This document shows positions 1 through 64,000 of a stretch of 64,000 nt of DNA, one piece after another (position 1 is the first letter of the stretch; each line of letters begins with the position of its first letter). The stretch is from IMG/VR virus record IMGVR_UViG_3300042401_001180. One strand, written 5' to 3'. The position numbers and the translations under genes are program-made. A model generated the notes under the pieces. That model searched no databases. It saw only the letters and a list, made by a program, of their open reading frames with translations, and was not told the DNA's origin. Source of the DNA: a virus. Lineage: Duplodnaviria > Heunggongvirae > Uroviricota > Caudoviricetes.

Positions 1-126
1 AGGTAATCCACACGCTTCCATAAACGCATCTCCACAGTTATAAAAACTTTCGGGTTTATATTTTGTTTTAGTCGAAAACTTACCTTTAATACTATCTAAC
101 GATATTACTTTCTTCTTAATTGCCAT
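1..126 (-). CDS. 5' end of a gene running off the window, possibly RecA/UvsX-like recombinase (partial)
   Basis: Manual translation from ATG at 126: MAIKKKVISLDSIKGKFSTKTKYKPESFYNCGDAFMEACGLP, open to the window edge. Resembles the segment before the Walker A of phage RecA-like proteins and lies downstream of the SSB gene, but the Walker A itself is not visible. Confidence 0.4.
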   Translation of the reverse strand, partial: MAIKKKVISLDSIKGKFSTKTKYKPESFYNCGDAFMEACGLP

Positions 127-137
127 AATTCTTTTTA

Positions 138-818
138 TTAAATATAATTAATTATTTCATAATAATCACTATTAAAGTTTGGTTTTAATTTAAAATTACC
201 AATATTATTTTTAGTGATTTCATCTATTTTTTTATATACCTCTTCTTTTGGTATGTCACCAAAACCGGAAACGTGATACGTATTCATTCCCCATCTATAA
301 ATCATTGTCGGTTTCCCGTCATCTTCATAAATTTTAGCATTATTTTTAAATGTAATATCAAAATCTTCGCCAAAGTTTTTATCGGGAAATTTAATTCTAT
401 TTATATATTTTTTAGTATAAATATTTCCATTATTAACACTACTAAAAATTTTGTTAAACTTATTATCAGTAAACAAATAGTTAGTTTTTGATCTATAAAT
501 TTCAAATTCTGGATTATTTTTTATAAACTCTTCAGTAATTTTTAAAGCGTTTGGAGCTAAAAGATCGTCATCATCTAATCTATAGATGTAATCGTATGAA
601 CACTTAGTAAACCCCCATTCAAGTTTTTTAGAAATACTTGTAAATTTTTCTTTTAAATTAAAAATCTTTACTTGTGGGTGATCATACGTGTAAACATTAT
701 CTGAACTATCATTAATGATGACTATTTCGCTATTTTTATTATTTTGTAATAAAAACGATTGTATTGCTTCTTCAAGTAAATGATGCCTTTTGTATGTTAA
801 GGTTAAGACTGAAATCAT
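138..818 (-). CDS. Glycosyltransferase family 2 (GT-A)
   Basis: N-terminal ISVLTLTYKR, IVIINDSS, RLDDDD (DxD) and GEDF motifs typical of GT2. Confidence 0.85.
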   Translation of the reverse strand: MISVLTLTYKRHHLLEEAIQSFLLQNNKNSEIVIINDSSDNVYTYDHPQVKIFNLKEKFTSISKKLEWGFTKCSYDYIYRLDDDDLLAPNALKITEEFIKNNPEFEIYRSKTNYLFTDNKFNKIFSSVNNGNIYTKKYINRIKFPDKNFGEDFDITFKNNAKIYEDDGKPTMIYRWGMNTYHVSGFGDIPKEEVYKKIDEITKNNIGNFKLKPNFNSDYYEIINYI

Positions 819-1150
819 TATTTTTTATTACCATCTTGTTTTTTAATATTTTTAATATCTTCCTTCATTTTCAAGTCTATGTTATCCATATATTTCTGCA
901 TTTCTTCAGTGATTTGAAATTTCTCATCTCGTTTAACATTATACTTATAAATGGTTTCCAACATTTCAAGTTTACCCTTTGCATTTGCCATCTTATCGAC
1001 AAACCTATCCATTTCTTCCAAATGCTGTGGGTGTTCTCCAATACCGACAGAGTTGTTAAAATAAATCAAAAGTGTTGCTTCGGCTTCTGCCATTTCTGAT
1101 CTGTACTTAAGACTTAATGCTTCGTACATTTTTTCACTAATTTTGTTCAT
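818..1150 (-). CDS. Conserved phage hypothetical protein (VGIGEHP motif)
   Basis: 110 aa helical ORF overlapping the next start. The VGIGEHP motif recalls small uncharacterised proteins of T4-like phages. Confidence 0.6.
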   Translation of the reverse strand: MNKISEKMYEALSLKYRSEMAEAEATLLIYFNNSVGIGEHPQHLEEMDRFVDKMANAKGKLEMLETIYKYNVKRDEKFQITEEMQKYMDNIDLKMKEDIKNIKKQDGNKK

Positions 1151-1171
1151 TTGTTTGTTTTTTTAAAAGTT

Positions 1172-1204
1172 AAAAAAAGGTAGTGACTTTGTCAATCACT
1201 ACCT
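1172..1204 (-). terminator. Rho-independent terminator after the SSB gene; loop contains TTGACA
   Basis: 9-bp stem AGGTAGTGA (1178-1186) / TCACTACCT (1196-1204) followed by a T-run on the minus strand. Confidence 0.75.
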
Positions 1205-1221
1205 ATCTTTATAGGATATTA

Positions 1222-2076
1222 TTAGAATGGTAAGTCCTCGTCCACCTCATCATTTGCTTGTGGGTCAACGATTGGTGTTTCCACTTTTGTTTCGATTCCT
1301 CCACCAAGAGAAGTCTCAGTTTCTTCACCGTAAACATATTTTTTAAGTTCAGAACTCCACATCGGCGTTTCCCCAACTGCAACCGCCTCTAAATATTCAA
1401 CAGGTTTTTTAGCATAAACATCTTTCCAAGTAAGTTCATCAGTCATCCAACCATCCATAATCTCACCATCAGTGTGGATAGGTGCCGGATCATCATACAT
1501 AATAGTTTGAACTACAGTATATTCTTTACCTTGTGGTGTTTTTGCTTTGATTAGTTCAATAATTAAATCACGTCCTTTTTCAGAGTCAGTTAAGTCTCCT
1601 TTTGCTTTCCAAATGGGTAGAATTTTATCCAATACCCCTTCTTGTTTGTAGTTATGTTTGAATCTCCAAAACTTAACTCCGTCTTGTTCGTTATCACGAT
1701 CAACTACTTTTACAATGTAAAACAAACGTGAACGGTACTGACCCGCCAAGTCTTTGTCTTCTTTTTTCCCTGTAGCAATGAGTTCATTATAAACTTCTGT
1801 AAGTGGAGAACGTTCGTTGTCATTTTTTTCAGGATCATACAACTTAACCCATTGTCCGTTAATTTGCATTTCGTGGTACCAAACTTCTACAAATGGTGAT
1901 GAACCATCTTTTGTTGGTAGGATACGAACTCTACGTTGTCCGGATTTTTCATTCTTTTGAAGAATTGCTGAAAAGTATCTTTTCAATCTGTCTTCTTGTG
2001 AAATGTTTTGTTTTTGTGAACTCGGTGTTGAGTTCTTTTCGTACTGTGCTAGTACTGCGTCAATTGAATTTGCCAT
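1222..2076 (-). CDS. Single-stranded DNA-binding protein, T4 gp32-like
   Basis: RVRILP...PFVEVWYH, FYIVKVVDRD, GVKFWRF, GRDLII pattern and acidic C-terminal tail ending DEDLPF. Confidence 0.8.
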   Translation of the reverse strand: MANSIDAVLAQYEKNSTPSSQKQNISQEDRLKRYFSAILQKNEKSGQRRVRILPTKDGSSPFVEVWYHEMQINGQWVKLYDPEKNDNERSPLTEVYNELIATGKKEDKDLAGQYRSRLFYIVKVVDRDNEQDGVKFWRFKHNYKQEGVLDKILPIWKAKGDLTDSEKGRDLIIELIKAKTPQGKEYTVVQTIMYDDPAPIHTDGEIMDGWMTDELTWKDVYAKKPVEYLEAVAVGETPMWSSELKKYVYGEETETSLGGGIETKVETPIVDPQANDEVDEDLPF

Positions 2077-2113
2077 AGATTTTTGTTTTTAATTTATACT
2101 CTTTTATCTATAA

Positions 2114-2144
2114 CAACGATAAGTGATTTTTATAAAATGTCAAA
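2114..2144 (-). promoter_or_regulatory. Putative host-RNAP (early/middle) promoter of the SSB gene
   Basis: Minus strand reads TTTGACA-N16-TATCGTTG. Fits a sigma70 -35 and also the Bacteroidota TTTG-N19-TAnnTTTG consensus with one mismatch. Confidence 0.5.
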
Positions 2145-2145
2145 T

Positions 2146-2174
2146 AAAAAAAGGGTTCAGATAATTGAACCCTT
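2146..2174 (-). terminator. Rho-independent terminator
   Basis: Stem AAGGGTTCA (2151-2159) / TGAACCCTT (2166-2174) with a T-run on the minus strand, just after the stop of 2208..2912. Confidence 0.75.
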
Positions 2175-2207
2175 CATACTTCCTAAGTATTTATTTTGTA
2201 ATTTTTT

Positions 2208-2912
2208 TTATTCTCCTTCTTGGTAATTATTAAACGTTTTTTTAATTTCATTCGGTGATATATTTTCAACGTCATCAGATGTTAGGATATATTCGTTTTT
2301 ACCTGTCTCTTCCATTTCATCTTTTTTATCATCAAAGAAATCTGTTAATTTTTGGTTATAAGGATAAGAATCTAAAGACCTTAACATTAACTTTTCTTCA
2401 GGTGTCTTTTCTCTATACTTGTCAAATTTAGTTTCTAATGAATTAATTTTATTCATAATATCATCCATATGGGTTAGTTTTGACTCTAAGTCATCTAACT
2501 TACTAAAAATGCCATCCATAAATTCGTCCTGTTTGGTTTTAATCTCTTGCTGTGCCGTGATTAAATCCGTAATATCAATTTCTTCGGTACTTTCATCTCC
2601 CTCTTTATCATCACCAACTTCTTCAACGTCAGGATCGTTTTCAACGTCTATTGGTTCAGGAATTACTTCGTCTGCCGGTGGTGCGGGTGCTGCAGGGTCC
2701 GCCGCTAAAGGATCTCCTCCTGCAGCTAAAGGATCTCCTCCTGCAGCTAAAGGATCTCCTCCTGCCGCTAAAGGATCTCCTCCTGCAGCTAAAGGATCTC
2801 CTCCTGCAGCTAAAGGATCTACTGGCGGTGGTGGAGCCCCTTGTTCATTTAAATATAAATTAATATTATTAAATCTTCTTAGTTCCTCCAATATTTTATT
2901 ATCTATTCCCAT
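2208..2912 (-). CDS. Hypothetical acidic protein with DPLAAGG repeats and a coiled coil (possible head core/scaffold-like protein)
   Basis: 234 aa: N-terminal ILEE...YLNEQ leader, Pro/Ala/Gly repeats, acidic linker, heptad region. Confidence 0.6.
   Translation of the reverse strand: MGIDNKILEELRRFNNINLYLNEQGAPPPPVDPLAAGGDPLAAGGDPLAAGGDPLAAGGDPLAAGGDPLAADPAAPAPPADEVIPEPIDVENDPDVEEVGDDKEGDESTEEIDITDLITAQQEIKTKQDEFMDGIFSKLDDLESKLTHMDDIMNKINSLETKFDKYREKTPEEKLMLRSLDSYPYNQKLTDFFDDKKDEMEETGKNEYILTSDDVENISPNEIKKTFNNYQEGE
2701..2820. repeat. 21-bp in-frame tandem repeat, about 5.7 copies, encoding DPLAAGG
   Basis: GC(C/A)GCTAAAGGATCTCCTCCT repeated head-to-tail with no spacers. Confidence 0.95.
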
Positions 2913-2922
2913 TTTTTAATTT

Positions 2923-3147
2923 TTATCCGTTTAATAATGTTTTAACTCCTGTAGGTGTTTCAACTTTTAATGTTCTATTTGTTCTCATAGTATTATCAAC
3001 TCTTTCTATTAAACCATCTTTCATTCTAATAGTGTAACAATCACCAGTATCTAAATCACAAACTTCTTTATAACCGTTCTCAACTTGTTTTTCGGTTACT
3101 CTAGTATCTTTTCTAAGATAATCATCTAATAAATTTTTAACATTCAT
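2923..3147 (-). CDS. Small hypothetical late protein
   Basis: 74 aa ORF with CDLDTGDC, preceded by the TATTTAT motif at 3165-3171. Confidence 0.7.
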   Translation of the reverse strand: MNVKNLLDDYLRKDTRVTEKQVENGYKEVCDLDTGDCYTIRMKDGLIERVDNTMRTNRTLKVETPTGVKTLLNG

Positions 3148-3175
3148 AATCTTATTTTTTATATATAAATATATC

Positions 3176-6100
3176 CTAGTTTGGATTTAGAACAAAATTT
3201 TCATACAGTGTTGTAAAAACGGTAACATAATCATTATATAGTTTAATTACATTTGTATCTACGTTATTGATTACTTGGGTTTTTATTTGTTCCGCAGTTA
3301 ATGGTGGTGGTCCAAAAGCTATTGGGGTGTCCCAAGTTGTATAACATATTTGAGCCAAAGCCTTGCCATATTGTTTATATTCGTTAGTGTCAATATTTAA
3401 AGTTTTTAACGATTCTATTAATGGTATCATTGATTGATAAAAGGATACCATAAATTTAGTGGATATTGTAGTATCTAAAAAACTAGCTAAAACTACAGAG
3501 TCTCCCATAATGTCAACACATGTCTGTTCTTTTAAATATGTGTCTAAACTACCATTATGTTTTGTTTCTGTTGATATTTCGTATAAATTATTATTTATTG
3601 AATTCAATAACGACAAATCAGTTTCATAACTATTAACGGGCCTTGTAAGGGCAATACCTAAAAGTAATGCTCTTAACGCACTATTGGTTGTTTCTGCTTT
3701 AATGATTGGTAATAATTCTTCGTATGTTATTTCAGTTCTTTTTATCTCAACAAATGGCAATGATGTATATTTTGTTATTTCCTTACACTTATCAAGTCCC
3801 GTTTTAGTTACTTTTATTGTTGGATCTGCATTAATTATTGTTTCACCTGATGTTGGTGTATTTGTTTTTTTAATCTTTTCTTTGTACGACTGTAATATTT
3901 TTTCATTAACGTTAATTAATAAATTATCAACTTTAGGTAAACTATATTTAGGTATTCTCGTTCCTTTAAATTTAGTTGTAAATCCATTTTCAGAGATGTT
4001 GTGATCAACTTCATATATCCAATAAGGTCCATAAAACAACGGTACGTGTCTTAATACAAAATACATCGTTGGCTGTATCATCACATTACCCATTGACTCA
4101 ACACCACAACTATATGATCTTGATTTATAAATACTATACATAGATACGGATTGTTGCGCAACTTTATCACCAGCCACGGAACCTCCAATATCAGCAAACA
4201 CTTTAAAAGACTCTGAGGTGTTTTTCATTTCAGACATATCTAAATCTAAATTCTTAAACATGTTTTGATTTTGTATTCCAAAATCAACGCTAAACCCGAC
4301 AACCCTATTTGTTTTAGAATAATCTCTTTTTGGGTCTGATATTCTCAATGGGTTATCAGGAATTCTTAAATCAAAACTATCATCATCAAATCTAATAAAT
4401 GAATTTTCTTTTGGTTTTGGGTATTCGGAAGGATTACCCATATATAAACATAAAAATTTAGGACTTGACTTAGTGTAGTCAACTTCTAAGTATGTACCAA
4501 ATAACGAATTAGGTATTTCAATATCAATTGCTTGTCCGTTTTTTATTGCTGTTTGTATACCATAGAAATTTATGTAAGCTGGCATTGCAAAAAACATAAA
4601 CTGATTGTCACCTAAAATGTTACTAACAACCGTCATTAGATTCATATCAGGATTATTCTGAGTATCTAATCTTTTTACTATCTTATCTACATCAACCACA
4701 TAAACGTCACCAATATCACTATTTGCTCTGTCCATAAATAAAAAGTCCTCAAATAATGTAACATATTTTAAATCAGAACCCGCAATCCACTTATCGTTAA
4801 ACCCTTTTAATGTGTTGTAAAGTGATAACTTACCAACATCTCCAGTAACTGAATTTGTTGTATTATCTTTTACGGTTATATTATTTAAATCTTTATTTAA
4901 ATTTAAAAACGTTTGATTTAATATTTTTTCTTGTATTGATTTTTGATCAGTTAAAAACTGATTTATTAATGTTGTAAATGTTTGTTTATTTAAATTAGAG
5001 TCTTCTAATTTTTTTTGTGAATAAAGTTTTATTAGTGGGTATGTAATTTTTATATTATCGGATGTAAATTCAATATCATTATCAATAAAGAAATCAGCAA
5101 CCGTAGATTTTGGTGTTCCCGGTAATGGTGTTATTGTTTGTGGTTGTGTTACAGGTAATTGTGGTTGTATTGTTTGATTTTGTTGTGGTTGTGGCTGTTG
5201 TAAACAATTAGATGGTAACACTTCGTATGAAACACAGACAACCGCAGAATTAGGTACTCCAACATATTGTTCATCATCTAAATACAACTCATATGTTTTA
5301 ATTTGATTTGCAGATTGAATTTGATTAGCCGGATTAAATGTTACAGTATTTGTTATTTTTCTAGCACAGAATTGTAGTAAATTTGGATCATTAAACTCAC
5401 TAACTTCCATATAGTAAACTTCACCCTCAATATAAGTACTACCTGTAGTTACTACATTAGAATCATTTAAATCCGGAATAACAACATTAAATATTTCATT
5501 AGAGTTGCAACAACTTTGAAATGTGTAATGTGTGGATGGTGTTATGGCACTTGTTGTCACTGATGTTGCCGTTGCTGTTGTTGTTGTCGCACTTGGGGTC
5601 GGCGTTGCCGTTGTCGATGGAAAAGCAGGATTAGGTTGTCCTGGGTAATCAACTCCAGCAATTGACGAAAACCCAACATATGTTCTTAGAGTATTCCAAG
5701 CATCTTGATTTTGGGTAACACTTTGTAATAACGTAACGTTTGTCCCATCACCAGGAAGAGTTCCTTTTATATATGGATTAAATGTGTATTTTTCAAATTC
5801 AGGGACAAATTCCTTAAGGTTTGAAAATGAGTTAAATAATCTTCTATCAAAATTTCCTGGATTGCCTAATTTAAGTACACAATCAAAATTTAAAAATTCT
5901 TTTAGAGATGAGGTAAATGTTGCAATTTGTTTTTGTGCTAATGTTTTACCATCAACGTCCTCATTCACAAAAGTAATTCCAGATTTATTAACTAAAAATA
6001 AACTTAGTATCTGATTGTATAATCTTTTTTGTACAATGTTTGCAACTTTATTACTATTAGTATATGATGGGTCAATTATCTCCTCTTTTAATATTAAATT

Positions 6101-9100
6101 TTTAGATAATGGTTTGTAATTACAAAAACCAATAAATTGCTCTTCAAATTTATCTAACATTTCAGGTGTAAAAACTGAAAATATTTCTTCAATAGATGCG
6201 TACTCCGATTGTGCAGATTTTAAATCAAATGGTGTTTGTGAGTCGGTATTTAATTTAATCGCCTTTAAATATTGTGTTGGTGTTGGTTTTTTAAGAAGAC
6301 TATTATCAAAATACCCAAAGTGTGGTGCTGACCATAAACTTCTTACAGAACCATTATATAATGAATTATTATTAATTAATTCCTTTGTTAAAATGTTATT
6401 AGAATTTACACACTCATAAATTGATTGATCAATCGGTATTCCCCCCATAGAAGGGAATAACATAATATACTGTTGTGTTGTGCCACTTTTTTCTGCGTAG
6501 TTATAGTAATTAGTTTTTTGTAGTGACCTATCAGGATTTAAAGTATCAAACCCAAAATTTAAATAATTACTTGATTGGTTATTCTTACCTACTCTAAAAT
6601 TATTATTGTTGTATGCGTTTTGAAAATCGTTTGTTGTGTACCCCGTAAATAAATCCTTTCCATTAACAAAATTATAGACAGAGTTTATTACTTTAGGATA
6701 AAATCCCGTACCAATAAAATCTTTACTTTGTGCTGATGGTATTGGGAAATTTTCAGTTTTTTGTAATACCATAGTTTGGTTATTACCACTATAATCAGGA
6801 ATGGTGTACTGCGTAGTTAACCCTGAAGTTACGGGGTCATACGAACCAACATAATCAAAATTTTTCCAAACAGAATCTAATATGTCTACATTTTCATTAA
6901 CATATTTTTTATATCTATACCATATAGAACCGTATTTTAAAACCCAAGCATACGGCACTTGGTGTACTGCTGAGTATTTTTTAAGCGTCGATGCTAAATA
7001 ATCTAAATCAGTCGCAACATCATTCTCTATTGATTTTATTTTTTCTTTTGTGGTTATTAGTGGTAATGAATTTAAAAATAGATACCCTAACGTTGTAAAT
7101 GCGTTATCTGTGTTTGTTTTGTTTTCATCCACACCCTTTACTAACGCATTAATAAAATACGGAGTGTTAAGTAAGGAGGTTGTTTGAATTTGAGTTCCAA
7201 CATTTCCTGAATATGAATTACCATAATCAACATAAGACTCAGTAATATAAAAATCTTTTATTTCCCTTCCACTATAGAAATTTTTAAGAGCCAACTGACT
7301 ATTGATCGGTGAGTTTGTAGTTGATAGGTATGGTTGTGCTCCGTTATTTAGTGTTCTAAAATCAGTTAATAAACTTAGGTTTGTATATTTTTCAGTCTCA
7401 TTAATTCTGGCAATGGTTTTTTTGTCATCTAAATAAATAAACGTCTTTGTTGTGTCGTTAAATTGTTCTATGTTACCTACGGTATTACCATTAGATGTGT
7501 TTCCACTAACCCAACTTAGATTAGTGAATGGGTACGTATCTAAAAAACTAATTTTAGATGAGTCCGTACTTTCCAAATATTCTTTTAAATTTTTAGATAA
7601 TTCTAAATCAGACGAAATTTTTATAGATCTATTAGATAATGTATCAATACTATATATGTCGTTTGTTGATTTTAATAAATTATCAATATATTCAGTCTTA
7701 TATTTACTTCTTATGTATGTTTGCCAACTTTCACCTTGCCCACTATTTGATATCTTCTTAAGATATGTAATAAAATCATTATAATTAAATTTATAATTTT
7801 TTAATATCTGATTTAATTCTATATTATTACCGATAGAGTTTGATATGTTTTTACTTTCTATATCTCCATAAAATTTATCAATTTGTTTTTTAGATATTTC
7901 TTCATTAATAAATTTAGTATAATACGAAGATAGGTATGTTCTTTCAAATAATTCATAGAAGAAAGGTATTGCAACTAAGTCTTGGTATGGCGCCGTTTTA
8001 AACGGGAACTCAATAGCGTTAGCCGAAACATAACTACTGTAATCTGCTAAATTATTATACACATTAGCTGACGTGGGTTTAGATGTTTCTGTAGTTCCTT
8101 TTAAATATGCCTCAACAAAACCAATTTCAGGCCATATTCTATAATCATACCCCTTTGTTTGTTTAATAACTTTAGAGTCACCAGGATATTGTATTGTGTA
8201 TAGTTCTCTACCATCCGCTTGTTTTTCTTTAATAAAATATAACGGCCAAGGATAAATAACATTATCTTTATCTAACGTTCCACTAGATGTTTGTATTGAG
8301 TTGAGTCCGTCAACTGAGAAACTTTTATCAGGTGGTATTACCGCCAATAATCTTGCAGTCTCCTCCCTTACGTCCCAAGCCGCTTGATGAGTATCTTCCA
8401 TTAACCTATAAAAGGCATCTGCTCCCGCAAAAATAATAGCAAAAATATTTCTTATTGTTGGTTTAAACCCTAACCCACCCTGTAATGGGTCTTTTAATGC
8501 TCTATCCGCCAATACTTGGGAAAGTTCTTTTTCTATTACCTCTTCATTTGTTAATAAAGCCTTTTCAGCATCATCAATATCATCTAAAAAACTATTAGGA
8601 ACATATGATCCATCAGATACTGTTTTATCACCAAAAACAAAATAAGTAGTATCATCATCAACCCATTCTTTTTTTTCGTTTAATACTTTTTCTTTGAGTA
8701 GTTTGTTTTTATCCTCATCTAACTTAAATTTTTCAAAGTCATTTTTTCCCTGTTCGGTTGATAAGTCTACAGGTTTATTAAATCTAGAAAAATAGGTGTT
8801 TTGTAAATCATTAGAATTATTAAACCACGCTTCAAAATTTAATTTTTTTAATACGTCATTTTTATTTTTTATTTTTAAAGGTATCTCATACTTACCCCCT
8901 TTACCAAAAGTTTTGTTATTATTTAATTTGTCTAAATAATATATAATTCTTTCTTGTATTTTTGTTTTATAATCTTCTTTTGTTTGATCTTCAATATCTT
9001 TTTTAAATGGGTAATAAATTAATTTTTGATCCCCACTAACATAGAAACTACTTTTATCTAAGAATTTATCTACAGAATTTGTGTAAACACTTTTTCTTAA

Positions 9101-10135
9101 TGCTTGTAGAGTCTCTCTATAATCTTGTATGTCGTTTAGTTGCGAAAAATCCCCATTTTTAGCGGCGTCTGCTTGTAGTTTAACCGCATAATCTTGAACT
9201 CTATATTTAAACTCATCTATAGATAGTTGTGGAAAATCGTCGGGTATTAACCCCTTTCTTTTATATATTTCATAAACCTCATCTAATTTTTGTCTACCCT
9301 TATATGTGTTTTTTGTTTGTAACGTATTGTTACTGTTATCCCTATATGTGATTTCAGTATTATACATTTTAGGGGCAGTTACCGCGTATTGTAAAGGTGT
9401 ATCAAACAATAGTGCAGTAAACTTACCAACAAGTTTTAAGCTGATATCATAATTTCCGGTGTTTGAATCAAATCTAGCGTTAAAGGATAATAAAGATAAA
9501 CGATATCTAATCGCCTTTCCGTAATACCCTTTTAGTGTTAAATAAAATAATGGGTATGGAAAATTAAAGAATGCAGAATATATAGAACTGTCCCCTTGTT
9601 CAAAAAGAGTCCTTCCTTGTATGTCTGTCATTTCAATGTTAACTTCAGGAACCCCTGTCCCTTTAACATTAACCCTAATTGATTTAATACCCAACATTTG
9701 GGTATCTTCGTGTCTTGTAATTGAATTTTTAAATCTTGATTTACCGTCAATGGTTACGACTTGTTCGGTTTTTTGATTTGCCCCCTTACCTAATCTTGAT
9801 TCAAACCCTGTTAATTGATCAGACCAACTAGTATCAAACGAAGTTTTACCTTTTGGTTTTAAAAAGTTTATTTTTAAATCGTCATCCCCTTGAAATAATG
9901 TTGCAACGGTTGTATTAACAACTGGCGAATCAAATGACTCACCTATCGCCAATTTTGTTCGTGGGATTATAAATGTTTCTAAGTTCGCATAATAAACTAA
10001 ATCTTCATGATCCACCAATCTTGCGGCTGCCTGATTATTCTCGTCGTAAATTTGATTTGGGTTTACTAAGATTATATTATCATACTCCGTTTCAACAAAT
10101 ATTTTTTTTGTTTGTTTTAGTCTTTTATCTGCCAT
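3176..10135 (-). CDS. Giant virion protein, probable baseplate hub (gp27-like C-terminus)
   Basis: About 2319 aa from the likely ATG at 10135, which overlaps the end of the upstream gene. C-terminal YSCGVESMGNVMIQPTMYF...YWIYEVDHNISENGFTTKFKGTR resembles hub proteins. Lies in the tail operon. Confidence 0.6.
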   Translation of the reverse strand: MADKRLKQTKKIFVETEYDNIILVNPNQIYDENNQAAARLVDHEDLVYYANLETFIIPRTKLAIGESFDSPVVNTTVATLFQGDDDLKINFLKPKGKTSFDTSWSDQLTGFESRLGKGANQKTEQVVTIDGKSRFKNSITRHEDTQMLGIKSIRVNVKGTGVPEVNIEMTDIQGRTLFEQGDSSIYSAFFNFPYPLFYLTLKGYYGKAIRYRLSLLSFNARFDSNTGNYDISLKLVGKFTALLFDTPLQYAVTAPKMYNTEITYRDNSNNTLQTKNTYKGRQKLDEVYEIYKRKGLIPDDFPQLSIDEFKYRVQDYAVKLQADAAKNGDFSQLNDIQDYRETLQALRKSVYTNSVDKFLDKSSFYVSGDQKLIYYPFKKDIEDQTKEDYKTKIQERIIYYLDKLNNNKTFGKGGKYEIPLKIKNKNDVLKKLNFEAWFNNSNDLQNTYFSRFNKPVDLSTEQGKNDFEKFKLDEDKNKLLKEKVLNEKKEWVDDDTTYFVFGDKTVSDGSYVPNSFLDDIDDAEKALLTNEEVIEKELSQVLADRALKDPLQGGLGFKPTIRNIFAIIFAGADAFYRLMEDTHQAAWDVREETARLLAVIPPDKSFSVDGLNSIQTSSGTLDKDNVIYPWPLYFIKEKQADGRELYTIQYPGDSKVIKQTKGYDYRIWPEIGFVEAYLKGTTETSKPTSANVYNNLADYSSYVSANAIEFPFKTAPYQDLVAIPFFYELFERTYLSSYYTKFINEEISKKQIDKFYGDIESKNISNSIGNNIELNQILKNYKFNYNDFITYLKKISNSGQGESWQTYIRSKYKTEYIDNLLKSTNDIYSIDTLSNRSIKISSDLELSKNLKEYLESTDSSKISFLDTYPFTNLSWVSGNTSNGNTVGNIEQFNDTTKTFIYLDDKKTIARINETEKYTNLSLLTDFRTLNNGAQPYLSTTNSPINSQLALKNFYSGREIKDFYITESYVDYGNSYSGNVGTQIQTTSLLNTPYFINALVKGVDENKTNTDNAFTTLGYLFLNSLPLITTKEKIKSIENDVATDLDYLASTLKKYSAVHQVPYAWVLKYGSIWYRYKKYVNENVDILDSVWKNFDYVGSYDPVTSGLTTQYTIPDYSGNNQTMVLQKTENFPIPSAQSKDFIGTGFYPKVINSVYNFVNGKDLFTGYTTNDFQNAYNNNNFRVGKNNQSSNYLNFGFDTLNPDRSLQKTNYYNYAEKSGTTQQYIMLFPSMGGIPIDQSIYECVNSNNILTKELINNNSLYNGSVRSLWSAPHFGYFDNSLLKKPTPTQYLKAIKLNTDSQTPFDLKSAQSEYASIEEIFSVFTPEMLDKFEEQFIGFCNYKPLSKNLILKEEIIDPSYTNSNKVANIVQKRLYNQILSLFLVNKSGITFVNEDVDGKTLAQKQIATFTSSLKEFLNFDCVLKLGNPGNFDRRLFNSFSNLKEFVPEFEKYTFNPYIKGTLPGDGTNVTLLQSVTQNQDAWNTLRTYVGFSSIAGVDYPGQPNPAFPSTTATPTPSATTTTATATSVTTSAITPSTHYTFQSCCNSNEIFNVVIPDLNDSNVVTTGSTYIEGEVYYMEVSEFNDPNLLQFCARKITNTVTFNPANQIQSANQIKTYELYLDDEQYVGVPNSAVVCVSYEVLPSNCLQQPQPQQNQTIQPQLPVTQPQTITPLPGTPKSTVADFFIDNDIEFTSDNIKITYPLIKLYSQKKLEDSNLNKQTFTTLINQFLTDQKSIQEKILNQTFLNLNKDLNNITVKDNTTNSVTGDVGKLSLYNTLKGFNDKWIAGSDLKYVTLFEDFLFMDRANSDIGDVYVVDVDKIVKRLDTQNNPDMNLMTVVSNILGDNQFMFFAMPAYINFYGIQTAIKNGQAIDIEIPNSLFGTYLEVDYTKSSPKFLCLYMGNPSEYPKPKENSFIRFDDDSFDLRIPDNPLRISDPKRDYSKTNRVVGFSVDFGIQNQNMFKNLDLDMSEMKNTSESFKVFADIGGSVAGDKVAQQSVSMYSIYKSRSYSCGVESMGNVMIQPTMYFVLRHVPLFYGPYWIYEVDHNISENGFTTKFKGTRIPKYSLPKVDNLLINVNEKILQSYKEKIKKTNTPTSGETIINADPTIKVTKTGLDKCKEITKYTSLPFVEIKRTEITYEELLPIIKAETTNSALRALLLGIALTRPVNSYETDLSLLNSINNNLYEISTETKHNGSLDTYLKEQTCVDIMGDSVVLASFLDTTISTKFMVSFYQSMIPLIESLKTLNIDTNEYKQYGKALAQICYTTWDTPIAFGPPPLTAEQIKTQVINNVDTNVIKLYNDYVTVFTTLYENFVLNPN

Positions 10136-10442
10136 AATAAAAAATATGTGTATCCAGGGCAGATTTGTAGTCTTGCAGGGCGGCAACTAACGGAAAAGGT
10201 ACAACTAATATTGTTCCGTCAGGTATATTCGTCTCTAATCCACCATATAGTGGGTTTGCTATCATTATTAACCAACCAAAATACGGTGCTCCATATTTTT
10301 CGTAACTTATCTTATCTAATCTACTCTGATTTTTTCTATAAATATATCTTTGATCTGACGATCTTGCAGGTAAACTTAAAAATGGTACTACGGTTTGTTT
10401 ACCATTAATTAAAAAATTACCATATCTATCATAATATTGCAT
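10125..10442 (-). CDS. LysM-like baseplate wedge protein (gp53 / tail X-like)
   Basis: RLDKISYEKYG...WLIMIANP...IPDGTILVVP is the typical phage baseplate LysM-like pattern. Confidence 0.75.
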   Translation of the reverse strand: MQYYDRYGNFLINGKQTVVPFLSLPARSSDQRYIYRKNQSRLDKISYEKYGAPYFGWLIMIANPLYGGLETNIPDGTILVVPFPLVAALQDYKSALDTHIFYYGR

Positions 10443-10443
10443 A

Positions 10444-13400
10444 TTAATTAAATGTTTTTTTCAAATTAAATTTATCCCACTGTGAGTTTTGATCCGACCA
10501 CACCTCTTTTAAATTAGCATCATTAGGTGGATTAATAGGGTTCTGAGTCTCATAGTTTAAAATCCTAGTTTTTTCCTTATTGTATGGGTTATAGGTGTTG
10601 TATTTATTTTTATAAAAATTATCATTAAAATCTTTAAAACGGTTATCCACAATGTCTTTAGATCTTTTATAATCAACATAAAGACCAATAGTTTTTGGGT
10701 TATTATTATACACTCCCGTATTAATGTTAATACTAAAATCCCACCCAATGGTATTTAAAATATATGAATTCCACTGAATATCTGACGAAGTGTTTTGTAC
10801 CGGTGACACAACACTTGATGCGAACTTTAATGCATCCGTTATAACGTCTTTTCCAAATAACATAAAAAATCTATTATCCGCAGGTGTTGTCATTGAGCTG
10901 TCAGGTTCTATTAGTGTGTTAAATACAAACGTATTGTTATACGAGTCAGTATCTCCTGATGTGATAATTTTAGTTTCGTATAGTTTGTTATAATATTCAT
11001 TTAAATCTGAACGTATTTTTAAGAAATCTTGTACAAGTTCTGAGTACGTATTAGTTACTCCAACACTTGCAGGATCAACCCCTGACCCACCACTTAAAGT
11101 ATACATAACGACGCTACCGTTTTTAGCGATATAACCATCATTTGCACTTGTAACAAAATTTATTTTATCAATAGTACTAATTAGTTTTAATTCCTCATTT
11201 GCAATTGTCGTATTACAATTTTCTAACTCCCCTAAAAGTACCGAACCTCTTTCATCAATTAATTTTTTAATTTGTCTTTTTATTTTTCTTATGTCCTGAT
11301 TTGTAAAATTTTGGTTTTGCACTTCAGGTAATAAAGGACACGTTCCGTCATCAACATCGTTTTTTGCTTCTTTTACTAGTAGCTCAACTTTATTTTGTAT
11401 TGATTCTGATTTACCATATATATTTGCAGTGTTTGTAGTGTTACCGGTTAAATAGTCAAATAACCCATCAGTAAATTTTCTATCTTTTGTTGACATTAAA
11501 AGTCCCCCTAATAAATTATTTTCATTAATTTTTTGTAAGTTAGTAATTGTGGTGTCAGCATATGATTTTGTTTGTTCTGCCAATGTTTTCATAATATCTT
11601 GATATGATATTGTACCGTAAGCCTTTTGAGTGTTTAAATCGTATGAATTTGTTTTTATAACACCAATAGTATCTCCAGCATCATTTGTTCTTTGTTTTGC
11701 CGGATCGTCTTTTATCCCTAACTGGTCTTTTATATCTGCCAAGATTTCAGCATCATATTGTGATGTTACGTCCTCAGTTGAGTCAGCCCTTTCATCGTAC
11801 ATTTCAGTATTTGCGTAGTAATTGAAAGATAAGGCGTTTTGTAATTTAGCAATTGGTGCAGCCAATCCATGTCCACCAATAAAATTAAAACTAACACTAA
11901 TGTCCGCAATCATTGGTTGTACTCCAATACCTTCAGGGTTTAAATCAAATTTTGCATCTTCATATTTAATACTTAATGAGTCTATCGCTATTTTTGTATG
12001 AAAGAAATCCCCAATTCTTAGAACACATATTGGTGGAGCCCCAAATACACTGTTTGTTACATCGTTGTAAATTAACTTTGTGTTTTCGCCGTCTTTTGAT
12101 ACTGTAGGAATCGTATCTCCAGGTCTCATACATTGTTGTAAGAATGTTAATCTAGCGTTTAAACCTTCGGGAGTTATTGAATGGAAAACAGGATGAAAAT
12201 GTTTAAGTTTACTTTTTAATCCGTCATAAATCATAGGGTCTTTTTGTTTAACTAATTCAAAATAATTACACTCAGTTAATAATTTTCTAGCAAGTCTTTT
12301 GGTTAAGTCTTGTCTTGGTTGGGCAGTTCTTTTTACTATAGGATCTTGTTTTTGTCTTGTTGTTGTATAACCAGCGGGGTTATTACTTGGGCTCCCTGAA
12401 GTTGTAGTACTACCACTTCCCGGATTTTCTTCCGCCTCAGTAAATACCGCCGCATTAGGTGGATCATTATTTGTTTGCGTTGCCGGTGGTTGTTCAACAT
12501 CTACCTGTGGTGGTGCCTCATGTTTTACATCAAGAATCCTAACTCTTCTACATGCCATTGCATTTACTGAAACAGTACCTTCGTTACTATTATTTATAAA
12601 ATCTTTACCACATGTTATAAATTTATATTTAGGGTCAAGTATGGTTGCTGTTTCACCCTCAGAAACTGTTGTAATAAGTAACGTCTTGTTATATTCATTT
12701 TTTAATTTTACCCCGTCATACTCAAAACTTAAAATGTATTGTAATGCCGAGTCATTTCTTCTTTTTGATAAATCTACGTTATAAGCGACATTAGTTACGG
12801 CAGATGCGGACGCCTTTAAAGTAAAACTAACTTTACCTCCTTGTTTAATTGCTATACAGACTTGGGTTAAAAATTTCTTAATTTCTTCAAATTCTGAATC
12901 TATATAACCAAAAAATTCATTAATTGAATCTTTTCTTGTATCAATATAACTGTCTAAATATTTTTGTTTTAATTCATCACTACCACTCAATATATAATTA
13001 GTGTAGTTAACATATGTAGCATCCCCATATTTAATTATCATATCTTTGGCTTCACCAAAGTTTCTTACTCCATCATTACCCCCCGTACTTAAATATTCGT
13101 CTTTTAATGCCTTATATGCCGTAAGTGTTTGGTCATAAGGTTTACTTGATTTAGTTTTTTCTGTTGGTGATTTTACTCTTGGAAAATCATTATGAAAGAA
13201 AAATATAGACTCGGTAAACTTTAATACTTCCGGTTCTGGTGGTTCGGGAATCACCACTATAGTTGATCCCGTTGGTGTTGGTGTTGGGTTTGGTGTTGGT
13301 GTTGGGTTTGGTATTACATCTTCATCAACCAAGTTTTCAACAGTCTCATTAGGTAACATTTCAGTAACTGTTATGATATCTTCGGGATAGATAATTTCTT

Positions 13401-16400
13401 CCATTACTTGAAAAACATCGTTAGGTGTAAACATTGGGAATTTTTTAACTAAATCATATAAATCATATTTAGTACATCCCGCAAAAAATGAATCTAAAAC
13501 CTTTGTTATTTCAGATTCAGGTGTTAAATTTTCTAACTCTCTATCTAAAATAACATTCATAATAGATGGGTGATCCACAATAATTTTCCAACTTACGTTA
13601 CCCTTTCTTGTTGTATTACTATATGTGTATATTGGTTCGGATCTTCCTAAAAAAGTATTATCAGTCCAATTAGTATTAATTGATTCGTCAAAATTTAAAT
13701 CGTATGGTGGGAACCACATAATTCTACCCCCGTTTGGTCCTTTTTCACAATCAGGTAAGTCTTCATATGTATATCCAGGTCTATTTGATGTTCTCCAAGA
13801 CAAATTTTCTAATGAGAACATATATTTTTTCACCTTTCCTCCTTGAATATTTGTTGATTCATTTCCTTTCCAAGGAGCAATATTTAAATTGAACGTATTA
13901 TCTAAAACCGAATTGTTATATTTTCTAATATTCCCATCGGTTTTTTGTAACTCATCATGTGAATAGTATGGTCTATCTTTAGTGAATACCCTACAATATT
14001 CATATCCCTTTGCTGTTGGAGTTCTATCCTCTTTAGGTAACGATGTTTTTGTTGTGTATCTTACGACTCTTGACCCCTTAGTTAACTCAATGTATCCGTC
14101 ATTAAAAACTTTAGATACTTGGTTTATTGCATTACCTACGTGTTGGAGTTTGTTTGCTGATCTGTTTCCAGCATCTATTAATTTTTGTGTAACATCTAAT
14201 ATTGAATTTTCCGTAAATTCATAGTTAGTGGACTTTGTTGGTTGGTACACTGAACTAATGTCTGAAAAATTATATTTACTATTGTCTTTAAATGCTTCTC
14301 CTCCAGGTCCGGCAAAATCTCCAGGTAATATATAATTTTTACCTCCTCTACCCGCTTTAGAAATCCAAGTAAATCCTGCCTGTACACCATTTAATCCGTC
14401 AAAATATGGACGACTATTTAATCCACTATATATTTCACTTATTTTTGTGCCCTCATATTCCTCACCGATTTTACCATATGAAAATACGGCACTTCTGTCT
14501 GTTGCAATACCTTTAATTTTACTTTCAGGTAATTCACCATCAGGTGAAACTATCTCAGTTATTGAAGATTTTCTATTACCTATATAATATTTTCCTTGTG
14601 GGGCTAAAAGGTTATTACCAATTTTATAATCAGGTCTAAAATTATTTAACCTTAATTGATCATACAATAAATCCCTTGTAGCGACTGATGTAAATTCAAC
14701 AAATAATTCAGATGCTGATTGGTTCTTAGGTTGTAACATCCTAAATACCCCACCTATTGCCCCTCCAATTACTGAAAGTGGGTTATTATATATTGCAGAA
14801 CCCTTCTTATCAGGATAATCAAAATACTCACCGGGAATATAAGAATAGGGTGAGTAGGTACCCGCCAATTTAGCAGCAAAGTTTATCGCTTGTCCTAAAA
14901 ATAAATCAGGGTTAGTAATTGAGTAGTTTCTAGATATTATAGGTATTTGTCCTGATAATATACCAAGAGCGTTAAACGGATCTAAGTTTGGTTCTGCAGA
15001 TATTTGCCCCGTATCAGGGTTAACCTGAGAATTTAATAAATTTACCCTACCAAGTGTTTGTTGTAGTAACTCTAAAGCTATCCTATGTTTAAATTCTTTT
15101 TGTAGTTGTTTTGCGGCAAGATTTGCAAGTGCCGAATCTTGTGATAAATTACCGTCAGATCCACTTGGGTCGTTACTTATTAGTATACTAGCAGGACTAT
15201 ATGTAGAAGGTAGAAATATAAACGTGTTATCAGAATTTGCATATGGTAATCCCGTATTTGGTATTTCTAAATCGTCTATAGTGAGTATGGGGTATTTCCC
15301 GTTACCTGTAACGTATTTATTTATTATATATGCATCATTTGCTTCAACATCACCAACATTTTCTAATTCACTATCAATAGTGTCAGGAAACCCATACTCA
15401 CCTTCGTTAGTTTTTACTTGGTAATTTTGATTAATAATAACAGAATCTTTACCTATAATTTGAGGACCATACTGGTTTGTTGCAATAAGTATTGGTCTAT
15501 CAACTTTACCTTCTGTATATAAATCACTATTTATTGTGTCTCCGTAATTATAGTTACCTCTTGGTTGTATCGGTTTTGGGATAAAAGCAAATGGTGAAAC
15601 TTCCGTTTCACTTTGTCCGCCTTCAGGTCTATAAATGTTTTTTACTATTAAGGTAACTTTAGTTTCACTCCCGATGGTTTCTAAATCACTACCAAATGTG
15701 TCCCAAAAATTATAATTACCTTCATTAGACCCTAACGTTAAAACATTATTTATATCGTAACGACTATTACCGTATTGCGTACTATTCTCAGGAGAGTATT
15801 TGTTTTTAACAATTAGAGACGCCTCTTGAGTATTACCTATTTGGTATAGATAACTGTTAAACGTATCGTCTATAGTGTATGTACCGTTACCGGTTGTTAA
15901 TATGGATTGGTTATCATTTATATACCAAACCGTGTTTCCATAATCTTGTGACGTTGATGGTTTATAAACATTTTTAAGTTTATGAGCCACTTCTTGTGTA
16001 TTACCTATTTGGTATAGGTAACTGTTAAACGTATCGTCAATGGTGTATATTCCACTACCAGTGCTTAGTATTGTTTGATCATTATTAATCGACCAAACAG
16101 TATTACCGTAGTCTTGGGGACTTAATGGTTTATAAAGATTTTTTAATTTATGAAAAACTTCTTGTGTGTTACCAATTTGGAATAAGTAACTATTAGTAGT
16201 ATCGTTTATGTCATATATTCCACTACCAGTACTTAGTATTGTTTGATCATTGTTTATATACCAAACAGTATTTCCATAGTCTTGGGGACTTAATGGTTTA
16301 TAAAGATTTTTTAATTTATGAAAAACTTCTTGATTATTACCTATTTTAAATAAGTAACTATTAGTGGTATCGTCTATATTATACTCACCACTACCCATTG

Positions 16401-17010
16401 TAAGGATAGTTTCATCGTCATTTATAAACCATACAGTATTACCAAACTGTCCCAAACCTATTGGTTTATATGGGTTTCTAACAATATGTATAGTTTCTTG
16501 ATTATCCCCAATATTTTCTAATTTAGAACCGATAGTTCTTGGATACCCGTATTTACCAAGATTAGTATAAATAGAAATATCATTATTAATTAATACTGTG
16601 TCTCCGTAATTTTTACCGTTTTCTGTTGGTCCATATAAGTTTTTTATAAAAAGTAACCCTTCTTGATTATCCCCTATTGTTTCTAAATTACTCCCTACAC
16701 TATCAGGATATCCGTATTCCCCTTCATTAGATTTGATACCTAAATTTAAATTTATTTGTACCACATCTCCGTAGTAGGATTTGTTTTCAGGTGTGTATTG
16801 GTTTTTAGTATAAAGAATTTTTTCTTGAATATCTCCAACAACTTCAATTTTTGGAGAATCTATGATGGCATAATCTAAAATTAAAAAATCATTTGTTGCA
16901 GGAACATCTCCAGTTGAAAACTCATTTTCTACTTTATATGGTGGTAAATTTCTTAGAAGTAATTTTTTTCTGAAATTCTCACTTGAATTAAACGATAACG
17001 GACTTTCCAT
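10444..17010 (-). CDS. Giant baseplate / tail-tube-initiator-like protein with 56-aa repeats and an internal OmpA-like peptidoglycan-binding domain
   Basis: WFPPYDLNFDE...FLGRSEPIYTY and PPICVLRIG...PMIADISVSF resemble gp48/CIS tube-initiator folds. ASAS...YNVDLSKRRNDS...CRRVRI resembles OmpA_C. Confidence 0.6.
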   Translation of the reverse strand: MESPLSFNSSENFRKKLLLRNLPPYKVENEFSTGDVPATNDFLILDYAIIDSPKIEVVGDIQEKILYTKNQYTPENKSYYGDVVQINLNLGIKSNEGEYGYPDSVGSNLETIGDNQEGLLFIKNLYGPTENGKNYGDTVLINNDISIYTNLGKYGYPRTIGSKLENIGDNQETIHIVRNPYKPIGLGQFGNTVWFINDDETILTMGSGEYNIDDTTNSYLFKIGNNQEVFHKLKNLYKPLSPQDYGNTVWYINNDQTILSTGSGIYDINDTTNSYLFQIGNTQEVFHKLKNLYKPLSPQDYGNTVWSINNDQTILSTGSGIYTIDDTFNSYLYQIGNTQEVAHKLKNVYKPSTSQDYGNTVWYINDNQSILTTGNGTYTIDDTFNSYLYQIGNTQEASLIVKNKYSPENSTQYGNSRYDINNVLTLGSNEGNYNFWDTFGSDLETIGSETKVTLIVKNIYRPEGGQSETEVSPFAFIPKPIQPRGNYNYGDTINSDLYTEGKVDRPILIATNQYGPQIIGKDSVIINQNYQVKTNEGEYGFPDTIDSELENVGDVEANDAYIINKYVTGNGKYPILTIDDLEIPNTGLPYANSDNTFIFLPSTYSPASILISNDPSGSDGNLSQDSALANLAAKQLQKEFKHRIALELLQQTLGRVNLLNSQVNPDTGQISAEPNLDPFNALGILSGQIPIISRNYSITNPDLFLGQAINFAAKLAGTYSPYSYIPGEYFDYPDKKGSAIYNNPLSVIGGAIGGVFRMLQPKNQSASELFVEFTSVATRDLLYDQLRLNNFRPDYKIGNNLLAPQGKYYIGNRKSSITEIVSPDGELPESKIKGIATDRSAVFSYGKIGEEYEGTKISEIYSGLNSRPYFDGLNGVQAGFTWISKAGRGGKNYILPGDFAGPGGEAFKDNSKYNFSDISSVYQPTKSTNYEFTENSILDVTQKLIDAGNRSANKLQHVGNAINQVSKVFNDGYIELTKGSRVVRYTTKTSLPKEDRTPTAKGYEYCRVFTKDRPYYSHDELQKTDGNIRKYNNSVLDNTFNLNIAPWKGNESTNIQGGKVKKYMFSLENLSWRTSNRPGYTYEDLPDCEKGPNGGRIMWFPPYDLNFDESINTNWTDNTFLGRSEPIYTYSNTTRKGNVSWKIIVDHPSIMNVILDRELENLTPESEITKVLDSFFAGCTKYDLYDLVKKFPMFTPNDVFQVMEEIIYPEDIITVTEMLPNETVENLVDEDVIPNPTPTPNPTPTPTGSTIVVIPEPPEPEVLKFTESIFFFHNDFPRVKSPTEKTKSSKPYDQTLTAYKALKDEYLSTGGNDGVRNFGEAKDMIIKYGDATYVNYTNYILSGSDELKQKYLDSYIDTRKDSINEFFGYIDSEFEEIKKFLTQVCIAIKQGGKVSFTLKASASAVTNVAYNVDLSKRRNDSALQYILSFEYDGVKLKNEYNKTLLITTVSEGETATILDPKYKFITCGKDFINNSNEGTVSVNAMACRRVRILDVKHEAPPQVDVEQPPATQTNNDPPNAAVFTEAEENPGSGSTTTSGSPSNNPAGYTTTRQKQDPIVKRTAQPRQDLTKRLARKLLTECNYFELVKQKDPMIYDGLKSKLKHFHPVFHSITPEGLNARLTFLQQCMRPGDTIPTVSKDGENTKLIYNDVTNSVFGAPPICVLRIGDFFHTKIAIDSLSIKYEDAKFDLNPEGIGVQPMIADISVSFNFIGGHGLAAPIAKLQNALSFNYYANTEMYDERADSTEDVTSQYDAEILADIKDQLGIKDDPAKQRTNDAGDTIGVIKTNSYDLNTQKAYGTISYQDIMKTLAEQTKSYADTTITNLQKINENNLLGGLLMSTKDRKFTDGLFDYLTGNTTNTANIYGKSESIQNKVELLVKEAKNDVDDGTCPLLPEVQNQNFTNQDIRKIKRQIKKLIDERGSVLLGELENCNTTIANEELKLISTIDKINFVTSANDGYIAKNGSVVMYTLSGGSGVDPASVGVTNTYSELVQDFLKIRSDLNEYYNKLYETKIITSGDTDSYNNTFVFNTLIEPDSSMTTPADNRFFMLFGKDVITDALKFASSVVSPVQNTSSDIQWNSYILNTIGWDFSININTGVYNNNPKTIGLYVDYKRSKDIVDNRFKDFNDNFYKNKYNTYNPYNKEKTRILNYETQNPINPPNDANLKEVWSDQNSQWDKFNLKKTFN
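15700..16520. repeat. Degenerate 168-bp (56-aa) tandem repeats inside the 2188-aa gene; boundaries approximate
   Basis: GTCTTGGGGACTTAATGGTTTATAAAGATTTTTTAATTTATGAAAAACTTCTTG occurs at 16111 and 16279 (period 168). Protein unit KNLYKP...YGNTVW.IN.DQTIL.TG.G.Y.I.DT.NSYL..IGN.QE. Confidence 0.9.
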
Positions 17011-17048
17011 TCACTCTATTTTATTTATAAATAGATAAATTTTTATTT

Positions 17049-19025
17049 TTATGCTATTACACCCTGTTGTTTTTTGTACGATTCTAACTTATATAACACT
17101 GTATCCATTATTTGTTTTTGTACTTTAGGGTCTTCAAATATTTTATTAATGTTACCTTGATCACCTGTAACGTTACCCCCAACATTAATATTAATATCTA
17201 TTTTTCCTGTCATACTAGTATTAGTTGTGGTAGTTCCTCCATTTGTTGATGTCAGTAAGTCGTTTATTTTAGAGGACTTATTTATAACCGAATCTAAATT
17301 TGGTGACATAACATTTCCTCCATTTGTTGACGATAATAAATCATTCATTTTAGCGGACTTATTTATAAACGAATCTAAATTTGGAGCCATTAATAAGTCG
17401 TCATTAATATTTGGTAATAATTTACCAAATCCCGTACTTATCATGTTTTTACCTCCAGACGGAATAAAAGCATCATTGATGTCATCAACAGGTTTTCCTT
17501 CTTCTAAGTTTTTTTTCTTTTTTTCCATCGCCTCTCTTCTATTTTCCTTTGCCACCTCATCATCCACCCCAACAATTTCTCCAATTTTAGATGCCCCTGT
17601 TGCTGCGGCTTGATTAAGTCCCTTAAGTCCTGCTGCGGTTGTTGGTGCCGCCTTATCCGCCGCGTTTTTAAATGCAGTACCTAAACCATCATTGGTTGTT
17701 TTTATATCTTCAAGAAATTTATCTCTATCGGGAATATTTCTTATAACAGCCTCTTTAATAATATTAACATCTTTTGCCTGATTTTCGGTTATTGTCATTT
17801 GAGCAACCGCCAAATCTCTTTCTGATAACGCGGCCTTGTCTTGATAATCTTTTAACGCTTTTTGTGTGTCCGCATTTTGAAGTTGAGCCTTTAATTGATC
17901 AGCACTGTCCGCTTCTATTTTTTTAAACCCTGGAATATCTATTGATACTTTACCGTCTTTACCTATCTCCGCCAATCCAGCAACTAATGATTGTGTATCT
18001 TCAGACATTGATCCTAAATCAAATTTGTCCTTTAGATAATCCATTTTTGATGCCTCTTTTCCCGCTTCAAGTAATTCATCAAAATTTTGTCCTGTTATTC
18101 TGGCTTGTTCTCTTAATCTATATAAATCTTCGGTTGATGCTTCAAATCCACCCGTTGCCTTATTAAATGTAAAAGCCGCCTTTGTTGAGTTTATAAGTTC
18201 TTTTTGTAATCCCTCCATATCACTTTGTGCCATATGCATTAACTGAAACGGATCGGCTAATTTACCCACCGCTCCCCCTAACATTTGCATACTTGCCGCC
18301 GCCTCAATAGCCTTTTCTGGATCCAATAAATTATTAGCAAATCCTTTAGCACCAATCTTATCTACGGTTGTTCTTAATAACATGGCTTGTTTAACCATAT
18401 TTTTCATACCATCAATACCCGTTTTAAATCCAAACCCACTAACCGCTTTAACGTTTGTTCCTATTTCTTTAAGATAGGCTTTAGCACTTAAACCTGCCTG
18501 TCTTGCCTCAACTGATAAATCATGTATTTTTTTTGTTGCTTCCTCCTGTGTACCACCAAACCTTGTCATATCGGTTATTAACATAGCGATTTCTTTTGTG
18601 GACTCTCCTGTTGCTTTAGACAACTCCACAATATTTTGTAAAACTTGAGTGCTTGGATTTACTATTCTTCCCATGCCTTCCGATAATCCCTCAACAGCGG
18701 TTGTTACATCTTTAAAAGATGATCCGATATCCATAGTGGTTTGATATGCTAAATACATCCTTTCTCTGAAGTTATTAGTACCCATAGCGACACCACCCAT
18801 CGATCTCTGTAATGATAATGCTTGATCATTCATAGATATCAACTCTTTGTTGGCATTTTCCAAAATGGTTTTCCAACTAGTACTTACAACAAAATTAGTT
18901 AACGCGTTTTTTAAATCGTCTATTTGAGCAATAGTTCCTTGAACATTGGTGTATTGACTATTTATTCCGTCTCCGGCGGTACTTGCAGCAGCATTAGGAT
19001 CAGAAGTTACGGTCTGTAGAAACAT
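17049..19025 (-). CDS. Tail tape measure protein
   Basis: 658 aa Ala/Gln/Met-rich helical protein directly downstream of the tube and chaperone genes. Contains an 81-bp internal duplication near 17234-17400. Confidence 0.7.
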   Translation of the reverse strand: MFLQTVTSDPNAAASTAGDGINSQYTNVQGTIAQIDDLKNALTNFVVSTSWKTILENANKELISMNDQALSLQRSMGGVAMGTNNFRERMYLAYQTTMDIGSSFKDVTTAVEGLSEGMGRIVNPSTQVLQNIVELSKATGESTKEIAMLITDMTRFGGTQEEATKKIHDLSVEARQAGLSAKAYLKEIGTNVKAVSGFGFKTGIDGMKNMVKQAMLLRTTVDKIGAKGFANNLLDPEKAIEAAASMQMLGGAVGKLADPFQLMHMAQSDMEGLQKELINSTKAAFTFNKATGGFEASTEDLYRLREQARITGQNFDELLEAGKEASKMDYLKDKFDLGSMSEDTQSLVAGLAEIGKDGKVSIDIPGFKKIEADSADQLKAQLQNADTQKALKDYQDKAALSERDLAVAQMTITENQAKDVNIIKEAVIRNIPDRDKFLEDIKTTNDGLGTAFKNAADKAAPTTAAGLKGLNQAAATGASKIGEIVGVDDEVAKENRREAMEKKKKNLEEGKPVDDINDAFIPSGGKNMISTGFGKLLPNINDDLLMAPNLDSFINKSAKMNDLLSSTNGGNVMSPNLDSVINKSSKINDLLTSTNGGTTTTNTSMTGKIDININVGGNVTGDQGNINKIFEDPKVQKQIMDTVLYKLESYKKQQGVIA

Positions 19026-19062
19026 AATTTTTTATTTTTTATATAAATAGGTGGTTATAATG

Positions 19063-19248
19063 TTATTTATTATAACTTTCAATCAATTTATCTATAAAGT
19101 ACCTTCTTTCAAATGAAGGCATTTTCATAACGTCACTATAAGAAAAATGACATTTACTTACTAAATAAAAAATTTCATCTAATAACGATTGTTTATATTG
19201 AGAAGAAAGGACGAAAAAACTCAACCCCAAAAGCGATGTCAACATCAA
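19063..19248 (-). CDS. Small tail-chaperone partner (gp51-like / GT-like), probably expressed as a frameshift extension of 19193..19951
   Basis: LLDEIFYL...FSYSDVMKMPSFERRYF is typical of the second half of tail assembly chaperones. Overlaps the upstream ORF in the +1 frame. Confidence 0.7.
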   Translation of the reverse strand: MMLTSLLGLSFFVLSSQYKQSLLDEIFYLVSKCHFSYSDVMKMPSFERRYFIDKLIESYNK

Positions 19249-19951
19249 CTCTTTCTCCAGACGGGGCTATAATAGTTCTTTTAAGATTTATCGATGGCTC
19301 AGCTTCGTTTAATAATTTTCTTAGATTTTTAGAGTCGGAGATTGGCATTTGATTAACAAATGTAGCAATCTTCATTCTATCGGGATCACCGTTTAATTCA
19401 ACAATATGTTTTTCTAATCTTTTGGTTATAATTGGAGCAATCATACCTTGTGGGTAGGAGTCCTTTAATTTATCAATTTCATTAGTATCACCTAAAGTTA
19501 ACAGTTTACATTTAACTGAAGCTTTAGACGATGGTAAAATAAATTCAAATAACCCATTTTCATTAGATTTATGAATAGTATCTGTAAAATTTATTTCATC
19601 TAACTTTAACGAATATTCAAATTTTCTATTAGTTTGGGGGTCAATTGATGATATTATATATTCAGGACCAAAAGATGTGTTTCTTAAAAATAATAAAACT
19701 GCCTTTGCGTCTGCATCTAATAATTGATTTACGTCAAATCCAGGTTCGTAAATTTTGTTTTTTAATAGTGTGGTTATTAACCCGTCTATTGGAATATTTT
19801 GTGACATTAGAAGATTTTCATCTGAGGCAGTTAAATACCCAACCTTTAATGATTCTTTTTTTGGTTTATAAAATACCCCTTTTGACGGTAACTTAACAAC
19901 GTCGTGTGGTAAGTTAAAATCTTGTTGCCCATAAATTGCTGATTGATCCAT
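19193..19951 (-). CDS. Tail/baseplate assembly chaperone (T4 gp26-like)
   Basis: VKLPSKGVFY, LTASDENLL, LFLRNTSFG and a C-terminal EFFRP; located between the tube and tape measure genes. Confidence 0.75.
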   Translation of the reverse strand: MDQSAIYGQQDFNLPHDVVKLPSKGVFYKPKKESLKVGYLTASDENLLMSQNIPIDGLITTLLKNKIYEPGFDVNQLLDADAKAVLLFLRNTSFGPEYIISSIDPQTNRKFEYSLKLDEINFTDTIHKSNENGLFEFILPSSKASVKCKLLTLGDTNEIDKLKDSYPQGMIAPIITKRLEKHIVELNGDPDRMKIATFVNQMPISDSKNLRKLLNEAEPSINLKRTIIAPSGERVDVDIAFGVEFFRPFFSI

Positions 19952-19996
19952 AATAATTTTTTATTAAAAAATAAATGATTAATGGTGTATGTAAAC

Positions 19997-20024
19997 AAAA
20001 AAACCCCACTTTGTTAGTGAGGTT
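19997..20024 (-). terminator. Rho-independent terminator after the tail tube gene
   Basis: AACCCCACT-ttgtt-AGTGAGGTT hairpin (one G-U pair in the minus-strand RNA) followed by a T-run. Confidence 0.7.
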
Positions 20025-20048
20025 CTTAAAATTATTTTTATATTTGTG

Positions 20049-20537
20049 TTAGTACACTAAAATACATCTATCAGGTCTCATTGTTGCTTTAACAGTGATT
20101 AACCCGTCTTCACTATATCCTAATGAATCAAAATCAACACTAGTTAAGAACACTCCTTGAAGAATCCACTTTTCAACCGCTACCCCCGTTGGGTCCAACA
20201 TTTCTAAGTCAACGTCTTTTTTGTATCCTGCAGCATATCCCATACGTCCCGTTACAGACTCTGCATGTAGACGAACCCACTCCATTAACGCTTGTGACGC
20301 TGAAGGTCCAATAGGATCACGGAAAGTAACATCCATGGACTCCCAATTAAATCGCCCCGCAACATATGTAGAAGTGTTTAAGAATGGTATCTCAACATCT
20401 TTAATTGTAACTTTAGGTCTTGTAGTTGACTCAACATACCAAGAGTTAATCCCCAAAGAAGAAGGGAATGTCAATATAAACCTGTTTTTTCTTTTAGGTT
20501 CGTACTGAAAGGGCATTTTCATTAATAAATCAGCCAT
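20049..20537 (-). CDS. Tail tube protein (T4 gp19-like)
   Basis: EPKRKNRF...WESMDVTFRD...EWVR...YKKDVDLEMLDPTG..VEKWILQGVF.TSVDF.SLGY; size and position next to the sheath gene fit. Confidence 0.9.
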   Translation of the reverse strand: MADLLMKMPFQYEPKRKNRFILTFPSSLGINSWYVESTTRPKVTIKDVEIPFLNTSTYVAGRFNWESMDVTFRDPIGPSASQALMEWVRLHAESVTGRMGYAAGYKKDVDLEMLDPTGVAVEKWILQGVFLTSVDFDSLGYSEDGLITVKATMRPDRCILVY

Positions 20538-20649
20538 GTCTTATTTTTTAATTTGTTTTATTTATTTGATAAATATCTGTTCGTTTATTTTTTTTCTATT
20601 TACTTTTTTTTGGTTTAAAATTATCCTTATACTAGACCGGACTTAATTA

Positions 20650-21525
20650 TTAAACTTCTTTTTTTTCTCCTCCTTTAGTTAAATACATTCTTACTGGTTT
20701 TTTTTCATATTCTTTTTCTATAAAATCTTTCATTTTATCAATATTTCTAGGATCATCATCTGAAAAACCAATAAAGGGAATAATTTCGTCATTTATAATA
20801 TCATTTTTAAAGAAACTTTTTTTACCTATTTCTTGAGCCATCTGTTTACAATATGAAATAAATTTCCTCATCGCAATGATTTTACCCTCTTCAGGGTTAG
20901 CTGCACTACCTTCACCGAAGGTTACAGGTTCAAACTTACATAAGTCTAAATACTCAGTAATAATAGTCTTATCGTCAAAGTTTATATTATAAGATTCATC
21001 TATTGGGTTTTCTGCCCAATTCCTATATTGTTTTAAAGATTCAACAACTTTTTTACTATCAATTCCATTATGATTAGAAAGAATATAATTTAATGTTGCT
21101 TCTTTTAATGTTTCAGGATTATGTCCTCTCGCAGTAATAATCGCAAAAATAGAACCACCATTAAGACACTCCACAAAATCATTCCACGACGGTCCAGGAC
21201 TTGCTGACATGGTATCAATAATAAATCTCTTATCTCCTTTAACTCCAAAGTTTCTAAATGGGTCAGGAGCATAATCAATTACAGTTGTTCCCTTGTATGA
21301 AAATGGTTCTTTTCCTATTTGGTGTCTATGTTCGGCAAAATCTTCAGTGGACATACCAACCTCCTCGTCATTTTTTGTCATCACAATAATATGTGTTGGC
21401 ATAAAAACAATATTATCATCCCAATCAAACGCGTAGTATTTACAATCAGGGGTTCCTTCTGATGTGACACCCTCATTTAAACTTTTACGTTTTAAGTAAT
21501 TAAATACATGTCTTTTAACGTTCAT
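20650..21525 (-). CDS. HAD-superfamily phosphatase-like protein
   Basis: Motif I YAFDWDDN, motif II IITARGH, conserved K (EEGK), motif IV FSDDD. Confidence 0.7.
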   Translation of the reverse strand: MNVKRHVFNYLKRKSLNEGVTSEGTPDCKYYAFDWDDNIVFMPTHIIVMTKNDEEVGMSTEDFAEHRHQIGKEPFSYKGTTVIDYAPDPFRNFGVKGDKRFIIDTMSASPGPSWNDFVECLNGGSIFAIITARGHNPETLKEATLNYILSNHNGIDSKKVVESLKQYRNWAENPIDESYNINFDDKTIITEYLDLCKFEPVTFGEGSAANPEEGKIIAMRKFISYCKQMAQEIGKKSFFKNDIINDEIIPFIGFSDDDPRNIDKMKDFIEKEYEKKPVRMYLTKGGEKKEV

Positions 21526-21662
21526 TACTTTTGAAGCTTTAATAATAATTTTTCTAATTGAGATTCAGTTAGAATGATGTTTTGTTTTTTTTGAGAAAAC
21601 GTTTTAGGACTCACTTGTTTATCACCTAAAGACTCCTTAATTAATTTTTTTTCAATTTTCAT
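21525..21662 (-). CDS. Small 45-aa protein missing from the ORF track
   Basis: Manual translation MKIEKKLIKESLGDKQVSPKTFSQKKQNIILTESQLEKLLLKLQK. Its TAA overlaps the next ATG (TAATG), and it shares the I.LTES motif with 26864..27358. Confidence 0.75.
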   Translation of the reverse strand: MKIEKKLIKESLGDKQVSPKTFSQKKQNIILTESQLEKLLLKLQK

Positions 21663-21722
21663 ATTCTTTTTATTATGATATATATGGGGGAATATTTCTA
21701 AACCCCCAATTTATTTTTTTAT

Positions 21723-24700
21723 TTATACGTCATCAAAAGACGCTCCCGTAGGTGTGATAACAAACTCAATATCAATGTATTCTAACGCTCTAGTCGGTTT
21801 TAAGAAAATCTTACCTGTTAAAGTGTTTGAATCTAAATCTTCAGGAGTATTTGAAACCGATACACGGAAATCAATTAAACCTCTATCTCTTCTAATTGAA
21901 TCCAATATTGGGTTAACAGAATCTAAAAAGTCTTGTCTCACCTTTTGATCGTTTTGTTCAAACAATAATCTAATTGCTACTGCTGAAATCAATTTACGAG
22001 CTTGTAATAACAACCTTCTAACGTTGATTCTATCAAGAGCGGATTCTTTAATTTGCATTGTTTTGTTACCCCAAATTACTGTACCCACATCAGAGAAAGT
22101 AGCAATTGGATTAATTCTACCTTTATATAACGTATCCCTATCGTCTTGTGTTAACTTACGTCTCGCTCTAATTGCGTTAACTAAACCTCTTGTGTAACCT
22201 GCAGATGCGAACCAAGGGAACGCAATGTTATCGGTTAATGCTAAATTCTTAACAACTTCTGATGTTGGTGGAATATAGATTTGTGTATTGTTAACGGCAT
22301 CTCTTGTTAAAATCCAAGGGTAGTATGATGCGGTATAGTTAGAATCAATACCCGTTGCTTCTAAGTTATCAACTACTCGTTGTGGATAAATAAGTCCCTC
22401 TTCAATATCGTTGTATGACGGTAAGTATAAATCAAAATCAGGTGTTGTACAGATATAAATTGAATCCGCTCTATCCGTTTCAATCATATCAATAGCCTCC
22501 TCAACCAAATTTGAGTTGTTCACATAGTCAATTCCTGGTGTAGTAAATATGTTAATATTTGTTGCTTCAGGATTTGCAAATGTGTTTTGTCCCCATTTAT
22601 ATGCGTAATAGTCAGTATTAGCCCAATTTTCTTGGTTAGGTCCTGATATTGCTTTGAATGCTCCCCATCCTGTTGCGGTTGGGTATGTAATACTTGGTTC
22701 AGCACCATATTTAAAACCTGATTGTCCTAACGCATATTGATCTTCGTTTGTTCTATATTCTCTATATATGTCCCATCCATCAAATCCCCCGTAAGCCATT
22801 AAAGTAAACTTACGAGTGTTTAATCTATAGTAAGGACTAGACGTATCTGTTGGTTCAGAATTAAATGACCCAACACCAACCTCAAACGCTGATTGTCCTG
22901 ATGTTGCGTAACCATTAGCGATTGTTACTACAGTCGCTCCACTATCCATGTGGAATCCTTTAGTGATATATCCCCAATCCATACCAGTAGTATCGGTACC
23001 TAAATTAGCAGGTTTTTGTTTACCCTTATACTCAAAGAAATCATAATCAATTCCTGAAATGTTTGATATACCTAAATATGCCTTTCTTGGGTTTTCACCA
23101 CTTGATATTACAGGGTTGTCTCCACCATTAGAAGAACCAAAAGGAGGGTTATAAACAACGTCACCAGGTTTGAAATATTTAGTTTTATAAACTAAGTATG
23201 GTGGAGTTGCGTTAGCGTACTCTCTACTAATATACCCCTCAAATCCACAAGGAAGAGCATCTATTGGTGCTTCCTCACTCATTTCTAACATTATATATTT
23301 AGAATTAACTTTGTATTCTCCGTTTGATGTACCTATTTTATTAGCCACATAATTGTTTTGTGAAGGATCTAATGAACAATTAGTGAAACTTTCAATAACT
23401 CTTGGGTTTTGATCGGTATCATAAAAATCTCTTATGAACACATCAAAAGTACTTGAGTTAAAGGATATATTACCTATCGACATCTTTACAAGTCTGTTTG
23501 CTGCGTTTCCATCGGAAATTAAAACAAATTTAAATAACTTGTAAACTTTATTACCTCTAAGTTCTGAAACCAAAAACGGAGTTGCTGGTGTTTGATACTG
23601 CTCTAAATAGAATCCTATTGTATCGTCATCTAAAGATCTTGCTCCCGGCAAATCAACCAAATCACAATATAATCCTCTAACTTTTCCTGCTCTGTAACCC
23701 GTTGTTAAAAGACTTGTATATGTCTCCTCAACAAATAAAGGAACCTGAGTCCTATCTTTACCGAAGTTACTTCTTCCAAATACTTTAGAAATAAAGTTTT
23801 TGTCTGAAGACAACATTGATGTTTGAAATTCAAACACGTCACCGTCGGACGATACTCCTGAAATTGAGAATGGTAAATAAGGGTTTTTAGTCACCGCAGA
23901 ATATGAACCAGTACAAATCATTTGTACGTCCGTAACACCTGTTACTTCATAAGCGGGTCCTGACTGAGTTGAGTTATAATTAGAAATACCTCTTGATCTT
24001 AATGTTGCAACGACTAAATCATCGTAATCTAAGAATGGTGTACCTGAATAATTAGTATTATAGAAAACACAAGAACCTGAGAAGTTACCACTTGAACCTG
24101 TTAACGTACTTAGTGCTGTCCCAAAACCTTGTCCATTATATGAACTAATATCAGTAGTTGGGTTTTGTGAATAATTAAATAATGCGTAGTACCAAGCATC
24201 ATTAGTTGTTGCTGATAAATTAGCTAAAGATAAATTTACATTATTTACACCAAAAGATTCTGTGTATGCTGTAATTGTACCAGTACCATTTAATGTTGTA
24301 CCTGTAACTAAATTGAAGGTACCTCCACTTACTGTCCCCCAAAATAGTGCGGTAGAACCTGTGGATGGTAAAGCATTTGCAAATGCATTAACTTGATTTG
24401 ATATAAATACTCTTAAATCAGAATCAATAGTAGAAGTTCCTCCATTAAATTCTGTATATGTATTGTAAAAATTATTATTAACATTGATTGTACTTGGTAC
24501 TGTCATGTTGTAAATAATATTATCACTTGTACCTGTAGTCCCTGTAAATGTTAAAGTAGTTGAAGTAACTCCCGTTGCCGCAACTGTGGAAGGGTTAACG
24601 TTACCTATTGTTGTGATTGACCAAGATGGTCCTGCGTCGTATCCTGATAATCCTAATACTCTTGTTACAAAAAGTTGATTTGATTGTTGTAGGTATGACT

Positions 24701-24944
24701 TAGTAATATATGCTAATTCATATTTAGGTATTTGAGTGTTAACGAATTTTTCAGGACTTGTTCCACCAAAGTATACTTGGAACTCGTCAAAGTTCGTAAT
24801 AAATATTGGTTCAAAAGCTGGACCCTGAAGAGTTTCACCAACTATACCTAAAGTTGTTACACCTACACTTTGTGCAACAAAAGTTAAATCTCTTTCTGAA
24901 GTATAGACTCCAGGTGAAACGAAAACTTTGTTTGATGATGCCAT
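21723..24944 (-). CDS. Contractile tail sheath protein (gp18-like)
   Basis: FVSPGVYTSE N-terminus; PWFASAGYTRG, LYKGRINPI, WGNKT, RINVRRLL, FEQND, PTRALEYI. Confidence 0.95.
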   Translation of the reverse strand: MASSNKVFVSPGVYTSERDLTFVAQSVGVTTLGIVGETLQGPAFEPIFITNFDEFQVYFGGTSPEKFVNTQIPKYELAYITKSYLQQSNQLFVTRVLGLSGYDAGPSWSITTIGNVNPSTVAATGVTSTTLTFTGTTGTSDNIIYNMTVPSTINVNNNFYNTYTEFNGGTSTIDSDLRVFISNQVNAFANALPSTGSTALFWGTVSGGTFNLVTGTTLNGTGTITAYTESFGVNNVNLSLANLSATTNDAWYYALFNYSQNPTTDISSYNGQGFGTALSTLTGSSGNFSGSCVFYNTNYSGTPFLDYDDLVVATLRSRGISNYNSTQSGPAYEVTGVTDVQMICTGSYSAVTKNPYLPFSISGVSSDGDVFEFQTSMLSSDKNFISKVFGRSNFGKDRTQVPLFVEETYTSLLTTGYRAGKVRGLYCDLVDLPGARSLDDDTIGFYLEQYQTPATPFLVSELRGNKVYKLFKFVLISDGNAANRLVKMSIGNISFNSSTFDVFIRDFYDTDQNPRVIESFTNCSLDPSQNNYVANKIGTSNGEYKVNSKYIMLEMSEEAPIDALPCGFEGYISREYANATPPYLVYKTKYFKPGDVVYNPPFGSSNGGDNPVISSGENPRKAYLGISNISGIDYDFFEYKGKQKPANLGTDTTGMDWGYITKGFHMDSGATVVTIANGYATSGQSAFEVGVGSFNSEPTDTSSPYYRLNTRKFTLMAYGGFDGWDIYREYRTNEDQYALGQSGFKYGAEPSITYPTATGWGAFKAISGPNQENWANTDYYAYKWGQNTFANPEATNINIFTTPGIDYVNNSNLVEEAIDMIETDRADSIYICTTPDFDLYLPSYNDIEEGLIYPQRVVDNLEATGIDSNYTASYYPWILTRDAVNNTQIYIPPTSEVVKNLALTDNIAFPWFASAGYTRGLVNAIRARRKLTQDDRDTLYKGRINPIATFSDVGTVIWGNKTMQIKESALDRINVRRLLLQARKLISAVAIRLLFEQNDQKVRQDFLDSVNPILDSIRRDRGLIDFRVSVSNTPEDLDSNTLTGKIFLKPTRALEYIDIEFVITPTGASFDDV

Positions 24945-25082
24945 TTTTTTCTGTTTTATTAATCGTTTTATTTTTTTATATAAATACCCCGAAAAAAACC
25001 AAAAAACTTTACATTTAAATAATATTTATTATATGGTGAGAAAAAATTCTGCCTTTTTTCTACCCACAACAAAAAGAAAAAA

Positions 25083-25232
25083 ATGAAAAAGATAAAAAAC
25101 ATTAAAATATCGATTGAGGTACATCAAACCCTAAAAAACTATTGTGACGACAATGATTTAAAAATGTATAAGTTTTTAGAATCACTAATTAAAAAGAATT
25201 GTGAGAAAAAAAAAGATATATACGGGGAGTGA
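25083..25232 (+). CDS. Small ribbon-helix-helix-like DNA-binding protein, missing from the ORF track
   Basis: Manual translation MKKIKNIKISIEVHQTLKNYCDDNDLKMYKFLESLIKKNCEKKKDIYGE (49 aa): an alternating KNIKI beta-strand followed by two helices. Confidence 0.65.
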   Translation: MKKIKNIKISIEVHQTLKNYCDDNDLKMYKFLESLIKKNCEKKKDIYGE

Positions 25233-26273
25233 TTAGACTAAGTACGAGGTGGCGTTAATATTGGATTTTTGTGAATTATCTATCTTAACTACAATAATTT
25301 TTAAAACGTCTTCGTCATTAATTTGGATTAAGTCTAAATCATCACCAACATAGTTGTTATTAATATAAACAGAATATGACGAAATATTATTTGTTGATTC
25401 TATTTTAATATCCACACGGTACCTAAACACCTCACTTAATTGTGTCACACCACTTAAAAAATTAATATCTAAATCAAAAAAATTAGGTTTAGGTGGTTCA
25501 ATTGTTACTCTTCTACTTTTAACTTTTGTGTCAACCTCAAACATAGTTACTTGTCTTGTGATTGCTGGAGAAATTTGAAACTCCTCCTCGTCAATTAAAA
25601 GTCCCTTCATTGTGAACTTATAATTTGCAATATAGTATTTTCTTTTTTCTAAATCTTTTGCCGATTCATCGGAAACATCATCCAACACAATTGGGATGTA
25701 ATGTCCCTTTATTTGTTGATATGCCTGTTTAGATGTGAATGTTTGCATTACAATTTTATTAAACTCATTGAGCTCCCTCATTCTATTACAGAATATTTTT
25801 ACATTATAAGTAATATCTACAGGTATTGGTTGTGGTATTTTATAAACGTCAGCCCCCTTTCTTTGCCCGTCCCAAGTGGGTACCGTGTAATAAAAAAATT
25901 GTCGTCTATTTGGTATGTTTGCTGCTCCTCCTTGAAATGTTCCATATTTTACTTCCGGCATCCTAACCGTAGCAATAAATGGTAATGAAACGTTATTATC
26001 TAAATCTTGAAAATTCCAAGTTTCAGTAAACTGAGACCAGTTTTGGTTTGTTATTATTTTATTAATTGTTGGTACTTTTTTTTCACTTACAACTAACTGT
26101 AATCTGTCCTTAACAAAATCTAACATTCCTAAATCTAAATCTGCGTGTAGAACCCCTTTAGGTAAAAAAGTGCCGTCATTGGTTATGTCGTCTAACATTT
26201 CCTGTCTTCTTTCCCTACCAACTTTTTCAGGTATTAAAGGTAAATGTTTTTTTATTTTTTTAGGTAATGCCAT
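25233..26273 (-). CDS. Tail completion / sheath terminator protein (gp15-like)
   Basis: LPFIATVR and PQPIPVDITYNVKIF motifs; position upstream of the sheath gene. Confidence 0.65.
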   Translation of the reverse strand: MALPKKIKKHLPLIPEKVGRERRQEMLDDITNDGTFLPKGVLHADLDLGMLDFVKDRLQLVVSEKKVPTINKIITNQNWSQFTETWNFQDLDNNVSLPFIATVRMPEVKYGTFQGGAANIPNRRQFFYYTVPTWDGQRKGADVYKIPQPIPVDITYNVKIFCNRMRELNEFNKIVMQTFTSKQAYQQIKGHYIPIVLDDVSDESAKDLEKRKYYIANYKFTMKGLLIDEEEFQISPAITRQVTMFEVDTKVKSRRVTIEPPKPNFFDLDINFLSGVTQLSEVFRYRVDIKIESTNNISSYSVYINNNYVGDDLDLIQINDEDVLKIIVVKIDNSQKSNINATSYLV

Positions 26274-26275
26274 TA

Positions 26276-26791
26276 TTATAATCCATTAAATTCGTTATTA
26301 TTTACTGGAGCCCCAATTATTGATCGATAAAATGGTTTGTACCCTCCATAGGTGTGTTTATTATCCGAAACGACACGACCATCGTTAACTATCGAATAAT
26401 ACCTTACTTTTGATTCAGTTTCATAATACCCAATGTAATCACCATAAGTTATTTCTATTTCTAAGTTATCCAACTCTTTTTGGTAAACACCTATCTTAAT
26501 ATTACCTGGTTCCGTTTGTGATAATTTAGATGACCCGTAATCTGCATTTGTAGGAGTCTCAATTTGAACATAACCCCTAAATTCAACAGGAGGTAAATAT
26601 TGTATTGAATCTTCTAACGCCTCACCATAAACATCGTCATTATTGGTTCTTTGTCTATCAACCCTATAAAGGACTAAAGTAAAATTCATATCCCCAACAA
26701 GCCACTCTTCACCCATTGATATGTCTAAGTCAAAATCTTGTTCAGAAAAAAACTTGTTTAACCTAGTAACCGGTACCCTATTCTGTGCCAT
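26276..26791 (-). CDS. Neck / head-closure protein (gp14-like)
   Basis: LYRVD...DDVYGE...PVEF and GDYIGY pattern; adjacent to the tail completion gene. Confidence 0.6.
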   Translation of the reverse strand: MAQNRVPVTRLNKFFSEQDFDLDISMGEEWLVGDMNFTLVLYRVDRQRTNNDDVYGEALEDSIQYLPPVEFRGYVQIETPTNADYGSSKLSQTEPGNIKIGVYQKELDNLEIEITYGDYIGYYETESKVRYYSIVNDGRVVSDNKHTYGGYKPFYRSIIGAPVNNNEFNGL

Positions 26792-26813
26792 ATAATATAA
26801 ATATCACAAAAAC

Positions 26814-26842
26814 AAAAAACCCCTCTTTATGGAGGGGGTTTT
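26814..26842 (-). terminator. Rho-independent terminator, possibly bidirectional
   Basis: CCCCTC-tttatg-GAGGGG hairpin flanked by an A-run on one side and a T-run on the other. Confidence 0.7.
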
Positions 26843-26863
26843 ATAAATAAGATTATTTTTTTA

Positions 26864-27358
26864 TTAAAATTTTGATCGATAATCGTTGTCTAGATTTCTT
26901 TTTAATTCTATTGATCTGTTTACACCTGATTTATATTCAGAACTTTTCCTAAAATTTTTTGGATTTGCAGAGTTTTTTTCTCTGTCAAAAAGACTTTTTG
27001 TAGTATCATAATATTCATCATTGTACGAATCAACATCAAAATCTTCAGGTCTATTCGAAACAACATCAGAATATCTATCTTCTTCTTTTTTTCTATTAAC
27101 ACTAGCTAATTTTGAACGTAATTCTTGGTATCTTGGATTAGAATCTCTTTTATTATTAAATGCTTTAACATCCGAACTAAAGCTATCAGTGTCATAGTTG
27201 TGTGTTTCAGAATCTCCATAATCACGTAAATTTGGGTGACCTTTAAATTTAAGATCTTCATATTCCATTTCTTCCTCGTCTGACCATTCATTTTCTCTAA
27301 TCACTCGTCTTACAATTCTTGTAATATCTGATTCAGTTAATCTAATAATTCTTTTCAT
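26864..27358 (-). CDS. Hypothetical charged protein with an MKRIIRLTESD leader (candidate internal head protein)
   Basis: 164 aa, D/E/R/K-rich; TATTTAT motif upstream at 27401-27407. Confidence 0.65.
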   Translation of the reverse strand: MKRIIRLTESDITRIVRRVIRENEWSDEEEMEYEDLKFKGHPNLRDYGDSETHNYDTDSFSSDVKAFNNKRDSNPRYQELRSKLASVNRKKEEDRYSDVVSNRPEDFDVDSYNDEYYDTTKSLFDREKNSANPKNFRKSSEYKSGVNRSIELKRNLDNDYRSKF

Positions 27359-27424
27359 AATTTTTAATTATTTGTTTATTAATTTTATTTTTCTTTTCAT
27401 ATAAATATATCGTTAAAAAAAAAA

Positions 27425-27455
27425 GTTGATTTTTTTACATTATTTACTATTTTTA
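27425..27455 (+). promoter_or_regulatory. Putative host-RNAP promoter of the helicase gene
   Basis: GTTG-N19-TATTTTTA, the same spacing as the SSB promoter. Confidence 0.4.
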
Positions 27456-27466
27456 TATATAATATA

Positions 27467-29233
27467 ATGGAAGAATTAATTTCAAAGACACCCGAAACAA
27501 GGGCTCTTCAACTATTAGACGAATATGAAGGGTCGAATAACTATATCTTGGCGTTAAAACACAAAAAACAAAATAGTAAATCATTTACACCAACAAGGTC
27601 TCAGGCAGAGTATATAATTAACTTTCATGGACGAACACCAAAAGTTGCAAAAAAATGGGTTAAGTTAGACACATATTTTGGTAAAAAGATGATGGAAGAT
27701 AAGATGTACACAAAAGAACCAACAGAAATATACGTTGAAAAACTTTTGGTTGAGAAGGATAAATCTTACCATATATGGGGTAAGGTGTTCAGTGGTGAAA
27801 CTATTCACGATTTTTGGTTACCAAAATCTGCAATTATTAAAGACAATGAAGTTAAAAATGTTGTTGTAGATTATACGAAATACGAACACAGACTTCCAAT
27901 GGAACACCAAAAAGAAGCAATTACTAAGTTAGTTGGTAACAAAAAATTCATATTGGCTGATGATATGGGATTGGGTAAGACTACCAGTACAATTATCGCC
28001 GCTCTTGAAACAGGTGCAAAAAAAATATTAGTAGTTTGTCCCGCATCTTTAAAAATTAATTGGCAACGTGAAATTGAAAATTATTCAGATAGAACCATAT
28101 ATATTGCAGAAGGTAAGAAATTTTCAAATGAACATGATTTTGTTATAATAAATTACGACATATTAAAAAACTTCCATGATCCAAAAAAGGGTGACGAATC
28201 AACAATTTTAAATGCAAAGTTTGATTTAGTAATTATGGATGAAGCACATATGATATCTAATCCGCAGGCTCAAAGAACAAAAATAGTTAATGATATTTGT
28301 GATAAGGTTGAAAGGGTTTGGTTATTAACAGGAACCCCGATGACATCACGACCAATGAATTACTATAATCTTTTAAGTTTAGTTGAGAGTCCTGTGGCAT
28401 CTAATTGGATGGCTTATGCGAGAAGGTACTGTAATGGGTTTCAGTTTAGTGTAGGAAAAAGAAAAGTATGGAATGTTACTGGAGCATCTAACTTAGATGA
28501 GTTAAGAGAAAGAACGCAATCTCATATTTTACGAAGATTAAAAGATGAGGTTTTAGATTTACCCGATAAAATTATTACTCCCGTTTATTTGAGATTGAAA
28601 TCTAAAGACTATGAAGAACTCATGGGTGAATACTATGATTGGTACGATAAAAACCCTGATGAATCAGGATCATTGACAATTCAATTTGGTAAATTGATGA
28701 AAGTTAGAAAGATTATTGCCGAAGAGAAAGTTAAAAACACTATTGAATTAGCTGAAAATATAATTGAACAAGGAAAAAAAGTTATCATATTTACTAATTT
28801 TACAGATACCTTACGAACCATTTATAATCATTTTGGAAAATCTGCCGTTTATTTAGATGGTTCTTGTTCAAAACCTCATCGACAAAAATCTGTGGACGAC
28901 TTTCAAGAAAATGACAAAATTAAAGTCTTTGTTGGTAACTTAAAGGCGGCAGGGGTTGGTATTACTTTAACTTCTGCAGAAGCGGTAATAATGAATGACT
29001 TATCATTTGTTCCTGCAGAACATGCACAAGCAGAAGACAGATCACATAGAATCGGACAAAAAAACTCAACCTCTGTTTATTACCCGTTATTTGAAAACAC
29101 TATAGAGGGGGCAATCTATGACATCTTAAATAGAAAGAAAAAAATCATATCAACCGTCATGGGAGACGACTTGATGATTGATGATGCATCATCAATAGAA
29201 GAAATGTTAAAAATGATTTCTAAAGATAGGTGA
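27467..29233 (+). CDS. SNF2-family (SF2) helicase / annealing-helicase-like ATPase
   Basis: LADDMGLGKT, VVCPASLKINW, DEAH, LTGTP, GVGITLT, QAEDRSHRIGQ. Confidence 0.92.
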   Translation: MEELISKTPETRALQLLDEYEGSNNYILALKHKKQNSKSFTPTRSQAEYIINFHGRTPKVAKKWVKLDTYFGKKMMEDKMYTKEPTEIYVEKLLVEKDKSYHIWGKVFSGETIHDFWLPKSAIIKDNEVKNVVVDYTKYEHRLPMEHQKEAITKLVGNKKFILADDMGLGKTTSTIIAALETGAKKILVVCPASLKINWQREIENYSDRTIYIAEGKKFSNEHDFVIINYDILKNFHDPKKGDESTILNAKFDLVIMDEAHMISNPQAQRTKIVNDICDKVERVWLLTGTPMTSRPMNYYNLLSLVESPVASNWMAYARRYCNGFQFSVGKRKVWNVTGASNLDELRERTQSHILRRLKDEVLDLPDKIITPVYLRLKSKDYEELMGEYYDWYDKNPDESGSLTIQFGKLMKVRKIIAEEKVKNTIELAENIIEQGKKVIIFTNFTDTLRTIYNHFGKSAVYLDGSCSKPHRQKSVDDFQENDKIKVFVGNLKAAGVGITLTSAEAVIMNDLSFVPAEHAQAEDRSHRIGQKNSTSVYYPLFENTIEGAIYDILNRKKKIISTVMGDDLMIDDASSIEEMLKMISKDR

Positions 29234-29244
29234 TATTTATCAAT

Positions 29245-29955
29245 ATGATATTTGATAAAATAAATAAAAAAATAAATCTATTAGAGTCTGAAATCTTATT
29301 GGAGTCCCCATTTAATCGTAAAATTATTTCGGAAATAAAAAAAATAAGCATAGAAAAATTACCCTATGATTATGATTCTTTAAGTACATTCATAGATGAC
29401 GAGACTATGAAAACCCACTACACTAAACACTATAAGGGGTATGTTGAAAAATTAAATCTTGAGTTAGAGAAAGTATCAGGTAAAGATATGGACATAGAAG
29501 AAATAATAAAAAAAATATCAAGATTTAATAAAAAAGTTAAAAACAATGGGGGTGGTGCGTTTAATCATGCATTATTTTGGAAAATGTTAACACCTAAAAA
29601 AACAACCCTTAAAAATCCATTATTGTTTAAGATTGAAAAAACTTTCGATTCTTTCGAGTTATTTAAATATAAGTTTGAAGAGGTTGCAAAAACTAGATTT
29701 GGTTCAGGTTGGGTATGGTTAATATTAACTAAAAATAATACATTAAAAATTGTAACAACACCAAACCAAGATAACCCATTAATGGATACTGAAAAAAATG
29801 GGGGTTACCCGTTACTTGGTTTAGATATATGGGAACACGCATATTATTTAAAATATAAAAACGAAAGAGATAAGTATATTCATAACTTTTGGAAAGTTGT
29901 AAATTGGGATTTTGTTTGTGATGTATATGTATCGCAAACAAAAAAGAAGTCTTAA
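29245..29955 (+). CDS. sodA: Mn/Fe superoxide dismutase with an N-terminal extension
   Basis: LPYDY, HYTKH, NGGGAFNHALFW, FGSGWVWL, NQDNP, DIWEHAYY: all four metal ligands present. GGG plus NQD suggests Mn-type. ATG at 29245 preferred over GTG at 29230. Confidence 0.9.
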   Translation: MIFDKINKKINLLESEILLESPFNRKIISEIKKISIEKLPYDYDSLSTFIDDETMKTHYTKHYKGYVEKLNLELEKVSGKDMDIEEIIKKISRFNKKVKNNGGGAFNHALFWKMLTPKKTTLKNPLLFKIEKTFDSFELFKYKFEEVAKTRFGSGWVWLILTKNNTLKIVTTPNQDNPLMDTEKNGGYPLLGLDIWEHAYYLKYKNERDKYIHNFWKVVNWDFVCDVYVSQTKKKS

Positions 29956-30000
29956 TAATTGTATTTTTAAATACAAAGATATTTATATAATAAAACATCT

Positions 30001-31122
30001 ATGGCAACTACCGTAATTATTACAGAACCAGAAAGAAGTAGGATGTACAAAAGAATTAGAAATCTTTTGGGTGCCCCTCTACGTTCAGTAGAATTAGAGG
30101 ACGAACAACTTGATTCCCTTTTAGAACTTTCAATCGAAGACTACGAACAGGCGGTTCAAGATTGGTTAATAGAGTCCCAATGGGCATCTGTTGCTGGATT
30201 AAATGTTGAGGAACAATCAATAGCGAGAGCTCTTACAACGAAAGACATGAATTGGGAAACACAATACACCTACGCATATTCAAAGATAGTTGGATTACAG
30301 GCTGGAGGTGATTGGGTTTTAAAAAAAGACTACATAGAATTAGTACCAAACCAACAAATATACGAAATACCTACTTGTAGAGAAGTTAATGAACTTTTAT
30401 GGTTTAGCCGATCAGAATTAGACGCTGCGTACTTCGATCCTTTTATGGGTGGTTTTGGTGGTATGGGTGGTGTTGGTTTAGGTGGTGGTGCGGGATTTTC
30501 ACAAATGGGAAATTCGGGTAACTATTTTGTAACATCAGCATTTGATATTCTTTTAAGAATGTCTGACATAAATATTAAAAAAAGAATTATAACAGGAGAT
30601 TTAACCTACAGAATAACAGCATTACCTGAAGGTAAAAAGGCGTTACATCTTTATAACGTTCCTGGAGGTAAATTTGATTTTGGTACTATAAAAAATAAAG
30701 GATACAAAGTTTGGTATTGGTATTACGAAACTTGTGATAGAGAGGATTGTTTGGCTAATAATCCTGACGTTATACGACTACCCTCCGATGTTTCGGTTGA
30801 AAGATTGAGATGGGATAAATTAAATTATCCTGCACAAACTTGGGTTAGAAGATGGTTTACGGCTTATTGTAAAGAAACGTTAGCAAGGGTTCGTGGTAAA
30901 TTTAGTGGTAACTTAAAAACTCCCGACTCAGAACTAACCTTAGAATACCAAAGTTTACAAACTGAAGCCAAAGACGAAAAGACAATGTTACAAGAAGAAT
31001 TAAAAAACCGACTTGAAAGGATGCGTCCTGAAAAACTTATGGAGGCAAAAGCATTACAAGCAGAAAATCTTAATAAATTATTAAAATTCAGAGCATTCAC
31101 AAGCCCTTATAACGTAATATAA
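30001..31122 (+). CDS. Neck / head-tail adaptor protein (gp13-like)
   Basis: LLGAPLRSVELEDEQL N-terminus and WVRRWFTAYCKETLARVRGKF C-terminus match T4 gp13-like proteins. Confidence 0.75.
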   Translation: MATTVIITEPERSRMYKRIRNLLGAPLRSVELEDEQLDSLLELSIEDYEQAVQDWLIESQWASVAGLNVEEQSIARALTTKDMNWETQYTYAYSKIVGLQAGGDWVLKKDYIELVPNQQIYEIPTCREVNELLWFSRSELDAAYFDPFMGGFGGMGGVGLGGGAGFSQMGNSGNYFVTSAFDILLRMSDINIKKRIITGDLTYRITALPEGKKALHLYNVPGGKFDFGTIKNKGYKVWYWYYETCDREDCLANNPDVIRLPSDVSVERLRWDKLNYPAQTWVRRWFTAYCKETLARVRGKFSGNLKTPDSELTLEYQSLQTEAKDEKTMLQEELKNRLERMRPEKLMEAKALQAENLNKLLKFRAFTSPYNVI

Positions 31123-31126
31123 TTTT

Positions 31127-31459
31127 ATGGCAATATTTAAATCACAACCATCGAAAAGAATAATAAATGGAAACGAAATTATAACATCAGATTCTTCCGT
31201 TGTTACAAATAAAGTTTACAAAACTGATGGTGAGTATGTTATAGTCATAAAGGATGTTGATTTTTGTGAACTAACATTAGACGAAAATACTACGGACCAC
31301 GTAGTAATAAAATCATTAACACATGTTTTAGTTAAAACAGATAAACTAATAGATGGTGAATATAATGAAGTTGAACTCGACAAAGGTTCTTGTGTCGAGT
31401 TCAAATTTATTGGGGGTGATTGGTATATTCTTTCTTCTGACGGATTAAAAAACTCTTAG
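31127..31459 (+). CDS. Hypothetical beta-rich protein, possibly structural
   Basis: 110 aa ORF ending FIGGDWYIL, co-oriented with the neck gene. Confidence 0.6.
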   Translation: MAIFKSQPSKRIINGNEIITSDSSVVTNKVYKTDGEYVIVIKDVDFCELTLDENTTDHVVIKSLTHVLVKTDKLIDGEYNEVELDKGSCVEFKFIGGDWYILSSDGLKNS

Positions 31460-34356
31460 TCAAAGATGTGAGTCATTAAGTCTCCATCTACATCATACTC
31501 AAAGAAATCATCTTCATCAACTTTATCAACTCTTTTGGTTTCAATCATTAATTTATTATTATGATTAACTCTATCCATATCCACTAAATCAATAGTATTA
31601 TCTATATACATATAGTACGGATCAATACCTACAGATTGCCAAAAACTAATCTCCATATCCGATAAGGTTAAAACCTCATCTAAATTATCTTGATCCTTTT
31701 CTTTCATCGGGAACCCTCTACCCATAACTGTTTGTGTTTTAGTAAATATTGGCATATCTTTAGGATCCTCAATTAAAATGTCATTTCTAATCTCAGGACT
31801 ATACACTACAAGTAACGGTTCAATTCTTTTATTAAATGCCGCCAAATATCTTGGTACGTTGTATTCACCTAACAAGTCAGGGTCGTTTTCAATTTCTTTT
31901 TCATCAATCATATAACAATTCAAAATCACCTCACTTTTCGATAACATTTCAGGTGGTACCGCTCCGTGAATGTTTGTGTAATCTTCTATTTGTTTTTTTG
32001 TCATTTTGGTTGTTTTTCTTTGAACGTCACCGTGAGATTTCTTTTCACCATTATTAACATAATATATTGTATCACCTAATCCAGGATTTTTCCCATTATT
32101 AATTAAAAGTTCCATATGTGCCTGTCTTGACATTAGACTTCCTGACTTTGTTGTTTTTTTTACGTGAACCTTATAATCATCTATTGATTGTTTAACACGA
32201 GCCTTATTTGCTATCTTCGCTAAAGGAATTTCTTTATTGTAAATTTTATTAACATATTCGTAATAGAAATCTAAGAACTCACCACCCTTACCATCAAGTA
32301 ACATTCTTAACCCTTTATCCAAAAATTCAGCAACGTAGGTTTGGAGTTTTTTAGATTTAATAGAGTTACCTGTAAGTTTAACTTTACCTTTATCTGTAAG
32401 TAATGCGTAGTTCTTACGAGCCACGTTAATGGTTGCCGGCCACACACCGTCAATATCAAGACCCATTTCGTTTCTCATAAACAAATCATTGTACTCTGCA
32501 ACATCAGCTTCTGCCCCCACATATTCTTTACCCTCCTTAACCAAACCATTTAACCCTTTACCGATATACGTATATGATTCTATTTCTTTAGGGGTTTCAA
32601 AGTTGACGCCATCCGTGTCCATAACCAAAGGAACATACCCTCTACCCATAAAATACATAATCATCTGACGAAGATACTGTCTACCTGTACAAGTTATCTG
32701 TTCACCCATATCAATATCACCCCAAGGAAATACGTGAGGAGCGGATAACGAACCAAAGAATGCGTTGATGAATATTTTAATTGGTAACTGTTTTCTATCG
32801 TATGAAATTGATGCTTTTAAGTCTATTGATTTATATTCACCAGCCAAGTTTTTATATTTAATACGAGTATCACGGAAATACTTTAACATACTCTTCATCG
32901 CACCTGTAACATCACACGCAGGGAAAACATCGTGAACCAACTGAATAGATGGATATAGTGATGAGTAGTCAAGTTTCAATACGTTTCTTGAATAACCAAC
33001 CTGAACCAAACGAGAAAGTCCCCCTGTGAATTTTCTTTTTTCTTTCTTTCTAGGTAATGCTAAATTGTTTTTATAAGACCAAGCACACATAATCATTTTC
33101 CAAAGTGTTGCTGTACCCATTGTTGAAAGTCTTTCGTATGTTGTTGGTACAAGTTTAGAAAGTAGGAAGTTTGCTTGATTAAACTGTTCGTCAACAATCA
33201 TAGTTTCATATAAGTCATCATCAAGATAATCCTCAATTATTTTTGAACCATTAGTTTTAAAATAAACATCATCTCTTCTTGAACATATCTCATCTATTTT
33301 TTCATTGATTCCAACCTTTTTATAATTACCGTTTTCTTTATTCATCCAGTAATCCTCATTGTCAAAATAAATTTTACCGATTTTATCTCCATCGACATAA
33401 ACACGATTTTCTTTTTCTGCTTCAATAAATTTGGTAATATACTTCAAAGACCAACTTTTAATGTCTGAGTTGATTGCCTGAGCTCTACGAACTGCATGAG
33501 CAATATCAATAATATTGTAACCCCACATCTGAGTTTGAACATAAGGCTCCATTTCGTTTGCTAATTTTAGCATTCCGTCTTTTTGTTTTAAAGAGTAATC
33601 AGGATTTAAAGTTTTTGCAATTTTTTTAATGTTTAATTTTAAAATTTCTGCACGTTTTAAAATAAACGGGAAATCAAAGAATGCTGAGTTGTACCCACCG
33701 ACAAGGGATGGTTTAAGTTGGTCTATAGTTTCAAAAAACTCAATAATCATTCGTCTCTCTTCATCTTCATTTTGTGCCGATAAAGATTTCATAAAACCAC
33801 GATTGTCTTTCATCCCTATCAAGAACATTTTACTTGTTTTGGGGTCTAAACCTGTGGTTTCAATATCAAATACAAACCTGTGAATTTCATCGTATTCGTC
33901 AAATCCTTTAAATAGTCTTTTACTTTTTTGGATGAGGTACTGCTCTACCGGTGTCATAATGGTAATTGCGTCTGAGTTATCTCTATTCCAAGGATCTAAA
34001 CCACCACCTTTAAAAAAGTTTACAAGGTTTGAGTAAGACTTTGTTGTTTTAACTAAAAAGGTTAATCCGTTTTTTAATCTTTCATCTCCCCTGTCCTCTA
34101 ATTTTTCTATGATGATGCCGTTTTCAGACATTGCTTTCTTTTGAAACTCCTTATTACCTTTATAGAAGTTTTTATCTTTAAGATCACCAACCCAAGCAAA
34201 TGGGATAAATGTATCCATTCTCAAAAGTTTTCCCTTGATTGGATCTTGTATTACCTTGAAAATTTTATCTGATCTGTAATCGTATTCTAATGCGACAATA
34301 TATTTCTCGTCGTCTTCGCCATGTAAAAAGCGTTCAATTTCTTCTTGTGGAACCAT
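31456..34356 (-). CDS. Family B DNA polymerase
   Basis: Exonuclease motifs FDIETTG, GYNSAFFD, YLDDD. Polymerase motifs DYSSLYPS, KQLPIKIFINAFFG, MDTDG, KNYA. Confidence 0.95.
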   Translation of the reverse strand: MVPQEEIERFLHGEDDEKYIVALEYDYRSDKIFKVIQDPIKGKLLRMDTFIPFAWVGDLKDKNFYKGNKEFQKKAMSENGIIIEKLEDRGDERLKNGLTFLVKTTKSYSNLVNFFKGGGLDPWNRDNSDAITIMTPVEQYLIQKSKRLFKGFDEYDEIHRFVFDIETTGLDPKTSKMFLIGMKDNRGFMKSLSAQNEDEERRMIIEFFETIDQLKPSLVGGYNSAFFDFPFILKRAEILKLNIKKIAKTLNPDYSLKQKDGMLKLANEMEPYVQTQMWGYNIIDIAHAVRRAQAINSDIKSWSLKYITKFIEAEKENRVYVDGDKIGKIYFDNEDYWMNKENGNYKKVGINEKIDEICSRRDDVYFKTNGSKIIEDYLDDDLYETMIVDEQFNQANFLLSKLVPTTYERLSTMGTATLWKMIMCAWSYKNNLALPRKKEKRKFTGGLSRLVQVGYSRNVLKLDYSSLYPSIQLVHDVFPACDVTGAMKSMLKYFRDTRIKYKNLAGEYKSIDLKASISYDRKQLPIKIFINAFFGSLSAPHVFPWGDIDMGEQITCTGRQYLRQMIMYFMGRGYVPLVMDTDGVNFETPKEIESYTYIGKGLNGLVKEGKEYVGAEADVAEYNDLFMRNEMGLDIDGVWPATINVARKNYALLTDKGKVKLTGNSIKSKKLQTYVAEFLDKGLRMLLDGKGGEFLDFYYEYVNKIYNKEIPLAKIANKARVKQSIDDYKVHVKKTTKSGSLMSRQAHMELLINNGKNPGLGDTIYYVNNGEKKSHGDVQRKTTKMTKKQIEDYTNIHGAVPPEMLSKSEVILNCYMIDEKEIENDPDLLGEYNVPRYLAAFNKRIEPLLVVYSPEIRNDILIEDPKDMPIFTKTQTVMGRGFPMKEKDQDNLDEVLTLSDMEISFWQSVGIDPYYMYIDNTIDLVDMDRVNHNNKLMIETKRVDKVDEDDFFEYDVDGDLMTHIFD

Positions 34357-34443
34357 ATTTGTATAATTTAAGTTTGGGTTATTATACTCACAAAATATTT
34401 GTGATTTCCCTTACCTAATAAATACGATTTAGATGGTGAATTG

Positions 34444-34797
34444 TCAAATGATATTGATATATAAATTTTGTACTATTGGAGCAATTAACTCACCGTTTTC
34501 TAATACGATTGAAAATTCTCCGATGAATCTTCCCTTTTTATTTGTGTCTCTTGCCAACCATTTATAGTAGATATAATACTCACGATTAGAATCGGGATTT
34601 GTTCTTGTTTTTTCTGTTATGTATGCTGGTCGCATAAATATTTTTTGAATTCCGTTATCTTCACTTTTCATTGAAAATCGGATGTTTGCATTATCTAAAA
34701 TTTCATAAAAGTTTTTCCACGAATCAGTTCTTCCGTCTTTTATAACGTCCATTTTTAAAATGGGTAAACTTGCATTTTGTTTTATAAAAAATTCCAT
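34444..34797 (-). CDS. Hypothetical structural protein (BppU N-terminal-like beta sandwich)
   Basis: FFIKQNASLP.L...IYYKW...DT...GRFIGEFSI...LIAP pattern recalls baseplate/fibre adaptor domains. Confidence 0.5.
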   Translation of the reverse strand: MEFFIKQNASLPILKMDVIKDGRTDSWKNFYEILDNANIRFSMKSEDNGIQKIFMRPAYITEKTRTNPDSNREYYIYYKWLARDTNKKGRFIGEFSIVLENGELIAPIVQNLYINII

Positions 34798-34838
34798 ATA
34801 TTAAATATTAACAATCGTATTGACAAGTTATTATACCA

Positions 34839-35879
34839 TTAATAAACATAACTAGTTAACCCACTAAGATATGTGGATGTTAAATCAACCCAAGTACCAC
34901 CAGTTATGTTCGGTGTTAATTTTAAAAATTCATCTATTTGAGCATATGCTTGATATCCGTAATCGGTATTAATAAAATTACCACTACAAAAATATACATC
35001 ATTAATTGTATGTGCACTAACTATAGCATTTAAATTATTATAAATAAAATCTCTGGCATTTTGTGTTATTGCCGATGTTGCAGTAACCATTTGTTGTCCT
35101 GATGTTTGACCTGTAAGTGTACTTTTAAAGGGCCAAACAATTTCCAATAACTTATAGAATTCATAATCGTTTGATCCTGAGTAACTACTAATTTGAGGTG
35201 CCGAGGTTAACCCTGTAACCGTATCAATTGCTCCTCTAACCGCTCCACAAGTACTTGAAGGAAACGCCTGACCTTTACGATATATTTCACCAACACCACC
35301 AGAAAAAGAAATACCAATGTGAGGTGTACTTGAAATAAATAAAGTACCTCCCGATGTTACGTGACTTGCCCATGCATTTAAACCTGCGGTACCAACAAAA
35401 GGAAACCCCGCCAATCCACCAGACATAAATGGACCTAAAAACACATTCATTGTTGACGGGAAATTACCAATGTTTTGTATTCCCGGAAATGATGGTGCAT
35501 CAACATCATCGGAACATATACCTTCAGCATAAACAATATCATTAACATTAGTCCCTGTAGTTACAGGATACCCTTCAGACGCTAAAAAATTAACGGTATA
35601 TGACCCCCATTTTTCAACAAGTGTAGCTCCTGTGTATGTAATGTTTACGGTATTGGTATATGCGGATTGTTGAGGTGCCGGTAATGGAATAGTAAGACTA
35701 TACGTGTAATTATAATCATTTATTAAAATTTGATACTCACCATATGGGTATTCTGTCAAGTAATTAAAAGGTAATGTTTTTGTACCTAAATTAATTGTTC
35801 CCCCTGACACGGGTAAAAAAGTGACACTTCCGGTTTTACCGACTAAATTATTACTTGAAATTCTTGTTCCTATTGCCAT
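34839..35879 (-). CDS. LCIB/LCIC-type beta-carbonic anhydrase domain fused to a small N-terminal beta-rich domain
   Basis: ICSDD...FMSGGLAGFPFVGTAGLNAWASHV...TPHIGIS.SGGVGEIYRKGQ...STCGAV matches the LCIB family pattern, including the Cys/His/Cys zinc triad. Confidence 0.78.
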   Translation of the reverse strand: MAIGTRISSNNLVGKTGSVTFLPVSGGTINLGTKTLPFNYLTEYPYGEYQILINDYNYTYSLTIPLPAPQQSAYTNTVNITYTGATLVEKWGSYTVNFLASEGYPVTTGTNVNDIVYAEGICSDDVDAPSFPGIQNIGNFPSTMNVFLGPFMSGGLAGFPFVGTAGLNAWASHVTSGGTLFISSTPHIGISFSGGVGEIYRKGQAFPSSTCGAVRGAIDTVTGLTSAPQISSYSGSNDYEFYKLLEIVWPFKSTLTGQTSGQQMVTATSAITQNARDFIYNNLNAIVSAHTINDVYFCSGNFINTDYGYQAYAQIDEFLKLTPNITGGTWVDLTSTYLSGLTSYVY

Positions 35880-35921
35880 ATCTAATATTTTTATTTAATA
35901 AATATCATCATGTTTATAAGT

Positions 35922-38042
35922 TTATATTAAAAATGAATAATTAGTATCATTAAATGGTAAATACAAATAAATTAAACCATTATTTGGTATGGTAGTATTA
36001 TATAAATTATTGTTTGGTATATTTGAGTAGGCTAAAGAATTATCAAGTAATGGTGAATAATATAAATTATTGTTTGGTATAGTTGAGTAAGTTAAAGAAT
36101 TATCGTTTAACGGAGTATAAAATAAATTATTATTTGGTATCATTTGATAATTAAAAGAATATAGGGGTAAGCAATCAGGACACCAAAAATCAAATAGATT
36201 AAATTTGTTTTTTAATACCCTAAAGTTATGTTGCACTTGTGGAGAACTTAAAGGTTCAACATACATTCTAAATTGCGATATACCACCCATAAAAGTCCCA
36301 CCAAAATTTTGTTCCAATAAAATGTTTGTTGATAGTCCTGAAAGTGTTGTTGCTGATAAAATATTATTTGGGAATAATTCAGGATCTTGAGTGTAAGGAC
36401 CATTTGGTAATGAACAACCTGAAAAAATCAAATGGTCGTGTAGCCCTTGTGTCCCACCACCAAACGATAAGTTAAAAGGTACCCCTACTTGTTTTTCTTT
36501 TTCTGTATTTAATTCTCTCGGTATGATCTCTTCAAAGTCTTCTATAACTAAAAACAAATAACCATTAACATATAGTTTTAATGTTCCTAACCTATAATCT
36601 AATTCATCAAACCATTTCCTATCAAAACGTATTTTGTGAATTTTTCTTTCGGGTGTTGATCCTGGATGTGTTTCAGGAGGAGATATTAAATTTATTGATC
36701 TACCATCTATTGATGATTGTGTCGTAATAACTCTTAAATCATTTAACCCACCAAGATTTAATAAATCACACTCTTCTATTGTTTTATATCTTTCAAAGAC
36801 CGCACTTATCATTACCCATCTTTCCTCATCGGTATCACCACACTCTAAATTACAAATATCATAAATTGGTGGTGTACAATATTCACTAATTGTATAACCT
36901 GTTTGAAATGTTACTCCCGTTGTTTCACAATACCCTGTAGTTACACAATCACCAGTTATTTTGATGTATCTAACACAAAGACTTGGATTTTCAGGACAAC
37001 CACTAAACTTTAACGACATCGCATTAGATAAAACGTCAAATTTTGGGTCTGTTTCTGGCAGCGGTACGTTTACTGTACTCACACAACCACAATTACAAGA
37101 ATTATCGTGTATGGTTTTAGAGCCAGTATCGGGATATACTTTCACACAATCAGAATTTGTAACGGCAGTATTAGAACAACCACATGTTTCAATACAACTT
37201 AAATCCCCTGTAACCCTTGTATATCCGCTATCTGACTGTGGAGAACCTGTTGCACTATGATAAAATTTATTTTCAGCCCTTGTACCGAAGTAAAAAAAAG
37301 TACCCGCATTAGAGGGGTATTTGTCGTTCAAGTACTCTTGAGTTGCACTATTAATAAAATATTCGTCCGTTATTCTAGGTTTTAAAACCATTTCGGCAGT
37401 CCACCCTTTATTTACCCTTTCAGGAAAAACTTCGTAATCATATCCATTTAATTTATAAAACCCTTGATAAAATCCTCCATAAAGTTCTTGATAATAACCA
37501 ATAGTGTCCGCACTTTTTGAAACAATGTTATATATAGTTTCTTTAGGTCTTCCTGAAAATCTTACGTTTGGCGAATTTACCAAACTTCTAACGGGATGCA
37601 TTTTGAACCTACTATCTCTATAATGTGGATTAAATTTGTAGTTATCGTCAATACCTTTAATATAATATAATGTTTGTCCCGTTAGTCCTGTAAATAATCC
37701 GTTATCAGTAGCAACTAAACCCACGTCACAAATTCCTGTGTATGCAGTATAACAACTAAAATCTAAATTTTTTGGGTTATAATGGTTAGAAGAAACTAAA
37801 GTATTAGACGGTATGTAATCCCCAAAAGCTATATTTGATTGTAAAGTATTACCTGAATTGTCTAATTGTATTGATATGGGAAGTCTGTTTCCATCATTAA
37901 TACCAATAACGTGTGTTGAAAAAACAACTTCTTCATCATAGTCCCTCTCATCTGAAGCCAAAGTTAAATCAAAATATTGTCCATAATTCAATTTTGATTG
38001 GTATCTTGGGTAATAATAACTATTTAAATTCTGACTAGGCAT
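35922..38042 (-). CDS. Cys-rich putative virion protein with a LamG/ConA-like region and C-terminal 20-aa repeats
   Basis: LKLYVNG...SFGGG...FMGGISQFRMY.EPLS..QV..N is LamG-like. IPNNNL.Y.PL.DNSL.YS repeats lie near 35970-36140. Confidence 0.6.
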   Translation of the reverse strand: MPSQNLNSYYYPRYQSKLNYGQYFDLTLASDERDYDEEVVFSTHVIGINDGNRLPISIQLDNSGNTLQSNIAFGDYIPSNTLVSSNHYNPKNLDFSCYTAYTGICDVGLVATDNGLFTGLTGQTLYYIKGIDDNYKFNPHYRDSRFKMHPVRSLVNSPNVRFSGRPKETIYNIVSKSADTIGYYQELYGGFYQGFYKLNGYDYEVFPERVNKGWTAEMVLKPRITDEYFINSATQEYLNDKYPSNAGTFFYFGTRAENKFYHSATGSPQSDSGYTRVTGDLSCIETCGCSNTAVTNSDCVKVYPDTGSKTIHDNSCNCGCVSTVNVPLPETDPKFDVLSNAMSLKFSGCPENPSLCVRYIKITGDCVTTGYCETTGVTFQTGYTISEYCTPPIYDICNLECGDTDEERWVMISAVFERYKTIEECDLLNLGGLNDLRVITTQSSIDGRSINLISPPETHPGSTPERKIHKIRFDRKWFDELDYRLGTLKLYVNGYLFLVIEDFEEIIPRELNTEKEKQVGVPFNLSFGGGTQGLHDHLIFSGCSLPNGPYTQDPELFPNNILSATTLSGLSTNILLEQNFGGTFMGGISQFRMYVEPLSSPQVQHNFRVLKNKFNLFDFWCPDCLPLYSFNYQMIPNNNLFYTPLNDNSLTYSTIPNNNLYYSPLLDNSLAYSNIPNNNLYNTTIPNNGLIYLYLPFNDTNYSFLI

Positions 38043-38053
38043 TCTTTTTTAAG

Positions 38054-38079
38054 ATAAATACTTTGTTGTGAGTATTTAT
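38054..38079. promoter_or_regulatory. Back-to-back divergent late-gene motifs (TATTTAT on each coding strand)
   Basis: ATAAATAC-tttgttgtga-GTATTTAT between the divergent genes starting at 38042 and 38094. The same motif precedes about 14 genes. Confidence 0.7.
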
Positions 38080-38093
38080 AGGTAAAAGAGTTT

Positions 38094-38837
38094 ATGAAAT
38101 CATACAAATTCTCAACTAAAGAACGTGCAGAAAGGGTTGCTAAAACATTAGGATGTACGGGCACACACTACCACAACGAAGATGGAGATAGAAAATATAT
38201 GCCATGTAAGTCGCACGAAATATTTAAAACAAAAACAAAAAAAGAAACTAAAGGTAAAGAAGAAGAAGTAACAGAACTTGTCGATGCTGATGGTACATGG
38301 ATGTCATCAAGTATTCCAATATTAGATCCAGCATCAAGTATGCAAGGTTCAACAACAATGGATAAAATTATTGGTATGGCTAGAAACCCAAGAGATGTGT
38401 TTTTAAGGGGTAGACATTACGGTGAGAGTAAATTAGCTGAGGAGGATATGGGTGACGCATTTGGATTTGAAGATACTATGTTTTTAAACTACGATGAAAC
38501 TGTAGAATACTTTCAAAAAAAATTAGGATTAGAAAAAGAGGCATCAATTGAAAGAACCGTACAACAAGGTAAAAAACCAAACTTAATTAAAAGAGCCCCT
38601 AAAAAAATTAAAAATAAGAAGAACTTTATTGATAGATTAATTTTAAAAGAAAAGGGTATTGATGAGAATGAAGACATAATTGAGGATAAATTATTAACAA
38701 ATAAAGATAATGAAGCGGAACTTAATGATGAAATGTCAAATATTTTAAAAAAGAATGTTTCTTCATTAAAAAGTATGGCAAAAAAACAAGGTATGTCAAT
38801 AAACCAACTAATTAAGTTAATTCAAGATGAACAGTGA
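38094..38837 (+). CDS. Hypothetical protein with an N-terminal DUF3721-like (LGC.G.H...MPC) domain
   Basis: AERVAKTLGCTGTHYH...YMPCKSHE. Confidence 0.6.
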   Translation: MKSYKFSTKERAERVAKTLGCTGTHYHNEDGDRKYMPCKSHEIFKTKTKKETKGKEEEVTELVDADGTWMSSSIPILDPASSMQGSTTMDKIIGMARNPRDVFLRGRHYGESKLAEEDMGDAFGFEDTMFLNYDETVEYFQKKLGLEKEASIERTVQQGKKPNLIKRAPKKIKNKKNFIDRLILKEKGIDENEDIIEDKLLTNKDNEAELNDEMSNILKKNVSSLKSMAKKQGMSINQLIKLIQDEQ

Positions 38838-39279
38838 TTTATATAATAATACTGCGGTTTTACCTGACACATTATTAAAACATTTAGGTGATTGTTTTAA
38901 TTCAGTACAGGCGGACACAAATATTGAGGGGTATAATAGAAATCAAGAATTAAGACAAAGTAAAAACGCAACATATCAGCAAATTAAAAGAATAAAGAGT
39001 TGGTTTGATGGGTATGGTGGTAATAAAGAAGACGCTCCATTTATATTAAACGGTGGTGATAGAATGAAAAATTGGTGTGACGAGGTATTAAATGTTTGGA
39101 GATCAAATGTTGAGGGAGGCAAAAAAATAAAAAGTGATACGGGTATGCAAAACCAATACATTGATAACCACGAAAAAAATAGTTTTAATTTAAATGATAA
39201 ACACTCATCTACGGTAGATGATTTATCGGTTAACGAGGAACTAAAAAAAATAAATAAACTAATGAAAAAAATAATATAA
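38827..39279 (+). CDS. Hypothetical protein
   Basis: 150 aa ORF overlapping both neighbours. Confidence 0.65.
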   Translation: MNSDLYNNTAVLPDTLLKHLGDCFNSVQADTNIEGYNRNQELRQSKNATYQQIKRIKSWFDGYGGNKEDAPFILNGGDRMKNWCDEVLNVWRSNVEGGKKIKSDTGMQNQYIDNHEKNSFNLNDKHSSTVDDLSVNEELKKINKLMKKII

Positions 39280-39569
39280 TGCCAATAGAATCAGACAAAT
39301 TAGATTTCAGTCAACCTGATAATAAATTATCACAAATAGCTGAAGAACAAAGAAAAAAAATGTTTGCAAGAAACGACTTCAAAGATGAGAATCAATACTC
39401 GACAGTTCATCCTGACGCGTTGGCAACGGGAGATAAAATGGGAAGAGGTACTGGCGATCTTGATATACATAATCAAAAGGTGGGAACGTCTACAGATATT
39501 TTTGAAAGAAAGGACGATTTAAAAATAAATAAATATTCAACAAATAACCCATACTATTTAGTTAAATGA
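39279..39569 (+). CDS. Hypothetical protein
   Basis: 96 aa ORF, translationally coupled to the upstream gene (TAATG). Confidence 0.65.
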   Translation: MPIESDKLDFSQPDNKLSQIAEEQRKKMFARNDFKDENQYSTVHPDALATGDKMGRGTGDLDIHNQKVGTSTDIFERKDDLKINKYSTNNPYYLVK

Positions 39570-39967
39570 AACTCTTAAAAAGTTTAAAAAATATTATTTC
39601 TGAGGCGGCTTCAATATCTGATATTCAAGACTCCATTAAAAATAAAAAAGTGGTAATAATCTATTATGATGGTGATGACAATGGGGGTAAGGGATATAGA
39701 ACAATAGAGCCTGTTTGTTTTGGGCTTAGTAAAAAAGGTAATCAAGTTCTAAGGGCTTGGGAAACTGAAGGGGCTTCTTGGTCAGAAAAAAATGAAGGTA
39801 ATTATTTACCGGGTTGGAGATTTTTTAGGACCGATAAAATCTTTACTTACAAACCTACCCTTGATAACTTTAGTGAGGTTAGACCTAATTATAACCCAAA
39901 TGGTGATAGGTCAATGGAAAGAGTATTCATAAACGCAAACTTTAACGACGAAGAAAATATAACATAA
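39566..39967 (+). CDS. Stand-alone WYL-like domain protein
   Basis: IKNKKVVIIYY...RTIEPVCFG...LRAW...WRFFRTDKI matches the WYL SH3-like fold pattern. Confidence 0.7.
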   Translation: MKLLKSLKNIISEAASISDIQDSIKNKKVVIIYYDGDDNGGKGYRTIEPVCFGLSKKGNQVLRAWETEGASWSEKNEGNYLPGWRFFRTDKIFTYKPTLDNFSEVRPNYNPNGDRSMERVFINANFNDEENIT

Positions 39968-39968
39968 T

Positions 39969-40607
39969 ATGGGATCACAAGAAGAATTAATGCAAAGACT
40001 TGCAGTATCAAAAAAAATTATGGAGAAATCCGAACAAATAAAAAATGGAAATGCCAGAAAAATAAATACACCTATGATTGAGGAGTTTAATCCCGTTCAA
40101 GCCACGTATAATTTACCACAGGAATTTATTTCAGAACAACCACAACAAAAACAGTATCACGATCCAACAAAACCGTTGGATGAGAATAGAATTGCTAACT
40201 CAAAACTACCTGATGAGATTAAAAGACTAATGATAGAACAACCAATAATCCAACCTAACTCTGTCGGTGGTGGTGTTGAAATTTCCGATGAGGTAATACA
40301 AGGAGCGCAAAGATTAATGAATATGGGTAAAACTAAAATATCTGATTTCCCAAATAAAAATGTATCTGAAAATATTAGTGTTACTGACACAAAATCAAAT
40401 CATAATACAACCAACATTAACATAAACGAAATGAAGTCCATGATTAGGGATGTTGTTAGAGATACCGTTAGAGATGTTGTCAGAGAAGAATTAAAAGAAT
40501 CGGGAATGTTAGTTGAGTCTACAACTAATAGTAATGAGGTTATACAATTTAAAGTGGGTAACCATATTTTTATTGGTAAGGTAACTAAAGTCAAAAAAAT
40601 ACAATAA
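39969..40607 (+). CDS. Hypothetical protein
   Basis: 212 aa ORF with an RDVV/RDTV helical repeat, followed by a terminator. Confidence 0.65.
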   Translation: MGSQEELMQRLAVSKKIMEKSEQIKNGNARKINTPMIEEFNPVQATYNLPQEFISEQPQQKQYHDPTKPLDENRIANSKLPDEIKRLMIEQPIIQPNSVGGGVEISDEVIQGAQRLMNMGKTKISDFPNKNVSENISVTDTKSNHNTTNININEMKSMIRDVVRDTVRDVVREELKESGMLVESTTNSNEVIQFKVGNHIFIGKVTKVKKIQ

Positions 40608-40624
40608 TTTTATTTTCAAATAGT

Positions 40625-40653
40625 AAAATCCACCTAATTTGGGTGGATTTTTT
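40625..40653 (+). terminator. Rho-independent terminator
   Basis: AAAATCCACC-taatttg-GGTGGATTTT followed by more Ts. Confidence 0.8.
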
Positions 40654-40688
40654 GTTTTATATCTACTATATTTTATTAAAAGTTTTAT

Positions 40689-41903
40689 ATGAACAAAATT
40701 AAAGTATTAGTATTACCATCCGATAGAACAGGTGTTGGAAAATTTAGAAGTATCGACCCACACGTTTGTTTACAAAATAACCATTCAGATGAATTTCATG
40801 TGGATATAGAATATGAACCAAAAGTGGATGACATAAATTATTGGAAACAATATCAAATTGTACATTTTCATAGAAGTATTGGGCAAGATTATGATAAATC
40901 TGTTAATCTAATCCAAACACTAAATAGTATTGGTATTATTACTATAATGGACCTTGACGACTATTGGTTACCAACAAAGGAACATCCCGTACATCAATTG
41001 ATTGTTCAAAACAATATACATAAAAAAATTATTGAAAACTTAAAAGTTGCGTCGTATGTAACCACAACTACAACAGTTTTTGCTAACGAAATGATGAAGT
41101 TTAATAAGAACGTTTTTGTTTTACCAAACGCAATTAACCCAAATGAACCTCAATTTAAATACGAGACATCACCTTCAGATAAGTTACGTTTTGGATGGTT
41201 AGGAGGATCTTCACATTTACACGATTTAAAACTATTAGACGGGACAATCTCCAAACTAAGTACACACAAAGATAAATTTAGTATGTATCTTTGTGGTTTT
41301 GATACTAGAGGTACGGTAACAGAAATAAATCAACAAACAGGAGAACAAAAACAAAGAGATATAAAACCTGAAGAAACGGTTTGGGCAAGATATGAAGAGA
41401 TATTCACAAATAAATATGGAATGGTTGACCCAAAACATAAAGAATTTCTTATGAAATTTAAAGAAGAAGAATATATTTCAAACACTTTACCATTTTATAA
41501 TCGTGTTTGGACAAAACCTGTTACAAGTTACGCATCAAATTATAGATTATTTGATGTTTCTTTAGCACCAATTAAAAACCATATCTTTAATAAAGTTAAG
41601 TCACAATTAAAAGTTATTGAGGCAGGATTTTATAAAAAGGCTATAATTGCGTCTAATATTGGACCATATACTATCGATTTAAAACACTCATTAAAAAATG
41701 GTGAATTTACTGATGGTAACGCACTTTTAGTTGATGAAGCAAGAAACCACAGTGATTGGGCAAAATATATGAAAAAACTAATCGATAACCCTAATTTTGC
41801 ATATGACTTAGGACAAAGATTATATGAGACAGTGAAAGACACGTACGATTTAAATAAAGTGACTGCCGATAGGGCGAGTCTATATAAATCCTTAATAAAA
41901 TGA
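40689..41903 (+). CDS. Glycosyltransferase, GT-B fold (GT4-like)
   Basis: DLDDYW, VLPNAI, FGWLGGSSHLHDL, DVSLAPI...FNKVKSQLKVIEAG...IIASNIGPY. Confidence 0.85.
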   Translation: MNKIKVLVLPSDRTGVGKFRSIDPHVCLQNNHSDEFHVDIEYEPKVDDINYWKQYQIVHFHRSIGQDYDKSVNLIQTLNSIGIITIMDLDDYWLPTKEHPVHQLIVQNNIHKKIIENLKVASYVTTTTTVFANEMMKFNKNVFVLPNAINPNEPQFKYETSPSDKLRFGWLGGSSHLHDLKLLDGTISKLSTHKDKFSMYLCGFDTRGTVTEINQQTGEQKQRDIKPEETVWARYEEIFTNKYGMVDPKHKEFLMKFKEEEYISNTLPFYNRVWTKPVTSYASNYRLFDVSLAPIKNHIFNKVKSQLKVIEAGFYKKAIIASNIGPYTIDLKHSLKNGEFTDGNALLVDEARNHSDWAKYMKKLIDNPNFAYDLGQRLYETVKDTYDLNKVTADRASLYKSLIK

Positions 41904-42631
41904 TAAACATACCCATTACAAAAATTTTATTCCTTGACATTGAAACTGTCGGGGGATGTCCTGATTATGAATCTTGCCAAAAGTTTAGTCCTGAAATTGC
42001 CAATCAGTATGTTAAATATTATGATTGGTTTAAAAAAAGATTTCCTGAGGACCACATTGAGTCACCAAGAACAAAAATAGAATCCGAGAAAAGAATGCAT
42101 GAAGTTTTTATAAAACGAGCAGCATTAGTTCCTGAATTTGCAAAAATTGTTTGTGTTTCTATGGCGTTTGTTATGGATAACGGTGAAGTTAAAAAACAAA
42201 CATTTTCAGGAGACGACGAAAAAGAATTACTAATACAAGTAAGAAATCTTTTAGATAGATGCCATAAATTAGATTTCTATTTATGTGGACACAACCTTAA
42301 GAATTTTGATATCCCTATGTTGGCAAAAAGAATGATAATAAACGGAATTTTACCGTCTAAGTTATTACCATCTTACGACACGAAGCCTTGGGAGGTGAAA
42401 GCCATTGATACAAAAGAAATTTGGCAATACGGTTCTTACACGTCAATAGGTTCCTTAGATTTGGTTTGCTCCACAATGGGAATACCAACACCAAAAGACG
42501 GAGAAATAACAGGAGATAAGGTACATCACGCGTATTGGGTTGAACAAAAATTACCTCAGATTGCTGAGTATTGTGAAAAAGATGTTGATGTGTTAGTTGA
42601 ATTTATAAAACAATTAAAAGATTTAAAATAA
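41900..42631 (+). CDS. DEDD 3'-5' exonuclease (PolB-exonuclease-like, stand-alone)
   Basis: LFLDIET, GHNLKNFDIP, YCEKDV. Confidence 0.85.
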   Translation: MINIPITKILFLDIETVGGCPDYESCQKFSPEIANQYVKYYDWFKKRFPEDHIESPRTKIESEKRMHEVFIKRAALVPEFAKIVCVSMAFVMDNGEVKKQTFSGDDEKELLIQVRNLLDRCHKLDFYLCGHNLKNFDIPMLAKRMIINGILPSKLLPSYDTKPWEVKAIDTKEIWQYGSYTSIGSLDLVCSTMGIPTPKDGEITGDKVHHAYWVEQKLPQIAEYCEKDVDVLVEFIKQLKDLK

Positions 42632-43242
42632 TGTTTGGAAAATTAAAAGAAATGAAAGAACAGATGGACATGTTAAATAGTCTTCAATCTACTGTTGGTG
42701 AAGTTGATATGTCAAATCCTGAATCCATGTTAGAATCAATGGGAATTAATGTGGAGGACATTGAAAACCATTTTAATCAAATTAATTTTAATGGGGAATT
42801 TGAAAAAATACCTTTAAATTTTATTAATGATTCTGAAAATAGTGATCCTGAGTATGCTTACGAATCCGATTCGGGATTTGATTTAAGATCAACAGAAGAT
42901 ATTTGGGTACAGGCAAATGATAGAAAACTAATACCTACAGGACTTAGATTTGACATCCCTTTAGGTTATGAGATACAAGTAAGATCTAAAAGTGGGTTGG
43001 CTCTAAATCAAGGATTAATGGTTTTAAATTCTCCAGGTACAGTAGATAGTGGGTATCAGGGAGAAATAAAAGTAATCATATTTAATACCACTAAAGATAG
43101 GATTAAAATAGAAAAAGGACAAAAAATTGCACAAGCGGTTTTATGTCCCGTTTTAAACGGTAAATGGGTTGATTTAGTTAAAGTGGAATCTATACAAGAA
43201 AAAGATAGAAATGATAAAGGTTTTGGATCAACTGGTTTATGA
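42631..43242 (+). CDS. dut: Trimeric dUTPase with an N-terminal extension of about 55 aa
   Basis: SGFDL, RSKSGLA, PGTVDSGYQGE, KIAQAV, RNDKGFGSTG. Confidence 0.95.
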   Translation: MFGKLKEMKEQMDMLNSLQSTVGEVDMSNPESMLESMGINVEDIENHFNQINFNGEFEKIPLNFINDSENSDPEYAYESDSGFDLRSTEDIWVQANDRKLIPTGLRFDIPLGYEIQVRSKSGLALNQGLMVLNSPGTVDSGYQGEIKVIIFNTTKDRIKIEKGQKIAQAVLCPVLNGKWVDLVKVESIQEKDRNDKGFGSTGL

Positions 43243-44705
43243 TAACAATAGGATTTTCAACTAGACAAGATAATCAAAAATATGTTGATTATCTTAAAAA
43301 AACTTCAGGATTAAAAGATGTTGAGGTAATACAAAAAATTAATAATGGGGATAAAAGCCTATCTCAAGTTTATAATGATATATTAACTGAATCTAAATAC
43401 GATACAGTCGTATTATGTCACGATGATATTGAATTTGATACTCGGCCGTGGGGTAAACGAATTATAAAACATTTTACAAATACCGACTTTGGGATACTTG
43501 GGGTTGCCGGTACCACTGATATGCCTGAAAGTGGTATGTGGTGGGAAGACAAAAGAAAGATGATAGGAATCGTTAACCATAAACATGAAGGTAAAAAATG
43601 GGAATCAAAATATTCTAAGAGTTGGGGGGACGACGTAACCCAATCCTGTCTTGTTGATGGTTTATTCATAGCTATAAATAAAAAATTAATCTCTGAAAAT
43701 TTTGATGAGTCCGTGAATGGATTTCATTTTTATGACATACAATTTTGTATTAATAACTTTTTAAAGGGGGTTAAAATTGGGGTAATATATAATATAAGGT
43801 TGACACATTTATCTATTGGTCAAACAAATGAAAAATGGGAAGAAAATAGATTAATTTTTTCGGAAAAATTTAAACAACATTTACCCATTAAATCTAACAT
43901 TAATTTAGATTATAACCAGAGTAAGGAATTCAAACATATAAAAAAATATAATCTAAGGATAGTAATTAATAGTGGAAAAAATATACAGTGGGTTAAAGAT
44001 ATTATAACCAAAATAGAATCATTCAACATACCAAACTACAAAATAAACTTAATTAGTAATGAAGAAATTAGTGAGGATATTAAAAAATTAAGTAACGATA
44101 ATATTATCATATATGATGGGTTTTTTGATGAGTTATCTAAAAACCTATCAATTTTAAAATGGGGAGATGGGTTTATAGAAAAAGAGGATACGTTAATATT
44201 TTTTATAGATAAGGACGTTAAAATACTTAACAACGTATTTTCTTCTGTTTGTAAATTACATCACACAGAAAAAAGTAATTTCGGGTGTGCGTTTCCAGCA
44301 ACATTAAATGATGATATGACAATATTATCAACAGAGTTTAATTTATTTAAAAATAAAGAAAATCAGTTTAATTTATTATTAAAAGATAACGGATCGTATT
44401 ATAATTTAATAAGTGGACATAAATCAAATAAAATGGGTAACCTATCCGACGTATTTGTTACCACTTATAATAATTTAGTGAATAACGATTGGTTTGATAT
44501 ACAATACGAAACAAATTTAACGTTTAATGACTTCGCATTAAAGTGTGTGTCTAAAAACCAAAAATGTTTTATCGATGCTGACAGTATATCAACTCAAAAC
44601 ACTTTTAGTAATAGTGAAACACTAAATCAGGATATGAACAAATTTGTTCAGACATTAATGTCTAACCAAAAATATCAATCTTTAATACAAACAATAGATG
44701 GTTAA
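43239..44705 (+). CDS. Two-domain GT-A glycosyltransferase-like protein
   Basis: SLSQVYN, VLCHDDI, GILGVAG, VDGLFIA, FDE...FHFYD; the second domain looks like a degenerate GT-A. Confidence 0.75.
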   Translation: MITIGFSTRQDNQKYVDYLKKTSGLKDVEVIQKINNGDKSLSQVYNDILTESKYDTVVLCHDDIEFDTRPWGKRIIKHFTNTDFGILGVAGTTDMPESGMWWEDKRKMIGIVNHKHEGKKWESKYSKSWGDDVTQSCLVDGLFIAINKKLISENFDESVNGFHFYDIQFCINNFLKGVKIGVIYNIRLTHLSIGQTNEKWEENRLIFSEKFKQHLPIKSNINLDYNQSKEFKHIKKYNLRIVINSGKNIQWVKDIITKIESFNIPNYKINLISNEEISEDIKKLSNDNIIIYDGFFDELSKNLSILKWGDGFIEKEDTLIFFIDKDVKILNNVFSSVCKLHHTEKSNFGCAFPATLNDDMTILSTEFNLFKNKENQFNLLLKDNGSYYNLISGHKSNKMGNLSDVFVTTYNNLVNNDWFDIQYETNLTFNDFALKCVSKNQKCFIDADSISTQNTFSNSETLNQDMNKFVQTLMSNQKYQSLIQTIDG

Positions 44706-45480
44706 AATAGTTTCAGGTTATTCAGATAAGGGAGGATCAACAACGGCATTTATCAACTTAACTAATTTTTTCAATGAAAATGGAATTGAGTGTACTTTTT
44801 ATGGTCCACATGAATGGCATTTGAATAAGTGTAAATCAGGACTACTAAAAGATGTTATATATGATAAGGAAGATAATGTTATATTCCATTTTTTAGATTT
44901 AAAGGAAAGACCGAATATAAAAAAATCAATATTATCTTGTCATGAAAAATGGTGGTTCCCTGTTGGAAAAATTAAACAGTATTGGGACGAAGTTGTGTTT
45001 TTACATAACCAACATAGAGAATATCATGGGGATTATAATGGGAAATTTGTTATTATACCAAACCTAAAAGAGGATTTAAAACTTTCAGATAAAACATTAG
45101 TTTCTAATGTTGCTGGAATTATTGGTACAATAGAAGAAAGAAAACAAACCCACGTATCAATACAAAGAGCACTAAAAGATAAATGTGAAAAAATTTATTT
45201 ATTTGGTCATATTGGGGATGAAAAATACTTTAATAGTTATGTTAAACCCTTATTATTACCTAAAGTAATACAATACGGGCACACAACTAATAAACAAGAA
45301 ATGTATGATATGATCGGTAAGGTATATCACTCATCTAAAGGTGAGGTTGCTTGTTTAGTAAAAGACGAATGTTATTTGACAAATACAGAATTTTATGGTA
45401 ATGAAGAAACAGAAAATGAAGTTTCTAAATTAACAAATGATGAGGTATTAAATTTATGGAAAAATTTGTTTGAATTATGA
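44698..45480 (+). CDS. Glycosyltransferase, GT-B-like
   Basis: GGSTTA, SCHE, IIPN, IIGTIEERKQ, YHSSKGEVACLVKDEC (EX7E-like). Confidence 0.7.
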   Translation: MVKIVSGYSDKGGSTTAFINLTNFFNENGIECTFYGPHEWHLNKCKSGLLKDVIYDKEDNVIFHFLDLKERPNIKKSILSCHEKWWFPVGKIKQYWDEVVFLHNQHREYHGDYNGKFVIIPNLKEDLKLSDKTLVSNVAGIIGTIEERKQTHVSIQRALKDKCEKIYLFGHIGDEKYFNSYVKPLLLPKVIQYGHTTNKQEMYDMIGKVYHSSKGEVACLVKDECYLTNTEFYGNEETENEVSKLTNDEVLNLWKNLFEL

Positions 45481-46022
45481 AAAAAATATTTATAGACGGG
45501 GGGGCGAGAATTGGGGAGTCAATTGATGTACTATTAGAAACAAGAAAAGATTTAATCGGATGTGATGTGTATCTTTTTGAATGTAACCCATCCCACATTG
45601 AAACATTAAATGATATTTCAAACAATAATAAAAAATACAATTTTATCGTGAAGAATGAGGCGATATGGGTAGAAGAAACTAATAAAGATTTTTTTATATC
45701 TATTGATTATTGGGGGGATTTGGGTTGTACTCTATTACCTGAAAAAACAGAAAAATTAGATAGGGAAAATCCGGTAAATGTAAAATGTATAGATTTTGCC
45801 AACTTTATAAATTCTTTTATGGATGATGATTATTTAGTGGTTAAACTTGATATTGAGGGAGCTGAGTATGACGTGTTAAATCACTTAATTAACACTAACT
45901 CAATTACTAAAATAAATGAACTTTATGTTGAGTTCCACGATCATTTCTTTAACAGAAACTCTGAAAACATAAAAAATAGATTATCAAACTATAATATTAA
46001 ATGTAATTTTGAATGGATGTAA
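45477..46022 (+). CDS. FkbM-family SAM methyltransferase
   Basis: FIDGGARIG, FECNP, VKLDIEGAEY, VEFH. Confidence 0.85.
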   Translation: MKKIFIDGGARIGESIDVLLETRKDLIGCDVYLFECNPSHIETLNDISNNNKKYNFIVKNEAIWVEETNKDFFISIDYWGDLGCTLLPEKTEKLDRENPVNVKCIDFANFINSFMDDDYLVVKLDIEGAEYDVLNHLINTNSITKINELYVEFHDHFFNRNSENIKNRLSNYNIKCNFEWM

Positions 46023-46024
46023 AT

Positions 46025-46747
46025 ATGAAGATACACGCACACATATTATCATGGAATGAAGAAAAAATACTTCCATTTACTCTTGATTATTATTCTACAT
46101 TTTGTGAAGAGATTTATATACACGATAATATGTCCACAGATTCATCTGATGAGATATATAAAAAGTACCCAAAAGTGAAGGTATTAAAATGGGATAGTGA
46201 TAATCAGATAAATGAAATGAATTATATAAATTTAAAAAATAACGAATATAAAAAACACAGTAGAGATAAAGGTGTTGATTGGGTTATTGTTTGTGATTGC
46301 GATGAATTTTTATATCATCCTAATTTAATGGATATTCTACAAGATTATAAGGAAAATGGTATTACAGTACCAAGAGTTTGTGGACACGACATGGTAAGTG
46401 AAAACTTTCCAAATTATGACGGTAAATTAATCACAGAAAAGATAAAAGTAGGATCAGAAAGGTATCAACCTATGTGTAAGAACATCATATTTAATCCTAA
46501 TGTAGATGTTAGTTTCGGTGTTGGTGCACATAGTTTTTCATCCACTAATGGTGTATTTTCTGAAAACGAAGATTTAAAATTATTACACTATAAATTTTTG
46601 GGTAAGAACTACGTTAAAAAACTATACGTGGATAGGGCTAAAAGACTGTCGACTTTTAATAAACAAAATAAGTTTGGGGAACATTACTTTAATTTACCTT
46701 TTAAATATATGGATGAAGTGTTAAGTAAAAAACAAGAAGTCATATGA
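46025..46747 (+). CDS. Glycosyltransferase family 2-like
   Basis: WNEEKILP, HDNMSTD, WVIVCDCDEF, LLHYK. Start placed at the ATG just after the upstream stop. Confidence 0.8.
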   Translation: MKIHAHILSWNEEKILPFTLDYYSTFCEEIYIHDNMSTDSSDEIYKKYPKVKVLKWDSDNQINEMNYINLKNNEYKKHSRDKGVDWVIVCDCDEFLYHPNLMDILQDYKENGITVPRVCGHDMVSENFPNYDGKLITEKIKVGSERYQPMCKNIIFNPNVDVSFGVGAHSFSSTNGVFSENEDLKLLHYKFLGKNYVKKLYVDRAKRLSTFNKQNKFGEHYFNLPFKYMDEVLSKKQEVI

Positions 46748-47571
46748 GAAAAATATTAATTTCAGATTTTACAACAAAAGAAGCGCCTCATGGCGGATCA
46801 GAATGGGTAAATCAAGTTTTAATTGAACAATTAGGGTTAGAATTTGAGCATTCACAAAACGTACAATCATTTGATTCAAATACTTTTTATATCATATCTA
46901 ATATATCATTAATGAATCCGTCGTTGGTTCGTCAAATCCCTAATTTAAATTATATAATAATAGAAAACGATTATAAAATTTGTCCGTCAAGACATCCTTG
47001 GCGTTACCCTGATAACATCATACCATTAAGTGATAGAATCAATTACGACTTATATAGTAATGCGAAAGCGGTTTTTGTTCAAACTACAGACCACATGAAT
47101 GTTTATTTAAAAAATGATGTTAAAGCTAATTTTATAAATTTAGAATGTTCAATATGGTCAGATTCGGATATTAAATTATTAAACGAGTTATCAGAAAAAA
47201 ATAAAATAAAAAACGGTAAATACGGAATCTATTACACAAATAACTGGATTAAAAACACACAAGGTAATTTAAAATATTGTAGTGAAAATAAATTACCATT
47301 TTCAGTCATTAAAGAAAGTAATAATAGAGTTGAGTTTTTAGAATCATTATCAAAATGTGAGGGAATCGTTTTTTACCCTTTAGCTAGAGAAACGTTTTGT
47401 AGGTTAGTTGTAGAGGCTAAATGTATGGGACTTAAAGTAATAACTTCAAAAAATTATGGAGCATCTTTAGAGTCATGGTTTGATGAATTATCAGGAAAAG
47501 AATTAATAAATTTTCTTAAAATTAAAACAGAAGAAAATATAAATAAAATAAAAAATTATATAAAATTATGA
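46744..47571 (+). CDS. Glycosyltransferase, GT-B-like
   Basis: HGGSE N-terminus and ETFCRLVVEAKCMG (EX7E). Confidence 0.7.
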   Translation: MRKILISDFTTKEAPHGGSEWVNQVLIEQLGLEFEHSQNVQSFDSNTFYIISNISLMNPSLVRQIPNLNYIIIENDYKICPSRHPWRYPDNIIPLSDRINYDLYSNAKAVFVQTTDHMNVYLKNDVKANFINLECSIWSDSDIKLLNELSEKNKIKNGKYGIYYTNNWIKNTQGNLKYCSENKLPFSVIKESNNRVEFLESLSKCEGIVFYPLARETFCRLVVEAKCMGLKVITSKNYGASLESWFDELSGKELINFLKIKTEENINKIKNYIKL

Positions 47572-48182
47572 TTTTAAACGATTTATCCGAAAATATTTAC
47601 GTAATTAACTTACCTGAAAGAATGGATAGGAAAACCCATATTGTCAATCAATTATCAAACGTTGGTTGTGTTGATTATATTATTTTTCCCGGAGTTAACG
47701 GTAATGTAGAGAATAACCCGACAAGACTTAAAAATGGTATGTATGGATTAATAAAAACTTATTTAAACATTTATGAAGAATGGAAAAATAAAAAAACAGG
47801 TACAATAACCATAATTGAAGATGACTGTGTATTTGTTGATGGATTTAATGATAAGTCAATAATCTTTTATGAAAACGTGCCGAGTGATTGGGAAATGTTG
47901 TATTTTGGTGCGAACCATAATGGAGAAACGACTAAAAAAATAAATGAAAATTGTATAAAGTTAAGTTATTCATTTACTGCTCATTGTGTAATTCTAAAAG
48001 ACTATGTTTTTGAACATTTAATTTCACAAATAAAAAATTTTACAATTGAAAATGATGTGGTTATGGCTAATTTTCAACAACAATATAACGCTTATTGCTC
48101 AATAGATGCGTTAGCCACCCAAATTCCAAATTTTTCAAATATAGAAAATTGTTTTGTAAACTATGAACGTTGGATAAAATAA
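47568..48182 (+). CDS. Glycosyltransferase family 25-like
   Basis: YVINLPERMDR, IIEDD, WEMLYFG, TAHC. Confidence 0.8.
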   Translation: MILNDLSENIYVINLPERMDRKTHIVNQLSNVGCVDYIIFPGVNGNVENNPTRLKNGMYGLIKTYLNIYEEWKNKKTGTITIIEDDCVFVDGFNDKSIIFYENVPSDWEMLYFGANHNGETTKKINENCIKLSYSFTAHCVILKDYVFEHLISQIKNFTIENDVVMANFQQQYNAYCSIDALATQIPNFSNIENCFVNYERWIK

Positions 48183-49018
48183 TTATGGTTAATTTTATAT
48201 CTACCGCATATATTATGGGTGGACTTGGTAATCAAATGTTCCAAGTGGCTCACGCGGTATGTCAAGGATTTAAAAATAAAAAACCGTCTGTTTTTGAACC
48301 AATTACTTTCACACCTATGGGGCAATCAAAACCAATTACAAACTATATGGATAATATTTTTAGAAATATTTCATTTACTGACAATATAAAAGACAAAAAA
48401 AATGTTTATGAGCAGACTTGGAATGAACCTAAACTTAATTTTTTATGGGATAATAATATAGAGTTTTACGGGTACTTCCAAAGTAGCAAAAACTTTTTTG
48501 GGTATGATAAAGAAATGCAAATTCTTTTTGAACCTACAGAACAATTTATACAATATATAAATAATAAATTTGAAGATTTAAAAAATAAAAGGACAACATC
48601 AATACACATCAGAAGGGGGGATTACTTAACAATCAACAACATATTACCTACATTACACATATCTTATTTTAAAAAGTGTATAGATGAATTAGAAAAAGAT
48701 ACTGATATTTTTTTTGTTTTTAGTGACGATATGGAATGGGTAAAAAATAACATAAAACATGAAAAAATTATTTATGTAAATAACAATAAAGATTATGAAG
48801 ATTTATGGATGATAAGTTTGTGTAATAACAATATAATGTCAAACTCATCTTTTTCTTGGTGGGGTTCATTTTTAAACAAAAATAAAAATAAAAGAGTGTT
48901 ATGTCCAAATATTTGGTTTGGACCAAACGGACCAAACCCTTATGATAATGTTTACGTTGGTGATTGGATTAAAATAAAAGTTAAATATGAAAATGGGGAA
49001 TTAAAATATGAAGAATAA
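48170..49018 (+). CDS. GT11 alpha-1,2-fucosyl/colitosyltransferase
   Basis: GGLGNQMFQ, GYFQS, SIHIRRGDY, FSDD, NSSFSWWG. Confidence 0.92.
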   Translation: MDKIIMVNFISTAYIMGGLGNQMFQVAHAVCQGFKNKKPSVFEPITFTPMGQSKPITNYMDNIFRNISFTDNIKDKKNVYEQTWNEPKLNFLWDNNIEFYGYFQSSKNFFGYDKEMQILFEPTEQFIQYINNKFEDLKNKRTTSIHIRRGDYLTINNILPTLHISYFKKCIDELEKDTDIFFVFSDDMEWVKNNIKHEKIIYVNNNKDYEDLWMISLCNNNIMSNSSFSWWGSFLNKNKNKRVLCPNIWFGPNGPNPYDNVYVGDWIKIKVKYENGELKYEE

Positions 49019-49823
49019 AATAAAACTTGTGGATTCTACCTTTAGTCATTCTATTCTAGGGTATTGCAGCGACTTTCAAAAATCAAAAAATTTTGTTTGG
49101 GATAGGGATGTTTCAAACATAACTGATGAGGATTTGATTGTTTATACCGACAGTCGATTATATGAATCAAAAAATGCAAAAAATTCTATAGCTTGGCTTA
49201 TAGAACCTATTGATATATACGAAGAAAGTTATCGTTTTATTGAAAAAAATAATGATAAATTTTACAAAGTTTTTACACATGAAAAAACTTTATTAGACCA
49301 AAAATATAACTATGAGTTTTTGCCGTTTGGTTGTTGTTGGATTTATGAATATGATCATAAAATTTATAAAAAAAATAAAAATATAAGTATAATATCATCA
49401 GAAAAAACACACACAAAAGGACATCAATTACGACACGAAGTAATTACTAAGTTTAATGATTACATTGATGTGTACGGACGTAAATACAATCCAATAGATT
49501 ACAAATTAGACGGTCTAAAAGATTATAGATTTCAAATTGTTATAGAAAACACTAAGAGAGATTATTGGTTTTCTGAAAAATTAATAGACTGCTTAGTTAC
49601 CGGCACAATTCCGATTTATTGGGGATGTCCATCAATAGGTGATTTTTTTGATTTAAACGGGTTTATTATTTTTGACAAAATTGAAGATCTGAATGATATT
49701 ATCCCATCACTTAATGAAATAAATTATCAGAGCAAAATAGAGTCTGTGGAAAATAATTTTTTATTGTCAAAAAAATATATTTTACCTGACGAATTACTTT
49801 ATAAAAAATTAAAAAAAATATGA
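49008..49823 (+). CDS. GT10-like alpha-1,3-fucosyltransferase
   Basis: YRFQIVIEN...YWFSEKLIDCLVTGTIPIYWG is the GT10 signature. Confidence 0.85.
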   Translation: MKNKIKLVDSTFSHSILGYCSDFQKSKNFVWDRDVSNITDEDLIVYTDSRLYESKNAKNSIAWLIEPIDIYEESYRFIEKNNDKFYKVFTHEKTLLDQKYNYEFLPFGCCWIYEYDHKIYKKNKNISIISSEKTHTKGHQLRHEVITKFNDYIDVYGRKYNPIDYKLDGLKDYRFQIVIENTKRDYWFSEKLIDCLVTGTIPIYWGCPSIGDFFDLNGFIIFDKIEDLNDIIPSLNEINYQSKIESVENNFLLSKKYILPDELLYKKLKKI

Positions 49824-50497
49824 AAGATATATTAGTTAGTGTCATATTCCCAAGTAGGGGTAGAGGATATAAACTTTTGAGTACGTTAGATTCTATTATA
49901 GAAAAAACTAAAAATTTAGAAAGAATCGAAATATTAATAAAGATTGATGACGATGATAATGAAACATTAAAAATTTTAAAAACTTACAAAAATTTTAATT
50001 TGTTAAATATAATAATATCGGATAGAAAGAATGGGTACGCATCTTTAAATGAATATTATAATGAGTTATATGATAAATCAAATGGTAAATTTATTTTTTG
50101 CGCTAACGATGATATTTTGTTATTAACGGACGAATGGGATGGGTTAGTTAGTCAATATGAGAATGACTTTGTTTGTTTACATCATAATCCGACATTCCCA
50201 CACAACGACGTATGGTATTTTCCAATAATATCAAAAAAAATTTTAGATATTATTGGATGCGTATCAAAATCAGTTTTTTATGACGGTTATTTATTTTTTA
50301 TGTTAGAAGATTTGGGTATTTTTAGGAGAATAGATTTAACAATACAACACGAGTCAATAGATGACGATTTGACTGTTGATAAAAATAAAATTTTACAAGG
50401 GTTTAGGGAAGGGACTTGGGAATTTGACACAAAACGTGACTTAATGATTGAAGATAGAAATAAAATAATTAATTATTTAAATAATGAAAAAAAATAA
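49820..50497 (+). CDS. Glycosyltransferase family 2-like
   Basis: VSVIFPSRGR, KIDDDD, ANDD. Confidence 0.75.
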   Translation: MKDILVSVIFPSRGRGYKLLSTLDSIIEKTKNLERIEILIKIDDDDNETLKILKTYKNFNLLNIIISDRKNGYASLNEYYNELYDKSNGKFIFCANDDILLLTDEWDGLVSQYENDFVCLHHNPTFPHNDVWYFPIISKKILDIIGCVSKSVFYDGYLFFMLEDLGIFRRIDLTIQHESIDDDLTVDKNKILQGFREGTWEFDTKRDLMIEDRNKIINYLNNEKK

Positions 50498-51404
50498 AAT
50501 AGTTGTTACTGGTGGTTCAGGATTAGTTGGTAAATATTTAAAAGGTTACTTACCTGATGCTGTTTATTTATCTTCTAAAGATTTTGATTTAACAACTGAA
50601 AACGGCGTTAAAAACATGTATCTAAAACACAAACCAAATATCGTAATACATTTAGCAGCAAAAGTTGGTGGGATTATAGATAATATAAACAAACCTGCAG
50701 AATATTTTACAGACAATATATTAATGAATACTCTTTTACTTGATTATGCAAGAAAAATGAAGGTAGATAGATTTATCGGTATTTTAAGTACTTGTATATA
50801 TCCTGATATTGTGGAATCATACCCACTGAAGGAGGAGGATTTACATTCGGGACCACCAACGATTACTAATTTTTCATATGGGTATGCAAAAAGAAGTTTA
50901 GCGGTTCAAATAGATGCCTACAACAAGCAATACGGAACAAAGTATCAGTATTTAACCCCATGTAATTTGTATGGTGTTGGGGATAAGGATCATGAAACGA
51001 ATAGTCATTTTATTACAGCATTAGTTAAAAAAATATTTGACGCAAAACAAAACAACAAAGACTCAATTACGTTATATGGTGATGGAACACCTCTAAGACA
51101 ATTTATGTTTGCGGATGACTTCGCCAAGGTAATTTATAAAGTAATTACCAACAACATATATGATAACTTTAATGTTGCCGGTGAAGAAAACCTATCAATA
51201 AAAGAAATGACAAACATAACATTACAATCGTGTGGTGCTGAAAACTTAAAAATTAAATGGGACACAGATAAACCTAACGGTCAATATAGAAAAGATGTGT
51301 CGATAGAAAAACTAAAAACTTTACTACCAAGTTTTAATCCATTACCTTTATCGAAAGGAATAAAAATGGTTTATAATAGTTATTATGATAAAATTAGTAA
51401 GTGA
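50484..51404 (+). CDS. fcl: GDP-L-fucose synthase family epimerase/reductase (Fcl or ColC-type)
   Basis: VTGGSGLVG, HLAAKVGG, LSTCIYP, YGYAKR, PCNLYG, GDGTPLRQF. Confidence 0.88.
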   Translation: MKKNKIVVTGGSGLVGKYLKGYLPDAVYLSSKDFDLTTENGVKNMYLKHKPNIVIHLAAKVGGIIDNINKPAEYFTDNILMNTLLLDYARKMKVDRFIGILSTCIYPDIVESYPLKEEDLHSGPPTITNFSYGYAKRSLAVQIDAYNKQYGTKYQYLTPCNLYGVGDKDHETNSHFITALVKKIFDAKQNNKDSITLYGDGTPLRQFMFADDFAKVIYKVITNNIYDNFNVAGEENLSIKEMTNITLQSCGAENLKIKWDTDKPNGQYRKDVSIEKLKTLLPSFNPLPLSKGIKMVYNSYYDKISK

Positions 51405-52536
51405 CACCATAAATAAAGATGATATAAATTCTTTAATTGAGTGGTTAGGTCAAGAAAAAATACCAAGACTAACAAAGGGAGACCTAACTTGGGAATTAGA
51501 AAGCAAATGGGCAAAAAAAATAGGTTCTAAATATTCTATATTTATTAATTCCGGATCTTCCGCAATATTATTAACATTAGCCACGTTAAAGTACACTAAT
51601 AAACTTAAAAATGACAAAGTGGTTGTACCGGGATTAAGTTGGGTAACAGACGTAAGTTCACCAATGTTATTGGGTATGAAACCAATTTTATGTGATAGTA
51701 ATCTTGAAGATCTTTCTTGTGACTTAGAACACTTAGAAACAATTTTTATAGAAGAAACACCTTCTTGTTTTATTTTAGTTTCTCCTTTGGGTTTGGTACC
51801 AAACATGAAAAAAATAGTTAATTTGTGTGAAAAACATAATGTTATTTTATTAGAAGATGTTTGCGAAAGTATGGGATCTAAATATAATGAAAAATATTTA
51901 GGCACTTTTGGTTTTGCGTCTTTTTTCTCTATGTATTTTGGGCATCATTTATCCACAATTGAGGGTGGTTTTATTAATACGGATGATGAAGATTTTTACC
52001 ACTCTCTATTAATGATGAGAAGTCACGGGTGGGATAGGGATTTACCCGAAGCTATACAGAAAAAATTACGAACAGAAAATAACATAAATGATTTTGATTC
52101 TTTATACACTTTTTATTTACCTGGATTTAATCTTAGATCTACGGATTTACAGGCTTTTATTGGGTTACGAGCGATAGATAAATTAGACGAATACTCAAAT
52201 AAAAGAAATTTAAATTTTAAAGTTTATCAAAAAAGGGTTAAAAATAACGAGTTGAGTATCTCTGATTACAAAAATAACTTCGTGTCAAATTTTGCGTACC
52301 CTATAATAAATAAAAATAGAAACTTGATTATAGATGAATTAATTAAAAATGGTGTTGAGGTTAGACCGCTGATTGCTGGAGACATGTCAAAAAAACCAAT
52401 GTGGACTAATAATTACGACAAAGTATATTTAAAAAATTGTGATTTGGTTAACAAATATGGGTTTTATATTCCAAATCACCAAGATTTAAGTATTGAAGAA
52501 ATAAATTTTATAACAAATATTATTAATAATGCATAA
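51385..52536 (+). CDS. colD: ColD-type GDP-4-keto-6-deoxy-D-mannose 3-dehydratase (DegT/DnrJ PLP family)
   Basis: NSGSSA, EDVCESMG, SMYFGHHLSTIEGG (His in place of the Schiff-base Lys), RSHGWDR, GFNLR. No Fe-S cysteine cluster. Confidence 0.8.
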   Translation: MIKLVSDTINKDDINSLIEWLGQEKIPRLTKGDLTWELESKWAKKIGSKYSIFINSGSSAILLTLATLKYTNKLKNDKVVVPGLSWVTDVSSPMLLGMKPILCDSNLEDLSCDLEHLETIFIEETPSCFILVSPLGLVPNMKKIVNLCEKHNVILLEDVCESMGSKYNEKYLGTFGFASFFSMYFGHHLSTIEGGFINTDDEDFYHSLLMMRSHGWDRDLPEAIQKKLRTENNINDFDSLYTFYLPGFNLRSTDLQAFIGLRAIDKLDEYSNKRNLNFKVYQKRVKNNELSISDYKNNFVSNFAYPIINKNRNLIIDELIKNGVEVRPLIAGDMSKKPMWTNNYDKVYLKNCDLVNKYGFYIPNHQDLSIEEINFITNIINNA

Positions 52537-53506
52537 AAAAGTAGCATTAATAACCGGTATAAATGGTCAGGATGGGTCATATTTGGCAGAACTATTATTA
52601 GAAAAAGGTTATGAGGTACACGGAACATTAAAAAGAAATTCAGTATCTGAAAATCAAACATCTCGTTTAGATGAAGTATTTGATAAATTAAAATTACATT
52701 ACGCAGATTTAACTGATTTATCTTCATTGATTAGGGTTATAAGTGAAATAAAACCTAATGAGGTTTACAATTTAGCAGCACAATCACATGTTAGGATTTC
52801 TTTTGATCAACCAATTTATACCGCAAATGTAACAGGCATCGGGACACTTAATATATTAGAGGCTGTAAAACTAGTTGATCCGAATATAAAAATATATCAA
52901 GCATCATCTTCAGAAATGTTTGGTAACTCAATAGACGAAGACGGGTTTCAAAGAGAGAGTACTCCAATGAACCCTGTTTCCCCTTATGGTTGTGCAAAAG
53001 TTTTTTCTTATAACATTTGTAGAAACTATAGAAATGCCTACGGAATGAAAATATGGAATGGGATTTTATTCAATCACGAATCACCAAGAAGAGGAACTAA
53101 TTTTGTTACAAATAAAGTGGTTAAAGCGGCAGTAAGAATTAGTTTAGGGTTACAAGATAAATTAAATATTGGTAATTTGTCAGCAACAAGGGATTGGGGT
53201 CATGCGAAAGACTACGTTTATGTGATGTGGTTAATGTTACAATCTGATAAACCTGATGATTATGTTTGTGCAACAGGCATATCACACTCAGTTAAAGATT
53301 TATGTAAATATGTATTTAATTCATTAGGGTTAAATTATTTAGATTATATTGTTGTTGATGAAAAACATTTTAGACCTGAAGAATTAGAGAACCTAAAGGG
53401 GGATCCATCTAAGATAAAAAAAGAATTACATTGGAAACCATCGTACACATTTGAAACTATGTTAGATGAAATGATTGATTATTGGTTAAATTATTATAAT
53501 AAATAG
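52529..53506 (+). CDS. gmd: GDP-mannose 4,6-dehydratase
   Basis: ITGINGQDGSYLAE, LAAQSHV, QASSSEMFG, SPYGCAK, FNHESPRRG, RDWGHAKDY. Confidence 0.97.
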   Translation: MHKKVALITGINGQDGSYLAELLLEKGYEVHGTLKRNSVSENQTSRLDEVFDKLKLHYADLTDLSSLIRVISEIKPNEVYNLAAQSHVRISFDQPIYTANVTGIGTLNILEAVKLVDPNIKIYQASSSEMFGNSIDEDGFQRESTPMNPVSPYGCAKVFSYNICRNYRNAYGMKIWNGILFNHESPRRGTNFVTNKVVKAAVRISLGLQDKLNIGNLSATRDWGHAKDYVYVMWLMLQSDKPDDYVCATGISHSVKDLCKYVFNSLGLNYLDYIVVDEKHFRPEELENLKGDPSKIKKELHWKPSYTFETMLDEMIDYWLNYYNK

Positions 53507-53509
53507 AAT

Positions 53510-54244
53510 ATGACAAGAAGAAAAACCCAACCTCAAAACGAGGAACAAGAATCTAAACCATTCTCAAAAAAAGACTTTATCAATTCAATCATTAAGAAAA
53601 AACAAAAAAACAAGTTCTTAACGACAAATCAAGAAGAGTATTATAATCTTTTAAGAAATAATCAAATCACTATTTGTTCAGGACCTGCGGGTGTCGGTAA
53701 GTCGTATATCGCAATGAAAGCGGCTGTCGATTTACTTATGGATACTAATAACCACTATGAAAAATTAGTGATTGTTAGACCGGCAGTTGAAGCAGAGGAA
53801 AAATTAGGTTCTCTTCCAGGTAACTTAGAAGAAAAATTAGACCCATACATTTTTCCGTCCTACTACCTATTAAATAAAATTATAGGTAAAGAAGCTCGTG
53901 AAAAATTAAAAGATGCTGAAATCATCGAAGTATTTGCTTTAGCATATATGAGAGGGATGAATATTGACAATACTATTTTAATTTTTGAGGAAGCTCAGAA
54001 CTCAAGTCCAAATCAAATGAAATTACTATTGACAAGAATTGGGTTTAATAGTAAATTCTTTATATCAGGGGATATTGAACAAACGGATAGATATAAAGAT
54101 AAAAAACAGTCAGGACTATATGACGCAATACAAAGATTTAAAACTATCCATGATATAGGTGTTTTTGAGTTTAACGATGACGATAATGTTAGAAACCAAC
54201 TAATAACTAAAATATTAAAAAAATATGAAGAGAATAGGGATTGA
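53510..54244 (+). CDS. phoH: PhoH-family ATPase
   Basis: GPAGVGKS, RPAVE, LGSLPG, YMRG, EEAQN, LTRIG, GDIEQTD. Confidence 0.93.
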   Translation: MTRRKTQPQNEEQESKPFSKKDFINSIIKKKQKNKFLTTNQEEYYNLLRNNQITICSGPAGVGKSYIAMKAAVDLLMDTNNHYEKLVIVRPAVEAEEKLGSLPGNLEEKLDPYIFPSYYLLNKIIGKEAREKLKDAEIIEVFALAYMRGMNIDNTILIFEEAQNSSPNQMKLLLTRIGFNSKFFISGDIEQTDRYKDKKQSGLYDAIQRFKTIHDIGVFEFNDDDNVRNQLITKILKKYEENRD

Positions 54245-54878
54245 AATTAATGGAGTATTAAGAGACACTATTAGTAAGTTTACTCAACTGTATGAAAAAC
54301 ATATGATAGAGGAAAACGAACATGATGGTAAAACCTTTGATGTTGACATGTCAGGTAATACCGAAGAATTGGTATCAAAGGAAGAATTTGAATATAAAAT
54401 TTTAAGCGATGTTACTTCATTGAACTTAACCGATCATTTTAGATTTAACGACGACAATGAATTATATTCATTTATGTATGAGGATTTTGCAATGCAAATA
54501 TTTGGACATGCTGGATCAACAGAAACATTCACATTTAATGATTTAAATGATTTGTATATGAAGTATAGAGATAACAACGAATTACTCATTTTGTCAGATG
54601 AGATGGGTAGATCTAAACCCGCATCCTTATTCTTTCTATCTAAATTTGGATGTTTACTTGAAAAAATTAAATTTTACTCTAACGCAACTATTGACACTAT
54701 GTGGAATGAAGTTGATATTTTATTAACGTCAAATCCAAATTTGATTGTTAATAAACCAAAAGATAAAATTGTTATTAAGTATGTAACAATTTATAATAAA
54801 AATGTTGAATCTGAATTTGAAATTGAATCATTGAAAGAATTTGACGGTATTTTAGAAAAATTAAAAGTAACATGTTAA
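54225..54878 (+). CDS. 5'(3')-deoxyribonucleotidase-like HAD-fold protein with a degenerate motif I
   Basis: IGIEINGVLRD resembles IGIDIDGVL of NT5C-like enzymes. Confidence 0.55.
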   Translation: MKRIGIEINGVLRDTISKFTQLYEKHMIEENEHDGKTFDVDMSGNTEELVSKEEFEYKILSDVTSLNLTDHFRFNDDNELYSFMYEDFAMQIFGHAGSTETFTFNDLNDLYMKYRDNNELLILSDEMGRSKPASLFFLSKFGCLLEKIKFYSNATIDTMWNEVDILLTSNPNLIVNKPKDKIVIKYVTIYNKNVESEFEIESLKEFDGILEKLKVTC

Positions 54879-55159
54879 AATTCTTAGGAGAAAATTACTA
54901 CTTGGACATAAGTGAATTGGAAAAACAAGTAAGTTATGAAAAATCCTCGTTAACTGTACCAACAGGGGATACGGAAACACCAGATCAACAAATTAGTGTC
55001 ACTCGTTATGACACATTTAAAAGTTTAATAGAGGTACTATTAACTGAAAGAGAAGAGTTAGATGAAACATTAGGTATTCACGGAGCAAAAGATTTAACAA
55101 TACCTTTTAAAATCTCATTTAATACACTATTAATAAACAATATACTAAAAACACTTTAA
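54872..55159 (+). CDS. Hypothetical protein
   Basis: 95 aa ORF in the operon, overlapping the upstream stop. Confidence 0.65.
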   Translation: MLKFLGENYYLDISELEKQVSYEKSSLTVPTGDTETPDQQISVTRYDTFKSLIEVLLTEREELDETLGIHGAKDLTIPFKISFNTLLINNILKTL

Positions 55160-55162
55160 AAA

Positions 55163-56227
55163 ATGGAATTAGAAAAAATTCAAAAACTTGAAAAGTCATT
55201 AGAAAATTTAAAAAACAAGTCATCTAGAATTTATTTTTTAGTGCAAGACACTAAAGGTAACCCTAGAGCAGGAGTTAAGTATATCTATGACATTGCATTA
55301 ACATTAAAAAATAATGGATATAACAGCATTATAATTCATGAGACTAAAGAATACACTGGAGTTTCAGAATGGTTAGGGGAGGAATATATGGATATCCCAC
55401 ACCAATCAATTGAAAACCAAAACCTATCAATTTCTCCTGAAGATTTTATTATTATCCCTGAGATTTATGCTCACGTTATGGATCAATTAAAAAACTTCCC
55501 TTGTGGAAAGGTGGTTTTATGTCAAGCATATGATCACGTGTTAGAGACATTACCTCCAGGGGTAACTTGGAACCAATACGGATTTGTAAAATGTATTACC
55601 ACTTCGGAATTTCAAAAAAAGCACCTATCAGAAATTATGAGATCAGTTAGTATGGATGTGGTAGAACCATTTATTTCTGACAACTTCTCTAAAAAAGAAA
55701 AACCATCTAAACCTATTATCTCAATTCACACAAGAGAACCTAGAGATAGTGCTAAGATTATTAAAACTTTTTATTTAAAATACCCTCAATATCGATGGAT
55801 AACATTTAGAGATATGAGAGGAATTAAACAAGAAGATTTTGCAAATTTCTTAAAAGAGTCTTATGTATCTGTTTGGGTTGATAATGAGTCAGGATTTGGG
55901 ACATACCCATTGGAGAGTATGATTTCAGGTACACCAGTTATAGGTAAAGTTCCAAACCTAAAACCTGAATGGATGAATGAAGAAAACGGAGTATGGACAT
56001 ATCAGTTTAATGAGATAGTGGATATTATAGCTAACTACACTCAAAATTGGTTGGAGGATAATATATCCGAAGAGTTACACTCAAAAATGCAAGAAACAGG
56101 ATTAAAATATGCGTCTAAAGAAAATTTTGACACATCAGTAAAAACATTATTTAACGAATATTTTGAAAAAAGAGCAAAAACGTTTTCTGAGCAATTAGAA
56201 AAAATAAAAGTATCTGAAGAAAACTAA
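55163..56227 (+). CDS. Glycosyltransferase, GT-B (GT4-like)
   Basis: DFIIIPE and ESGFGTYPLESMISGTPVIG. Confidence 0.8.
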   Translation: MELEKIQKLEKSLENLKNKSSRIYFLVQDTKGNPRAGVKYIYDIALTLKNNGYNSIIIHETKEYTGVSEWLGEEYMDIPHQSIENQNLSISPEDFIIIPEIYAHVMDQLKNFPCGKVVLCQAYDHVLETLPPGVTWNQYGFVKCITTSEFQKKHLSEIMRSVSMDVVEPFISDNFSKKEKPSKPIISIHTREPRDSAKIIKTFYLKYPQYRWITFRDMRGIKQEDFANFLKESYVSVWVDNESGFGTYPLESMISGTPVIGKVPNLKPEWMNEENGVWTYQFNEIVDIIANYTQNWLEDNISEELHSKMQETGLKYASKENFDTSVKTLFNEYFEKRAKTFSEQLEKIKVSEEN

Positions 56228-56233
56228 AAAATT

Positions 56234-57043
56234 ATGGAAAAAGAAAAATTTGACGTATCAGTAATATTACCAATTAACTCATCAATGCATAAAAATTTTG
56301 ATGAACTATTTGACAGAGCAATTAAATCATTAGAAATTCAAAATTTAGGAATTAATGAATTAGTAATTGTACACTCAGGTGAAGACACACTAAAATCGTT
56401 TTTAAACAAATATGAATTTAGCGGATTAACCGTTAATCAAATACAGAATGACGGAGACTTTGATTTTTGTACACAAGTTAATTTAGGTGTAAAAAACGCA
56501 AAAAGTAAATGGGTTAGTATTTTAGAATTTGATGATGAATACTCAAGTATTTGGTTTAAAAATGTTAGAAGGTTTGCTGACGCATACCCTGAAGTTGATA
56601 CATTTTTACCTTTAGTTGTTGATACAGACGAAAAAGGTATGTTTGTTGGGTTTACAAATGAAGCGACGTTTGCAGCAAGTTTAAATACGGAAATAGGGTA
56701 TTTAAATAACGATGTATTACTATCATACCAAAACTTCCAAACAAGTGGGATGGTTATTAAAAAATCTACCTTTGAAAATATTGGAGGATTTAAACCATCA
56801 ATGAAATTAACATTTGTTTATGAGTTATTATTAAGATTAACATATAACGCAACAAAAATAATGACAATTCCAAGAATTGGGTATAAACATATGAATCTAA
56901 GAGAGGGGTCAATATTCTGGAACTATAAAAATGGTGAAGAAAAAATCTCAGACAACGAGGTACAGTTTTGGATTGAGTCCGCAAAAAAAGAACATTTCTT
57001 CACTAATGATAGGAATATAAAATACGTATCAGAAGAAGTATAA
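56234..57043 (+). CDS. Glycosyltransferase family 2
   Basis: VSVILP, NLGVKNAKSKWVSILEFDD, FENIGGF. Confidence 0.82.
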   Translation: MEKEKFDVSVILPINSSMHKNFDELFDRAIKSLEIQNLGINELVIVHSGEDTLKSFLNKYEFSGLTVNQIQNDGDFDFCTQVNLGVKNAKSKWVSILEFDDEYSSIWFKNVRRFADAYPEVDTFLPLVVDTDEKGMFVGFTNEATFAASLNTEIGYLNNDVLLSYQNFQTSGMVIKKSTFENIGGFKPSMKLTFVYELLLRLTYNATKIMTIPRIGYKHMNLREGSIFWNYKNGEEKISDNEVQFWIESAKKEHFFTNDRNIKYVSEEV

Positions 57044-57792
57044 TGTCATTACCAAATGCAGAAGAAACCAATATATGTGAAGAGAATAAGACGGTAAAAA
57101 AAGCAAAAAGTAATAATTACTTTGATGTCCGTGAAGAAGAAGCAGTTAAGAGATATATAATTGCAGAAACTAAAGAAGAAAAAGAAAAAATTTACAACGA
57201 ATATCTTCGTATGCCATTAGACAAAATGATTGAGTCTATCATACGAAGATATAAATTATATAGAAAAGGTATGGAGTATATTGATGTTCATCATGATACT
57301 CACTCTTTTTTAATGACTAAGGTTGAAAAATTTAAGCCAGCAAAAAACAAAAAAGCATATTCTTATTTTGGTACCATATGTAAAAACTATTTAATGGGTC
57401 AAATTTTAAAAGATCAAAAAGAAATGAATAGAAAAATATCGTATGAGGATATTTCAGAAACTTTAGAAAACCGTCCAGATATGATTTATTATATGGAGTT
57501 TGAAAAGATTGACGCAGAAAAAATTATAGATATTTTTTTGGTAGATTTAAAAAATTACGTATATAATAACGTTTTGGTTGAAAATGAATTTAAGTTAGGC
57601 CAAGCATTAATAGAGTTGTTTGATAATTATGGTAATATTTTTATAGGTAACGATAATAATAAATTTAATAAAAATATTGTTCTTTTATCTTTAAGAGAAA
57701 TGACAAATATGAACACTAAAGAAATAAGAACGTACCTAAAAAAATACAAATTTCTTTATTTAGACACGGTAAAAAGAATACATAATCAATAA
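57043..57792 (+). CDS. Phage late sigma factor-like protein (T4 gp55-like)
   Basis: NYFD N-terminus and region-2-like KFKPAKNKKAYSYFGTICKNYL. Confidence 0.7.
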   Translation: MSLPNAEETNICEENKTVKKAKSNNYFDVREEEAVKRYIIAETKEEKEKIYNEYLRMPLDKMIESIIRRYKLYRKGMEYIDVHHDTHSFLMTKVEKFKPAKNKKAYSYFGTICKNYLMGQILKDQKEMNRKISYEDISETLENRPDMIYYMEFEKIDAEKIIDIFLVDLKNYVYNNVLVENEFKLGQALIELFDNYGNIFIGNDNNKFNKNIVLLSLREMTNMNTKEIRTYLKKYKFLYLDTVKRIHNQ

Positions 57793-57808
57793 TTAAATAT
57801 TTATTATT

Positions 57809-58174
57809 ATGAATAGATCGAGAAAAAAAGAAATATCCTTAAATAAAGATTCGGTTTTAGGTTTAATGCAGGAAATTTATAATGAGTTGGTGGAGCAAAG
57901 AGCCACTGCGATTAGAATCCAAAATAAAATGTTAGCAATGTTAAAGGATCCTGAAGATATGACTCTGATTGGTCCTGTTATTAAAGAACAACAAAAAATA
58001 ATAAACGACACTATAGAGAAAAAATTAACCCTTTCTAAATTACAATCAACAATATGGGAAAAAACGTCTTCAGCTAAAGAAGATAATTTTACATTATCGG
58101 ATATGGATGATGAAACCCTTAAAATGTTGATAAACAAAGATGTGGATAATAGTGAACAAAATTATAAATTATAA
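57809..58174 (+). CDS. Hypothetical helical late protein
   Basis: 121 aa; TATTTAT at 57798-57804. Confidence 0.65.
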   Translation: MNRSRKKEISLNKDSVLGLMQEIYNELVEQRATAIRIQNKMLAMLKDPEDMTLIGPVIKEQQKIINDTIEKKLTLSKLQSTIWEKTSSAKEDNFTLSDMDDETLKMLINKDVDNSEQNYKL

Positions 58175-60141
58175 TGGGTTTAGATTTAAGTAACGATTAT
58201 AATAAGGCAAAAACTAAAATAAGTGCCTATCAAACTACTGTCGAGAGTAAGAAGGATGAATCGCGCGAAAAAAAACAAAAATCAAAAACGTCTTTAGATA
58301 AAAAAAAGAGTGACGTAACAAAACAATTAAATGAATTAAAAAGTGGTACAAGCGACATTAAAAACCAAATAAAAAACGAGGTTAAAAATCAATTAGAACA
58401 ACTTTTAGATTTATTTAAACAATCACTACCAAAGTCAGGAAATAAGTCTTTAAACACCATTAGTAGGTTTTTCTTAGAAGCGGCTGAAGTCACTAAAAGT
58501 AGAATAGGTGAAATATTAGTTGAGGAAATAGTTTCAACTATTGGTTGTTCAGAAGAACAATCATATGAAGATAAATTAAATCAACCAATATACATTAAAG
58601 TTAGTCAGGTAGATTTATTTAAAAGATTAAAATTTTCACCTGACGATAAAGATGTTAAATTTTATTACGAGAATACCCCAACAAATCCAGGAATAATACC
58701 AAACTCAGTTAACCGAGTATTATATGATAGGTTACAAAATTTAGGACAATCGTATCAAACACAGTTAGGTTCAGATTATAGAGGAGTTTCAGGACAAGAT
58801 TTATTTGATATTGAATATGTACAATTTTACCCTGCAATTGGACCTACAAACTTTGGGGACTTTTTTAAAGTAACCCTTAAACCCCAATTAAATAGTAGAA
58901 CTACAGTATCTGATTTTTTAAGAGATTATTATGGTAGTATTGATATTTTACAATTTGATGTTTTAACTGCAGAAATTATGAACGCATTAACGGGAGCGTT
59001 TGATTTTAGTAGTGGGATATCAACAGACGAGTTAAGAGAACAGAAAAAATTTGATTTAATATTAAAAAGAATAATGGGTATTTGTACCGATCCAGCTAAA
59101 AAAATAGATGTTGCTGGTACTGCAAAGTTAAGTGATCAAGATTTAATTGATGATGGATTTTTTGAAGTTTCAAATCAAGAATTAAGATTTATTGAAGAAA
59201 GTATAAATAACACTATAAATGGTGTTGTTCAGTTTGAGGACTGTGGAGATTTAAAACTACCGGTTAATCCACAAGCAACTAGAAGTATTGTTGAAGAGGT
59301 TATTACTGAAAATGTGGGTTCTAAAAAAATAGACAGAGTAGAACAAGCAATAGGTGAGTTGGCTAATGATCCAAAATGGAAGGAATTAGGGTTAGATATA
59401 AACCTTAAGGCGTCCTTAGATACCAGTCTTATCACACAACTACCTAAGATTGTTTTTAAAACAATTCTATCACCAAAGGTAATGTTAGGGTTTTTAATTA
59501 TGGTTAAAGCGATTACAAGTCAACTTTCATCTCAATTAGACAACCTATTTGATGATTTAGAAAAGTTTATGAAAACGTTTAGAAAATTTGTTGTAAATTT
59601 TATGCAAAAAGTTACGGCAATTTTTGTTGAGGAGTTGTTTAAAATTGTTAAAAAACAAATTAAACAATTAGTAGAAAAGATATTATCTGATATTGTTAAG
59701 GAAGCTAAAAATAAACAATTAGCGATGTATTCTGCAATTGTTTACGCACTGTTAGCATTAGGACAGGCATTACTTGATTATAGAAATTGTAAAAGTGTTA
59801 TTGATGATATACTAAAGTTACTAAATTTAGGGATATCACAACTTAATTTAGGGTTACCTTTATTTGCACTTGCCGGTTCATCTTTACTTAGTGGTGTGTC
59901 TAATACTAGAGCGTTTGCAAATGTGATTGAAAATTTACAAAGTATCGGGTTACCGACAGGGGATGCTCCAGACGGTGGACCTAACCTTATGAATATGTCA
60001 ATGATGTCACAAATTAAAGGTAGTAATTTAGAAACATTTACGAATGGTAAGGTTGAAGTTTATATTCCACCTCCGGTAGGATTTGCGGGACCATTCCCTA
60101 TTACAGCAAAACCATCAAAAGGTAGTGGAAAATTTATGTAA
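58174..60141 (+). CDS. Hypothetical protein, probably structural
   Basis: 655 aa helical/coiled-coil protein in the late operon, upstream of the gp5-like gene. Confidence 0.6.
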   Translation: MGLDLSNDYNKAKTKISAYQTTVESKKDESREKKQKSKTSLDKKKSDVTKQLNELKSGTSDIKNQIKNEVKNQLEQLLDLFKQSLPKSGNKSLNTISRFFLEAAEVTKSRIGEILVEEIVSTIGCSEEQSYEDKLNQPIYIKVSQVDLFKRLKFSPDDKDVKFYYENTPTNPGIIPNSVNRVLYDRLQNLGQSYQTQLGSDYRGVSGQDLFDIEYVQFYPAIGPTNFGDFFKVTLKPQLNSRTTVSDFLRDYYGSIDILQFDVLTAEIMNALTGAFDFSSGISTDELREQKKFDLILKRIMGICTDPAKKIDVAGTAKLSDQDLIDDGFFEVSNQELRFIEESINNTINGVVQFEDCGDLKLPVNPQATRSIVEEVITENVGSKKIDRVEQAIGELANDPKWKELGLDINLKASLDTSLITQLPKIVFKTILSPKVMLGFLIMVKAITSQLSSQLDNLFDDLEKFMKTFRKFVVNFMQKVTAIFVEELFKIVKKQIKQLVEKILSDIVKEAKNKQLAMYSAIVYALLALGQALLDYRNCKSVIDDILKLLNLGISQLNLGLPLFALAGSSLLSGVSNTRAFANVIENLQSIGLPTGDAPDGGPNLMNMSMMSQIKGSNLETFTNGKVEVYIPPPVGFAGPFPITAKPSKGSGKFM

Positions 60142-60142
60142 T

Positions 60143-60346
60143 ATGGAACCAAAAGAAGTTTTAGAAATATTAAGTGATTATAAAAATTGTTCAAATAAAC
60201 AAATAGTTGATGTTATGGATTTTTTACAAAATGACTTCCAAAAAACGAAGGATTTAATAGTAAAACTAACAAAACATTTAGATGTTACTGAACAATCGTA
60301 TAATAAAGTTTTTGAGGAATATAAAAAAAGAATAAGTAATGGGTGA
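60143..60346 (+). CDS. Small coiled-coil hypothetical protein
   Basis: Start reassigned to the ATG at 60143 (MEPKEVLE...), 67 aa. Confidence 0.65.
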   Translation: MEPKEVLEILSDYKNCSNKQIVDVMDFLQNDFQKTKDLIVKLTKHLDVTEQSYNKVFEEYKKRISNG

Positions 60347-61910
60347 TAATTTTCAAGACGGTCAAAAAATATATTTTGGTGTTTGTATTGATAATATGGA
60401 TCCACTTATGTTGGGTAGGGTAAGGGTTGAGCCTATTATCCAAAATATTGAAGCAGCAGAAAAATCAAATAGTGGTTTTGATGCGAATTCAAAAACCCCC
60501 GAAAAAAACGGGCCTTGGTCTAAAAAAGATCCATTTATTTATTTACCACTATTACCTTATTTTATTAACCAAGTTCCTAAAAAAGGTGAGAGTGTTATGA
60601 TTTTTTACTACAACACGAATAGTAAAACATCAAAAAATAAGTTCTATATGATAGGGACATACTCATCTCCAACAACTATTAATTTTGAGAACTATTCATC
60701 ATCTAAAACAAATTTAGATTCGGGAGCACTTAATTCAACAAAGAATGTTCCACCAATAAAAAATAACGATGGTACATATAAAGAAGAATCAACTAAGGGG
60801 GTTTTTGTTGAACCTGTTGATATATCAATTAACGGTAGAAATAGTGCAGATATAATTTTAAAAGAAGACGAGTTATTATTAAGGGCGGGTAAACACAAAC
60901 AATTTAAAACGGGAGAAATACCTCAAGCAGATGACACAAGAGCGTTTTTACAATTAACTAAAAATTATTCAAAAATTAGTTACGGAGAACCAACATCTAA
61001 AACTAGATTGGTGTCTAATGAACTACCAATTAAATATTTAATTGAGTATGATGTAATTAACCCTGAAAATCAATTTTCAGCATTTACCGCTAATTTATAT
61101 GTATACTCTTTAAGAACAGATGAAAAGGCATACAAAACTTTAACTTCTGTTTTTGATTATAATAGTGAATTAGATTTAACAGGATCAACCGACGGTGTTG
61201 CATTGGTTAGGATGATTAATTTCCCAATAGGGTTAAATTTTAATGATTTATCTAATCAGATTAATCAAAGGTTAAAGAGTATCGTTACTGACCCTAAATC
61301 GTCGTTATTAAATCCGTCTTTAAATTTAAACGATCAATTTCCTTTCTATTATCGACCATCAAAAAGGTTAAGAGATTTGACTACTAAGTTTACGGGTACT
61401 GGGGATTTAATTGCTGCCGGAAATATGGCGTATTTACAAACCTTAGTTAAAATATCCTCTACTGATTTAACTCCCGGATATAATTTAGTTTTAAATGCAA
61501 AACTGTCACCTGAACTTCCTTATAGTATTAGAAAAGATGTGTCAGTTCCCTCAAAGGCGGAAATGATTAATAATAGTGTAGGATTAATGGGGGCAAATCA
61601 ACTATTCCTATTATCACACGACTCAATAATTCCAGGTAAAGGTAAAATAGATATACCAAACACTATTTACGGAATTGATCAAGATTTAATCTCTAACGAA
61701 ATTGAACCAAAAACATCATCAATGGTAAGAGGTGAGGAATTATTAGAATTATTAAATCTGATGGTTAGATTCTGTTTAACACACGTACATCCATATCCAT
61801 TAATGCCACCATCTTCAGTTACGTTAGACGGACTATCAACCGACGACTTACTTGCTAAAATGCAAGAAGCATATCAAAAAGTTTTAAATAGCAATATTCG
61901 TATTAACTAA
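60339..61910 (+). CDS. Baseplate central spike (gp5/VgrG-like OB fold)
   Basis: GVCIDNMDPLMLGRVRV and PKKGESVMIF (OB fold), VRGEEL, and a C-terminal HVHP (HxH metal-binding spike tip). Confidence 0.75.
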   Translation: MGDNFQDGQKIYFGVCIDNMDPLMLGRVRVEPIIQNIEAAEKSNSGFDANSKTPEKNGPWSKKDPFIYLPLLPYFINQVPKKGESVMIFYYNTNSKTSKNKFYMIGTYSSPTTINFENYSSSKTNLDSGALNSTKNVPPIKNNDGTYKEESTKGVFVEPVDISINGRNSADIILKEDELLLRAGKHKQFKTGEIPQADDTRAFLQLTKNYSKISYGEPTSKTRLVSNELPIKYLIEYDVINPENQFSAFTANLYVYSLRTDEKAYKTLTSVFDYNSELDLTGSTDGVALVRMINFPIGLNFNDLSNQINQRLKSIVTDPKSSLLNPSLNLNDQFPFYYRPSKRLRDLTTKFTGTGDLIAAGNMAYLQTLVKISSTDLTPGYNLVLNAKLSPELPYSIRKDVSVPSKAEMINNSVGLMGANQLFLLSHDSIIPGKGKIDIPNTIYGIDQDLISNEIEPKTSSMVRGEELLELLNLMVRFCLTHVHPYPLMPPSSVTLDGLSTDDLLAKMQEAYQKVLNSNIRIN

Positions 61911-61932
61911 GTATTTATATAGAAAAGTTAAT

Positions 61933-63408
61933 ATGTCAATATATAGATCTTACTTCGACAAGTCAGACACTCTATTATATAATTCCTACACCAATACAGG
62001 TAGAAACCCTATTGTAGAATTATTTTATGGTAGAGCAAACAATTCTTCAGCACCTATTGGGTTCAGTAGATATATTTTTAATATAGATTTGTCTAACTTA
62101 ATTCAAAAAATAAATGACGGTACCATATCTACAGATTGTTATGGGTATTCAGGGTTATCACACACCCTTAGAATGACTAATACGTCATTTTTTGATAAAG
62201 ATTTATTAAACGATAAAACATCACAAGGAAGAAGACGAGCAACATCATTTGATTTGATTCTTTTTAGAATACCAAAAACTTCAGGTTCAACCGGATCTCC
62301 ACAAATTTGGGACAGTGGTGTTGGATATGATTATTATGATTTTGGTATTACAAATCTTAATGATAGAGCATTCTCACAAAGACCGTCAAATTGGTTTCAA
62401 ACAACGACAATTGCTAATTGGTCAACATCTGGATTATATAATAATTCTAATTCAGCAACAGGAACAGGAGTAAATTATTCAGCAATTACAATTGTTGATA
62501 CACAACATTTTGAATTTGGTAATGAAGATATTGAATTTGACATGACAAATGAAATAAATTCAATATTAAGTGGAGGGACTACAGGGGTTACCGGTTATGG
62601 TATTGCCTTTTTACCACAAGTAGAAAATATATCGGGATTAACCGAAAACTATTCTGTTGGTTTTTTCTCACCATTTACTCAAACATTTTATGAACCATTT
62701 TTAGAAACATCTTATGATGATTTAATATTAGATAATAGAAACAACTTTACGTGTGGTGTAAGTAACGATTTATACCTATATGCATATGATAATGGAATTC
62801 CATTAACTTTTGATAATAATCCAATCGTTGATATTTTAGATTCTAATGGCAGTATTGTTTACTCATCTTTAGTTACTTGTTTAGTGACTGAGGGCGTTTA
62901 TAAAGTAACTGTTCCGGCAATTAGTTGTGATAATGCTCCATGTATTTATTATGACTTATGGAAAAATATTACAATTAATGCAGAATCTTTTGATAACATA
63001 GAAAATGAATTTGCATTAGTTGAAAAATCAAAAAGATTTAATATTGGATCCACAACTGAAAATCCTAAAATATTTGGGTTTTCGTTTGACGGGATAAAAC
63101 AAAATGAAAAAGTATTAAATACAGATATTCGTAAAGTAAATGTGGTTGTAAAACAAGCATATTCTTCTAAATCAACACTTAATTATGTTAAGGCTTATTA
63201 TAGAATATATGTTAGAGAGGGGGCAAATACAGAAGTACAAGTGCAAGATTGGACTAGAATTAATCAAACACCCGACGGATACTATTTTGTTTTTGACACA
63301 ACAGATAAAATACCAAATGAATATTTTGTTGACGTAAAAGTGATAAGTGATAAAAACGTAGATACTTATAAAAGAGAACTACAATTTCAAATAGTAAATA
63401 AATTATAA
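61933..63408 (+). CDS. Putative virion structural protein
   Basis: 491 aa beta-rich, Ser/Thr/Gly-rich; TATTTAT at 61912-61918. Confidence 0.6.
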   Translation: MSIYRSYFDKSDTLLYNSYTNTGRNPIVELFYGRANNSSAPIGFSRYIFNIDLSNLIQKINDGTISTDCYGYSGLSHTLRMTNTSFFDKDLLNDKTSQGRRRATSFDLILFRIPKTSGSTGSPQIWDSGVGYDYYDFGITNLNDRAFSQRPSNWFQTTTIANWSTSGLYNNSNSATGTGVNYSAITIVDTQHFEFGNEDIEFDMTNEINSILSGGTTGVTGYGIAFLPQVENISGLTENYSVGFFSPFTQTFYEPFLETSYDDLILDNRNNFTCGVSNDLYLYAYDNGIPLTFDNNPIVDILDSNGSIVYSSLVTCLVTEGVYKVTVPAISCDNAPCIYYDLWKNITINAESFDNIENEFALVEKSKRFNIGSTTENPKIFGFSFDGIKQNEKVLNTDIRKVNVVVKQAYSSKSTLNYVKAYYRIYVREGANTEVQVQDWTRINQTPDGYYFVFDTTDKIPNEYFVDVKVISDKNVDTYKRELQFQIVNKL

Positions 63409-63420
63409 AAATAAAAAATT

Positions 63421-64000
63421 ATGGCAGTTAATGCACAATTATGTTACAATACAGGAACAACTAAAGGCATAAATTACAATGGTCTACCAATATCAATAGG
63501 AGATATTGTGTATGCTAATACGCCAGATTTTAAGACCTTTGGTTGTTTTGAAATTACCGATTCGGACGTAACCGGTTCAAATGTGAACGCACAAACAATT
63601 TATACAGATTGTTATGACTGTTTAAATGAAAATTATGGTGTGGTAAATTTTGCATCTTGTGACGGTAATTATGAGAAACTACAAGCACCAATATCGTCTT
63701 TTGGGGTAGTACCTTCTGTAAGTGAAGTATTTTACGGTACTTTTGATGTTATTACCAAAAGAGGTGGATTTAGAGCCACTTCTTGTTGGATTGTCGATGG
63801 AGAAAACCCTGTATCTCAATATACCGAATCAGATTACGCAGATTTATACTTATCAACCGCATTTACAGTTCCAGAATCTCAACCTTCATGTGAAAGTTGT
63901 TTATCTGTAAATACGGTAACATATGAAGTTACTAGATGTGTTGAGGGTTCTACTGATTATGTGTTATTAATAGGTGATCAGTATATAGGTAATACCATAT
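63421..64000 (+). CDS. Cys-rich putative virion/fibre protein (partial, runs off the window)
   Basis: Manual translation MAVNAQLCYNTG...GCFEIT...YTDCYDCL...FASCDG...SCWIV...SCESCLS...VTRCVEG, open to the end of the window. Confidence 0.75.
   Translation, partial: MAVNAQLCYNTGTTKGINYNGLPISIGDIVYANTPDFKTFGCFEITDSDVTGSNVNAQTIYTDCYDCLNENYGVVNFASCDGNYEKLQAPISSFGVVPSVSEVFYGTFDVITKRGGFRATSCWIVDGENPVSQYTESDYADLYLSTAFTVPESQPSCESCLSVNTVTYEVTRCVEGSTDYVLLIGDQYIGNTI

Follow-up and report, generated by a model that had tools for sequence, protein, structure and literature searches.

A phage gene joining an Ig-like module to an LCIB-type carbonic anhydrase, with predicted display on the virion

Why would a tailed phage carry a carbonic anhydrase (CA) between structural-looking genes, and where would such an enzyme act? 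The window, by which we mean the whole stretch of 64,000 nucleotides that was analyzed, comes from an uncultured T4-like myovirus, large and AT-rich, and encodes sheath, tube and baseplate proteins, PolB, SOD and a long glycosylation island. On its minus strand, positions 34839-35879 encode a protein of 346 amino acids made up of an Ig-like N-terminal module, a proline linker and an LCIB/theta CA domain. The ORF, strand, length and motifs given in an initial annotation of this DNA were all recovered in the translation, with PLPAP at residues 65-69, CSDD at 122-125, GGLAGFPFVGTAGLNAWASH at 154-173, PHIGI at 186-190, GGVGEIYRKGQ at 193-203 and TCGA at 210-213. That annotation had placed the CA signature at residues ~115-230; the motifs do lie there, but the homology spans residues ~71-343. 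A 1406-nt contig from a separate metagenome run (X4, one of four runs from 2024 lake-water metagenomes that may represent one campaign) showed no difference across the whole CA ORF, indicating that the ORF is not an assembly artefact.

The CA domain (residues ~71-343; 34851-35669, minus strand) was assigned from sequence and fold matches. Pfam PF18599 matched residues 110-317 with an E-value of 1.6e-32 and 113.1 bits (gathering cut-off 25), covering profile positions 20-218 of 223, and all eight matches in a PDB sequence search were LCIB-family chains, the identity to the closest known members being about 21%. A first structure model, built on 38 phage rows and of low confidence at residues 130-162, gave a VIA Z of 23.6 to 5b5y (rmsd 2.4 over 230 residues). 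A second model, covering residues 67-346 and built on 78 phage and cellular rows, reached a pLDDT of 94.6 and a pTM of 0.92, and the stretch that was poorly resolved in the first model became confident (pLDDT blocks of 95-98). Foldseek matched this second model to 5b5y with an E-value of 1.2e-16 and to 6kfs with a TM of 0.76 (0.70-0.76 by query); classic beta-CAs were far weaker matches (E 7e-4). The LCIB/beta-CA family proposed earlier therefore stands, since the HMM search against LCIB_C_CA and the structural comparison that had been suggested as checks both returned it. The algal framing of that proposal was right about the family and too narrow in scope, for the bacterial homologues that we found were mostly single-domain proteins of Bacteroidota.

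The zinc site of LCIB proteins consists of two Cys and one His, according to PMC5876011. Taking residue roles from PDB mutant chains and reviews, we located the corresponding positions on the minus strand of the window. CSDD (35505-35516), which aligns to LCSDE of 5b5y, holds the predicted Zn ligand Cys122, Ser123 (equivalent to PtLCIB4 S47) and Asp124; the Ser123 column is Arg in the S47R mutant PDB chain. His173 (35361-35363), the equivalent of PtLCIB4 H88, shares its alignment column with the Ala of mutant chain 5b5z (H88A). His187 (35319-35321), invariant in our alignment A1, and Cys211 (35247-35249) are the other two predicted Zn ligands, and C122, D124, H187 and C211 all align with residues of 5b5y and 6kfs. 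Among 199 distinct phage-type sequences, Cys122 was kept in 197, Asp124, Asn136, His187 and Cys211 in 198 each, and His173 and Arg201 in all; Arg201 is a candidate counterpart of LCIB Arg194. The five residues C122, D124, H173, H187 and C211 occurred together in 197 of the 199, and the two exceptions were a divergent protein and an ORF cut at a contig end. The Cys-His-Cys site claimed earlier is thus present, alignable to known structures and nearly invariant. With family, fold and site residues intact, the protein is likely to be an active CO2 hydratase, catalysis being predicted. Three purified LCIB homologues with intact fold and zinc motif are reported to be without activity (PMC5876011).

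How the domain reached phages can be approached from its relatives. There were 274 CA relatives at E <= 0.001 (90% clustering), and two IMG/VR profile scans gave their best 80 loci each, which partly overlap. Among INPHARED phages there was no match to the CA or to a conserved 491-aa protein encoded beside baseplate-like genes (61933-63408, plus strand), PHROGs held no family for either, and single-protein scans of viral_contigs found nothing. CBM96 on the 491-aa protein, present in 14% of its members, is a lead. Phage-type CA copies formed one branch with an SH support of 100 and a stem of 1.04-1.09 in trees of 108 and 50 rows; both are FastTree trees without a root test, and the unlabelled P0263 falls inside the phage clade in the larger one. 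A scan seeded with the nearest non-phage matches returned, as its best 80 GTDB loci (L261-L340), mostly Bacteroidota by title. A Bestrophin_2 gene lay upstream of the LCIB homologue in 65 of these 80 loci, within 150 nt and on the same strand in 56, an arrangement consistent with a part for the bacterial homologue in cellular bicarbonate handling. An Ion_trans_2 gene was also often nearby (32 of the 80 loci), and the pairing of bestrophin with LCIB in these loci is a bacterial echo of the algal pair of bestrophin and theta-CA.

The host is likely a member of Bacteroidota, because all five related phage records carry bS21, a mark of freshwater phages predicted to infect Bacteroidetes; the window itself is without a bS21 gene. 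Since the bacterial homologues are mostly from Bacteroidota and the phage relatives bear the bS21 mark, the CA likely entered phages in one capture of a bacterial LCIB gene, probably from Bacteroidota, and then spread among unrelated freshwater phages.

The long stem bears on what the enzyme now does. In phage copies CSDD is followed by an insertion that is missing from cellular ones, and this phage-only insertion could alter the substrate. It is conceivable that the protein is displayed but is no longer mainly a CO2 hydratase, its Zn pocket instead binding an anionic host surface group or hydrolyzing an ester, COS or CS2, so that it would serve as an adhesin or a capsule-modifying enzyme. The insertion beside the site, the near-invariant Asn136 and the stem length all agree with such a change, as do the weak physical benefit of a free-floating CA and the exchange, described below, of the CA with genes bearing fibre-like, lectin or DUF285 domains, which are binding proteins. 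COS and CS2 hydrolases also share the fold, although only at a VIA Z of 5.7-5.9 versus 23.6 for 5b5y. Against this, no LCIB catalytic position has been lost, the H88 and S47 equivalents and Arg201 among them, and the fold is nearest to active diatom enzymes and not to COS or CS2 hydrolases. We regard this alternative as unlikely and retain CO2 hydration as the predicted activity.

Is the gene under selection, or is it carried along neutrally, or decaying, in a region of frequent recombination? The dN/dS was 0.19 for the CA domain and 0.23 for the N-terminal module, values obtained from 116 non-independent pairs of 358-aa alleles of 17 relatives, a set outside which the window gene lies. The CA domain is under purifying selection. 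The gene occupies a slot on the minus strand whose left border is an upstream 706-aa gene (35922-38042), likely an outer structural protein (six [ST]G.T words against 0.64 expected; TATTTAT at -18) with no Pfam or PHROG match, and whose right border is a downstream 117-aa gene (34444-34797), which relatives extend with Pro/Thr stalks and LamG domains. Among the 80 best PolB relatives there were 41 complete slots, none of which held the CA; 18 were empty and 23 held other genes, mostly fibre-like, LamG-bearing or module-bearing (5 module-bearing). No CA was seen in loci L081-L240, nor in any of five whole related records, one of them 99% complete. Locus L026, whose PolB is 99% identical to that of the window over the first 330 residues, has a CA that is only 48% identical, and the DNA homology of the window to L026 and L081 starts at 34798-34809, just beyond the CA stop. 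Judged by this distribution, the CA gene is an optional accessory that is gained and lost as a cassette. Its absence from all 41 complete slots and from the five whole records is what a remnant would predict, but the dN/dS, the catalytic set complete in 197 of 199 sequences and the 274 relatives largely refute that explanation, which we hold to be scarcely credible.

The slot region has further features. An IPNNNL-Y-type C-terminal repeat is common to the 706-aa protein (37900-38042, minus strand), module-bearing proteins and extended 117-aa proteins (L007, L021 and L005), and the C-terminal domain of the 706-aa and 117-aa families appeared papain-like by eye (CVGYAW, GGHAY, NSWG; L042:277-1563 and L043:4469-6301). 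A 223-aa gene occurs in the variable region of L028, L031, L037, L155 and L159; it encodes pirin in L037 and a near copy in L155, and a different, fibre-like protein in L159, so that pirin is another enzyme amid fibre-like genes.

We compared the composition of the CA protein with that of its neighbours. It contains 9.2% KERD residues (protein P0001), the lowest charge among the window ORFs of at least 90 aa, where PolB has 29.9%, SOD 30.9% and the sheath 17.3%. Phage-type CA domains averaged 12.7% (n=49) versus 20.2% for cellular ones (n=120); four members of the phage clade (P0117, P0244, P0260 and P0292) showed a cell-like charge of 22-26%, and P0292 is without the Zn ligands. The CA also carries seven [ST]G.T words where 0.96 would be expected (1000 shuffles, p 0.001), and in the model each of them falls in a loop or at the end of a helix; the sheath carries seven against 1.7, bearing out the sheath-like richness that had been noticed before. 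Elsewhere in the window a significant excess was found only in the sheath and in the 2319-, 706- and 491-aa proteins (four against 0.55 in the last). Regions 21723-24944, 3176-10135, 35922-38042 and 61933-63408, which show the excess, are likely to encode outer structural proteins. In related loci, the observed/expected ratio was 5.7 for the CA family, 4.1 for the sheath and 9.0 for the 491-aa protein, versus 0.4 for SOD and 0.1 for the adaptor; PolB (2.1), helicase (2.2) and two small non-structural or unplaced families (5-7) were also raised, at low counts (<1 word per protein).

This word differs among phage lineages. CA domains of bS21-type phages had 132 [ST]G.T words versus 26 expected and 21 [ST]GS versus 23 expected, whereas the five CA domains of myovirus group 2 had 11 [ST]GS versus 2.6 and one [ST]G.T versus 2.4; low-charge proteins of that group (L051-L061) favoured [ST]GS in the same way, 97 versus 25. 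The [ST]GS word was picked after inspection of the data, and the sequences compared are related to one another. In crAss-like CA domains neither word was enriched. In the bS21-type and group 2 phages, by these counts, the CA domain carries the word of its own lineage's low-charge proteins. Judging from the nearby glycosyltransferase island, the [ST]GxT words are candidate glycosylation sites of a virion sugar coat. The island (40689-57792, plus strand) encodes GT1, GT2, GT10, GT11 and GT25 glycosyltransferases, an FkbM methyltransferase, a GDP-mannose dehydratase, an epimerase and a DegT aminotransferase, and the same stretch additionally encodes PhoH, a dUTPase and an exonuclease.

Expression timing was examined through the motif TATTTAT, which lies at 35898-35904 (minus strand), 25 nt ahead of the CA ATG, exactly where the initial annotation had put it. 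It precedes 14 of the 55 window ORFs and, in related loci, 100% of 68 sheath genes, 95% of 96 adaptor genes and 1% of 96 PolB genes, a distribution that makes a late role likely; it precedes 44% of 39 CA genes. The [ST]G.T excess tracked the motif (170/639 versus 48/1169 across 1808 ORFs taken from related loci). Both the likely late motif and the structural setting described earlier were found, but since TATTTAT also precedes SOD (78% in related loci), it has no bearing on virion location. In the window, the Fe/Mn SOD (29230-29955, plus strand) sits behind the motif; in relatives the length of this protein varies between 250 and 958 aa, and its additional domains are unannotated (for example, L040:16665-19538).

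The company of SOD raises the explanation that the CA is a soluble late auxiliary metabolic gene (AMG), trapping respired CO2 as bicarbonate in the Bacteroidota cytoplasm for carboxylases, with the module incidental or serving as a tether to the assembly site. The same phages do place an enzyme behind TATTTAT, the bestrophin gene ahead of host-type homologues implies a cellular bicarbonate role, CAs appear among viral metabolic genes in print, and some members of the CA clade are highly charged or almost extension-free. However, the CA has half the charge seen in its cellular homologues and in every soluble enzyme that the window encodes, and the CA domain gained the outer-protein word that SOD did not. 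Charge and word signatures thus match outer structural proteins and not the late enzyme SOD, which favours display over a late AMG.

The N-terminal module (residues 1-66; 35682-35879, minus strand) is a likely virion anchor, as suggested by its model and by its reuse in relatives. The earlier description of a beta-rich segment of about 65 aa followed by a proline linker proved accurate: the model is a small Ig/FnIII-like beta-sandwich of seven strands, and PLPAP (35673-35687, minus strand) falls in a region that is Pro-rich in the module-bearing rows of alignment A1. VIA Z scores to Ig/FnIII domains were 5-6.4, which is middling for a common arrangement. The nearest Atlas models were phage hypothetical proteins (TM 0.72-0.81), an Atlas feature search with the module gave only scores below 0.8, and the module had no sequence match to a named family in Pfam or PHROGs. 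A type IX (T9SS) C-terminal sorting domain was considered and rejected, as the module is N-terminal and showed no hydrophobic leader by eye; the fold likeness is weak (Z 6.4, 10% identity; TM 0.58).

A search for reuse of the module on other cargo in the rest of the genome had been suggested as a check. No second copy was found in the 64-kb window, and reuse was seen only in relatives, where the module heads Pro/Thr stalks and LamG- (lectin) and DUF285-bearing proteins (best reversed decoy E 0.3) and is also encoded alone, in genes of 69-75 aa. CA-bearing records contained six copies (G006, 91% complete), three (G007) and one (G008), the single copy of G008 being the CA itself, and two CA-less records contained none. 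The 66-aa module is accordingly a candidate display tag.

The CA domain has also been mounted on proteins other than this module. In L022, L023, L062 and P0408-P0410 it sits, as an in-frame insertion, within a loop of a homologue of the 491-aa protein. In L056 and L058, which have a neck and sheath gene block, the CA N-terminus matches a 307-aa non-CA ORF (E 7e-28); in L341-L344 and L355 it matches an adjoining ORF of 67-89 aa (E 1e-16 to 1e-29), with a Gp23 gene near the CA in L342 and L344. A 45-aa segment of the CA of L363-L388 recurs on Thr-stalk ORFs (E down to 1e-12). A similar 45-aa segment is found on the CA of crAss-like phages, beside the capsid gene, and a loose search of five crAss-like records showed it nowhere outside the CA. 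A C-terminal extension of the CA is common to non-CA ORFs as well (best E 1.6e-6 among 5216 ORFs, decoy 0.6); some apparent non-CA matches (L396-L400) are CA copies and were left out of the count. In L414 the CA directly follows the Gp23 capsid gene, its 81-aa extension having no non-CA match, and the same was true of the extensions of L377, L382, L401-L403, L405, L409 and L412-L419. Five second CA copies are nearly extension-free, and the neighbourhood of the CA in L377 and L402 is not clearly structural. As read from these matches, one phage CA clade has acquired at least six different kinds of extension, of which five also occur on non-enzyme proteins. Tandem CA gene pairs occur in L076, L080, L377, L382, L402, L403 and L409; the first copy has a long N-terminal extension and the second has 7-18 extra residues, a possible LCIB/LCIC-like heterodimer.

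These joins weigh further against a soluble AMG, since parts of non-enzyme proteins were the partners repeatedly, and in one case the domain lies within a conserved protein of the baseplate region. The feeding of carbamoyl phosphate synthesis, through a link to a carbamoyltransferase, was rejected: the 557-aa neighbour found in 36 of 80 loci is HtrL/YibB, PF16861 was absent from the CA-bearing G006 (91%) and G010 (100%), and carbamoyltransferase domains were seen only in L055. The lack of a carbamoyltransferase in these two near-complete genomes is another point against the soluble AMG, which we consider quite unlikely. L055 is a single case, in which a carbamoyltransferase fused to HtrL/YibB lies directly upstream of the CA gene (L055:6628-9897).

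In crAss-like and Gp23 phages the CA adjoins major capsid genes, and this position, together with the likely late motif on the gene, would also suit an internal head cargo that is ejected with the DNA and acts early in the next host. However, the other cargos of the module are stalks and lectins, fitting the exterior, the word enrichment follows sheath-like proteins and not the head-tail adaptor, and a folded dimer would be hard to pass through a tail tube. We judge a head cargo to be very unlikely. Where the initial annotation had offered display or a late AMG, display is better supported than a plain late AMG: the module is reused, fibre-like genes take the CA's place in the slot, the domain was joined to other extensions several times, and the charge and word signatures point the same way.

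The reading that best accounts for the family and fold, the conserved and intact active-site residues, the purifying selection, the module reuse, the slot swapping and the outer-protein signatures is that the protein is an active CO2 hydratase displayed on the virion, its activity, location and benefit being predicted. We put the probability of this whole reading at roughly 55%; display taken by itself is probable, and CA activity taken by itself is predicted with good confidence. The CA gene would be transcribed late, and its product would load Zn in the cytoplasm, dimerise and dock through the Ig-like module on the exterior of the particle, on the capsid or the tail. The zinc site at the particle surface would then interconvert CO2 and bicarbonate. 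The weakest step is the benefit: where the particle meets an aggregate or a respiring Bacteroidota cell in alkaline lake water, released CO2 might be converted to bicarbonate and protons, and these may alter the micro-chemistry of adsorption or of the particle coat. By general reasoning, a CA does no more than hasten an equilibrium, and the few copies borne by a ~100-nm particle could hardly change the pH except within a confined gap, outside which diffusion would erase a surface CO2 effect. A bolder proposal, which we hold unlikely, is that T4-like huge myoviruses, crAss-like podoviruses and other unrelated freshwater phages share one virus-specific LCIB clade, whose members would have been moved onto at least five different virion anchors and given the surface word of each lineage, as a working particle enzyme that would couple adsorption to the CO2 output of live hosts.

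We know of no phage coat with a surface enzyme that handles inorganic carbon. A coat-borne CO2/bicarbonate enzyme, if true, would add a new class to the cargos of virions, and the infection of lake Bacteroidota would become linked to carbonate chemistry. The locus also carries a warning, in that a gene counted by pipelines as a carbon-metabolism AMG may be structural, and the low-charge, virus-only LCIB clade offers natural variants with which the difference between active and inactive LCIB proteins could be explored.

Among known systems, CA genes have been reported in giant viruses (PMC13037468, PMC12338748), in a temperate Nitrosospira phage (10.64898/2026.05.02.722434), in drinking-water viromes (K01673; 10.1101/2021.10.07.463401) and, as a carboxysome CA, in a sponge virome (PMC7863781). 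The portions of these reports at hand name no LCIB/theta class, fusion or virion display, and three leave the class unstated, so that the viral CAs already published are, as far as these texts go, of other or unstated classes. LCIB/theta classification follows PMC10096703 and PMC7215798; PMC7692377, judged from its available text, concerns bacteria. The earlier statement that no phage LCIB case had been described agrees with the literature searched, where none was found, although a supplement listing may exist. Freshwater huge phages encoding bS21, with predicted Bacteroidetes hosts and genomes of up to 331 kb, were described by Chen et al. 2022 (PMC9723584; the word 'carbonic' occurs 0 times in its main text and two of its supplements). 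Our related records share bS21 with them (5/5); the window does not include the gene.

The closest structural counterparts are PtLCIB4 (5b5y) and the LCIB_C_CA protein 6kfs, which share the fold, the Cys-x-Asp...His...Cys site and the H88 and S47 equivalents. The window protein differs from them in its ~21% identity, its place in a virus-only clade, its N-terminal Ig-like module, the insertion after CSDD, a C-terminal W..T..Y..GL helix, very low charge and [ST]GxT words, and its activity and dimer are only predicted. Chlamydomonas LCIB/LCIC (5k5w, 5b5x), of the same family, scored lower against the window protein and are reported to be inactive once purified (PMC5876011 and PMC10096703); their chloroplast CO2-concentrating role cannot apply to a phage CA. 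Bacterial LCIB homologues, mostly from Bacteroidota and encoded behind Bestrophin_2, have the same domain and site in the likely host phylum. Unlike the phage CA, they are proteins of 207-266 aa without an extension, with 22.6% charged residues (40 of the 80 loci scored), and they lie in a channel-gene operon. T4 Hoc-type Ig-like decoration proteins and enzyme-bearing tail spikes combine a small beta-sandwich anchor with exchangeable surface cargo, and their known cargos bind or cut surface polymers; to our knowledge, phage surface enzymes act on host polymers. Here, in contrast, the cargo is a small-molecule metalloenzyme.
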